Of a stretch of DNA of 44,530 bases, positions 1 through 44,530 are shown one piece after another (the first letter of the stretch is position 1; each line of letters begins with the position of its first letter). The notes below the pieces were generated by a model that made no database searches, was not told the DNA's origin, and saw only the letters and a program-made list of their open reading frames with translations. This stretch comes from a virus (taxonomy: Duplodnaviria > Caudoviricetes): positions 1-44,530 of IMG/VR virus record IMGVR_UViG_3300005805_008859; one strand, 5' to 3'. The position numbers and the translations under genes are program-made.

Positions 1-36
1 CGGTCATCTTAAATATGAACTTATAGTGGATTAAAA

Positions 37-1179
37 ATGAATAGAGCAAAAGTCATAATTCTTGGATGCGGCCAAATAGGAACGGCAGTTCACACTCTAA
101 TTTCTAGAAAAAACCGAACTCGTGCCACAGCAACGATTCTTGCCCACACACTTGCCGAAGGTCCATCTATCTTCAATGGTGTGGATGTAGAGGTATGGGA
201 TTCTCGTCTTACTCCCATCTCCTCAATGGCCATAAATTTTTCCACTGGTTCCACAAATAATATTGCAACAGCGCTGCGAGCTGCGGGGGCCACTCACGTA
301 ATAAATGCCCTGCCAAGTTCTCTGAATGAAAAAGTTGCCTTGGCTGCAGTTTGGGCGGGGTGCCACTACATTGATTTTACCGAAGATGACCTCATGGCTG
401 AGGCAGTACGACGGCTCTATGCTGGCACGCGTCTAACATGCGCTAGCCAGTGTGGACTAGCTCCCGGATTTATTAACTATGTGGGCCACCGCCTCGCTAG
501 CAAGATAGAGCATCCTGAAAAATTAATGATATGCACAGGCGCTCTACCCAAGAATGTCTCTTACTCCGACCACTGCAGCTCTTTGACTGCTGTAGACAAT
601 TATGCCCTATCCTACAGCGTAGATGGTTTGGTGACTAGGTATACACAACCCTGCAAGGTGAGGACTCGGGGAGTTGAGCAGAACGTTACTCCGCTACTAG
701 GCTTAGAGTACGTGCTCCTAAATGGAGTTAAATACGAGGCTGCATTTACATCTGGAGGAGTAGGCAGTCTAATCGCAGACCTTGCACACATTCCAACTGT
801 ATACTACAAAACACTTCGCTATCCTGGTCACTACGCGTATGTCCTAGATGCAGTAAATAGACATGACGGTGATCATGAATCAATCAAAAAAGAATTTTTA
901 GAAGTTTTTCCATTCTGCACAGATGATATTATAGTTGTATATGGTGAGTGCGTGGGAAAATCTTCTTCATCGCAGCTTAGAAGGGAAACCTTTGCGGCAA
1001 AATTCTCCGGTACTCAAGGATTGAGTGCGGTGCAATCCACAACGGCGGGTGCAGGAGTTGCGGTTCTAGAGCTCATGTTGAAAAACAGGCTGAGTGGCAC
1101 GGTCAGCCATGCAGATGTACCGCTCTCAGAATTTATGAACACTGAAACATACAGCCAAACCTATTTAATTTCACATTGA
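37..1179 (+). CDS. Saccharopine dehydrogenase / lysine 6-dehydrogenase / homospermidine synthase-like NAD(P)-dependent oxidoreductase
   Basis: Rossmann motif ILGCGQIG, VINALP, HYIDFTED, CGLAPG, LSYSVDGL, KTLRYPGH and C-terminal QSTTAG are typical of this family. Confidence 0.8.
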   Translation: MNRAKVIILGCGQIGTAVHTLISRKNRTRATATILAHTLAEGPSIFNGVDVEVWDSRLTPISSMAINFSTGSTNNIATALRAAGATHVINALPSSLNEKVALAAVWAGCHYIDFTEDDLMAEAVRRLYAGTRLTCASQCGLAPGFINYVGHRLASKIEHPEKLMICTGALPKNVSYSDHCSSLTAVDNYALSYSVDGLVTRYTQPCKVRTRGVEQNVTPLLGLEYVLLNGVKYEAAFTSGGVGSLIADLAHIPTVYYKTLRYPGHYAYVLDAVNRHDGDHESIKKEFLEVFPFCTDDIIVVYGECVGKSSSSQLRRETFAAKFSGTQGLSAVQSTTAGAGVAVLELMLKNRLSGTVSHADVPLSEFMNTETYSQTYLISH

Positions 1180-1193
1180 AAGGATACCAGACA

Positions 1194-1445
1194 ATGTCAT
1201 ACACGCTTTACACAAAACAGAACTGCGGTGCATGTGATGAGGCAAAGAATTTGCTAAATTCTAAAGGAATCCCGTACTATGAAGTATTGATTGACGTTGG
1301 TCAGGAAAGAGACCCAAATAAAAAATATGCAACCGTAGCAGAACTTCTGCAGCTGGTACCCAATGCAAGAACCGTTCCTCAAATTTTTAAGAATGGTGCG
1401 CACATTGGAGGCCTGGATGCCCTGAGATCAAGCGTGAATCCGTAA
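1194..1445 (+). CDS. Glutaredoxin
   Basis: YTKQNCGAC active site, RTVPQIF cis-Pro motif, HIGG; ATG at 1194 preferred over the TTG at 1176. Confidence 0.9.
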   Translation: MSYTLYTKQNCGACDEAKNLLNSKGIPYYEVLIDVGQERDPNKKYATVAELLQLVPNARTVPQIFKNGAHIGGLDALRSSVNP

Positions 1446-1482
1446 AATGGCGTTGAATGGTGGTTATCTTAGATGCGTGCTC

Positions 1483-1490
1483 TATAAATA
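1483..1490 (+). promoter_or_regulatory. T4-type late promoter
   Basis: Exact TATAAATA in an intergenic region upstream of ORF 1548. Confidence 0.6.
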
Positions 1491-1547
1491 CAAGAACAAT
1501 ATCAAATAAAAGTTCCTGTATAGGGATCCCAGGCATCTAGTACCACC

Positions 1548-1940
1548 ATGATAATGATTAATAATTTCGTAATTAATTTCTACGCCATTTCGATTTTAAT
1601 AGTTGTCATTCTATTTCTTTTTGCAGTGTGGAGAGAGCACCGTTCTAAGAGATTGGATTGGCTGGATATGCTCACTCGAGATGGCACAAAAGTGTCCACC
1701 ACTAAAATACTACAGCTAGTAGGTGGAGTAGTTGCCACTTGGATTATTATCCAAGTAACTCTACAGGATAAGTTAACTTGGGATCTATTCACTATCTACT
1801 TAACCTACGTTGCATCTATAGATGGATACTCTAAATTCATCATGGCAAAATATGGGGCTAGTGGATCAGATGATTCCAGTGTGCCTTTTAAGAGAAATCA
1901 AGAGGCTGGCACTGATCCAGTAGGGAGTGATAAGAAATAA
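1548..1940 (+). CDS. Small membrane protein, holin-like candidate
   Basis: 2-3 hydrophobic segments, charged C-terminal tail, late promoter upstream; the holin role is inference. Confidence 0.45.
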   Translation: MIMINNFVINFYAISILIVVILFLFAVWREHRSKRLDWLDMLTRDGTKVSTTKILQLVGGVVATWIIIQVTLQDKLTWDLFTIYLTYVASIDGYSKFIMAKYGASGSDDSSVPFKRNQEAGTDPVGSDKK

Positions 1941-1948
1941 TTCTTTTT

Positions 1949-1999
1949 ATATAATATAATTCATAATAATAGCTCATAATTCATAATCTATAATTCATA
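1949..1999. repeat. AT-rich ATAAT / ATAATTCATA repeat tract
   Basis: ATAATTCATA at 1956, 1976 and 1990 plus extra ATAAT units. Confidence 0.7.
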
Positions 2000-2014
2000 G
2001 TGTTGGTGTACCAT

Positions 2015-2836
2015 ATGCGTTCTATTCTGCCGTTCATATTCACCGCGCTCTTATCCTTGCATTTGAGCGCCGGTGCCATGTCTGCTAAAGCATACATAAT
2101 TCTAGATCAAGAAGGAAATGTTGTCCTAGAAAAAAATGCAGACTCAATTCGACCCATAGCCTCTATAACCAAACTGTTTGTTGTGCAGCAGGCGCTAGCT
2201 CTGGATCTAGATGAACCCATACTCGTAACAGCAGAGGATATTGCGCGAGGCCGAATGAGGTCAACTCCTCTAAGAGCAGGCATTGAATATCCAAGAAAAG
2301 AGTTAATTGAACTAGCTCTGGTTTCTTCAGATAATGTAGCGGCTCTCGCACTAGCTCGATCATCACCGCCATCTACACCCTACGCAGATTTAGTTGAAGG
2401 ATCCGGATTAGATCCTAGAAATAGATCATCTGCCAGAAATATAGCCGCTGCCTCACGAGAGCTCTACATGACGGAGATTGGCCCGTTTTCTGTTACTCAA
2501 AAAACGCACATTGGACATAGAAATTCCACAAATCCCCTACTTAACAAGCCGGGTTGGGAATTCTTACTCAGTAAGACCGGATTTATAAATTCCTCTGGTG
2601 GCTGCTTGACGGTGGTTCTTAAAATCAAAGAAACTATCATGACAGTTACCATACTAGGATCAAGTGGTACTCGTCAGCGCTGGCTAGATCTGGTGGAGCT
2701 GCGTACCATGCTAGGAGATGCTTTTTTCTACGTTCCATCTTTCACAGAGAAAAAGTCCTCTGTCAAATACAAGAAAAAAGTAAAAAAGTCTAGATCAAAC
2801 AGGCCAAATAAGCTCCCTGCACAGTATCGTGTGTAG
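2015..2836 (+). CDS. Peptidase S11 D-alanyl-D-alanine carboxy/endopeptidase (PBP7/PbpG-like)
   Basis: Signal peptide; SxxK (PIASITK), SxN (SSDN) and KTG (SKTGFI) motifs; Lys-rich C-terminal tail. Confidence 0.88.
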   Translation: MRSILPFIFTALLSLHLSAGAMSAKAYIILDQEGNVVLEKNADSIRPIASITKLFVVQQALALDLDEPILVTAEDIARGRMRSTPLRAGIEYPRKELIELALVSSDNVAALALARSSPPSTPYADLVEGSGLDPRNRSSARNIAAASRELYMTEIGPFSVTQKTHIGHRNSTNPLLNKPGWEFLLSKTGFINSSGGCLTVVLKIKETIMTVTILGSSGTRQRWLDLVELRTMLGDAFFYVPSFTEKKSSVKYKKKVKKSRSNRPNKLPAQYRV

Positions 2837-2861
2837 CGCGCGCTGAACAGCTCAATAAAGA

Positions 2862-2890
2862 TTTACATCTGCAGCAATCTGTGGTATAAT
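2862..2890 (+). promoter_or_regulatory. Sigma70-type early promoter
   Basis: TTTACA-N17-TATAAT with extended -10 (TGTGG). Confidence 0.8.
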
Positions 2891-2918
2891 TAACTATCCC
2901 ATCAAATTGGAGACTTTA

Positions 2919-3296
2919 ATGTCCAAGAAAACTGAATCATACACTCCTCTTCAACTTAGTGGAGATGATATTCTTGACGAACTTGCTATCGGTGCATCGC
3001 CAGTCATTGACATGTGCGATGAGAGCGAGAATCACTCAGTCCTAGTTATTGGGGTCCGCTTGAATGACGAAGATGAAGAAAATCCATCAGTCAATACTTT
3101 CATGGCTGCAAGTGGTTACTTGGAAATCCTAGCTGAAGGCCTCTATTCAGAACTAGCCGACCAGATGAGCAAGGGTGACACGGCTCTATTCTCAATTCTT
3201 AGAGACACCATCAGGTCTCTTGAAAATGAGCTAGGTATTCTTCCAGATGAAGAATTGGATCAAGATAATGATGATGTTCCATATATTCTTCACTAA
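2919..3296 (+). CDS. Acidic hypothetical protein
   Basis: GGAG RBS, Asp/Glu-rich, first gene after an early promoter. Confidence 0.7.
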   Translation: MSKKTESYTPLQLSGDDILDELAIGASPVIDMCDESENHSVLVIGVRLNDEDEENPSVNTFMAASGYLEILAEGLYSELADQMSKGDTALFSILRDTIRSLENELGILPDEELDQDNDDVPYILH

Positions 3297-3310
3297 ATCA
3301 GAGAATCTAA

Positions 3311-3811
3311 ATGGCCCAGCAATCAGCGTTAGATAAGCTCTACATGGACATAGCAATTCGCATCTCACACATGTCGTGCGCCACCAGAGCCAAGGTAGGC
3401 GCACTCATAGTCAAGGATGATAACATAATCTCAATGGGGTGGAATGGAACTCCAGCGGGTGATGATAATGCATGTGAATATGCTGACCATGCCACCGCAG
3501 CTCTCTCCATCTCAGATGAATTGCTAGAAACTGCCTATCCATTCACTGATGCCGCTGGGTCTAGATATCGCATGCTCACAAAACCAGAGGTGTTACACGC
3601 TGAGAGCAATGCCCTCATGAAGTTGGTTGCACGTGGTGGAGTAAGTTCAGAAGGATCAACACTGTATGTGACATTATCGCCGTGTCGTGAGTGCGCTAAG
3701 TTGATTAAACAGGCGAGGATAAGTAGAGTTGTCTACAGAGATAACTATCGTGATCTAGGTGGTTTAAAATTTCTTGAAGATCGTGGCGTGATTATTCATC
3801 AAGTTAATTAA
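3311..3811 (+). CDS. dCMP deaminase
   Basis: KVGA, GWNG, HAESNA and TLSPCRECAK zinc motifs. Confidence 0.93.
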   Translation: MAQQSALDKLYMDIAIRISHMSCATRAKVGALIVKDDNIISMGWNGTPAGDDNACEYADHATAALSISDELLETAYPFTDAAGSRYRMLTKPEVLHAESNALMKLVARGGVSSEGSTLYVTLSPCRECAKLIKQARISRVVYRDNYRDLGGLKFLEDRGVIIHQVN

Positions 3812-3824
3812 GGGAAACACAGCA

Positions 3825-4055
3825 ATGGATATTATTGACCCATTAGGCGCATCGGCTGCTCTTAGAAAGTCTTCAGTAACTCGTGAAATCTTTGATCCTG
3901 ACAACCCGGCACATCGAAATTCGCTAAAGCATTTTCTAAAGAAAGGTTCCTGGGCGGGACCTCAATTCTACGTTGAATACCCATGTTCAACTGTACCTGA
4001 GACAGTTTTGAGAAAAATGGCGCTCAAGGGCTTACAAATTCTAGATGAAAACTGA
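3825..4055 (+). CDS. Hypothetical protein
   Basis: ORF with RBS, overlaps the start of the next gene. Confidence 0.6.
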   Translation: MDIIDPLGASAALRKSSVTREIFDPDNPAHRNSLKHFLKKGSWAGPQFYVEYPCSTVPETVLRKMALKGLQILDEN

Positions 4056-4578
4056 GCTTAAAAATAGAACTCTCTGGTATGACGGCATCTCAGAAATAGA
4101 TGCGGCTGCGGCAGCTGAACTCATTCTGCTTGGAATGGGTCCACATGAGTTCATTGTTAATCAGCCAGATGAAGAGGTGGATCTCTTTAACTCACTGTCT
4201 GAGGTGAAAATACCTCAGACGCACTCTGGAAAAGTAGACTTACAGCACGATTGGATAGTGCCATTGAGGTATTTAGAACTAGATATAGAATCTTACTGCA
4301 CTGAGAAACTCTTGGAGTATGCGAACAAGAAGTGCATAAAGGATCTCACAAGATACCAGGAGCGGCTTAAGCTTGAAATAGAAGAAATCTCATCTAGAGA
4401 ACTAGAAAATATTGTGCGCTGCGTTATTTTTGCACTGGATCGCATGAAACAGACTGCTAGTATATGGGGAGTTGGGAGAGGTTCAAGCTGTGCCAGTTTG
4501 GTCTTCTTTCTTATCGGGCTGCACTGTGTTGATCCGGTGCTCTATGGAATCTCTCATCTAGAATTCTTCCACGACTAG
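4045..4578 (+). CDS. dnaE: DNA polymerase III alpha (DnaE)-like N-terminal palm fragment
   Basis: YQERLKLEIEEI, WGVGRGSSCASLVFFLIG, VDPVLYG match DnaE RL..E..I / GPGRGSGAGSLVAYAL / LDPL; ends before the catalytic DxD. Confidence 0.85.
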   Translation: MKTELKNRTLWYDGISEIDAAAAAELILLGMGPHEFIVNQPDEEVDLFNSLSEVKIPQTHSGKVDLQHDWIVPLRYLELDIESYCTEKLLEYANKKCIKDLTRYQERLKLEIEEISSRELENIVRCVIFALDRMKQTASIWGVGRGSSCASLVFFLIGLHCVDPVLYGISHLEFFHD

Positions 4579-4608
4579 ATTTTGATTCGGCATTTTGGCC
4601 GGCCTTAC

Positions 4609-4616
4609 TATAAATA
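4609..4616 (+). promoter_or_regulatory. T4-type late promoter
   Basis: Exact intergenic TATAAATA. Confidence 0.55.
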
Positions 4617-4670
4617 ATTTATCTGTTTTGTGCACTATATTTATCAGATAATTCACGGAGAAGAGGTGAT

Positions 4671-4961
4671 ATGAGCAAATTTGCCAGAAGCGCGCGGGGA
4701 GAATTAGTTGACTTTGATCTACTAGCTATCAAACAACAACTAGCCATGATGCCTGTCCCGGTTGGAGTAGATGAAAGGCGTCGATTCATAGACGAAAAGG
4801 ATGGTCTAAAGACCAAGCAGTCTCAAGATGCGTCTAGCTCTATAGAGCAGAGCGCTGATGTACTGCCCGCTGTTCCATCAGCACTCTCATTGTCACTTGC
4901 TGCTGCAGAAGAAAGTGCAGCCGCTCTTGATGATGAAGTGCCTGAAGATGAACAAGATTAA
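4671..4961 (+). CDS. Hypothetical protein
   Basis: GAGGTG RBS; RSARGELVDFDLL N-terminus; acidic tail. Confidence 0.7.
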   Translation: MSKFARSARGELVDFDLLAIKQQLAMMPVPVGVDERRRFIDEKDGLKTKQSQDASSSIEQSADVLPAVPSALSLSLAAAEESAAALDDEVPEDEQD

Positions 4962-4990
4962 AAATAAGTTGAAAATCATAGGAGAAAATT

Positions 4991-5314
4991 ATGGTGCTGC
5001 GTCCACTACAAAATTCATTTTTATTTTCATTTTTGAATGATACTGCTGCAGGAAGATTTATTGAGAAAAACAGTGGGTCAATTATCCTAACTAATCAGGA
5101 TTATGACAGCCAGGGTAAGTATGCCCGGTGGGCAAAAGTTTTGGCAGTAGGACCAAAGGTTACCGATTTTAGAACAGGAGATATCGTTCTAATTGAAGCC
5201 CTTCAATGGACTAAAGAAATTAGATTCCAAGGAAAATCTTTTTGGAAGTCAGATTCGTCAAAGGTTATAGCCATTACTCAGGACGAGAGCGCGGCCTACA
5301 CCTATCGTTATTGA
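4991..5314 (+). CDS. groES: Co-chaperonin GroES (Cpn10)-like protein
   Basis: LRPL N-terminus, SGSIIL mobile loop, KVLAVGP..GDIVL. Confidence 0.8.
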   Translation: MVLRPLQNSFLFSFLNDTAAGRFIEKNSGSIILTNQDYDSQGKYARWAKVLAVGPKVTDFRTGDIVLIEALQWTKEIRFQGKSFWKSDSSKVIAITQDESAAYTYRY

Positions 5315-5359
5315 TGCCGTATTTTGCATATCCGAGTGATATGATGAGGAAATTAAAGA

Positions 5360-6493
5360 ATGCTATTCATTGCTCTAGTATTACTAGCAGCCCTTTCTCT
5401 AGAAGGTATAGGAACATGGGTTAGTGTCATAGGACTCTCAGCGCTGTTTGCTGGAAGTCCTATTGTAATTGTCCTCGCGGTATGTTTAGATTTTGCAAAG
5501 TTGGTGGCTGTTTCATTCCTGTACAAGAACTGGAACGGCATCAATTTGCTAATGAAGAGTTACATGACAGTTGCTACATGCGTGCTCATACTCATAACAA
5601 GTGCCGGCGCATTCGGATTTCTCTCAGGAGAATTTCAAAAATCAATCTCAACCTCAAATGAACAGAAGGTCTTGATAACAGCTCTCACAGAAGAGCAGAC
5701 GCGGCTGCAGACCAGGAAGCTGGAGATTGATAAGCAGATCGCCCAGCTGCCAGAGAAAAATGTCAGGGGAAGAACAACGCTCATGCGCCAGTTCGGACCA
5801 GAGATTGATAGAATAAATTCTAGGTTGGTTGAAATAGATAAGCAGCTGCCGCAGTTAAAAATAGATTCTATTAAGAAGAACGTAAAGATTGGGCCAATTA
5901 CTTATGTTGCTGAGGTATTTGGAACAACACCAGAGGCAGCAATTAAATGGATTATTCTGGTCATTATATTTGTTTTTGACCCCTTAGCAGTTTCTCTACT
6001 GGTCGCTGCTAATTATTTGCTCACTCGCAGAGAGGCTGAGAAATCTGCCATTGAGAAAACACTCGAAGATTCTGTAGAAGAGCCGCCAGCACGGGTGATG
6101 AATGTAGAAGAGCCTCCTGCTGTTCAGATTGTCGTGCCTGAACCAGTGCCAGTGGTAGAAGCAGTGGTAGAAGAGGTCACGGTATCAGTGCCTGAACCAG
6201 AGCCTCCTCCTGTGACCCCTGCACCAGTCGTAAAATCCAGTGCCTCAGACCAAGTGGTGCCAGAGAAGAAGAGCAGAAGAAAATTACGAGAGAGTACTGC
6301 ATCAGTCAAATCTGCTGAGACCAAAAAAGATGCAGAACCCGTAGTGAAATCTATTCTAGAGAATGTTGATGATTCTAAGGGTGACGTAGAAATGTGGGCC
6401 ACAGATACCAAGAGAACTGATTCTAAAATCAATAATCTGTATAACTCTGATAGGGTGGGCGGTGGAGATCCCTCAGGCATACCAAAAAAGTAG
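5360..6493 (+). CDS. Multi-pass membrane protein with coiled coil and Pro/Val/Glu-rich tail
   Basis: Three N-terminal hydrophobic helices, heptad region, a fourth helix (IIFVFDPLAV), low-complexity tail. Confidence 0.75.
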   Translation: MLFIALVLLAALSLEGIGTWVSVIGLSALFAGSPIVIVLAVCLDFAKLVAVSFLYKNWNGINLLMKSYMTVATCVLILITSAGAFGFLSGEFQKSISTSNEQKVLITALTEEQTRLQTRKLEIDKQIAQLPEKNVRGRTTLMRQFGPEIDRINSRLVEIDKQLPQLKIDSIKKNVKIGPITYVAEVFGTTPEAAIKWIILVIIFVFDPLAVSLLVAANYLLTRREAEKSAIEKTLEDSVEEPPARVMNVEEPPAVQIVVPEPVPVVEAVVEEVTVSVPEPEPPPVTPAPVVKSSASDQVVPEKKSRRKLRESTASVKSAETKKDAEPVVKSILENVDDSKGDVEMWATDTKRTDSKINNLYNSDRVGGGDPSGIPKK

Positions 6494-6549
6494 TTTAACA
6501 AAGTCAGCACTTGGATTAAAATTTAATAGTTTAGATCTATGGAGAAACC

Positions 6550-7458
6550 ATGAAATCTTCCATTTGGGTAGAGCGCTATCGTCCAAAACGGCTCAGTGAC
6601 GTTATTTTTCAAGATGAGCGGCAGCAGCGACAGTTTCGCACTTTTATTGAAAATGGTGATATCCCGAATCTTCTTCTAAGTGGAATTCAAGGAACAGGTA
6701 AGACTACTATATCTAGAGCTCTGGTAGGTGAGTTGGGTATTGACCCTTCAGATGTGCTGCGAATTAACTGTTCTGATGAAAAGATTGATGCTCTTAGAAA
6801 TCGAGTCAGTGCCTTTGCCATGACCTTTCCTCTTGGAAAATTTAAGATTGTACAACTTGAGGAATGTGACCATCTTTCGTTAGATGGACAGGCTCTTTTA
6901 CGAGCTCTCATAGAGGACTCATCATCTAATTGTAGATACATCGCCACTTGTAACTATGAAAACAAGATCATACCTCCTCTGAAGTCAAGGTTCCAGCAAT
7001 TCATTTTCAAGGCACCAGATAAGAATGCCATTACGCTACGCCTAGCAGACATTCTTGACTTGGAGCGTGTGGCATACGATCCAGAAGATCTTGTTACCTA
7101 TGTGGATGTGGGATATCCGGACATTAGAAAAACTATCCAGCTACTGCAAGGAAACACGCAGGGCGGAAAACTTCTTGCACCAGGATCTGGAAAAGAAGCC
7201 GGTGACTGGAAATTTGGGCTCCTAGATGCAATCACTAGTGGAAACTTTAAGGTAGCTAGAAAATTGGTTTGCGAGTGTGCATCTCGTGAAGAGCATGAGG
7301 ATGTTTACAGGTTTCTATATGAGAACATAGATAAGTTAAAGGTGAACGATAAAGAGCAGGCCATAGTTACCATAGCGGACTATTTGAAATCTCACGCACT
7401 GGTTGCTGACACTGAGATTAACCTGGCAGCCTGCATGATTACTCTTTCACGGTGCTAA
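6550..7458 (+). CDS. Clamp loader ATPase subunit (RFC small / T4 gp44-like)
   Basis: WVERYRP, Walker A GIQGTGKT, Walker B-like LEECD, LKSRF sensor. Confidence 0.92.
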   Translation: MKSSIWVERYRPKRLSDVIFQDERQQRQFRTFIENGDIPNLLLSGIQGTGKTTISRALVGELGIDPSDVLRINCSDEKIDALRNRVSAFAMTFPLGKFKIVQLEECDHLSLDGQALLRALIEDSSSNCRYIATCNYENKIIPPLKSRFQQFIFKAPDKNAITLRLADILDLERVAYDPEDLVTYVDVGYPDIRKTIQLLQGNTQGGKLLAPGSGKEAGDWKFGLLDAITSGNFKVARKLVCECASREEHEDVYRFLYENIDKLKVNDKEQAIVTIADYLKSHALVADTEINLAACMITLSRC

Positions 7459-7473
7459 CACTCTAAATACAAA

Positions 7474-7935
7474 ATGGCAGCTTACAAATTAGATATTTTT
7501 GATCTGTTAAATCGGCTTAATTCCGCTAAGAGCGCTGATATCTACGCAGAGCTCTCAGAAGAGGAACGCAAAGGATTCGCTCCTCTGGTGGCAATGAGGT
7601 GGATGACTGGAACCAGCGATGAACGTCAGATCATGCTCATGAATGAATTCGTCAATCCTTACATTTTTTCACTTGGTAAACATCCTCACCTACTCATGCA
7701 GTGTTTACAGGCTTCTTCATCTAAGGTTAACAGACGCTATGCCTGGTACGCCGTGAAGACTTCTAAGAAGAGCCCACTCACCACTAGAGTTATTCAGGAA
7801 TATTTTGGCATCTCTTCAAGAGAAGCGGAAACTTACCTGATTCCACCAGCAGATGAGCTGCTTCAAATGGCAGAAGAACTTGGGTGGGAAAAGGATGTGA
7901 TCAAAAAGCTTGAGAAAGAGTTAAACTCTAAATAA
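7474..7935 (+). CDS. Putative clamp loader small subunit (T4 gp62-like)
   Basis: Directly after the gp44-like gene; size and VIQEYFGISSREAETY motif. Confidence 0.65.
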   Translation: MAAYKLDIFDLLNRLNSAKSADIYAELSEEERKGFAPLVAMRWMTGTSDERQIMLMNEFVNPYIFSLGKHPHLLMQCLQASSSKVNRRYAWYAVKTSKKSPLTTRVIQEYFGISSREAETYLIPPADELLQMAEELGWEKDVIKKLEKELNSK

Positions 7936-7938
7936 ATT

Positions 7939-8712
7939 ATGTCAGCGCAGAAAAAAGACAACGTCATCTTACTCTCACCAGAGCAGATTGCCGCGCGAAG
8001 AATCCCTATAGAAGAAGCAGTTGTTACTACTACTAATAAGAGCAGCAACTGGTACTGTAGCCACTGCACACGGCACTTTGGATCTGAAACTACCTTCATG
8101 AAACATCACTGTGAACCGCGTCGGCGCAAGGAGATGCTTGCATCTCCACTAGGTCAGGCTGCATATGGATACTATAGAGAATGGTTGCGGCAGAAAAAGT
8201 TTAGTATCCCATCTGCTGAAGCTTTCATGGATTCGCGTTACTACAGATCATTCATAAATTTTGCTCAATTAATAATTGATGCCAGTATTTCTAATCCGGA
8301 AAAATACATAGCTCTTATGATAGAGGCTGAGGTGCTGCCTGTTCTCTGGTGTCGAGACAACGCCTATGCCATATACTTGGAATGGAGAGACAAAAAATCT
8401 GACCCATTAGATGAGGTTCACAGTAGCATTAATTTTCTGCTAGATATCTGTGAAAAAGAAGAGACACAGCTGAGCTCCATTTTTGAATACTTAGGAGCGC
8501 AGCGCATTCTCTCGTATCTCAGGCAGAGACGCATTTCTCCATGGCTAATATTCTGCTGCCCATCATTTGGTAAATTCATGAGAAGCCTGGATTCCTCAGA
8601 ACTGGGTGCATTCAATTCAGCTGTCAATTCTTCATACTGGTCTGAAAAATTTCAGTCTAACAAACAAACTGTAGCGATAATAAAGGAAATAGTAGGTACG
8701 GTGCAACTATGA
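7939..8712 (+). CDS. Zinc-finger hypothetical protein
   Basis: YCSHCTRHF...MKHHC; stop codon overlaps the start of the DnaE C-terminal fragment (ATGA). Confidence 0.7.
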   Translation: MSAQKKDNVILLSPEQIAARRIPIEEAVVTTTNKSSNWYCSHCTRHFGSETTFMKHHCEPRRRKEMLASPLGQAAYGYYREWLRQKKFSIPSAEAFMDSRYYRSFINFAQLIIDASISNPEKYIALMIEAEVLPVLWCRDNAYAIYLEWRDKKSDPLDEVHSSINFLLDICEKEETQLSSIFEYLGAQRILSYLRQRRISPWLIFCCPSFGKFMRSLDSSELGAFNSAVNSSYWSEKFQSNKQTVAIIKEIVGTVQL

Positions 8713-9284
8713 ATGCAGATATTGATATCGACACACCGTCAAATTTTGATCCGACTGAAATATTTAATTGGCTACGTGCAAGCATGGTGAAGGACGCGCA
8801 GTTGGTCGCTCATCCATGTGGTGTTCATCCTCAGACTGTTCCGGGGGATCCTATCTCCGGGCTAGCAGCTATCCCCTACAGAGAAGCCCAAGCCCACGGG
8901 TATTTCAAGATAGATTTTCTTCACCTTGGTGTATATGATAACTTTTCATCGCGAGATGAAATAGATGCTCTACTAGAATTAGAACCGGATTGGAATCTGT
9001 TGGTGGATGAGAACGTTCAGCAGAAACTATTTCAACTGTCCAAGCACGGAGACATTCTAAATACCGTTAAACCTAAGAATATTGAAGAACTAGCAGATGT
9101 GTTGGCTCTCATTAGACCTGGAAAGAGGCAGCTACTGAAGCTGTACATGGCGCACCGTGAATCCACGCGTAGAATTCTATATGCTAGAGATGAACAGGGA
9201 TATTCATTTAAAAAGAGCCACGCTGTGGCCTATGCTCTAGTGATTAAACTGCAATTGTTGCTAGTTCAGGCGGGAGTACTGTAA
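8709..9284 (+). CDS. dnaE: DNA polymerase III alpha (DnaE)-like catalytic palm/fingers fragment
   Basis: ADIDID, HPCGV, YFKIDFL, LALIRPG and GYSFKKSHAVAYALV all match DnaE motifs. Confidence 0.88.
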   Translation: MNADIDIDTPSNFDPTEIFNWLRASMVKDAQLVAHPCGVHPQTVPGDPISGLAAIPYREAQAHGYFKIDFLHLGVYDNFSSRDEIDALLELEPDWNLLVDENVQQKLFQLSKHGDILNTVKPKNIEELADVLALIRPGKRQLLKLYMAHRESTRRILYARDEQGYSFKKSHAVAYALVIKLQLLLVQAGVL

Positions 9285-9285
9285 A

Positions 9286-9723
9286 TTATTCTTTGGTATT
9301 CTTCTTTAGTTTTATAGGTATGCCTTCAGGTATTGGGATAACTCTTCGACGTTTAACCTTATTCTCTTGAAGTCTGACATATGAGAATGCGTGCCCTATT
9401 ATTCTAGATACATATGCGGAATCAAATGTTTTGTATATTGGTGCAATCTGCTCTGTTAGATTTCTTTTTGCAAATTCAACGCTTAAGGGATATTTATCTG
9501 ATGATTTGTAAAACCATTCTGTGACAATACTTAGAAATGTGGCAATTTTGACATTTTCCTGTTCAGCATAATCAAGAACAAAGGCATTAATTCCTTCATC
9601 TGTAATATTATCTATGATGCACAAATAACACTCTCTTTTATACTCTATAAGAGACAAATATATTAAATTACCACGATCATTAATTAATTCTAATTTTAAT
9701 TCTGGCACTTTCTTTTTAGCCAT
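9286..9723 (-). CDS. Hypothetical protein
   Basis: Only convincing minus-strand ORF; GAGGAA RBS before MAKKK; fills the gap between + strand genes. Confidence 0.75.
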   Translation of the reverse strand: MAKKKVPELKLELINDRGNLIYLSLIEYKRECYLCIIDNITDEGINAFVLDYAEQENVKIATFLSIVTEWFYKSSDKYPLSVEFAKRNLTEQIAPIYKTFDSAYVSRIIGHAFSYVRLQENKVKRRRVIPIPEGIPIKLKKNTKE

Positions 9724-9821
9724 ATTATATTTCCTCAGCGCGATTCTCATCAGAGTGGATTCAACATTATTTAATCATGAGGCAACCTGAGATTCCTTAT
9801 GGTGAAAACTCACAAAAAGTG

Positions 9822-9850
9822 TTTACATGACCTGGGATACGTGGTATAAT
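9822..9850 (+). promoter_or_regulatory. Sigma70-type early promoter
   Basis: GTTTACA-N17-TATAAT, extended -10, upstream A-tract. Confidence 0.82.
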
Positions 9851-9882
9851 TTCATCTATGTTAAGAAGATCTGGAGATTCAT

Positions 9883-10101
9883 ATGAACCACAGCACAATC
9901 TTTGAAGCTCTTGAACAGATGGCAGGCCGCATTCAAGATGACTATGCTACTAAAGTTGGTAACGCTACTCGGTCTGAATGCCTAGCATACGCTCTTGGAT
10001 ATGTTATGTCGCAATTTGCCGCTGAAATTGACAAACTTCCTGAAGCTAACAAGTTAGCTCTACTAGAGAACATCAACTCCTGCCCAAGGTCATTCAAGTA
10101 A
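9883..10101 (+). CDS. Hypothetical protein
   Basis: GGAG RBS, first gene after the promoter. Confidence 0.65.
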   Translation: MNHSTIFEALEQMAGRIQDDYATKVGNATRSECLAYALGYVMSQFAAEIDKLPEANKLALLENINSCPRSFK

Positions 10102-10117
10102 CAGCAGGGAAAATGCC

Positions 10118-11413
10118 ATGACAAACTTTATTGAAATAATTAAGGCGTGTGAGAGAGCAGAAGGAGCTGGCACCAAGAAAACCATCATGGCAGCCCTCAC
10201 CTCGGCTGACAGCATAGCAAGACGCCTCATCAAGGAAGCGCAGGATCCATATCGTGTTTTTGGTGTTCGCAAGTATGAGCTACCAGATACTTACACCAAT
10301 CACAGCGAAACTTCAAATCCTGATCACGACTACGAGATTTTTTTCGCGCTGCTTGATGATCTTGCGGCTCGCGCGCTAACTGGTAATGATGCTCGTGAGG
10401 CTGTTACTCAAGTACTTGGGTTGTTCTCTGAAGAAGAAGCCCACTACCTCACTCGTGTCTTTGATAAAGATCTCAAAGCTGGTTTCAGCGCTGACACTGT
10501 CAACAAGATTTTTCCAGGTCTGGTTCCCACCTTCGAAGTCATGCTGGCTGATAAGTGCGAGACTCCAGAAGACTTTGAAACTGCAATTACATTTCCATGC
10601 CAAGCAGATTTTAAATATGATGGGGAAAGAACCATCGCGATAGTCAAAAAGCATGAAGTGATCTATTATAGCCGTTCAGGAAAAGAGGCCGCCCATGTAG
10701 CTGGTCTCTTTGACGCAGAGCTCTTTAGAATTAGAGATCTTCTTGACTATGATTTTGTGCTTGATGGTGAGCGCTATGCCTCTAATTTCACGGAGACCAT
10801 GAACGCTAAGAAAGATGGCAATGATGCTGCCAAGGCAGCACTCAAATTTAGGGCCTTCTTTCTCATGCCCCTCTCGGACTGGATCGCTCAGAGCACACGC
10901 ATTACCATGCGTCATGCAAGATTCCATCTTGATACTATTTTGGAAATGATTGAGGCAGAGAAGATTGTTCTCTCAGAGGGTCGCGAGGTCACTGACTATG
11001 CGGACATGATGAAGTTCTGTAATGAAGCAATTGATGATCATGGTGTTGAAGGACTCATTCTTAAAGATTGGGAGGCAGTTTATACTTGGGACCGCACCTT
11101 CGCTTGGACAAAGGTTAAAAGGTTTTACGATGTAGATTGTCGGGTAGTCACTACCTATCCTGGAAGAAAAGGAACACGGCTTGAGGGTAAAATGGGAGGT
11201 CTCACTGTTGTTGGATTCCTCGAGAGCGGTGAGCGGGTGGAGGCCAATGTTGGATCAGGATTCAGCGATGAAGACCGAGCTCTTACAGATTGGGTGGGTC
11301 AGACAATTGTAGTAAAATATCAAGAGGTCTCACGCGCAAAGAACAAGACTGTAGCAAGCCTGCGGTTCCCCACCTATGAGCGTCGTCGCGATGACAAGAC
11401 TGTTGAGCTATGA
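10118..11413 (+). CDS. lig: ATP-dependent DNA ligase
   Basis: KYDGER adenylation motif, VLDGE, EGLILK, KVK, VGSGFSD, SLRFP..RRDDK. Confidence 0.95.
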   Translation: MTNFIEIIKACERAEGAGTKKTIMAALTSADSIARRLIKEAQDPYRVFGVRKYELPDTYTNHSETSNPDHDYEIFFALLDDLAARALTGNDAREAVTQVLGLFSEEEAHYLTRVFDKDLKAGFSADTVNKIFPGLVPTFEVMLADKCETPEDFETAITFPCQADFKYDGERTIAIVKKHEVIYYSRSGKEAAHVAGLFDAELFRIRDLLDYDFVLDGERYASNFTETMNAKKDGNDAAKAALKFRAFFLMPLSDWIAQSTRITMRHARFHLDTILEMIEAEKIVLSEGREVTDYADMMKFCNEAIDDHGVEGLILKDWEAVYTWDRTFAWTKVKRFYDVDCRVVTTYPGRKGTRLEGKMGGLTVVGFLESGERVEANVGSGFSDEDRALTDWVGQTIVVKYQEVSRAKNKTVASLRFPTYERRRDDKTVEL

Positions 11414-11449
11414 TGTTACGGATTCATTTAAACCTTAGGGAGAATTGAG

Positions 11450-11623
11450 ATGGTTTCAAGTTTGGTATTTTTTATGGTAGGTTTGGCTGTTGCAGCCTAT
11501 TCCACGCAGGCATGGAGGGCATTCTCTGATTCACCCGCTCAATCAATCTGTGTTGGTTTGGCAGCAGGCATCAGTGCTGGTATGGTAGCCTCTACGCTGT
11601 TGTCAGTTCTGTTTGGCGCATGA
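11450..11623 (+). CDS. Small two-helix membrane protein (57 aa, not in the ORF track)
   Basis: MVSSLVFFMVGLAVAAY...LLSVLFGA; GGGAG RBS. Confidence 0.55.
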   Translation: MVSSLVFFMVGLAVAAYSTQAWRAFSDSPAQSICVGLAAGISAGMVASTLLSVLFGA

Positions 11624-11624
11624 T

Positions 11625-11846
11625 ATGCAGTCACGAATTGGATCTGTAATAGAGACCGCGACTAATATCGTTCTCGGGTTTATAATCTCCCTGGCACTCA
11701 ATGGGTGGGTCCTACCTCTCATGGGGTATCACATTACCATGAGTGAAAATTTAGTTGTCGTTACAATCTTCACCGTAGTGTCCATGATAAGATCATATGT
11801 GCTGAGGAGATTTTTTAATCTTGTTTCCAAAAATCATGGCATATAG
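11625..11846 (+). CDS. Small two-helix membrane protein
   Basis: MQSRIGSVIE..NIVLGF...RSYVLRRFFN pattern, a common phage membrane family. Confidence 0.7.
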   Translation: MQSRIGSVIETATNIVLGFIISLALNGWVLPLMGYHITMSENLVVVTIFTVVSMIRSYVLRRFFNLVSKNHGI

Positions 11847-11853
11847 GAGTGAC

Positions 11854-11861
11854 TATAAATA
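11854..11861 (+). promoter_or_regulatory. T4-type late promoter
   Basis: Exact TATAAATA. Confidence 0.5.
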
Positions 11862-11893
11862 GCAGAGCGACTAATATCTTTTCGCATTGTGCC

Positions 11894-12076
11894 ATGAAAG
11901 TAATTGATCTTCTATCATATAAAAAACAAATGGAACTTCTAGTCATAGAGAATAAACTATCTAGATTGTATAGTGATGACTGCCCTGGGATAGCAAGGGA
12001 CTTGAAATCATATTTTAAGCAGTGGCTTGATAAGAGCACCGAGGTTGAACATGACCGCAAAAATCCTAGAATTTAA
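11894..12076 (+). CDS. Hypothetical protein
   Basis: ATG start MKVIDLLSYKK. Confidence 0.55.
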   Translation: MKVIDLLSYKKQMELLVIENKLSRLYSDDCPGIARDLKSYFKQWLDKSTEVEHDRKNPRI

Positions 12077-12491
12077 GGGTCCTACAGGGAAACCGCATCA
12101 TCGTGAAAATGACTTCAGATTAAGAATTCCCGACACCACCATCTTCAGTGACACACAGGAAGATGTTCTAGGAAGGTGGAGAACTGCTGCTCTTAGAGAT
12201 GAATTAGATGCACACTTTCATGAAAGCCTACCAAAGAATCTCAGAAAGAAGAGACAGAAAAATTATCTAGATGATCTTGACCATCTAGCGTGGATAGAAC
12301 AGCAGCTACAGATGGCAGTCATGGTATTTTCCCCAGGTACCACAACATCTAATCAGCATGGATGGATTTCCTATTTTAGGCATAATAAATATAATTTCAG
12401 TACGCCTGAAATGATTAATGAGGGCACTGCAAGAGGAGTAAATATACTCTGCTTTATTGCATTTGTTGAAGAAAAAAATAAGCACTCCTGA
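12051..12491 (+). CDS. Hypothetical protein
   Basis: GAGG RBS, ATG at 12051. Confidence 0.65.
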   Translation: MTAKILEFKGPTGKPHHRENDFRLRIPDTTIFSDTQEDVLGRWRTAALRDELDAHFHESLPKNLRKKRQKNYLDDLDHLAWIEQQLQMAVMVFSPGTTTSNQHGWISYFRHNKYNFSTPEMINEGTARGVNILCFIAFVEEKNKHS

Positions 12492-12502
12492 TGAAAGGAT
12501 GA

Positions 12503-12748
12503 ATGATGAGTTTCAAATTATCTGTTTATGTTGTAATGGGATCTGATGGTAAATTTTTTGGAGGATTTAATTCAACTGAAAATAAAGCTGTATTTGTTGA
12601 TGACCCCAAGCAAGCAAAAAAATTCACTAATAAACATGATATTAAATTGAGGCCAGATGAACAGCTTGTTGAATTAAGCGTTGATCTATCAACTGTTGAT
12701 GTAGAAATTAGCGAGCCATTTCGCCCACTCCGCAAACCTTCCAAATAA
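12503..12748 (+). CDS. Hypothetical protein
   Basis: AAGGA RBS. Confidence 0.65.
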   Translation: MMSFKLSVYVVMGSDGKFFGGFNSTENKAVFVDDPKQAKKFTNKHDIKLRPDEQLVELSVDLSTVDVEISEPFRPLRKPSK

Positions 12749-12754
12749 CATACT

Positions 12755-12994
12755 GTGATGAATAATATTTGCTTCCCGTCTATTAAAAGGCGGGTGTTAC
12801 TTATTACTGCTCTAATATATGATATATGTATTCTGGTTGGCAAATCATTTGTACAGGGATTGACGTTTTGTCACTCTCTAATTCGTTCAGGCCTAAGAAA
12901 CATTATGGATGATTTCAATTACCTGTGGGCAACTGTATCTCAGGATATGAAGAAGCCAGAGGAAAAAGAAGAAGAAATGTGGAATTCCCATTAA
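12755..12994 (+). CDS. Hypothetical protein
   Basis: ORF fills the gap; weak start signal. Confidence 0.45.
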   Translation: MMNNICFPSIKRRVLLITALIYDICILVGKSFVQGLTFCHSLIRSGLRNIMDDFNYLWATVSQDMKKPEEKEEEMWNSH

Positions 12995-13000
12995 AATCAG

Positions 13001-13030
13001 TTTACATTCAGGCCTAGATCATGATATAAT
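13001..13030 (+). promoter_or_regulatory. Sigma70-type early promoter
   Basis: GTTTACA-N18-TATAAT with TG extension. Confidence 0.75.
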
Positions 13031-13090
13031 CACCTTAGATACAAACTTTTGTGAGTATCAGTTATCACAAACCACTTAAGGAGATTTTAT

Positions 13091-13567
13091 ATGAACAAGA
13101 CTCTTACTGTTGCCACTGAAGTCCAAAAGGTAGTTCTCGAGCGCGTCTTGCTTGCCGAGATTGCTGGTGGATTCTGGAAGAATGCTCGCCCAAGTGATCA
13201 TGCCGATGCATGGGCAGGAGTTGTGGTAGTGACTGGGACAGTGTTGGGAGCCGTAGGATTTGAAATTCCACGCAACTATAATTTTGTCAATCCTGAATTC
13301 TTCAAGAAGACAGGTGACACCATGCTAGCAGCAGCCCTTACCGTCAATCCAAACATTACAGTGCGCCAGCTCAAGAAGCAGCTCATCTCTTTGAATCAAA
13401 TTCTAGGTGCACGATTGAAGGAGATTGGTGGCGACATTGCTAAGTTGAAGCGTGGTCGCAAAAATTCCACCCTGCAAGTAACTCAAACCATCGAGAAGAA
13501 CAACACTCGCGTGACCGTTAGGAAGGCCATGGCGAATATTGTTGAAGCAGAATCTGAAGTAGAGTGA
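13091..13567 (+). CDS. Hypothetical protein
   Basis: AAGGAG RBS. Confidence 0.75.
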   Translation: MNKTLTVATEVQKVVLERVLLAEIAGGFWKNARPSDHADAWAGVVVVTGTVLGAVGFEIPRNYNFVNPEFFKKTGDTMLAAALTVNPNITVRQLKKQLISLNQILGARLKEIGGDIAKLKRGRKNSTLQVTQTIEKNNTRVTVRKAMANIVEAESEVE

Positions 13568-13610
13568 GATGTAGGGAGAGGTTTTAACATTTATTTTGGA
13601 GATAGCACAT

Positions 13611-14447
13611 ATGAAAAAAATCGTCATGACCTCTCCCGAATCATACGGGGTTTCCTACAACATCAATCCATGGATGGAAGGGAATATTGGTCAAACAGAT
13701 CCTGAAGAGGCCTCTCGCCAGTGGTCTGTGGTTAAAGAGTCTCTCATCACTGCCGGAGCGCAACTCACTGTGATGGAGTCTCCGCCAGCTGATTGTCCTG
13801 ATGCTGTATTTGTGGCAAATGCTGGAGTGGTTCTCGGAAAAAAATTCTTACCATCTAGATTCAAGTATGAGCAGAGAGCTGCTGAAGAACCATACTTTAC
13901 CTCTTGGTTTCGTGATGCTGGTTATGAGATCATTGAGCCTGATTATTCTTGCTCTACCAGAGAGAGTCTGGCATTTGAGGGGGCGGGAGATGCGCTGTTC
14001 AATGTGGACAGATCTGACCTGTGGTATGGTATAGGATTCAGAGGCACCTATCCATTCTCAGAGCAGTTACATCAAATTTTTGAGAGTGAAAGGGTGACTG
14101 TTAAGGTGTTGGCCATGGTCAATCCCAATTTCTATCATCTTGATACCTGCTTCTGCCCCCTAGATACTGGTGAGCTGTTGTGGTATCCTGATGCTTTTAG
14201 TGATCACAGCCAGAAGATCATCCGGGCGGCGTACAAGAAATCTGCAATCGAGGTCTCTGCCAGAGATGCAGTAGCTTTTGCCTGTAATGCAATCTCAGTA
14301 GGTTCCTCTATTGTCACATCAGTCATATCACGTGAACTGAATGCACACCTGCAAGCCCGTGGATATGAGGTGTACCAGTGCGATGTTTCTCAGTTCTTAA
14401 AGAGTGGTGGCGGTTGTAAGTGTCTCTCTTTAGAACTTGTTGAATAA
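13611..14447 (+). CDS. Amidinotransferase-superfamily enzyme (arginine dihydrolase / DDAH-like)
   Basis: YNINPWMEGN, PDAVFVANAG, FEGAGD, YHLDTCF, KSGGGCKC catalytic motifs. Confidence 0.88.
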   Translation: MKKIVMTSPESYGVSYNINPWMEGNIGQTDPEEASRQWSVVKESLITAGAQLTVMESPPADCPDAVFVANAGVVLGKKFLPSRFKYEQRAAEEPYFTSWFRDAGYEIIEPDYSCSTRESLAFEGAGDALFNVDRSDLWYGIGFRGTYPFSEQLHQIFESERVTVKVLAMVNPNFYHLDTCFCPLDTGELLWYPDAFSDHSQKIIRAAYKKSAIEVSARDAVAFACNAISVGSSIVTSVISRELNAHLQARGYEVYQCDVSQFLKSGGGCKCLSLELVE

Positions 14448-14469
14448 GTGGTCTCTCTTTAAGTGGCAG

Positions 14470-14540
14470 CACTGTTAAATAGTTCATACACGCCGACTTA
14501 CAAGTAGAAAAATCTAGAGTATAATATACTCATGTTGGTT
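14470..14540 (+). promoter_or_regulatory. 71-bp promoter cassette, copy 1 (palindromic box + early promoter)
   Basis: TGTTA-N6-TCATA then CTTACA-N17-TATAAT; 60/71 identical to 16651-16721. Confidence 0.85.
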
Positions 14541-14569
14541 ATATCTATTAACAATTTATAGGTAAAAAG

Positions 14570-15283
14570 ATGGCTATCTACGATGAACCGGAATACAACT
14601 TAGCAGATATGGACATGCGGGGGTGGGCATTCACACACCGTGATAACTATATTTCCCCAATTGACGCCGCTGAAAAAGAAGGTGTCAAGGTTAGAGATCG
14701 TAGTGTAGCTGTTACAACAAATGTTGGAAGCTCAGTAGAAGTTCCTGTAGTTTTATCCAATTATTCAATGCTGCCAGACAAAAAATTTCAAAGGGCCAAT
14801 CTTAAGAAAAATGGAAAGAGTGTGACGTGCTACATGGTGACTGGTAAGGATCCTAAGGGTGTTCGCTCTGTTTATTTTACGCACGATGATTTTTTGAACA
14901 GTGATGATTTTGTTGAACTTAAGAAAGAAATTGACACGGCTGCCAAAAATTTTCGTGACAAGCATATCGCTTATCTTAAGTCAGAGTTGAACAAGAGCTT
15001 TGCGCCGGCTGCTAAGTTGGCAATGAAAGAGCTTCCCGGTCTTTTAAAGGATGGATCCGCCGCAACCGCGCTGAAGTGGTTTAAATCTAATGGATTTGAT
15101 CTAACAGGCATCAGTGAAGCCGATTTAGAGCCATTCGTAAATATTGTTACCTCAACTGGAGGTGTTACTTCTTCTTTCACCATATCTAGTAAAACCAGAT
15201 GGGGGCATCAAGAAGGAGTCTCAGTGATAATTGATTTTCACGCTAAGAAAATTGTCAAGCATGGATTCTCTAGCGATGATTAA
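14570..15283 (+). CDS. Hypothetical protein
   Basis: 237-aa ORF with its own promoter and terminator. Confidence 0.75.
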   Translation: MAIYDEPEYNLADMDMRGWAFTHRDNYISPIDAAEKEGVKVRDRSVAVTTNVGSSVEVPVVLSNYSMLPDKKFQRANLKKNGKSVTCYMVTGKDPKGVRSVYFTHDDFLNSDDFVELKKEIDTAAKNFRDKHIAYLKSELNKSFAPAAKLAMKELPGLLKDGSAATALKWFKSNGFDLTGISEADLEPFVNIVTSTGGVTSSFTISSKTRWGHQEGVSVIIDFHAKKIVKHGFSSDD

Positions 15284-15323
15284 TCTACAAACACTGCTTG
15301 ACCACACAAATGAAACTTAACCT

Positions 15324-15358
15324 AAGGACCTTTATTCAATTATAAAGGTCCTTTTTTA
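15324..15358 (+). terminator. Rho-independent terminator
   Basis: AAGGACCTTTAT-tcaatt-ATAAAGGTCCTT followed by a T run. Confidence 0.8.
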
Positions 15359-15381
15359 TTCTGCATACCAATTATAATCCT

Positions 15382-15696
15382 GTGAAATTAAATCCGTTTT
15401 TTAGTTTTCTCTTAAATATAATTGAATCTAACGAATTAGCGCGAGGGAGTATGAAACCGGGGCACAGCATTAAGAAACTTGAGTTAGACCTCCTACTGCT
15501 GTACTATACGTTCAGCGATCAGTACGGAGTAGTTGATACTCAACGAGCTCAAAAGTGGGCAAAGGAGCATGTAGGAATTCATATCCCAAGTTCGCCTTTT
15601 ACTATTACTCAAGAGCACGTTGATTTGTTGATTGGCGCACGAATGATCCCTGATGTTCTCCCTTTACTAAATAAGTTCAGAACATTTAAAAATTAA
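15382..15696 (+). CDS. Hypothetical protein
   Basis: ORF; an internal ATG at 15451 after GAGGGAG may be the true start. Confidence 0.55.
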   Translation: MKLNPFFSFLLNIIESNELARGSMKPGHSIKKLELDLLLLYYTFSDQYGVVDTQRAQKWAKEHVGIHIPSSPFTITQEHVDLLIGARMIPDVLPLLNKFRTFKN

Positions 15697-15732
15697 ATGT
15701 GTTAAATAACCTCTCTGCTTTTGGAGAATAGT

Positions 15733-16272
15733 ATGCGGCTATTTTGGTCAGTTGTTACGTTTTGTGTAGTTTGTGCCCTATGTATTGTAACGCTAATGTG
15801 CGAAGCTACTAATTTTAACCCAACTAAGAATAGTATAAACTTACTTGATTCTTCCGCAGTTAAAACAGCTGTAGTGCAGATCAAAGAAAATAAGATGCAG
15901 AGAGCAAATAATATTCCTTATAAACAGAAATGGGTAAGAGTTAGTCAGGATGATGAGAAGGGAATCATCCGCGATGTAGACACAGCATCGATCACATTTT
16001 CTTCCTACAATAAGTTTATTTTTATTCACAGAATCATTCTCAAGTCTCCTGTTGAAATTTCAAACAACCGCTTTCAATTTGTGCTTGCTGTTTCAATGGG
16101 AGATTGCTCAACTTGGACAACAAGAAGTCTGTCAGACGTTGAATATTTGGGCACAGAAAAAGTGTCAAAAGATGTTTTTATTGATCCAGCAGATGTTGAA
16201 GCACCAAAAGATTCATTCAATGATCAAATTTTGCAATATGCATGCAAGCTTAGAGGTCTCATACTGATCTAA
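15733..16272 (+). CDS. Membrane-anchored or secreted hypothetical protein
   Basis: GGAG RBS, N-terminal hydrophobic segment, Cys pair. Confidence 0.6.
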   Translation: MRLFWSVVTFCVVCALCIVTLMCEATNFNPTKNSINLLDSSAVKTAVVQIKENKMQRANNIPYKQKWVRVSQDDEKGIIRDVDTASITFSSYNKFIFIHRIILKSPVEISNNRFQFVLAVSMGDCSTWTTRSLSDVEYLGTEKVSKDVFIDPADVEAPKDSFNDQILQYACKLRGLILI

Positions 16273-16311
16273 GCATTTGAACATACCCATAACACATACG
16301 GAGATTGTATC

Positions 16312-16650
16312 ATGACACAAATAACCACATTCAAAATGGTAACCGGAGAAGAAGTAATCGCAGAAGTAGTTGAGTCACGCAGTGGATCGCATGTCTTGAC
16401 AGAGGATTCTCCTACTTTCAAGAGTGCCGTTACCACCTACATTTTGAAGAGGCCACACACTCTACAGTTCCAGCAACTTGGTAGAGGTCAGGTTGGTTTG
16501 GCACTGGTCCCTTGGACTCTCTCAAATCCAGACATTCGCAGTCTAGAGTTGCCAGCCACAGCAGTCCTACTCACATTTGCTCCCAGTGAAGAGGTTGAAA
16601 AGCAATATCTACAACAGACAAGTGGTATCTCTCTTTCAACTGCCGTCTAA
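16312..16650 (+). CDS. Conserved T4-like-phage small beta-barrel (Sm-like) protein
   Basis: FKMVTGEEVIAEV ... LVPW ... YLQQTSGI pattern. Confidence 0.6.
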   Translation: MTQITTFKMVTGEEVIAEVVESRSGSHVLTEDSPTFKSAVTTYILKRPHTLQFQQLGRGQVGLALVPWTLSNPDIRSLELPATAVLLTFAPSEEVEKQYLQQTSGISLSTAV

Positions 16651-16721
16651 CACTGTTAAATAGTTCACACTGCTTATTTTACAAGTAGAAAAATCTAGAG
16701 TATAATATACTTGTGTTGGTT
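16651..16721 (+). promoter_or_regulatory. 71-bp promoter cassette, copy 2
   Basis: TGTTA-N6-TCACA then TTTACA-N17-TATAAT; 33-bp core identical to copy 1. Confidence 0.85.
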
Positions 16722-16790
16722 CAACCTTGTATATGGAGAGAGCATGTTACCCTTATCTCTAGAAAATTGTAGTAGTTATGAGGAATAATT

Positions 16791-17048
16791 ATGAAGAAGA
16801 TTATCACATCTACTCTTGCACGAGGTACAGTGGGCTCCATTATCAGGAGCACCAATGGAAAAACCCTTTTTAGGGTGTATCAATCCGATGGGGAATTCGA
16901 TGACTACGACATCTCGCACTCAGACATGCTGGTTAAAATCGTTGATGACGATGCCTCATTCTATGAGTTTGCAGACGGCTCTCAATCAGTAGATCACACG
17001 CCAGAGACTCTTGGAATTGCCAGCTCAGTTGGTCAAGTACTTCAATAA
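16791..17048 (+). CDS. Hypothetical protein
   Basis: GAGG RBS. Confidence 0.65.
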   Translation: MKKIITSTLARGTVGSIIRSTNGKTLFRVYQSDGEFDDYDISHSDMLVKIVDDDASFYEFADGSQSVDHTPETLGIASSVGQVLQ

Positions 17049-17059
17049 AGGAGCACGCC

Positions 17060-17470
17060 GTGGGTGAAGCGACTATTCTTGTTAATGCAGTTAGAACACC
17101 TGATGGAACAGTAATCCAGAGCCGCACTCGGCATGATATGTGCTGTCACGTGGATGCCAATGGTCATCAGTACTGTGTTGATGGTGGCTTAGACTACCTA
17201 AGGAGAGCGTGGAGTGATGGTGCTCCCCGGCCCGAAGACATGAGTGTGTACTCGGACGATCCTCACTCGCTCATTCGTGAATCACTTCAATGGGGTACTC
17301 GAGGAAAGGATGGCTCAGAGCCGCTGCGCTGGATTGCTCTCAAGGATATGACTGATGACCATATCACGGCATGTCTCAACACTCAGCCACACATGCGGCC
17401 AGCCATCAGGACTGCAATGATTAATGAACTTCACCACAGAGGAGACAGAGGAGAGCTCAAGAATGAATAA
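17060..17470 (+). CDS. Conserved phage hypothetical protein
   Basis: AAGGAG RBS; QSRTRHD..VDGGLDYLRR, WGTRGKDG. Confidence 0.7.
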   Translation: MGEATILVNAVRTPDGTVIQSRTRHDMCCHVDANGHQYCVDGGLDYLRRAWSDGAPRPEDMSVYSDDPHSLIRESLQWGTRGKDGSEPLRWIALKDMTDDHITACLNTQPHMRPAIRTAMINELHHRGDRGELKNE

Positions 17471-18035
17471 CCAACTAGATACTCAGTTGTGCGAGCGATA
17501 TCCAAAAATCTTTAGGGATAGGCATGCAAGCATGCAGGTGACCGCCATGTGCTGGGGTTTTGACTGTGGTGATGGCTGGTTCAACATCATTAATGCTCTG
17601 TGCGCTGAAATTCAATCACACATTGACGCCACTAGACGAACCCGTGCAGCGCGTCTACGCAGACACCGTGCTAGAGCACGAGCTAAGGCACATGGATCAC
17701 TGCAACCAATCCTGGATCATTTGGCCCGCTTATACAGTAGGCTTGATCCTGTTGAAGCTGCGCCATGGATGGAAGCTGAAGCCCGCCGCATCCTGCAAGA
17801 AGATGAAGCACCACTGCCAGATGTGTGCCCTCAGGTAGTAGCGGTACAGGTAAAAGAAAAATTTGGTGCACTTCATTTTTACTACAATGGTGGAGATGAC
17901 ATCGTTAATGGTCTAGTGCGTATGGCAGAGCGTCTTAGTGAAACTGCATGCGAAATATGTGGAGACGCTGGCAAAGTATACCATGATGGATGGGTGACAA
18001 CTAGATGTCCCCGCCACGCTCCCGCAACAACATAG
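17463..18035 (+). CDS. Conserved phage hypothetical protein with a C-terminal Zn ribbon
   Basis: CGDGWFNII, QVKEKFG, CEICG...C..H. Confidence 0.7.
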   Translation: MNNQLDTQLCERYPKIFRDRHASMQVTAMCWGFDCGDGWFNIINALCAEIQSHIDATRRTRAARLRRHRARARAKAHGSLQPILDHLARLYSRLDPVEAAPWMEAEARRILQEDEAPLPDVCPQVVAVQVKEKFGALHFYYNGGDDIVNGLVRMAERLSETACEICGDAGKVYHDGWVTTRCPRHAPATT

Positions 18036-18053
18036 ATACCTGTGAGACACACT

Positions 18054-18221
18054 ATGAAACGTACAGTAGAAATTAAAAAGATGGATGATGGAGAAGATCT
18101 GTATTTTGAACTCTCTCCTGAAGATATGGAAATTCTAGGTTGGGTCACTGGTGACACTCTCGTTTGGGAATCAAACAATGATGGATCTTGGACTATCTCA
18201 AAGAAGGATGATGTAAAATGA
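18054..18221 (+). CDS. AbrB/MazE/SpoVT-like swapped-hairpin DNA-binding protein (55 aa, not in the ORF track)
   Basis: MKRTVEIKKMDDGEDLYFELSPEDMEILGWVTGDTLVWESNNDGSWTISKKDDVK; ATGA overlap with the next gene. Confidence 0.6.
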   Translation: MKRTVEIKKMDDGEDLYFELSPEDMEILGWVTGDTLVWESNNDGSWTISKKDDVK

Positions 18222-18856
18222 AAATTTACATTGGACCATATGTTAACTGGGTTGGGCCCTATCAAATCGCTGACCTCTTAATGAAGTTCGGAGTCAGTGA
18301 GGACCGCTGCTACGAGATTGGGGAATGGCTCAGTGAGCTTCCCTTGCTCAATGGGCTCTGCCAATGGATTCATGATCGCCGCAAGAGAAAGATCAAGATA
18401 CAGGTGCACAAGTATGATACGTGGAACATGGATTCCACCCTAGCCATGATCATACTGCCCATGCTCAAGCAGCTGCAGGTCACCAAACATGGTTCTCCAT
18501 CAGTAGATGATGAGGATGTACCAGAGCACCTACGCTCTACCTCAGCACCCCCTAAGGAGAACGACTGGGATACGGATGCGCTCTGGCACGACAGATGGGT
18601 TTGGGTTTTGGACGAGCTCATCTGGACCTTTGAACAGCTGCAGCCTGATTACGATTGGCAGGCACAGTATGAATCAGGTGAAATAGATATTGACTGGATT
18701 GATGATGGTAAGGAAACTGCTGGTGGACTGAAACAGCTGGTGCGCGGGCCGCGCGATACCTATAAGATTGACAGAGAGGCAGTGAATGCGCATTCTGCAA
18801 GAATCTCCAAGGGGCTGCAGCTGTTTGGCAAGTACTACCGGGGACTGTGGGATTGA
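18218..18856 (+). CDS. Conserved phage hypothetical protein
   Basis: YDTWNMDSTLA..., GLQLFGKYYRGLWD. Confidence 0.75.
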   Translation: MKIYIGPYVNWVGPYQIADLLMKFGVSEDRCYEIGEWLSELPLLNGLCQWIHDRRKRKIKIQVHKYDTWNMDSTLAMIILPMLKQLQVTKHGSPSVDDEDVPEHLRSTSAPPKENDWDTDALWHDRWVWVLDELIWTFEQLQPDYDWQAQYESGEIDIDWIDDGKETAGGLKQLVRGPRDTYKIDREAVNAHSARISKGLQLFGKYYRGLWD

Positions 18857-18859
18857 GAT

Positions 18860-18887
18860 TTTACAGATTTCAGAACGGTGTTATAAT
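18860..18887 (+). promoter_or_regulatory. Sigma70-type early promoter
   Basis: TTTACA-N16-TATAAT with TG extension. Confidence 0.65.
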
Positions 18888-18968
18888 GTTTCTATGCTTC
18901 ATGTCCATGAAATGAGAACTACATAGTTGAGCTTATGCGTCTGCTAAATAATCTAGGAGTACTGCACC

Positions 18969-19418
18969 ATGGGAACTAACTACTATCTACATCAACAGAC
19001 GGGTCTACCAGCACCTGATGACGAGATTGTACTACACATTGGTAAGAGTTCGGGAGGGTGGTGCTTCTCACTACACGTGATGCCAGAGCGGGGCATCAAC
19101 GATTTACAGGATTGGATAGCTCTAATTGAAAAGCTCGGCCCTCTTGCTAAGATCCGGGATGAATATGGGACAGAGCTGCTGCTGTATGAGCTCATGGAGA
19201 TCATCACTATTCGCTGGATGGATAGGTCTGTTGAAGAATCTGTCAGGCGCAGCGGGGGTGCCGGTGGTCTCTATACTATGAGCGTCCTACAAGAATTCTT
19301 GGACCTAAATAAAGCGGAGCTGGGTCCTAATAACCTCTTGAGGCACCGTATTCACGATCGGTGGTGTGTGAAACACGGTAGTGGAACGTGGGACTGCATA
19401 TTGGGAGAATTCTCATGA
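18969..19418 (+). CDS. Conserved phage hypothetical protein
   Basis: AGGAG RBS; MGTNYYL..HIGKSSGGWCF. Confidence 0.72.
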   Translation: MGTNYYLHQQTGLPAPDDEIVLHIGKSSGGWCFSLHVMPERGINDLQDWIALIEKLGPLAKIRDEYGTELLLYELMEIITIRWMDRSVEESVRRSGGAGGLYTMSVLQEFLDLNKAELGPNNLLRHRIHDRWCVKHGSGTWDCILGEFS

Positions 19419-19714
19419 ACGATAGCACCATAAAGAGTTGGTTCGCGCGCAATGGGTTTAAACCTGCGGGGTGGGGTTCAAATTCTAGAAATTGGTTCTC
19501 GACTAACAGGGCATGTCAAAAATGGGGGCGCCTGTTTAGAATTCGTAAAAAAGATGGAGAGTGGTTAGTAGACGTAAGTGAGCCCGTCTCTCAATTTGAC
19601 CGCTGGGCTAATTCCACACAGCTCACCGTAGGTCTAGGCTGTTTCATGCAGGCTGTAAATAACAGAGCGCTACAGGGCCTGCTAGGTGGTGCAGATCAAA
19701 CAATCAATAACTAA
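19415..19714 (+). CDS. Hypothetical protein
   Basis: ATGA overlap with the upstream stop codon. Confidence 0.6.
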   Translation: MNDSTIKSWFARNGFKPAGWGSNSRNWFSTNRACQKWGRLFRIRKKDGEWLVDVSEPVSQFDRWANSTQLTVGLGCFMQAVNNRALQGLLGGADQTINN

Positions 19715-19745
19715 ATATCGCCTACTAATAATTTAAGGAGTGAAT

Positions 19746-20342
19746 ATGAAAAAGATTCTGGTTAGAAGAGATTCAACTGACAGAGCATTTGGCATGCATA
19801 CTGGTATCACGGGTAATACTTCTGGAATAACGGGCTACATTACCGGCATCATTGGCGATGTAACTAACATCACTGGAGATGCAACGCACGTGAAAGGAAA
19901 TGCTACTAATATCAGTGGTGACATTAGTAATATAAGAGGTGATGTGTCAAATATCACTGGTAATGTGGATGGTCTGTTTGGAGACGTTTCCAGCATAAGT
20001 GGCGATGTAACGAATATTACCGGAATTGTGTGTGGGCCACGGTGGAGCATGACCGGCATCATGGGCAGCATTAGAGGAGACGTTTCACGTATTACTGGTG
20101 ATGTTACAGGCATAACAGGAAACGTAGAAAACATTAGTGGCAAGGTATCTAATATCAGAGGAATTGTTTCAAATATCAGTGGAAATGTCAGCATGCTACG
20201 AGGTGATGTTAGCAGTCTCGTTGGTGACGTTACTGGTATCAGTGGAAATGCTTCTGGGATTGTAGGCGACCTAACCGAGTGTGAAATCTCTCAAGAGGAT
20301 AGAGATCGCGGGCTTGACATCACCGATTTACTGGGAGCCTAA
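19746..20342 (+). CDS. Heptapeptide-repeat protein (G-D/N-V-S/T-x-I-x), paralog 1
   Basis: About 20 tandem 7-residue repeats; AAGGAG RBS. Confidence 0.8.
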   Translation: MKKILVRRDSTDRAFGMHTGITGNTSGITGYITGIIGDVTNITGDATHVKGNATNISGDISNIRGDVSNITGNVDGLFGDVSSISGDVTNITGIVCGPRWSMTGIMGSIRGDVSRITGDVTGITGNVENISGKVSNIRGIVSNISGNVSMLRGDVSSLVGDVTGISGNASGIVGDLTECEISQEDRDRGLDITDLLGA

Positions 20343-20435
20343 AACTGTTCGCAGTGTCCCATAAATGACCTAAGAATAATGTGCAGGTTTCTAGGTTTAG
20401 TGTATAATAGCTCTATTGACTAACTGGAGTTGGCT

Positions 20436-20666
20436 ATGATGAATGAGCAAATTCGCGAAATCGTTGACGCAGTTAGATTTACACGTGAAATTCCCTATCC
20501 AGGTCAAGATGAGATCTTCCAAAGAGTTGCCGAATTAATTATTCTGGAGTGTGCCAAGATCTGCGAGCACACTGCTGATAAACAACTCAATTCTCTGTTC
20601 AGACGTGAGAGTGATGGTGCTATTGCATGCTCTTACGCGATCAAAGAGCACTTTGGGATCAAGTAG
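20436..20666 (+). CDS. Small hypothetical protein, paralog family A
   Basis: MNEQIRE...AELIILECA...IKEHFGIK; TATAAT at 20403. Confidence 0.65.
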   Translation: MMNEQIREIVDAVRFTREIPYPGQDEIFQRVAELIILECAKICEHTADKQLNSLFRRESDGAIACSYAIKEHFGIK

Positions 20667-20686
20667 CAATTAAATCTAATTGTGGG

Positions 20687-20744
20687 TTATAGTGTGAAGT
20701 AGTTCACACTATAAACTCTACGATGCACAGAAGCATGTTATAAT
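20687..20744 (+). promoter_or_regulatory. Palindromic CRP-like box + extended -10 promoter
   Basis: TTATAGTGTGAA-gtag-TTCACACTATAA; TGtTATAAT at 20736-20744. Confidence 0.75.
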
Positions 20745-20775
20745 AATTCTATCGATTGAACACCTGGAGACTCAA

Positions 20776-21024
20776 ATGAGCAAATATACAACTAGAGTTA
20801 CTTGGTTAGGAAACGTCTATGGATGCCGGGTATTCTTTGAAAATGAACTCCTTGTAGAAGGACGCGCGCCAACTCGTAACCTCATTGGCGCCACTTTTAG
20901 AGATCTATTACGAACAATAGATAAGTGCGGAGGAGATAAATTCACCTCTGCTGCTAGGGAGAGAAAGTTTAAAGAAGGCAATCCCATGGCCAGCGTCAAG
21001 CACCTGTGGAACAGAAAAGATTAA
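20776..21024 (+). CDS. Hypothetical protein
   Basis: GGAG RBS. Confidence 0.68.
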   Translation: MSKYTTRVTWLGNVYGCRVFFENELLVEGRAPTRNLIGATFRDLLRTIDKCGGDKFTSAARERKFKEGNPMASVKHLWNRKD

Positions 21025-21041
21025 ACATCAGGGAGTAAAAA

Positions 21042-21248
21042 ATGAACACTCAATTTAGGGCTCTTGTTGAGCAAGCTGGCTACGGGCGTGAAAGATGGAA
21101 TTCCACAGAGCAGTTTGAGAATTTTCTGCAAACCTTGGTCGCTTCAGTTATTCAAGAATGTGCCACAGTCGTTCAAAATGCAGTAGATCAACGAGAACCT
21201 GCTAGCACTTATGTAGACACGCTTCGCAAACATTTCGGAGTTGAATGA
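21042..21248 (+). CDS. Small hypothetical protein, paralog family A
   Basis: MNTQFRALVEQAG...VIQECA...LRKHFGVE. Confidence 0.65.
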   Translation: MNTQFRALVEQAGYGRERWNSTEQFENFLQTLVASVIQECATVVQNAVDQREPASTYVDTLRKHFGVE

Positions 21249-21531
21249 CACGCAGTATACACCCTCAGTATGGAGCTCACACGTGAATGACACCACTAGA
21301 TCATTAGCAGAGGAAGCTGATGCATACTTAAATGACATGGATTATGAAGGTAAACCGGCACCATTTCAACATGGCGATCGTGTGCTGGTTGGACCTCTGA
21401 GTATGGTAGCAACCGTGGTCAGGCAGCGCAAGTGTTATGATGGACCAGATGTTTTCTGGGGTAACGTTGAGCTGCTCTATGATGATGGTATTAAAGGTGT
21501 CAGCAATAGTTGGCAATTGAAGAAACTATGA
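21241..21531 (+). CDS. Hypothetical protein (possible SH3/KOW-like barrel)
   Basis: FQHGDRVLV motif; start uncertain. Confidence 0.5.
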   Translation: MNDTQYTPSVWSSHVNDTTRSLAEEADAYLNDMDYEGKPAPFQHGDRVLVGPLSMVATVVRQRKCYDGPDVFWGNVELLYDDGIKGVSNSWQLKKL

Positions 21532-21701
21532 TCTTACAGAACACTGCAAGCATGGGTCTTGACATGAAACACAGCTACATTGACAAGATAATATCGGCGC
21601 TTGGTTTAATAACTGTTCCAATTTTTATTCTTGTGGCGGTGTATTTTATCGTGTGCACATACATTGAAGACATTTGCTCATATTTTTTAGGAGAGGATTA
21701 G
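21528..21701 (+). CDS. Small single-pass membrane protein
   Basis: One hydrophobic helix; ATGA overlap. Confidence 0.45.
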   Translation: MILQNTASMGLDMKHSYIDKIISALGLITVPIFILVAVYFIVCTYIEDICSYFLGED

Positions 21702-21775
21702 TGCCGTGACAGGTATTTTGCGCGTGGTTTAGATTTATGATATAATAGCACTGCTATTGATCTAACGGAGCAGCT

Positions 21776-22258
21776 ATGAATAATTCCTTGTCAAATAAAT
21801 CTAATTCAACGCGCAACATTACCGGCATCCATGATGGAGTGACTGGGCTGTGCGCGCATGATCTACGAGGAGATCTGTGTCAAATAAGAGGAGATGTCTC
21901 CGGCATCTCAGGTAACGTGAGTGATATTGAGGGCGATGTCTCTGGAATCATGGGTAGCATCTCTGGTATCTGGGGTGAGGTCTCTGGAATCGTTGGGGAT
22001 GTGAGTGGTATTTGGGGAAGTGTTACTTATATCACTGGTGACGTATCAGGTATAGCTGGAGATGTCTCTATGATGCGAGGAGATGTCTCAAATATAAGAG
22101 GCAGCGTTACTGGTGTTGTTGGGGATGTTACGAATATCCGAGGAGATGTGACGGGTATCTGGGGAGATGCTACTGATATTTCAGCAGATGTCACATGCGT
22201 TACAGGCAATCTAGACCAGATTAAATTTAATCCACGCCGGCACCGTGGTTACTGCTAG
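21776..22258 (+). CDS. Heptapeptide-repeat protein (G-D-V-S/T-G-I-x), paralog 2
   Basis: About 17 tandem 7-residue repeats; own TGaTATAAT at 21738-21746; GGAG RBS. Confidence 0.8.
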   Translation: MNNSLSNKSNSTRNITGIHDGVTGLCAHDLRGDLCQIRGDVSGISGNVSDIEGDVSGIMGSISGIWGEVSGIVGDVSGIWGSVTYITGDVSGIAGDVSMMRGDVSNIRGSVTGVVGDVTNIRGDVTGIWGDATDISADVTCVTGNLDQIKFNPRRHRGYC

Positions 22259-22346
22259 TCTGTATGAGATAATAACCATCTAAAATATAAAGAGAAAATC
22301 TAGTGTTTGATATTAATTATTTGCTAAGATTTTAACTGAGGAATTT

Positions 22347-22640
22347 ATGAACAACACCATCAAGAAACTTACTGAAAAAGCTGGATTCTGCTTTTGGGAA
22401 GATGAGCCTTGGGGTCCAGGACCAGGTCATATTGACTGGGGTCCAGAGTACTCACGTGAATTTGAGAGGTTCATCACCTTGTTAGCAGAGCACATTGAGC
22501 GAGAGTGCGCACAGTTACAGGCTCAAAATGGAATTAATTTTTCTGATGATTACGCAGCAGGTCGTCGCATGGGCATGGAAGTTCTCAAGAACACCTTGGT
22601 TGCAGATCTAACACTGGGTGGCCAACATGAGACGGATTGA
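22347..22640 (+). CDS. Small hypothetical protein, paralog family A
   Basis: MNNTIKKLTEKAG...FITLLAEHIERECA. Confidence 0.65.
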   Translation: MNNTIKKLTEKAGFCFWEDEPWGPGPGHIDWGPEYSREFERFITLLAEHIERECAQLQAQNGINFSDDYAAGRRMGMEVLKNTLVADLTLGGQHETD

Positions 22641-23403
22641 GCTAAGTAAATCTGAAGAGTGGCGCTTTGCACTCCAGATTGGAACAGACCACGATTATGG
22701 TAAGAGTTGTTGGTTAGAACTGGCGGCTTTTTCGCGTGCGCTGTGGTTTAGAATTCCCGGTATTCTAAAACCAGCACAGCGGCACGTGACTACAAAGATG
22801 GGTAGCTATACGGACACCATTCGCAGACAGTATGGATTCTCTATAAACAGAGAAGCTCTGCATCTCTACTACGGTATGCAACCGGGATACTGGAGCAGAG
22901 ATGATCCCTCTAATTCAGATCGCTCAGCATGTTGGTTCATTCCTTGGAATCAAACTGACCGCGTGCGCTATGATTTTTTGAATCTTGATGGAAGTCTATT
23001 CCGACGAGTGCACGATAATCCAAATGGTTCATGCCGCATTGATGATATTAGGAGTGCTGAAAAAGATGTCCCTAAAGTAAAATTTAAGTTTAACGATTAT
23101 GATGGTGAAGAAATTACGGCCACCTGCTATCTCTATGAGATGGAATGGAGGTACGGAATTGGTCTATTCCGCTGGGTGCGCTACTTTAGAAAACCAATCA
23201 TTCACCGCTGTCTAGATATGCAATTTAGCTCTGATATAGGGCACAACAAGTCGACTTGGAAGGGTGGAACTATAGGTCACAGCGTTGAATTACTTCATGG
23301 AGAATCTGCCCTGGAGGCATTCATTCGTTATGGATCAGAGATAGAACGCTACAGGGAGGTAGGAAGCCAGAGTAGAGCTTTCTCCAATATCACAGAAGTG
23401 TGA
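22627..23403 (+). CDS. Hypothetical protein
   Basis: 258-aa ORF. Confidence 0.72.
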   Translation: MRRIELSKSEEWRFALQIGTDHDYGKSCWLELAAFSRALWFRIPGILKPAQRHVTTKMGSYTDTIRRQYGFSINREALHLYYGMQPGYWSRDDPSNSDRSACWFIPWNQTDRVRYDFLNLDGSLFRRVHDNPNGSCRIDDIRSAEKDVPKVKFKFNDYDGEEITATCYLYEMEWRYGIGLFRWVRYFRKPIIHRCLDMQFSSDIGHNKSTWKGGTIGHSVELLHGESALEAFIRYGSEIERYREVGSQSRAFSNITEV

Positions 23404-23468
23404 AATATCACAGAAGTGTGAAATATTTCACACTTCTGTGTACCCAGTCCCTGTCCGTGTGTTATAAT
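23386..23468 (+). promoter_or_regulatory. Tandem 18-bp repeat + perfect 32-bp palindrome (CRP-like core) + extended -10 promoter
   Basis: AATATCACAGAAGTGTGA x2; CACAGAAGTGTGAAAT|ATTTCACACTTCTGTG at 23409-23440; TGtTATAAT at 23460-23468. Confidence 0.8.
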
Positions 23469-23611
23469 AGCTCAATAGACTACAGGTAAAGGAAGCGGGC
23501 CATGGATAAAGGTTCTTCTGAAAAATTTCTGTGAACTAAATAACATTGAGAACGCAGAAGAGAAAATCCTGAATTTTTCAAAAAATGTGTCATCTAAGCT
23601 AGGAGAGAAAC

Positions 23612-24760
23612 ATGTCAGGAAAAGGATCTACACAACGCCCAACTGATAAAAAGAAATTCGATGAAGGTTGGGAAAGAATTTTTGGTAAGAAAAAGATTGA
23701 GGAGGCACCTCAGCCCAAGCAGCCCAAGGCGCCCAAGCAGCGCAAGCTTGCAAGCATTAAACGCATTGCCGAGATTAGACTAATTCCAGGGGCCAACCAG
23801 ATATGCTCATATCGAGTAGATGGCTGGTGGGTTGTTGATAAATTATTTGCTCATTCAGTAGGTGACCTTGTTGTCTATCTTGAGGTCGACAGCTGGGTAC
23901 CACACAGCCTGGCACCATTCTTAAGCGGTTGTACTGCTCCTCGAGAGTTCAACGGTGTAAAGGGTGAGCGGCTGCGCACAGTACGGCTGCGTGGTCAACT
24001 CAGCCAAGGACTCTTGCTGAACCGCCAGGTAGTTCTAGATAGAATTGGTGAAATTAGCGAGGGCATGGATGTCGGTGATCTTCTAGGAATTCAAAAGTGG
24101 GAAGCACCCATTCCAGCTCAACTTGCTGGTGAAATGAAGGGAGCTTTCCCAAGCTTCATCCGCAAGACTGATCAGGAACGTATTCAGAATCTAGTACAAG
24201 AATTGCAGGATTGGAACGCACGGGATCTAACATGGGAAGTAACTGAGAAGTTGGATGGATCCTCTGGAACTTTCTACATGCGAGATGGTGAGTTTGGTGC
24301 CTGTAGCCGCAATCTTGAGCTCCGGGAGATTGAAACGAATACCTTCTGGAAAGTAGCGCGGCAGGCCCGTCTAGAAGAAATTCTACGAGCCGATGGTCGC
24401 AATCTCGCACTTCAAGGTGAGGTCATTGGTGAGGGAATCCAGGGTAATCGCTACGGCATAAAGGGTCATGATTTCTATGTTTTTGACATCTATGATATTG
24501 ATGCAGGTCGGTATTTAGTTAGCGACGCACGGCAGCAATTCTGTGCTCAGCATGGCTTGAAGCACGTTCCAGTTATTGAGACAGCTCGACAGCTCGGCGG
24601 TAAAGACGTGGATGCACTGCTTCAGTTAGCTGAGGGCCCAACAGTAATGTCCTCTGCTAAGAAGGGAACAGAACGCGAAGGATATGTGTACAAGTGCCGT
24701 GAGCTTGAGGCTAGCTTCAAAACTATTAGCAATCGATTTTTGCTTAAATCAGGTGACTGA
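23612..24760 (+). CDS. RNA ligase, DRB0094 family (OB domain + Rnl2-like nucleotidyltransferase)
   Basis: RLRGQLSQG, KTDQERIQN, TEKLDGSS, LQGEVIG, FDIYD, EREGYV, FKTISN. Confidence 0.9.
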   Translation: MSGKGSTQRPTDKKKFDEGWERIFGKKKIEEAPQPKQPKAPKQRKLASIKRIAEIRLIPGANQICSYRVDGWWVVDKLFAHSVGDLVVYLEVDSWVPHSLAPFLSGCTAPREFNGVKGERLRTVRLRGQLSQGLLLNRQVVLDRIGEISEGMDVGDLLGIQKWEAPIPAQLAGEMKGAFPSFIRKTDQERIQNLVQELQDWNARDLTWEVTEKLDGSSGTFYMRDGEFGACSRNLELREIETNTFWKVARQARLEEILRADGRNLALQGEVIGEGIQGNRYGIKGHDFYVFDIYDIDAGRYLVSDARQQFCAQHGLKHVPVIETARQLGGKDVDALLQLAEGPTVMSSAKKGTEREGYVYKCRELEASFKTISNRFLLKSGD

Positions 24761-24878
24761 GCATAGTGAGACACTGATTCAGTGGTTACTGGCTGCTTTT
24801 GAAGCTGGCCAGTGCTCTCGACAACGGGCCATTCTTGAAAATCTTAATAAATAATAAAATTCATTAAGATCACCTCAC

Positions 24879-25370
24879 ATGAAACCAAGCTCAAGTAAAG
24901 ATAGATTTTCTATGGAAATTTCTAAATACGCCGAACAAGTGGCAACTGGAAGTGAGTCTGCTGCTGATTGGCTAGACTACTATCTAGAAGCTCGCCGGGT
25001 AGAAATTGAGCTCAGCCCACCATCAGCTCCATGCTTAGAGTACGCGTTGCGAACCTCTGAGAAACTGTGCAGCAAGGCACGAGCAAGTGATGCATATGCC
25101 CAGAACCTATACGCTGCACTGTGCAATAACATTTATGAAATGCAGGGTCAGCGCTGGCACGCTAGTTGGAGACGTTGCGGAGCCATAGTTGCGCACATGA
25201 GAGAGCAAGGAGACTACATAGATTGGTACTGCAGTGGAATCTGGCCTGATGAAGATGATATGAAGGATACGGGCTACCTGCACGAAGGTGAGATCTCTCC
25301 TGAAATCTCAGAAGATCTAACAGATCTTGGATGGACGCTGTATGACGAGAACACTCTTGCACGGGAATAA
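24879..25370 (+). CDS. Conserved phage hypothetical protein
   Basis: YAQNLYAALCNN, SWR, GDYIDWYCSG; AATAAATA at 24846. Confidence 0.72.
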   Translation: MKPSSSKDRFSMEISKYAEQVATGSESAADWLDYYLEARRVEIELSPPSAPCLEYALRTSEKLCSKARASDAYAQNLYAALCNNIYEMQGQRWHASWRRCGAIVAHMREQGDYIDWYCSGIWPDEDDMKDTGYLHEGEISPEISEDLTDLGWTLYDENTLARE

Positions 25371-25376
25371 TACGCA

Positions 25377-25739
25377 ATGAAACTACAAGAACTATTTGAA
25401 TCCTTTAAGAGCGTTCTGTCTTACCCAGTTAGTGATGAAGATCTAGCCAAGATGGTTGTTGCGCTGTGGCTGCTTGAAGCAGAAGGGATTGATAATTTGC
25501 CTGGTGCCAAGAGAGCTCTGTTTTTACATTCTAATTATGCAGCTAGTATTAAATGGATAGATAATGAGATAAAATATAGACCAGAACTAAGAAGTAGGTA
25601 TGATGCGCAACTGAGTGCAATCAAGATATTATCTGCGCGCTCATCAGCTGCTGAAGGCGCTGCAGCACGGGAAACGTTGGTGCAATCTACTATTGAATCT
25701 TTGAAAAAAATAAGCTCTACACTGTCTAGTGTGAAATAG
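25377..25739 (+). CDS. Hypothetical protein
   Basis: MKLQELFE N-terminus. Confidence 0.62.
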   Translation: MKLQELFESFKSVLSYPVSDEDLAKMVVALWLLEAEGIDNLPGAKRALFLHSNYAASIKWIDNEIKYRPELRSRYDAQLSAIKILSARSSAAEGAAARETLVQSTIESLKKISSTLSSVK

Positions 25740-25781
25740 TTCACACATTTCATTGGGCACCTCTTGGATTGGTGTTATAAT
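25728..25781 (+). promoter_or_regulatory. CRP-like box + extended -10 promoter
   Basis: TGTGA-aatagt-TCACA at 25730-25745; TGtTATAAT at 25773-25781. Confidence 0.75.
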
Positions 25782-25814
25782 AGCTCTATAGATTGAATCA
25801 CTATGGAGATTGAA

Positions 25815-26048
25815 ATGCAGAAGATTCAGATGGAAATTGGTGGCAGGACAGCTCTCGTAGATGCAGATCAAGTAAAGAAACATGTTACCAAACAACTGTA
25901 TGTTGTTCGCGTTGCAGCTCTTCAAGAGGCGGTGCAGGCGGAGACTGATCCAGTCTACAGACAACGACTCTCTAACTCATTGAATGACATGATTCAGTTG
26001 CTCTTGAACTTGAACAAGGGCATACGCAAGAATGTTCAATTCATTTGA
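25815..26048 (+). CDS. Hypothetical protein
   Basis: GGAG RBS. Confidence 0.6.
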   Translation: MQKIQMEIGGRTALVDADQVKKHVTKQLYVVRVAALQEAVQAETDPVYRQRLSNSLNDMIQLLLNLNKGIRKNVQFI

Positions 26049-26093
26049 ATCTAGTGTATAATTGATCTATTGTTAAATCCAAGGAGAAACTTC

Positions 26094-27059
26094 ATGGTTG
26101 CTGCCGTAACTATTCGTGAAAATGGTGTAGCCGAGATGGCGTATGTTGGAGAGAAACCATGGCACGGTCTAGGAGCAGAGCTACAGTCTGGAGCTGACAT
26201 CAGTACGTGGAGGCGAGCTGCCGGTATGGATTGGAGTATTCTCGCAGGAGCTGTCAATTATTCCACTCCAGCAGGTCAGTGCGAGATGCCTGGACAGCAA
26301 GTACTCTACCGCTCAGATAATCAGTTACCACTTGCTGTTGTATCTAATGCCTATAAAGTTGTGCAACCTGCTGATGTGTTGGAATTCTTCAGCGATCTTG
26401 CAGATGATAATGGATTCACCCTTGAGACTGCAGGTACCTTATTTCAGGGCCGGCGCTTCTGGGCCCTGGCCTCTATCAATGAACATGCGTGCGTGGTTGG
26501 TAATGATGCAGTTGGTGGCTATCTGCTGTTGAGCACTTCATGTGATGGAACTCTTACCACTAATGCACGATTTACCTCTGTGCGGGTGGTTTGTCACAAC
26601 ACACTGACCATGGCGCGTAAGGGTAAGGCTGATACTGGTGTAACAATTCGTCACAACACAGCATTTAAAGCAAATAAAGTTAAGGACGAATTGGGGATTG
26701 CTAGAGACAGCTTTGGTTCATTCATGAAGTCTGCTCGTACCCTCGCCGCCAAGAGTATGTCCAAGAGGAGTGCCGAGAAGTTTGTCGAGGATCTGTTGGT
26801 TGATGCCAAATTCAACACACCTGAAAATGTGCGCAAGAGCCGTCAATTCAATCGCATTCTAGATCTTTTCCAGGGTTCTGGCGTGGGGGCTGAGCTCCAG
26901 GGTGCAGAGGGTACCGCCTGGGGGTTAGTTAATGCGGTGACTGAGTTCGTAGATCACCATACCCGTGCCCGCACTAGCTCTGCCCGGCTAGCAAATGCCT
27001 GGTTTGGGCGTGGTGATGATCTCAAAACACAGAGCTTTGAACGGGCTCTTGCGCTCTGA
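26094..27059 (+). CDS. DUF932 family (TIGR03299 phage/plasmid-like) protein
   Basis: MAYVGEKPWHGLG, YKVVQP, ETAG, TSCDG, RVVCHNTL, GTAWGLVNAVTEFVDH; TATAAT at 26057; AAGGAG RBS. Confidence 0.88.
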   Translation: MVAAVTIRENGVAEMAYVGEKPWHGLGAELQSGADISTWRRAAGMDWSILAGAVNYSTPAGQCEMPGQQVLYRSDNQLPLAVVSNAYKVVQPADVLEFFSDLADDNGFTLETAGTLFQGRRFWALASINEHACVVGNDAVGGYLLLSTSCDGTLTTNARFTSVRVVCHNTLTMARKGKADTGVTIRHNTAFKANKVKDELGIARDSFGSFMKSARTLAAKSMSKRSAEKFVEDLLVDAKFNTPENVRKSRQFNRILDLFQGSGVGAELQGAEGTAWGLVNAVTEFVDHHTRARTSSARLANAWFGRGDDLKTQSFERALAL

Positions 27060-27079
27060 TGATTTTCACACTATAATAG

Positions 27080-27110
27080 AATGGGTAAGATCTCTGAGAT
27101 CTTACCCATT
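27080..27110. terminator. 15-bp inverted repeat after DUF932 (terminator-like)
   Basis: AATGGGTAAGATCTC-t-GAGATCTTACCCATT; weak U-tract. Confidence 0.55.
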
Positions 27111-27198
27111 GCTGTTCTTGTCCTGCGAGGAATTTTGAAAATCCTCTGAATTAGTTAAAACTTAAATAAACATGAATGATACACTTAGAGGAGAATTC

Positions 27199-27477
27199 AT
27201 GAAAAACACATTCTATTACAGCGTGCTTGAAGTGGATGCCGACAAAATTTTTGAATTTAGTTGGAACAGCGTGTGTGCTTATTTCTTAGATGATGACCAG
27301 GATGGTGACATAATCGCTAGTAAGGCTGCTGAACATTTCTACGATAGAATGCGTAGTTCTGAGATTACCTGGCCACTGACATTCAGGCTTCGATCGGCGC
27401 CGCTCTCACAAGATGTTCTAGAATATACAATTAGCGCAGAGACCTCCATTGTTTTTCACGTTAAACAGGAGGTCTAA
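27199..27477 (+). CDS. Hypothetical protein
   Basis: GAGGAG RBS. Confidence 0.62.
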
Positions 27478-27479
27478 TC

Positions 27480-27818
27480 ATGCCTCGCTATGTTAAGCTT
27501 CCCATTCCAATAGAGGCATCTCAATGGAATAAAGACGCCACTCTAGCAATATACTGTACTGATCATTTAGCAGTTAGAAGTTCTTCATATGAAGAAATAT
27601 CATTGCTCTGTGGGACGAGTGGATGCTCTCATGAGCATCCACATTGGAGCTGGTCGGTTATGGGTGTGATTGACACTCTAGAAGGCAAGCATGTGGTTAG
27701 TCCAGGTGATTGGATTATTACTGGTGTGCGTGGGGAACACTATCCTTGCAAGCCAGATGTATTTGAGACAACGTACATCTCTGAACAAGAGTACGCTGCT
27801 CGGTTTCTAAAATCGTAA
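27480..27818 (+). CDS. Conserved phage protein (PGDYG-like family)
   Basis: [33 protein letters not shown]. Confidence 0.8.
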
Positions 27819-27836
27819 AATAACAAGGTGCTAAGC

Positions 27837-28556
27837 ATGAGACTTCATTCATATACATGTGCAGCCTCAGGACTTCCAATTAGGTGCTCGCTCTCTTCAA
27901 TGTCTCCTATAATGTATGATGTAGTTGTCATGGATAGATCGGGAGTTCTGGCATTTGGTGAATACGATGGATATGGAAACGTTGGTGGCAGTTTCTCAAC
28001 CCACGATATAGGCGACGTATCTGATCTCAAATTTGTTCTGAGGTGGTTCTATAATTCTCAGAGGTGGGCTGATCTGAGAGCATCCTATGATGACCCTCTT
28101 CAAGGTATAGCAGGCGCATCTGAATTCATAGATGCAATATATGAGGCAAAGCTAACATACGCTGGTGAATTTGACGGACACCAATATAGGTCCCGTCTAA
28201 CAGAATTCTACGAATTAATGAATGCTTTTTATGTAGAATATTTGCAACAAACCATTGGAATTTCAGCCAAGCAGTATCGTCAGCTAATTCAGTTATTAGA
28301 AAATTTTGAAATTGGTGCCGACCGTTTAGTATTTGAAGAGGAATTCAATAATATTATTCCTAGATTAAATACAGGCAATCGGGCAACTGATGCAGGAATG
28401 TGTATTAAATTACTGTGTATCCAGGAAAGAACTTTTCAACGTCACGTAATTAAAGAAATTATTACTGCTTGGAAAGAAAATACATCTGTAAAAAATTTAG
28501 ATGTGCATGAGATATTGGCTCTTGAAAATATTAAGACAAATTTTAAGTCACGCTAA
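27837..28556 (+). CDS. Hypothetical protein
   Basis: GEYDGYG motif; AT-rich 3' half. Confidence 0.65.
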   Translation: MRLHSYTCAASGLPIRCSLSSMSPIMYDVVVMDRSGVLAFGEYDGYGNVGGSFSTHDIGDVSDLKFVLRWFYNSQRWADLRASYDDPLQGIAGASEFIDAIYEAKLTYAGEFDGHQYRSRLTEFYELMNAFYVEYLQQTIGISAKQYRQLIQLLENFEIGADRLVFEEEFNNIIPRLNTGNRATDAGMCIKLLCIQERTFQRHVIKEIITAWKENTSVKNLDVHEILALENIKTNFKSR

Positions 28557-28560
28557 GACT

Positions 28561-28616
28561 GCTCAGCCCCTCAAGTGAGGGGCTGAGTGAGGCCCAGAGA
28601 TGAATCATCTCTGGGC
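28561..28616. repeat. Two adjacent GC-rich inverted repeats
   Basis: CTCAGCCCCTC-aagt-GAGGGGCTGAG and GCCCAGAGATG-aat-CATCTCTGGGC. Confidence 0.8.
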
Positions 28617-28662
28617 TAATATGGCATATCATCTAACAATCCTGAGTGCATCCTGTGACGAG

Positions 28663-28723
28663 TGTTAAAAATATCACACAGGTTGAGTCTAAGGTGTGCA
28701 GAGCTCCCAGGTTGATGTATAAT
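28663..28723 (+). promoter_or_regulatory. CRP-like box + -10 promoter
   Basis: TGTTA-aaaata-TCACA at 28663-28678; TATAAT at 28718. Confidence 0.55.
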
Positions 28724-28754
28724 AAATCATCAGTTAAACAAAAGGAGTTCTCAA

Positions 28755-28919
28755 ATGGCAGCAAACACCATCTTCCTAAGCGGCAAAACTCCCATTCTCT
28801 CTGCAGCACAAAAAGAAATCAGCCGCATCAGCCGCAAGGAAAACAGCGCACGGGCAAAACTCCACAAATCTGGTCCAGTAGTGGTGATTTTTTCTTCTAA
28901 AAAGACTGCTGCTAAGTGA
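28755..28919 (+). CDS. Small basic protein (54 aa, not in the ORF track)
   Basis: AAAGGAG RBS; MAANTIFLSGKTPILSAAQKEISRISRKENSARAKLHK... Confidence 0.65.
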   Translation: MAANTIFLSGKTPILSAAQKEISRISRKENSARAKLHKSGPVVVIFSSKKTAAK

Positions 28920-28925
28920 TAAAGA

Positions 28926-29120
28926 TTGGGGAAAAGCGTGTTCAATGATTTTGCTCCCTCTCTCAAAGCAGCAGCGACCGCTGCCTCTCTTAAGAAGACG
29001 ACTGTTGTAGTACCAGGCGGCTCTAGGACACCCGCAGTCTATTGCAGGTGCTGTGGAAAAAGTGGTGCTGTATTAGGTCGTATTCATCATGCAGATCGCT
29101 GCTTGTTTAGACAGCTCTAA
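28926..29120 (+). CDS. Small hypothetical protein (possible Zn binder)
   Basis: YCRCCG...HHADRC. Confidence 0.5.
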   Translation: MGKSVFNDFAPSLKAAATAASLKKTTVVVPGGSRTPAVYCRCCGKSGAVLGRIHHADRCLFRQL

Positions 29121-29169
29121 ACTGTGATATAATGCTCTAGTAGAGAAAAATCCTCAAAGGAGTTTGGTC

Positions 29170-29526
29170 ATGGAAAAATTTGTAGATTCTAATGGTTATG
29201 TAGCTCTCTTGTTGTCAGACGCCTATGGAAATGGCTGGTGGTCTGACCACCGCATAGATGCCCTCCTCTGGAGCCCCAAGATCGTAGATTGGATTCTCCG
29301 TGGAAAACCTGAGGAAGAGGACAGCAGCCTACTTGAACATCTTTCATGGCACCTTTCAGGTGACAGAGGAGAGGTAGATGATGAGCTAGCTGAGAGCTAC
29401 TTGGATACTCTACATCGTGATGTCGTAGTACATTGGATTCCAATTGGAACTGAGTTCGTGATTGACAGCTATGATGGTCAAGAAACAGTGCTAACAGAAG
29501 AAAATTTTGTTTGGCACAGTGCTTAA
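29170..29526 (+). CDS. Conserved phage hypothetical protein
   Basis: VALLLS.AYG.GW, WIPIGTEF.I..YDG.E; TGaTATAAT at 29125-29133. Confidence 0.7.
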   Translation: MEKFVDSNGYVALLLSDAYGNGWWSDHRIDALLWSPKIVDWILRGKPEEEDSSLLEHLSWHLSGDRGEVDDELAESYLDTLHRDVVVHWIPIGTEFVIDSYDGQETVLTEENFVWHSA

Positions 29527-29537
29527 TTAAGGAGAGC

Positions 29538-29771
29538 ATGATGATTGAAGCAACCAAGGAAGTTGTCGATACGTTTGACCTAGAACAACGTATTTTAGAT
29601 GCCTGGAGAGTGGTTGATGATCTCAAGATCATCTCAGACCTGGTGTCAAGCGGCAACCAAGATGATGTAAAGATCACCATCACGGGCTTAGGCTTACTCT
29701 ACGATCAAAAATTTACCAAGCTGTTCGAAACCTTTGAAAAGCTCGTTGCAGCTAGGAAAATCACTTCCTAA
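29538..29771 (+). CDS. Hypothetical protein
   Basis: AAGGAG RBS; FDLEQRIL..W. Confidence 0.65.
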   Translation: MMIEATKEVVDTFDLEQRILDAWRVVDDLKIISDLVSSGNQDDVKITITGLGLLYDQKFTKLFETFEKLVAARKITS

Positions 29772-29782
29772 GGGGAATCACT

Positions 29783-30805
29783 GTGAAAAGAGTTGGATTT
29801 GCCTGCATGTGGATCGATTCACCGGAACAAATAGGTGGAATTGGTCCTCATGATGAAGCCAAGAAGCTCAACACTCGAACCACAACCATTGCGTGGCTTA
29901 ACAGGCAGGATAGATCTACTGCTGAAGATCGCTTGATAGAACTTGTACAGCACAACATGCTCTCTGCTCGGCTCTTAATTGAAAGAGTTGGATCTCTGAG
30001 ACCTGAATTGAGAATGGTGAGGTTGAGCAGCGATCTTATTCCTGCCTATACCCATGAACATTGGGCTCCCTTCTGGCACTCACCAGAGGTGGTTAGGCTG
30101 CTTGAGAGAGGATTCGCACAGGTTGGAGAGGCCGCAACCACTCACGGAGTAAGAATTTCATTTCACCCAGGCCAGTTCTGCGTGCTAGGGAGTGATGTTG
30201 AACACACGGTAGAACGCTCGATTGAGGAATTCGAGTATCACGCTGACATGGCTCGCTGGATGGGCCGTGGCCAGCAGTTTCAAGATATGAAGATCAATGT
30301 TCACATCAGTGGGAGGCGAGGACCTGCTGGAGTTCGTGAGGTCTACACCAGAAGGCTGAGCACAGAGGCGCGTAACTGTATTACGTTAGAGAATGAAGAA
30401 ATAAGTCATGGATTGGATGCGACCTTGAGTGTGGCTGATATTATACCTACAGTGTTGGACCTACATCATCACTGGGTTAGAGAGGGTGAATACATTAGCG
30501 CCACCGATGATCGTGTCAAGAGGGTGATTGAATCATGGCGAGGGCGGCGACCCGCGTTTCACTACAGTCTGACTAGAGAATCAGTTCTACCAGCTCACAG
30601 TGAACATGAGGCTCCGGCACACGCTCTGCTACTAGAGGCTGGACAGAATAAACAGAAACTTCGAGCCCACAGTGATTTCATGTGGAACAGAGCAGTCAAT
30701 CGCTGGGCTGCTAGCCACTGGGAATGGGGAGATGTTATGGTCGAGTGCAAATCTAAGAATCTCGGAGCGCACGCACTCTTCAATGAATGGATGACTGGTT
30801 ACTAA
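29783..30805 (+). CDS. uvsE: UV damage repair endonuclease UvsE (UVDE)
   Basis: RVGFAC, RLSSDL, SFHPGQF, EFEYH, NVHISG, TLENEE, LDLHHH, HYS, AHSD, MVECKSK. Confidence 0.93.
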   Translation: MKRVGFACMWIDSPEQIGGIGPHDEAKKLNTRTTTIAWLNRQDRSTAEDRLIELVQHNMLSARLLIERVGSLRPELRMVRLSSDLIPAYTHEHWAPFWHSPEVVRLLERGFAQVGEAATTHGVRISFHPGQFCVLGSDVEHTVERSIEEFEYHADMARWMGRGQQFQDMKINVHISGRRGPAGVREVYTRRLSTEARNCITLENEEISHGLDATLSVADIIPTVLDLHHHWVREGEYISATDDRVKRVIESWRGRRPAFHYSLTRESVLPAHSEHEAPAHALLLEAGQNKQKLRAHSDFMWNRAVNRWAASHWEWGDVMVECKSKNLGAHALFNEWMTGY

Positions 30806-30846
30806 TCTAACCATTTTTGTGATACAATACTTTAAAGGAGACTGAT

Positions 30847-31083
30847 ATGACAGACAAAACCAACCAAGAAATTTACATGGATCTATGCACTGCTGTTCGC
30901 GACTACTCAAGCGCCATGCATGCAATTTCTTGCGCATTCATGGCTGAGTCAACCCTCATCGCCATCAAATCTTCACAGAAGGCAGTTGATACCATTGTCA
31001 CAGCTGTGAACAAGGCATCTTCAGTAGACAGCTGGAGCCTTCTCATGAAGAACTCTTACCCATTTAATTCTAAATCTGAATAA
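30847..31083 (+). CDS. Hypothetical protein
   Basis: AAGGAG RBS; TGaTACAAT upstream. Confidence 0.6.
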   Translation: MTDKTNQEIYMDLCTAVRDYSSAMHAISCAFMAESTLIAIKSSQKAVDTIVTAVNKASSVDSWSLLMKNSYPFNSKSE

Positions 31084-31126
31084 CAGTTTCCTGTGTTCTA
31101 TCTTTAAACTTTGAAGGTTTAATCAT

Positions 31127-31348
31127 ATGTTTACTACTGCTGCTGCATTCGTCGATCGTCTATCTGCAATTGAAAAAATTACTATTCGAGCTGCTAATAC
31201 GGAAGATCGTCTAGACTGGCTGTTTAATGTAATGCATCGCTATGAGTTCGCACTGCCAGCACATGAAGCACGGCAGACTTTTAACTCAGCTGTCAAGATC
31301 CTTCATGACGATTTTGTTGCAGCCTCTCTCACAACTGGCGGATTCTGA
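31127..31348 (+). CDS. Hypothetical protein
   Basis: AAGG RBS. Confidence 0.6.
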   Translation: MFTTAAAFVDRLSAIEKITIRAANTEDRLDWLFNVMHRYEFALPAHEARQTFNSAVKILHDDFVAASLTTGGF

Positions 31349-31355
31349 GGGGAAC

Positions 31356-31625
31356 ATGACTAAATTTAGAATTATTAAAGAGCACGCTGACGGGGTAGAT
31401 CAATTCTATGTTGAGTATCGCAAGACCCTCAGCTTAGGATGGAAAAAATTCTGCTTCTATTACAAATCAGAATTTGCCGACATGCCAGGTTGGTGGTCTG
31501 ACCATGTTAATACTCGTGAAGAAGCAATCTTTCTACTTGAAAAAGCCAAGAAAATTCACGCACCCACAGCATTTCCAGATGGTGGAGTCGTGTACGAGTA
31601 TGTAGAACGTCCACCCACTCGGTAA
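31356..31625 (+). CDS. Hypothetical protein
   Basis: GAGGGG RBS before MTKFRII. Confidence 0.62.
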   Translation: MTKFRIIKEHADGVDQFYVEYRKTLSLGWKKFCFYYKSEFADMPGWWSDHVNTREEAIFLLEKAKKIHAPTAFPDGGVVYEYVERPPTR

Positions 31626-31660
31626 AATCACCGTTATAAAATTCATATCAAGGAACTACC

Positions 31661-31831
31661 ATGAACTTATTTTTGACTCAAGAGGAACGGCTGGCTGCAG
31701 TATTAGACAATGTGCTCTCGCCAGACATTCTTACTGATGATGATATGGATTTGCTGTTCAGTCGGCTCTGTGAAGCAATTCAACAAAAATCTAAACAGGG
31801 ATTCTCTTGTTCGAGTGTTCAGCGTCACTGA
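31661..31831 (+). CDS. Small acidic protein (56 aa, not in the ORF track)
   Basis: AAGGA RBS; MNLFLTQEERLAAVLDNVLSPDILTDDDMDLLF... Confidence 0.58.
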   Translation: MNLFLTQEERLAAVLDNVLSPDILTDDDMDLLFSRLCEAIQQKSKQGFSCSSVQRH

Positions 31832-31865
31832 ATGACAGAATAATAAATAGGATTGATACTACGAA

Positions 31866-31940
31866 GCAGGATTAATTCAGTGGTAGAATGTCTCGTTGCC
31901 AACGAGAATGTCATCGGTTCGAACCCGATATCCTGCTCCA
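31866..31940 (+). tRNA. tRNA-Gly (GCC)
   Basis: GCAGGA/TCCTGC acceptor stem, AGTGGTA D-loop, TCTCG-ttGCCaa-CGAGA, GGTTCGAACCC, encoded CCA. Confidence 0.95.
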
Positions 31941-31956
31941 TTTTGGAAATTCAAAA

Positions 31957-32820
31957 ATGAACCACATCAAAACACTTACTCTAAATGAGAGCGGTAGAGA
32001 TTTTGTTTGTGGAGACATACATGGGTCTCTTTCATGTGTAGAAAGAGCTCTCAATGAACTTAATTTTGATACCACGCGTGACAGACTCATAAGTGTCGGC
32101 GATCTGGTGGATCGTGGGCCTGATAGCATGGGGTGCTTAGGGCTTCTTGATCAAGAGTGGTTTCATGCTGTCAGAGGAAACCACGAAGAACTCATGCATG
32201 ATGCTCTCAACAACCGGGAATTTTGGCATGGTCTGTGGGCGCGTAATGGTGGTGAGTGGGGCACTCACCTAAAAATGCCCGCCACGGTTGATGAAGCTCA
32301 GTTGGCAGAGTCCATCGGGCAGCGCGTTGATAGACTTCCTTACATTATCTCAGTGCCAATTGAAGGTGGTAAAAAATTTCACGTCATACATGCAGAGTTT
32401 GCATTCTTGAATGAAATAACTGACCAAACACTAGAAACGTGGGATAGAGTCAAGGCTGAGGCGCTCACCGCTAGTAGAGACGGCAAGAGCATACTGTGGG
32501 GACGGTGGATTTTTGCAAAAATGTCTAGAAGGGCTCTGTATCCCGATGTTGTCGAGAGCATAGCGCAGGATTCTGTTACAGCAACACAGGCAAAAAAATT
32601 AAAGAATCCACAGCTAGGTCGCATCTACTGTGGGCATACTATAGTCCAAAAGCCAGTAAACTTCTATGGTCAGATAAATCTTGATACCGGCGCATACATG
32701 AGTTATGATGAGGAGGCTCCACGCTGGGCTGGTCTTACCATAACTGAACCAGCAACTGATAGATTTTGGTTGGTTACCAGCAGAGAGTTTAATGAGATTA
32801 AACCAGTTATTTTTCAATAA
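31957..32820 (+). CDS. Metallophosphoesterase (lambda NinI / PphA-like Ser/Thr phosphatase)
   Basis: GDIHG, GDLVDRGPDS, RGNHE, IHA, GHT, LDTGA; start set downstream of the tRNA. Confidence 0.9.
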   Translation: MNHIKTLTLNESGRDFVCGDIHGSLSCVERALNELNFDTTRDRLISVGDLVDRGPDSMGCLGLLDQEWFHAVRGNHEELMHDALNNREFWHGLWARNGGEWGTHLKMPATVDEAQLAESIGQRVDRLPYIISVPIEGGKKFHVIHAEFAFLNEITDQTLETWDRVKAEALTASRDGKSILWGRWIFAKMSRRALYPDVVESIAQDSVTATQAKKLKNPQLGRIYCGHTIVQKPVNFYGQINLDTGAYMSYDEEAPRWAGLTITEPATDRFWLVTSREFNEIKPVIFQ

Positions 32821-32836
32821 TTAGAGGAGCGAGGTC

Positions 32837-33115
32837 ATGGCTGGAGGAGGATCAAGAGCCATTGGTTCAGAAGAAACGTTTGACAGTGCAGGAGGAGCCC
32901 TAATAACTGGGTCACCAGATGTTTTTATCAATGGCAACCCCGCAGTTAGAGTTGGAGATCAAGTTCGGCCCCATGGGAGAAGAGCGCACCGTTCAGCCAC
33001 CATGGTATCTGGTTCTAGTACGGTCTTTATTAATGGAATTTCGGCAGTGCGTGAGGGAGACGTTGCCTCATGTGGGCATGCAATCTCTGGTTCAGATGAT
33101 GTTATTATTGGATAG
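32837..33115 (+). CDS. PAAR-domain spike-tip protein (T4 gp5.4-like)
   Basis: GSPDVFING.PAVRVGD..H..H..GSSTVFING.SAVREGD..CG. Confidence 0.92.
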   Translation: MAGGGSRAIGSEETFDSAGGALITGSPDVFINGNPAVRVGDQVRPHGRRAHRSATMVSGSSTVFINGISAVREGDVASCGHAISGSDDVIIG

Positions 33116-33118
33116 AGC

Positions 33119-33736
33119 ATGAATATACCTGAGAGCTTTAATAAAAAATTCTTGATGAATGCATGGAGTGCTGATCAAACTGATCTCATGCCCCTGGCAG
33201 CAGCACTGCACCTAGCCCATCTAAAGGATTGGATAGGATTAGATGGATCTGTTTCCTTAAGTAAGGCTGGAGACGAGCACTACTGGATATCAAAACGCGG
33301 GGCTGGGTGGGATTCAACCAAGCTACCATCACCTCATCATTTTGAGAAGCTAAAGATCACCTGTCCAACAGATGTAGAGACTCCGTATGAACGGATTCAG
33401 CATGCCTGTCATGCCTTTGGTTCTGGAGACAGAGCAGTGCTACACGTTTTTCCGGTATCTACTCTAGCTGCTCTTAAATCACACCGCCCGCTTGCATGGT
33501 TTATTGATGAACACTCATTGATGGGTCAGCACTTTGAATTCACCGCTCTCTCGGCAACAGCGCTGCTCTCATACCTAGAGGAAGGTTGTGGACACAAAAA
33601 GCGCGCTGAGGTCATAGCCAGTCCCGATCTAGGAGTCGTGTCAGTTGCGCCAACGGTAGATGAAGCTCGACTTCAGGTTGAGCGCTTGGTTCGCTGTAGC
33701 CAGATTCTTTTAGCCTCAGGATGCTCACCGCAGTAG
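33119..33736 (+). CDS. Class II aldolase/adducin-like protein (divergent)
   Basis: DGSVS, YWIS, E..IQH, AVLHVFP, GVVSVAPTVDEA; metal ligands only partly present. Confidence 0.5.
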   Translation: MNIPESFNKKFLMNAWSADQTDLMPLAAALHLAHLKDWIGLDGSVSLSKAGDEHYWISKRGAGWDSTKLPSPHHFEKLKITCPTDVETPYERIQHACHAFGSGDRAVLHVFPVSTLAALKSHRPLAWFIDEHSLMGQHFEFTALSATALLSYLEEGCGHKKRAEVIASPDLGVVSVAPTVDEARLQVERLVRCSQILLASGCSPQ

Positions 33737-33765
33737 TTTACTGTGGCTATTCTACATATTATAAT
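33737..33765 (+). promoter_or_regulatory. Sigma70-type early promoter
   Basis: TTTACT-N17-TATAAT. Confidence 0.65.
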
Positions 33766-33805
33766 TACTCATCAAAGCAATTATTCCTTACTCAAGGAGT
33801 GACCT

Positions 33806-34144
33806 ATGAAGTTAAACGTGCATGATATTGGTGGAGAGGTGGTTAAAGACACCGAGGTCTACCTCCTCAAGGACAACAAAACTTTAAACAACCTGGTACT
33901 GAGTAGCACCAAACTCTATGTTGGACAGAGCACTCGAGGTCACAGGCACGCAGGGCAGGAAGAAGTCTACTTCTTTGTACAGGGAGCCGGCAAGATGATT
34001 GTTGGAGATGAATCAGATGAACCCTTCTCAGTATCTGCCGGCGACATTATTCTTATTCCGGATGGTGCATTTCATAGGGTCATTAATGATGGTGAAATGA
34101 ATCTAATTTTCAATTGTGTGTTTGACGGTAAGCGTAATCACTGA
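33806..34144 (+). CDS. Cupin-domain protein
   Basis: GHRHAGQEEVYFFVQG and GDIILIPDGAFHRVIN. Confidence 0.9.
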   Translation: MKLNVHDIGGEVVKDTEVYLLKDNKTLNNLVLSSTKLYVGQSTRGHRHAGQEEVYFFVQGAGKMIVGDESDEPFSVSAGDIILIPDGAFHRVINDGEMNLIFNCVFDGKRNH

Positions 34145-34203
34145 TTTAAACATATGAAAAATTTGTTCAACGTGGTTTCTTCTGTCAAGAAGATGTTAAT
34201 ACA

Positions 34204-34410
34204 GTGGCAACATTAAAGGATCTTGACAGTGCCAAACAGTATGTCATGAATAAAATTAGTGAATATTCATCGCAGCATCCAGGAGTCCTCAGCGAAAATG
34301 TCGTCAAAGCTCAGAAGGCAGTGCTAATGGCACGTTCAGTGAATAGTTTACTGTTTACACTTCAAAATTTTGTGCTGGCTCATCCTTCTGAGGGTCTGCG
34401 AGTAATTTGA
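34204..34410 (+). CDS. Hypothetical protein
   Basis: ORF; start uncertain. Confidence 0.5.
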   Translation: MATLKDLDSAKQYVMNKISEYSSQHPGVLSENVVKAQKAVLMARSVNSLLFTLQNFVLAHPSEGLRVI

Positions 34411-34414
34411 ATTT

Positions 34415-34489
34415 GCGACCATAGTTAAATGGAGATAACAGGAGCCTTCTAAGCTCCGGTTCCAGGTTCGATTCCTGGTGGTCGCACCA
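34415..34489 (+). tRNA. tRNA-Arg (TCT)
   Basis: GCGACCA/TGGTCGC acceptor stem, GGAGC-ctTCTaa-GCTCC, GGTTCGATTCC, encoded CCA. Confidence 0.95.
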
Positions 34490-34496
34490 ATACCTT

Positions 34497-34533
34497 AATA
34501 GGTCAGATGCTTAAAGGCATCTGACCTATTTTT
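34497..34533 (+). terminator. Rho-independent terminator
   Basis: AATAGGTCAGATGC-ttaaag-GCATCTGACCTATT + T run. Confidence 0.85.
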
Positions 34534-34567
34534 ATTTCTGCTCCAAATCATCCCGCGCTCAGTAATT

Positions 34568-34575
34568 CATAAATA
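34568..34575 (+). promoter_or_regulatory. Late-promoter-like CATAAATA
   Basis: 1 mismatch to TATAAATA; the same octamer lies at 40002 before the paralogous gene. Confidence 0.5.
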
Positions 34576-34650
34576 GTTCTACACTTAGAAGCGCACTACG
34601 CGTCGGCACAACTGTAGAAAATTAGTCAAAAAAATTCCGGAGATCGTACT

Positions 34651-37600
34651 ATGCTATTCGACAATATTATCCTATTAAATGGCTCAAAGATAGAAAATGT
34701 GGTCGTGGACAGCGGCGCCTCTTTTCCAACTTCTCCTGATGCCGGCGAGCTCTTCTTCAAGACGTCTGACAGCAAACTATATGTTTATGACGGAACAGCT
34801 TGGAATGAAGTAGGTAGTGGATCGGGCGGCGGGTCATTCACTGTAACAGGTGATGCCACCGGAACTCTTGAAAATGGATCAGGAGCGCTAACTCTAGCGA
34901 CCGTTAATACTAATGTTGGAAACTATGGATCTGCTAGTTCCGTTCCTACCTTTAGCGTCAATACCAAAGGTTTAATTACTGCAGCGGCTCAGACATCAAT
35001 TTCTATCACGCCGAGCCAGATTTCATCAACTGTTCCTGTATCTAAAGGTGGAACAGGACAGACGACTGCATCTGCAGCAATCAATGCACTCGTGCCAAGC
35101 CAGGCAGCAAGCCCTGGCCGATTCCTAATGACGGATGGCTCATCAGTTAGCTGGCAAGTACCAGCTGGTGGTACAGTATCAAGTGTTGATATAAGTGGCG
35201 GCAGCACTGGACTCACAGTAGCAGGTGGACCAATAACTACTAGTGGAACACTCACCTTGGGTGGTGTACTGGGTGTGGCAGCAGGTGGCACAGGACAGTC
35301 TACAGCAGCTGGTGCCATCGCAGCACTGTTGCCTAATCAAACTGTTCACGGTGGCAAATTTTTACAAACCAATGGAACAGTTACATCTTGGGCAACAATC
35401 TCTTCCTCAAATGTAACCTCAGCGCTAGGCTATACTCCAGTCAGTAAAGCTGGGGATACCATGACAGGCCCACTGGTTCTCTCAGATAACCCAACTCTTG
35501 ACATGCACGCTGCTACCAAGCAGTATGTAGACAATGTTGCGGCGGGGATCAATGTTCTAGGAGCCTGTAGAACAGCAACCACTGCTGAATTATCAGCAAC
35601 ATACAGTAATGGATCATCAGGAGTTGGCGCAACTCTAACTGGCACCGCTGCTCTACCATCCATAGGCAGCATCACGCTATCTACCTCACAACGTGTGTTG
35701 GTAAAGAATCAAACTGATCAGAAGCAAAATGGCATCTATGTTGTCACATCTGCATCAAACCCATGGGTTCTTACCCGCGCCACAGATTATGATGGGCGCT
35801 TCCCCGGAACCATTGATGCTGGCGATACAGTGTTCGTACAAGAGGGTGATCTAGCTGGGACTCTTTGGGTTCAGAACACCACTGGACAGCTAACAGTTGG
35901 CACAAGTAATCTATCCTGGACTCAATTCAGTGGGCCTGGCTCATACAGTGCCGGCACAGGTATAGGTCTATCAAACAATGTAATCTCAAATGCAGGCGTG
36001 CTCAGCGTAACAGCTGGTGCAAATACCTCTGTCTCTGCTGCTACAGGAGCAATAACCGTCGGATTCAGTGGAACTCTACCAGTTGCCAGTGGTGGTACTG
36101 GACAGACAACGCTTCAAGATGCGCTAAATTCACTAGCCGGCGGCGTTACAGCAAACCGTGTATTAAGAGGTGACGGCACGAATGTTGCACTTGGTACACT
36201 TGATCTTTCTACAGATGGTTTTACCGGAACTCTACCAGTTGCCCGAGGTGGTACTGGAGTAACCTCAACTACGGCCATCGCCACGGCCATACTACCTAGT
36301 CAGACAGATAATTCAGGAAAGTTCTTGATGACTACTGGTGCTGGGCTGCAATGGGTAGGAATCTCAGTTGAGGGCAGTGGTGGAGCCCTACAATTCAATA
36401 ATAATGGTCAATTTGATGGTACCTCACAGATTTCATATAATGCAACTGATACGCTCACTGTTGGGGCTGCAGCCGGTACTTTCAATATAATTGGTGCCAC
36501 AGAGTCTAGTGGATTAACTATATTGGGTGGAGTGACCGAGGGTGGCATGACAGCAGACCCTGTAGTCCCCAGATCATCTACTCTGACGCTTCAAGGTGGT
36601 AGGGCTAACGATAAAATGGTTAATGGAACAGCACAACCATCAAAAGCTGGCGGTGACGTTGTTATTGCTGGCGGTATAAGTGCAAGTTCTTTCGGAGGAT
36701 CAGTTATTATAAAAACTGCAGCTTCCAACTCTCTCACTGAGAGATTAAAAATAGACAGCACTGGGACTTGGTATGTATCAGGAACTGCTGGAACCGCAGG
36801 ATATGTACTTACATCTGGTGGGCCTGGAGTTGCACCAAGTTGGACCATTCCACCTGCAGTTACGTCAATTAATATAAGTGGTGGAACAACTGGTTTGACT
36901 GCCACTGGTGGCCCAATAACCACCAGTGGCACGCTAACTCTTGGTGGAACGCTAGCAATATCAGCTGGTGGAACTGGACAAACAACCGCCGCAGCAGCTA
37001 TCAATGCTCTACTTCCAACTCAAACCGGAAATACTGGAAGATTCTTAACAACAGATGGAACAAATGCAAGCTGGGTTGCAGCTCAGGGTACTGGCAGCGT
37101 TACATCGGTTAATGCAAGTGGCGGCACGACCGGCTTGACATTCTCTGGTGGACCAATAGATGCCGCTGGCACGCTAACGCTAGGTGGTACGCTGAGCATC
37201 GCAAGTGGTGGTACAGGTCAGACCACAGCTCAGGGTGCGCTGAATGCACTTGCCGGTGGAGTTACTGCAAATCGTGTGCTTGTAGGTAATGGTACAAACG
37301 TTGCGCTTGGTACTCTCAGTCTGTCAAGTGACACTTTTACTGGAACGTTACCAGTTGCCCGAGGTGGTACAGGTCAAACCACTGCTTCCGGCGCAATTAA
37401 TGCCATGGTCCCAAGTCAATCTGGGAAGATCGGACAATATCTAACTACAAATGGAACTGAAGTTAGCTGGGCAACAATTTCTAGTGTAGCTGCAGCTGGT
37501 GAACAAGGTGACATTCAGTTTAACGATTCGGGCGTCACTGCTGCAAACTCCGCGCTGAAATTGATTGGCGATAATTTGACTGCTACCAAGGATATGTCTG

Positions 37601-39756
37601 TTAATGGTATGACAGTGGGCGCCGGTTCAGGTACTGGGACTATCAATAAGAACACCGCATTGGGCTATGGTGTTCTAGGAGGAAGTTCTCAAGCTGTTAG
37701 AAATGCTGGTGTAGGATATTCTGCTCTTGCTGGCATAGTACATGGTTCTGATAATGTTGCAGTTGGATATTCTGCAGCCTCATCTATTGAGACAGTTTCC
37801 GGTAACGTTGCCATTGGGTCTGAGGCACTTTCATTAAATCGCTTAGGTAGCAACAACGTTGCTGTTGGTTACAGAGCAATCAAAGGAACGCAACCGGTAT
37901 CTGGCGCCGTATCTGGTAGCAACAACGTAGCTGTTGGGTCTGAAGCATTCTCATCAAACATATCAGGGTCAACTAATGTTGCAATAGGTAGTTCAGCGCT
38001 CAACAAAACAACGACTGGTGATGGGAACGTAGCTGTTGGTAGCTCGGCTCTCATTAATAATACCACTGCCAGTAATAGCACCGGTATAGGTAAAAATTCT
38101 CTATATTCTTCTTATGGAGCCGGTAATACTGCAGTTGGTTATGAATCCCTGTACGGAAATACCGCTGGTGCCAACAATGTTGCCATAGGTGCTGGTGCTG
38201 GTGGCGATCTAACAACTGGAGATGATAATACTATTATAGGATGTCATCGTGGTGAAGTCAGTTTGGCTAGAACTGTAATCATCTCCGCTGGAACACTACA
38301 GAGGTTAAGGTTTAATTCTGATGGTGCTCTAGAATTAACAGAAGATTCTGGTTATGGTTCTAGTGGTCAAGTGCTGACATCCAATGGAAGTGCTGCCGCT
38401 CCATCGTGGTCAACTCCTACCACCGGTACAGTTACATCTGTTAGTGGAAGTGGTGGGTCAACAGGGCTTACTCTCAGTGGCGGCCCAATTACTTCAAGTG
38501 GTACTCTGACGCTGGGTGGCACACTAGGTATAGCTAATGGTGGTACAGGCCAGACCACAGCTAGTGGGGCAATTAATGCACTTGTCCCAAGTCAAACTGG
38601 CAACGGTGGCAAATATTTGACGACAGACGGCTCAGCAGTAAGTTGGGCAGCAGTACCATCAGCTGGTACGTTAGAAAACAGCACCACTCTCGGTACCTCT
38701 TCTGCCGCAGTCTCTATAACTGGCTTCACCAGCACAAGCAGTGGTGGTGCCCCAATGACCATCTCTGCTGGTACTACTAGCGCTGGAAATGGAAACAGTC
38801 TGACCTTATCTGGCGGTGCTGCAGCTTCAGCTAACACCGGCGGTGCAGTTGTTATTAGATCGGGTGATAGTGGCGCCAGCGGTGGGGCTGCTGGTTCATT
38901 AACCGTGCACGCAGATAGCTCATATGGTGGTGGTAGTGTTACAGTACGAGGTGGAGACAGTGCTGGTAATGGTACTGTTGGAGCTAGTGCAAATGGTGGT
39001 TCACTAACACTTCGCGGTGGTGACTCAACTAATGGCTCTGCTGGATCTACGCCTGGAAACGTAGATATTCGTGGTGGCAATGCGGCAGCAACAACCAGTG
39101 GTGGCTCAGTAACCATCAGTGGTGGCACTGGACCAGCAGGTGGTGGAACTGTTATCTTCCAAACTGCTGAAACCTCTTCACTCACAGAGCGCTTGCGTAT
39201 AGCAAATAATGGTGCATGGGGTCTGGCTGGAGCTAATTATGGCACAAGTGGTCAGGTACTAACGAGCAATGGATCTGGCTCTGCTCCCACATGGCAAAGT
39301 ACTGCATCAGCTGCTCTACCCAGCCAGACAGGTAACAGTGGAAAATATCTCACTACAGATGGCACAACAGCAAGTTGGGCAACAGTAAGTGCTTCATTAA
39401 GTGGTGTATCAGCTTTCGGTGCATCATACAATGAAGTAGATTCTACAATCACGGCCAGCTCAACCACGAGCATTGACTGCTCACTGTCTAACAACTTCAG
39501 CATCTCTATGGCTGCGTCTATATCTACCCTATCATTTACCAATGTTCCAGCAAGCGGGCGACTCTACTGTGCTACTCTGTTCCTAGTTCAGGATTCTGCT
39601 GGATCAAAAACAGTAAATTGGCCAGCGTCATTCAGGTGGTCTGGTGGCAGTGCACCAACCTTAACCACAACCGGCAGCAAGACAGATATTATCACTATAG
39701 TCACACGAGATGGTGGTACGACATGGTTTGCCATGACTGCGGGACAGAACTTCTGA
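34651..39756 (+). CDS. Long tail-fibre-like virion protein (1701 aa)
   Basis: Repeated GGTGQTTA / PSQTGNSGKYLTTDG / GGPITTSGTLTLGG modules, HAATKQYVD, RVLVKNQT..NGIY, YadA-like NVAVG repeats. Confidence 0.8.
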   Translation: MLFDNIILLNGSKIENVVVDSGASFPTSPDAGELFFKTSDSKLYVYDGTAWNEVGSGSGGGSFTVTGDATGTLENGSGALTLATVNTNVGNYGSASSVPTFSVNTKGLITAAAQTSISITPSQISSTVPVSKGGTGQTTASAAINALVPSQAASPGRFLMTDGSSVSWQVPAGGTVSSVDISGGSTGLTVAGGPITTSGTLTLGGVLGVAAGGTGQSTAAGAIAALLPNQTVHGGKFLQTNGTVTSWATISSSNVTSALGYTPVSKAGDTMTGPLVLSDNPTLDMHAATKQYVDNVAAGINVLGACRTATTAELSATYSNGSSGVGATLTGTAALPSIGSITLSTSQRVLVKNQTDQKQNGIYVVTSASNPWVLTRATDYDGRFPGTIDAGDTVFVQEGDLAGTLWVQNTTGQLTVGTSNLSWTQFSGPGSYSAGTGIGLSNNVISNAGVLSVTAGANTSVSAATGAITVGFSGTLPVASGGTGQTTLQDALNSLAGGVTANRVLRGDGTNVALGTLDLSTDGFTGTLPVARGGTGVTSTTAIATAILPSQTDNSGKFLMTTGAGLQWVGISVEGSGGALQFNNNGQFDGTSQISYNATDTLTVGAAAGTFNIIGATESSGLTILGGVTEGGMTADPVVPRSSTLTLQGGRANDKMVNGTAQPSKAGGDVVIAGGISASSFGGSVIIKTAASNSLTERLKIDSTGTWYVSGTAGTAGYVLTSGGPGVAPSWTIPPAVTSINISGGTTGLTATGGPITTSGTLTLGGTLAISAGGTGQTTAAAAINALLPTQTGNTGRFLTTDGTNASWVAAQGTGSVTSVNASGGTTGLTFSGGPIDAAGTLTLGGTLSIASGGTGQTTAQGALNALAGGVTANRVLVGNGTNVALGTLSLSSDTFTGTLPVARGGTGQTTASGAINAMVPSQSGKIGQYLTTNGTEVSWATISSVAAAGEQGDIQFNDSGVTAANSALKLIGDNLTATKDMSVNGMTVGAGSGTGTINKNTALGYGVLGGSSQAVRNAGVGYSALAGIVHGSDNVAVGYSAASSIETVSGNVAIGSEALSLNRLGSNNVAVGYRAIKGTQPVSGAVSGSNNVAVGSEAFSSNISGSTNVAIGSSALNKTTTGDGNVAVGSSALINNTTASNSTGIGKNSLYSSYGAGNTAVGYESLYGNTAGANNVAIGAGAGGDLTTGDDNTIIGCHRGEVSLARTVIISAGTLQRLRFNSDGALELTEDSGYGSSGQVLTSNGSAAAPSWSTPTTGTVTSVSGSGGSTGLTLSGGPITSSGTLTLGGTLGIANGGTGQTTASGAINALVPSQTGNGGKYLTTDGSAVSWAAVPSAGTLENSTTLGTSSAAVSITGFTSTSSGGAPMTISAGTTSAGNGNSLTLSGGAAASANTGGAVVIRSGDSGASGGAAGSLTVHADSSYGGGSVTVRGGDSAGNGTVGASANGGSLTLRGGDSTNGSAGSTPGNVDIRGGNAAATTSGGSVTISGGTGPAGGGTVIFQTAETSSLTERLRIANNGAWGLAGANYGTSGQVLTSNGSGSAPTWQSTASAALPSQTGNSGKYLTTDGTTASWATVSASLSGVSAFGASYNEVDSTITASSTTSIDCSLSNNFSISMAASISTLSFTNVPASGRLYCATLFLVQDSAGSKTVNWPASFRWSGGSAPTLTTTGSKTDIITIVTRDGGTTWFAMTAGQNF
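38718..39297 (+). repeat. 580-bp module shared with 41513-42092
   Basis: Same length, near-identical protein, long identical DNA stretches. Confidence 0.85.
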
Positions 39757-39810
39757 TGTTTATAGAATGATGCATAAGGTAGCGTACTTGCGCATATTTT
39801 TATAGCTACT

Positions 39811-39908
39811 GACTCAGTCAACCTTACAGTAGTGTTGACTGAGTCTTCATCTAATAGGCATTTAGAAAGAAATAGCGCACTATCATGTGAAGAGCGCGTG
39901 CGCTCTTC
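39811..39908. repeat. Two inverted repeats in the intergenic region
   Basis: GACTCAGTCAAC-N11-GTTGACTGAGTC; GAAGAGCGC-gt-GCGCTCTTC. Confidence 0.75.
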
Positions 39909-40055
39909 TACAAAATAATCCATGATATTCTTAATAAGAATAAATAATGCTGTGACACCTGGATTATTAAACACAAAAATCTAAAATATGATAGAGCCGT
40001 TCATAAATATGAAATAGAAATTACGCGTGGCCACCAATTTCTGGAGATTCTAAAC

Positions 40056-40904
40056 ATGAAATTTGATTCAATACAACTGCTAGAGGGATCAAAAATCACG
40101 AATGTCGTGATAGATTCGGGTACTAGCTTTCCATCTAACCCTGATGAAGGGGAAATTTTCTTTAAAACTACAGATGATCTACTGTATGTCTATAATGGCA
40201 CTGCATGGGTAACAACTACCGGCTCCGGGTCTGTAACATCAATTGATATAAGTGGTGGAAGTACTGGACTAACTGCCTCCGGTGGTCCAATTACCACAAG
40301 TGGAACACTAACTCTAGGTGGTACGCTAGCAATTGCCTCTGGTGGTACCGGTCAAACGACTGCATCAGCTGCTATCAATGCCCTAGTGCCCAGCCAAACG
40401 GGCAACAGTGGTAAAGTTCTTTCTTCAGATGGTTCAGCTGTTAGCTGGGCTACATCTGTTTCAAGTCTAACTGGAACAGCTGATCAGATTTCTGCATCTG
40501 CTTCCTCTGGTAGCGTTACTCTCAGCCTACCTAGTTCAGTCACGATTAGTGGTACACTATCGGGTGCAGCAGTATCAGTTGCAAGCATTGGAGAATTTGC
40601 TGGAGCATCTCTAGTTACAAGTGCAACCACAGCAAATCAAGTCGTAGATACGGCTGCCATAGCTACTTACAGAGCACTCAAGTACAATGTAACAGTGACA
40701 TCTGGTTCTTCTTATCAGTCTACTGAAATCTACTTGTTGCATGATGGTACGACAGCTTATATTAACCAAGTTGCTACTATGAGATCAGGCGTAAATTTAG
40801 CGACTTTCGATGCAGACATAACTGGTGGTAACTTACGACTGCTTGTTACACCTGTGAATGCAGTTACAACAATCAAAGCTCTGCGCACTGCAGTCAAAAT
40901 TTAA
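40056..40904 (+). CDS. Short tail-fibre-like virion protein
   Basis: N-terminal about 55 aa paralogous to ORF 34651; one fibre repeat; distinct C-terminal beta domain. Confidence 0.75.
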   Translation: MKFDSIQLLEGSKITNVVIDSGTSFPSNPDEGEIFFKTTDDLLYVYNGTAWVTTTGSGSVTSIDISGGSTGLTASGGPITTSGTLTLGGTLAIASGGTGQTTASAAINALVPSQTGNSGKVLSSDGSAVSWATSVSSLTGTADQISASASSGSVTLSLPSSVTISGTLSGAAVSVASIGEFAGASLVTSATTANQVVDTAAIATYRALKYNVTVTSGSSYQSTEIYLLHDGTTAYINQVATMRSGVNLATFDADITGGNLRLLVTPVNAVTTIKALRTAVKI

Positions 40905-40928
40905 TTGAACAGCTTGTAAGGAAAAACC

Positions 40929-43427
40929 ATGGCACAAACTATTAAATTTATCACAGAATACGGTATCGAAACAGTAGGTCTGATATCTATTAGTTCTGGC
41001 ACCGCCACTGAACCAGGACTCTACTTTGTTGGTGATGACAATACTGGATTCTTCTCTCCAGCAGCTAATACCATAGCTCTCTCAACTGACGGCACCGAGC
41101 GGCTGAGAATTTCTTCAGCCGGAGCCATTGGCTTAGCTGGAGCAAACTATGGTACGAGCGGTCAAGTTCTAACGAGCGGTGGTTCAGGTGCTGCTGCATC
41201 CTGGACAACTCCTACCATGGGTACTGTTACCAGTGTAAACGTAAGTGGTGGAAGTACTGGACTGACAACTAGTGGCGGCGCAATCACCTCCTCAGGCACC
41301 ATCACCCTAGGTGGTACTCTAGCAGTTGCCTCAGGTGGTACTGGTCAAACAACAGCAAATGCCGCACTTAATGCGTTACTACCAAACCAAACCAATAACA
41401 GTGGTAAGTATCTAACCTCTGATGGAACAAATACAAGTTGGTCTGCTATAACATCCGTAAGCAATTTAGCAGATTCGACAACACTAGGCATCTCAAATGC
41501 TGCGGTTTCACTAACTGGCTTCACCAGCACAAGCAGCGGCGGCGCTCCAATGACAGTAGCAGCTGGTTCAACCAGTGCTGGAAATGGAAACAGTCTCACC
41601 TTAGTTGGTGGTGCTGCAGCTTCAATTAATACTGGCGGTGCTGTTGTTATTAGATCAGGTGACACTGGTGGTGGTGGCGGTGCGGCTGGTTCAGTAACAG
41701 TGCACGCTGACAGCTCATATGGTGGTGGAGCAGTAACTGTACGAGGTGGTGACAGCGGTGGTAATGGTTCAATTGGTCCAGTTGCCGGAGGTGGCACTCT
41801 GACATTACGGGGTGGTGATTCAACCAATGGCTCCACTGGTTCTAATCCTGGTAACGTGGTCATTCGTGCAGGCAATGCGGCAGCAACAGCTAGCGGTGGC
41901 TCAGTAACCATCAGTGGTGGCACTGGACCAGCAGGTGGTGGAGCTCTCATATTCCAAACTGCAGCAACATCTTCACTCACAGAGCGCTTGCGCATCTCCA
42001 AAGATGGTGCCTGGGGTCTGGCTGGAGCTAATTATGGCACAAGCGGTCAGGTACTAACTAGCAATGGATCCGGCTCTGCACCTACGTGGCAAGATGCTGG
42101 GACAGCGAGTTCAGCCAGCACACTAAGTTCTTCAAGAAACTTCAGCATCTCTGGAGATGGCTCAGCACCTGCTGTCAGTTTCAACGGTTCAGCAGATGTA
42201 GGGCTCAGCCTCACACTGGCTAATACAGCAGTGACAGCCGGCAGCTATGGTTCAGCTACTGAAGCTCCTACTTTTACGGTAGACAGCAAAGGTCGTCTCA
42301 CTGCAGCTGGTAGTGTAACAGTTACCCCCAGCTTCTCATCTATTACTTCAAAGCCAACCTCACTGACCGGTTATGGAATCACAGATGCCTATACCAAGAC
42401 CGAAGTTGATAGTCTAGTAACAGGATTGGATTTCAAGCAATCAGTTAGAGTGGCTACCACAGCAAACATCACTCTCAGTGGCACTCAAACAATAGATGGA
42501 GTCGCAGTTGTTGCTGGTGATCGTGTTCTAGTTAAGAACCAGACTACAGCAAGCGAGAACGGCATCTATGTGGTTGCTTCAGGAAGCTGGTCTAGATCAG
42601 ACGATGCTGACAATACTCCCGGCAGTGAAGTAACATCTGGTATGTTCACTTTTGCTGACAGTGGCACCGTTAATGCTAATTCAGGATGGGTTCTAGCGAC
42701 AACAGGAATCATCACACTTGGCACTACCTCACTCTCATTCACACAATTTAATGGTTTAGCACAAATTACTCCTGGTGCAGGTCTAACAAAAACTGGCAAT
42801 CAGATTGATGTAGGCGGAACAGCTGACAGGATAACAGTTGGTGCAGACAGCATTGATATTGCTAGCACTTATGTAGGTCAGAGCTCAATCACAACGGTGG
42901 GCACCATCTCATCAGGCACCTGGGCTGGTAGCGCAGTTGGTGTGGCATATGGTGGTACAGGTGCAACCACGGCCTCTGCTGCATTTAATGCACTGGCTCC
43001 TAGCCAAACTGGTAACAGTGGTAGATACCTAACATCAGATGGAACCAATACCAGCTGGGCTAATCCATTCGGCTCAACTGTTTCATTCGGTGCTCGCTAT
43101 GATGAACTCAGTACCTCTGTAACAGCTGGCGCCAGTACTACAATTGACTGCTCTCTAGGAAATAACTTTGTGCTTAGCATGGCAGCTTCTATAACCACAC
43201 TCACCTTATCTAATGTACCAGCATCAGGAAGAGTGTTTGGTTTGACGCTCTATGTGACTCAGGATGCAACTGGTAGCAGAACAATCACATGGCCAGCAGC
43301 AGTCAAGTGGCCCAGTGGAACTGCCCCAACTCTTACTACCACAGCTAACAAGATAGATGTTCTATCACTTATCACCTATGATGGTGGTACGAGCTGGTTA
43401 GGATTTGTTGCCGGTCAGAACTTCTAA
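40929..43427 (+). CDS. Tail-fibre-like virion protein (832 aa)
   Basis: Same modules as ORF 34651; paralogous C-terminal domain ending GQNF. Confidence 0.8.
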   Translation: MAQTIKFITEYGIETVGLISISSGTATEPGLYFVGDDNTGFFSPAANTIALSTDGTERLRISSAGAIGLAGANYGTSGQVLTSGGSGAAASWTTPTMGTVTSVNVSGGSTGLTTSGGAITSSGTITLGGTLAVASGGTGQTTANAALNALLPNQTNNSGKYLTSDGTNTSWSAITSVSNLADSTTLGISNAAVSLTGFTSTSSGGAPMTVAAGSTSAGNGNSLTLVGGAAASINTGGAVVIRSGDTGGGGGAAGSVTVHADSSYGGGAVTVRGGDSGGNGSIGPVAGGGTLTLRGGDSTNGSTGSNPGNVVIRAGNAAATASGGSVTISGGTGPAGGGALIFQTAATSSLTERLRISKDGAWGLAGANYGTSGQVLTSNGSGSAPTWQDAGTASSASTLSSSRNFSISGDGSAPAVSFNGSADVGLSLTLANTAVTAGSYGSATEAPTFTVDSKGRLTAAGSVTVTPSFSSITSKPTSLTGYGITDAYTKTEVDSLVTGLDFKQSVRVATTANITLSGTQTIDGVAVVAGDRVLVKNQTTASENGIYVVASGSWSRSDDADNTPGSEVTSGMFTFADSGTVNANSGWVLATTGIITLGTTSLSFTQFNGLAQITPGAGLTKTGNQIDVGGTADRITVGADSIDIASTYVGQSSITTVGTISSGTWAGSAVGVAYGGTGATTASAAFNALAPSQTGNSGRYLTSDGTNTSWANPFGSTVSFGARYDELSTSVTAGASTTIDCSLGNNFVLSMAASITTLTLSNVPASGRVFGLTLYVTQDATGSRTITWPAAVKWPSGTAPTLTTTANKIDVLSLITYDGGTSWLGFVAGQNF
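41513..42092 (+). repeat. 580-bp module shared with 38718-39297
   Basis: Second copy of the module. Confidence 0.85.
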
Positions 43428-43432
43428 AGCTA

Positions 43433-43460
43433 AATGAGGGGGTATCGATACCCCCTCATT
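43433..43460. terminator. Perfect 28-bp palindrome after the fibre gene (terminator-like)
   Basis: AATGAGGGGGTATC|GATACCCCCTCATT. Confidence 0.6.
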
Positions 43461-43992
43461 CTCATTGCGAGATAGTTTAGTATAGCCCACGCGTGTATAT
43501 ACTACTAGTGACACCTCCTTTACCTCTGTGCAATTTTTATCTCTTTACTGCTCTGGCCACATTTTGCCAGCAGAACAATTTTCCCCACCACCTAAAATAG
43601 GATAACACGAGTACTACACTTGTGATATTCCACTAGTGCTTTTGATGCCATGGTGTTGTGCATCAGTACGGCACTCATGTCCCCGGAATAAATAGATCAA
43701 TGATGATCTCGCTAGAGTGAGGCGCTCTTCAAACGACTTAAGAGGTAAATACGGGGGTCTGTTGAGTAAGCTGTATGGTGCATCTAGCACTTGGTTAGAT
43801 GGTGCAAGTGGTTCTCCATATTATGATCCCGCCCTTGTTACGTCTAGAGTGTATTTGATGAATGTGCTGGCTAACTCTGAGGAGTTTTAACGGTGGCCAC
43901 GTGTACCTAATAGGACTCATTAAATTCAATTAGTAGAGATCAAAGAATAAATAGTAGCAGTAAATAATTCACGCTTGAAAAAGAGGCCTCAC

Positions 43993-44530
43993 ATGATTAT
44001 ATTCAAAGCCATATCTGTCCATAAGATTGCTGCTGCTTTAGCAGCAGGAGCAGCAGCAAAAACCGGTAATCTTGTACTTAGTCTAACTGGTGATGTTTCT
44101 TTCAATGGAGAAAACAATTCCACTATATTAGATCGGTCAATTAATGCGCTAGTTACCACAGCGGGCAGTGCCGGTGCGCCAACAACTGTATCCTATTCAC
44201 CATTCTCCAGTGGCGCGTCATACTTCTTTGATGGAGCCGGTGATTACCTGACAGCACCATCCTCTGCCACATTTGCTTTTGGTACAGGTGACTTTACCGT
44301 TGAATTCTGGCTCAATCTCAATAGTACTGCAGCCCCGCAGACAGTGTACAGCCACCTTGACGGTACAGCTACCCTAAATCCCCACATATGGTGCGACACT
44401 GGTGGTACTATTTACTACTATACTAATGCTAACAGAATAACTGGTGCGGCACTTGCAACTGACCGGTGGTATCACATTGCTTTGTGCAGATCTAGTGGTA
44501 GCACCCGACTTTTTATTGACGGGGTGCAGT
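43993..44530 (+). CDS. LamG / concanavalin A-like lectin domain virion protein (3' truncated by the window)
   Basis: GAGG RBS; AATAAATA at 43946; SYFFDGAGDYL, FGTGDFTVEFW, WYHIALCRSSGSTRLFIDG. Confidence 0.85.
   Translation, partial: MIIFKAISVHKIAAALAAGAAAKTGNLVLSLTGDVSFNGENNSTILDRSINALVTTAGSAGAPTTVSYSPFSSGASYFFDGAGDYLTAPSSATFAFGTGDFTVEFWLNLNSTAAPQTVYSHLDGTATLNPHIWCDTGGTIYYYTNANRITGAALATDRWYHIALCRSSGSTRLFIDGVQ

Follow-up and report, generated by a model that had tools for sequence, protein, structure and literature searches.

Two small genes in the window, by which we mean the whole 44,530-nucleotide stretch of viral DNA analysed here, encode the two halves of a minimal DNA polymerase III alpha subunit (Pol III alpha, DnaE), and this splitting of dnaE is a genuine feature of the genome. 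Natural single chains that combine the halves in either order make it very likely that the two work as one enzyme. Judged by its sequence, the pair is an added member of the split minimal Pol III alpha family of group 2.2 jumbo phages, which was described from sequence by Iyer et al. (2021, Viruses 13:63, PMC7824862). One more member alone leaves the picture unchanged. With some 370 residues the family would represent a C-family polymerase of one third the size of DnaE, which would show which parts of the bacterial replicase suffice for catalysis.

A dnaE gene in two pieces

The region of interest comprises the following genes:

4045..4578, + strand: 177-aa N-half of the minimal Pol III alpha, with motifs GVGRGSS and VDPVLYG and the C-terminal end LEFFHD
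4671..4961, + strand: conserved small gene, 96 aa, following the N-half in 49/50 loci
4991..5314, + strand: GroES-like co-chaperonin, a fixed neighbour of the N-half (domain and PHROG matches, synteny)
6550..7458, + strand: clamp-loader ATPase subunit of the RFC / T4 gp44 type (domain and PHROG matches)
7474..7935, + strand: probably the small subunit of the clamp loader, resembling T4 gp62 (weakly matched: PHROG 225, E 4.6e-5; T4 gp62 chains, E 0.03)
7939..8712, + strand: protein with a C2H2-type zinc finger and a helical part, 257 aa; its stop codon overlaps the beginning of the C-half gene
8709..9284, + strand: C-half of the minimal Pol III alpha, 191 aa, with ADIDID, HPCGV, FKIDFL, LIRPG and FKKSHAVAY
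9286..9750, - strand: convergent conserved gene, PHROG 11637, 154 aa, downstream of the C-half in 62/63 distant loci

The coordinates, lengths and motifs given for both halves in an earlier note on this DNA were all found as described there. Both are recognised above the curated cut-offs of Pfam, the N-half by DNA_pol3_alpha (E 5e-8) and the C-half by DNA_pol3_finger (E 1.4e-5), and each is matched end to end by a phage family, PHROG 11127 (E 4.5e-30) and PHROG 11778 (E 5e-59), respectively. Profile alignments place residues 317-394 of E. coli DnaE on the N-half without gaps (probability 95%) and residues 529-642 on the C-half (probability 63%), from which it follows that the break lies between P394 and D401 and that the halves do not overlap, in agreement with the earlier note, which had put it just before the catalytic DxD. 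The N-half starts with about 70 residues without assignment, after which come helices of the palm and the RGS motif that binds nucleotides. Homology to DnaE reaches its final residue, and begins again at residue 3-4 of the C-half.

The earlier note had seen no intein ends, and a domain scan likewise matched no intein family at E values up to 0.1, which rules out a split intein at the break. The pair thus shares with split-intein DnaE the distribution over two genes, but its halves carry no intein and, unlike those full-length main replicases, it is minimal and would be accessory to a family B replicase. Similarly, PHP, HhH and OB domains, unrecognised in the earlier note, gave no match among the 19 window ORFs scanned. 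Positions 3900-9400 are spanned unbroken by contigs of two runs from other studies (two of the four runs compared), so the two-gene layout is not an assembly artefact. None of the 22 runs listed with the window sequence is an RNA dataset.

As for novelty, split minimal Pol III alpha is already in print (PMC7824862) and in PHROGs (11127 and 11778), and about 95 cultured jumbo-phage records carry the family. Genes of the group 2.2 phage Atu_ph07 are homologous to both halves along 97% of their length, and identity to RsoM2USA is 35% for the N-half and 50% for the C-half. The window member is no different in kind from the family of Iyer et al., with two genes for an N-terminal NTP-binding and a C-terminal Mg2+/template-binding piece, and belongs to an uncultured freshwater clade nearest RsoM2USA and XacN1 where a few kb separate the halves. 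The spacing of 4.1 kb in the earlier note is correct for the window, but it is a lineage trait rather than a general one, as the distance between the halves of cultured relatives ranges from some 4 kb in RsoM2USA to some 224 kb in Phosso. Iyer et al. was the sole relevant paper found in our literature search, which returned no bench test of the split minimal Pol III alpha. The fusions, residue map and neighbourhood counts given below appear to be additions to the main-text passages of that work (PMC7824862).

Residues kept and lost with respect to E. coli DnaE

The phage version and E. coli DnaE (1160 aa) share a common order of the equivalents of RGS, D401/D403/D555, K553, H511, R639-P640, F756, H760 and Y764. 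In the N-half, R145, G146 and S147 correspond to R362, G363 and S364, and are kept in 178/178 N-halves. In the C-half, the three catalytic aspartates, already claimed as retained in the earlier note, are D4, D6 and D69 (D401, D403 and D555), each present in all 103 distant C-halves, as is K67 (K553). H35, assigned to H511 by motif order, is kept in 102/103 of them, R136 (R639) in 101/103 and P137 (P640) in 103/103. Further on, Y165, F167 and H171 occupy the places of Y754, F756 and the steric-gate residue H760; H171 is found in 99 of the 103 distant C-halves, the Y754 equivalent in just 67 and that of G641 in 44. The equivalents of L557, a primer contact, and Y764 are kept in the family. In the Pol III ternary complex, the counterparts of R136 and P137 touch the template, that of H35 contacts the primer and that of H171 is the rNTP gate.

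In contrast to the single E. coli chain, the phage version amounts to 368 aa over two chains, with no PHP/HhH/OB match. The much shortened thumb and fingers of the earlier note were borne out, since the thumb body and the index finger are deleted and the thumb spacing is 29 residues versus 108. The arginines of FERFLNPER, reported as not evident, are indeed missing: the place of R390 is taken by E173 (Glu in 175/178 N-halves) and the N-half chain ends at the P394 equivalent, i.e., before R396. No counterparts of R396, R709, K714 and K715 were detected in the minimal halves. Other positions are family-specific. The C-half conserves two lysines, K139 and K168, the latter at the place of N757, and the N-half invariants foreign to E. 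coli DnaE are E173, H160 (174/178) and a Cys or Val at 149. Four ordinary DnaEs (L285-L288) combine a Ser at the R390 place with a Lys at the N757 place, a pairing that offers a precedent for K168. According to a preprint (bioRxiv 10.64898/2026.06.29.735100), Pol III activity is abolished by K553A and R362A, and R390A costs only 27-fold.

Natural fusions and selection on both halves

Two natural single chains were recovered from the 50% library with the C-half profile. P0337 is an N-C chain of 375 aa (N-profile match 99.7%, C-profile E 8e-30), which reduces testing of the family to one gene, and P0385 is a circularly permuted C-N chain of 398 aa. Each is a singleton on a short contig (2,415 and 3,442 bases). 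Relatives of either were not found in viral contigs, no phage record covered 80% of either fusion, and a search of plasmids for P0337 gave no match. When longer proteins were screened with the C-half profile (7,999 candidates scored), the yield was just 8 proteins, with ordinary DnaE domain sets. Four Bacillota matches turned out to be ordinary full-length DnaE. A further candidate, L144, combines an unrelated membrane protein with a C-half that lacks its first residues and is a probable chimera; although of another kind, a chimeric contig among the examined loci is a caution for fusions on short contigs.

An AlphaFold2 model of P0337 folds as one unit (pTM 0.73, mean pLDDT 80), with a junction (167-187) of pLDDT under 50; the alignment behind the model was imperfect, with some 21 residues of every N row placed on the C part. 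The fold model may also succeed through likeness to solved DnaE.

The synteny of the halves, a check proposed in the earlier note, points in the same direction. Among loci with at least 9 kb upstream of the C-half, the N-half was found in 42/50, and P0337 used as a query gave two-place matches in 59/60 phage records among those listed (101 records and 193 places in total). In one locus (L038), the N-half has been relocated to adjoin the C-half.

Purifying selection, as read from sequence comparisons, acts on both halves. The ten closest C-half pairs gave dN/dS values of 0-0.10 and N-half pairs of cultured phages 0.02-0.25 (14/24 pairs gave a value); all-pair values at dS under 1.5 (medians 0.50 for N and 0.23 for C) were set aside because these pairs approach saturation and the dS cut-off biases the ratio upwards. 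Among the population variants listed across both genes, 12/13 are synonymous. The dN/dS comparison suggested by the earlier note therefore lies far below 1 in close pairs, with no sign of neutral evolution, and its view that this is not a decayed gene stands: invariant catalytic residues together with the low dN/dS led us to reject a decayed dnaE.

Possible roles at the phage replication fork

The explanation we favour, with about an even chance of being right, is that the two chains form a template-directed DNA polymerase of short runs, which elongates primers or closes gaps on behalf of the family B replicase (Pol B). The N-chain brings the RGS nucleotide-binding motif, and the C-chain the three metal-binding Asp, the primer-end Lys, the template-contacting Arg-Pro and the steric-gate His helix. 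It is highly probable that only the heterodimer has a complete active site, and the residues retained make it probable that the enzyme uses dNTPs on a primed template. Such a polymerase would be slow and distributive, with K139 and K168 standing in for the lost arginines, and would add short DNA runs at a T4-type fork, where primase-made primers would be extended or gaps filled before Pol B takes over. Neither a Pol B nor a primase gene occurs in the 44.5-kb window, a fragment record; both are encoded by 5/5 complete or near-complete relatives, with genomes of 336-368 kb, and the Toprim acidic motifs of the primase were seen in the two relatives inspected out of the five, as well as in GAP32.

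The proposed job at the fork is akin to that of eukaryotic Pol alpha, a full-length enzyme of shown activity, as a short-run polymerase between primase and replicase. It is likewise akin to that of DnaE in B. subtilis, which according to PMC3664799 extends DnaG primers before hand-off. The likeness is proposed for function only, namely an additional polymerase that makes short runs after the primase and ahead of the main replicase: the B. subtilis DnaE is full-length and its activity has been shown, whereas the role of the phage pair is inferred and its main replicase would be a T4-type Pol B. If primers were relayed to Pol B, T4-type phages would have reached the same hand-off from primase to short-run polymerase to replicase as B. 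subtilis and eukaryotes. The replacement of R390 by an acid and the loss of R396, R709, K714 and K715 weigh against the favoured reading, as does the weak conservation of the Y754 and G641 equivalents. Moreover, T4-type phages cluster their replication genes anyway, so the neighbourhood does not single out primer extension, and T4 Pol B extends RNA primers unaided, which leaves the need for a relay unexplained.

The same two-chain polymerase could instead serve repair or recombination, by filling gaps with low fidelity or bypassing lesions at sites remote from the primase; repair is one option named by Iyer et al. (PMC7824862). The index finger's absence and the weakly kept Y754 suggest a loose nucleotide pocket, and a UvsW-like helicase gene lies upstream of the C-half in 36/37 distant loci; however, the genes around both halves belong to the replisome (those for clamp-loader subunits, primase and helicase) and the near-universal retention of the halves in the group resembles a core function more, which makes this role rather unlikely. 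We consider somewhat less likely again a non-canonical nucleotidyltransferase making de novo DNA primers, untemplated additions or nucleotidylated protein or RNA. The near loss of the duplex-gripping thumb, the foreign invariants of the N-half and its unassigned N-terminal residues would fit such an activity, against which stand the retained equivalents of the template (R639, P640) and primer (K553, H511, L557) contacts. In this regard, the earlier note had proposed a heterodimeric stripped-down polymerase or nucleotidyltransferase; the fusions in both orders support a single enzyme, and de novo priming and terminal transfer emerge as weaker roles because the residues that contact template and primer persist, as does the ribonucleotide gate, and the relatives own a primase.

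That the halves mainly pair with other partners, such as the product of a neighbouring gene or the host Pol III, could be argued from genes that lie far apart in different conserved blocks, the N-half with the 96-aa gene and GroES (49/50) and the C-half with the zinc-finger gene (72/77 close loci), yet we find it improbable in view of the fusions, the exact complementarity at the break and the adjoining halves of L038. Still more doubtful is a catalytically dead or decaying remnant: the missing R390, R396 and R709 and the largely deleted thumb and fingers could suggest it, but it is contradicted by catalytic residues invariant across 103 C-half and 178 N-half sequences, by the low dN/dS of close pairs and by the mostly synonymous variants.

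A bolder version involves the 96-aa protein, a candidate third chain of the polymerase. Its N-terminal R-G-x-x-V-D-F-D has the spacing of R396...D401-F-D403 in DnaE. In a C-family polymerase of three chains that serves the phage as its Pol alpha, this protein would represent the lost segment and supply the Arg in trans, and the enzyme would relay primers from DnaG to Pol B or make DNA primers itself. We regard this arrangement as a long shot. A complex prediction of both halves with residues 1-55 of the 96-aa protein as partner gave a score of 0.01 and a mark of 0.32, with an uncertain fold for the partner.

Regarding the remaining neighbours, the zinc-finger gene also lies upstream of the C-half in 37/37 distant loci. 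Its product is possibly a gp59-like helicase loader, as its predicted model weakly matches T4 gp59 (1c1k_A, rank 2, Z 5.3, rmsd 10.7, 170/217 aligned). No other family covered the whole length of the model in the fold comparison, and at the level of sequence nothing matched the C-terminal 151 aa of gp59. With profiles of this gene and of the convergent gene at 9286..9750, zinc fingers were the only solved structures matched by sequence, and Atlas matches for both are unnamed viral clusters alone. Within the clade of the window itself, neither the primase gene nor the helicase gene adjoins the C-half. Across 75 distinct distant loci, the C-half lies in a primase/helicase/clamp-loader block, followed by the primase in 40/45 and by the helicase in 27/30, and preceded by the gp62-like gene in 37/37. 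The N-half, for its part, lies just upstream of the clamp-loader ATPase gene in five of the six cultured phages shown, and farther upstream in Phosso.

The split gene pair and its family

The split polymerase gene pair of the window is a real feature, and consists of two parts of a minimal Pol III alpha (DnaE-like) enzyme:

4045-4578 (+), N-half, 177 aa
8709-9284 (+), C-half, 191 aa

Both ORFs, with the lengths and all the motifs quoted in the earlier note, are present in the sequence. The Pfam families matched are DNA_pol3_alpha for the N-half (E 5e-8) and DNA_pol3_finger for the C-half (E 1.4e-5); a Pfam scan of 19 window ORFs found no PHP, HhH, OB or intein families. The N-half profile aligned gap-free with residues 317-394 of E. 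coli DnaE, and the C-half profile with 529-642; moreover, the DIDID start of the C-half aligned with the Taq catalytic strand and its FKKSH motif with E. coli DnaE 751-770. These alignments place the break between P394 and D401, just before the catalytic DxD, where that note had located it. Positions 3900-9400 lie within a single contig in two of the four runs examined, both from other studies, and were covered piecewise, with no joint listed, in the remaining two. The best-matching runs were lake and freshwater metagenomes.

This 44.5-kb virus fragment also carries a T4-type clamp loader, GroES and ATP ligase. Among 50,697 phage records, 97 match the N-half and 96 the C-half; the matches listed for both are nearly all jumbo phages (RsoM2USA, XacN1 and Xoo-sp13 being the best), and those listed for the N-half include three from Burkholderia phages of 68-72 kb, whose annotation gives them as ordinary polymerases. 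PHROG 11127 and 11778 span the N-half and C-half genes end to end. By sequence, the pair belongs to the split minimal Pol III alpha family described in 2021 (Iyer et al., PMC7824862), so that the novelty the earlier note wanted checked falls for the family and stands for the window as a new member. No later or experimental work on the family was found in a literature search covering a minority of subscription papers, and it has apparently never been assayed. The available passages of the RsoM2USA paper (PMC8504454) name a main polymerase, plus an epsilon-like gene, and neither of the two halves. In Xoo-sp13 (L180:895-1440) the N-half gene is intact and unannotated in the GenBank record. Another 18 C-half loci (L267-L284), most adjoining the zinc-finger gene, occur within bacterial or archaeal MAGs, probably as phage contigs binned with cells.

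Active-site residues and natural fusions

Contacts were taken from the available part of a preprint on the cryo-EM structure of the E. coli Pol III ternary complex (10.64898/2026.06.29.735100). Equivalents, in E. coli numbering, were counted in 178 N-halves and 103 C-halves (the window, 100 near-full-length sequences of 150 listed representatives and two fusion parts). R362, G363 and S364 are kept in 178/178 N-halves, and K553 in 103/103 C-halves, as is each of D401, D403 and D555, the three catalytic aspartates that had been read as retained. H511 (102/103, mapped by motif order), R639 (101/103), P640 (103/103), F756 (81/103, Tyr in 14), H760 (99/103) and Y764 (90/103, Phe in 8) have equivalents too, with partial retention of Y754 (67/103), G641 (44/103) and G753 (31/103). 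The arginines of FERFLNPER, reported in the earlier note as not evident, are indeed missing, with Glu at the place of R390 in 175/178 N-halves and R396 lost. Its much shortened thumb and fingers are equally borne out: most of the thumb is lost (D403-H511 span of 29 vs 108), as is the index finger with R709, K714 and K715 (R639-H760 median of 34 residues vs 121). Two lysines are newly conserved, K139 (91/103) and K168 (95/103, Arg in 6) in window C-half numbering, the latter at the place of N757, which lies within 4 Å of the nucleotide in Pol III. According to the same preprint, as far as available (10.64898/2026.06.29.735100), loss of R362 or K553 kills Pol III and R390A costs 27-fold; both essential residues are kept here. 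Such a residue pattern suggests that the putative polymerase would copy a template, select deoxynucleotides and work slowly and distributively.

All eight DnaEs of another comparison set keep R390, and none has Lys at N757. Four ordinary full-length DnaEs, chance matches (L285-L288), have Ser at R390 and Lys at N757. A viral contig with a C-half also encodes a second DnaE-like protein of ~560 aa (L184:8745-10445), without PHP and with shortened thumb and fingers, and with intact RF-x-x-P-x-R and DxD motifs.

A C-half search of a 50% library gave 542 matches, with two fusions among the 150 listed. In P0337 (375 aa) residues 7-183 are the N-half (probability 99.7%), and the C-half comes directly after it, at 189-374. 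P0385 (398 aa) has the opposite order, with the C-half (6-194) before the N-half core (232-312; probability 97.9%), by sequence a circular permutation; its tail resembles, by eye only, the first residues of the N-half. Both are single-member clusters from short contigs, so either could be a chimera, although accident would hardly produce two unlike joins that both fall at the ends expected. From an imperfect alignment, AlphaFold2 built P0337 as a single folded unit, with pTM 0.73 and mean pLDDT 80 (below 50 at the junction, near 60 over the first 80 residues); resemblance to DnaE structures already solved may account for much of this success. When P0337 served as the query, two separate places matched in 59 of the 60 phage records listed. 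With these fusions and the residue map the family becomes easy to test, yet it stays within a known kind.

The loci fetched with the C-half numbered 160, 125 of them distinct; the N-half is present in 42 of the 50 distinct loci with at least 9 kb upstream, and the other eight do not count as absences, given how widely the halves can be separated. In L038:8715-10573 the N-half sits ~750 bases ahead of the C-half, with the zinc-finger gene on its other side. At L144:1232-2224 an unrelated membrane protein, which we take to resemble a cytochrome bd subunit, runs in frame into the C-half; this join was rejected as a fusion, the contig being probably chimeric. ESM Atlas matches of P0337 include Bacillota-labelled clusters of 355-378 aa proteins that carry the palm and finger families of Pol III alpha (scores 0.93-0.94); these are either single-chain minimal DnaEs or fragments.

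Neighbourhood, selection and proposed role

4671-4961 (+), 96-aa gene
7939-8712, zinc-finger gene
9286-9750 (-), antisense gene, convergent after the C-half and conserved in 62/63 distant loci

The synteny that the earlier note proposed to check is stable in the window's clade: N-half, 96-aa gene, GroES, membrane protein, clamp-loader ATPase, gp62-like, zinc-finger gene, C-half and antisense gene. Around the C-half of distant loci (75 distinct among 80) the block reads UvsW (36/37), gp62-like and zinc finger (37/37), C-half, antisense gene, primase (40/45) and helicase (27/30), and the UvsW-to-helicase block recurs in GAP32, Atu_ph07, Phosso and 121Q. For the zinc-finger protein model (pLDDT 91), T4 gp59 was the only full-length match listed among solved folds, a weak one (Z 5.3, rmsd 10.7); a search for sequence support of this likeness found none, and the model gives a lead only.

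From these neighbours, together with homology, conservation, selection and fusions, we infer assembly, activity, substrate and role: the two chains would form one short-run DNA polymerase that works at the replication fork for Pol B, by elongating primers or by filling gaps. The proposed analogue is B. subtilis DnaE, the model for a primer-extending role in the part of the source available (PMC3664799). We hold this reading of the two chains at about even confidence. A repair polymerase is a distinctly weaker candidate, one-strand synthesis or repair being the role proposed in the available part of Iyer et al. (PMC7824862). An enzyme that primes de novo, or a non-canonical transferase, is somewhat less probable again. 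Both Pol B and a primase homologue occur in 5/5 complete relatives, so the split enzyme is not the sole replicase and does not make up for a missing primase. That the halves, encoded apart, work with separate partners seems improbable beside the two natural joins. A dead remnant is very unlikely: as the suggested dN/dS check found, both halves lie well below 1 in close pairs, with 0-0.10 for the C-half in its ten closest pairs (dS 0.05-0.53), 0.14 in the one close N-half pair and 0.02-0.25 in 14 of the 24 cultured N-half pairs >60% identical, the other 10 being saturated. Distant pairs, which are near saturation, give higher medians (N-half 0.50, C-half 0.23). Among the population variants listed, 6 rows fewer than the full set, 6 are synonymous and 1 replacement in the N-half, and 6 and 0 in the C-half.

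The 96-aa gene follows the N-half in 49/50 loci and in most cultured phages examined; in Kaldavass (L178:1205-1510) the gene there appears frame-broken or mis-assembled. Its product starts with R-G-x-x-V-D-F-D/E, the spacing from E. coli R396 to D401-F-D403, precisely the segment missing at the break, which would suit a third polymerase chain. However, distant members keep R-G..D and not Phe, PA5oct lacks the Arg, most distant members have a second similar motif, the P0337 linker has no arginine, and in L038 the gene stayed with GroES when the N-half moved, so that a third chain has a low probability.

Other genes of the window

37-1179, saccharopine-dehydrogenase-like protein (family scan)
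2000-2836, phage-encoded D-Ala-D-Ala carboxypeptidase, Peptidase_S11 (family scan)
13596-14447, amidinotransferase/DDAH-like protein (family scan)
19740-20342 and 21776-22258, two proteins of seven-residue G-D/N-V-x-x-I-x repeats
23612-24760, presumably an RNA ligase
26070-27059, presumably a DUF932 protein
29783-30805, presumably a UV-damage endonuclease
34651-43427, three long Gly/Ser/Thr-rich repeat proteins with common blocks, which we take to be like tail-fibre or head-decoration proteins

The genes at 37-1179 and 13596-14447 possibly belong to a polyamine or modified-amino-acid route.
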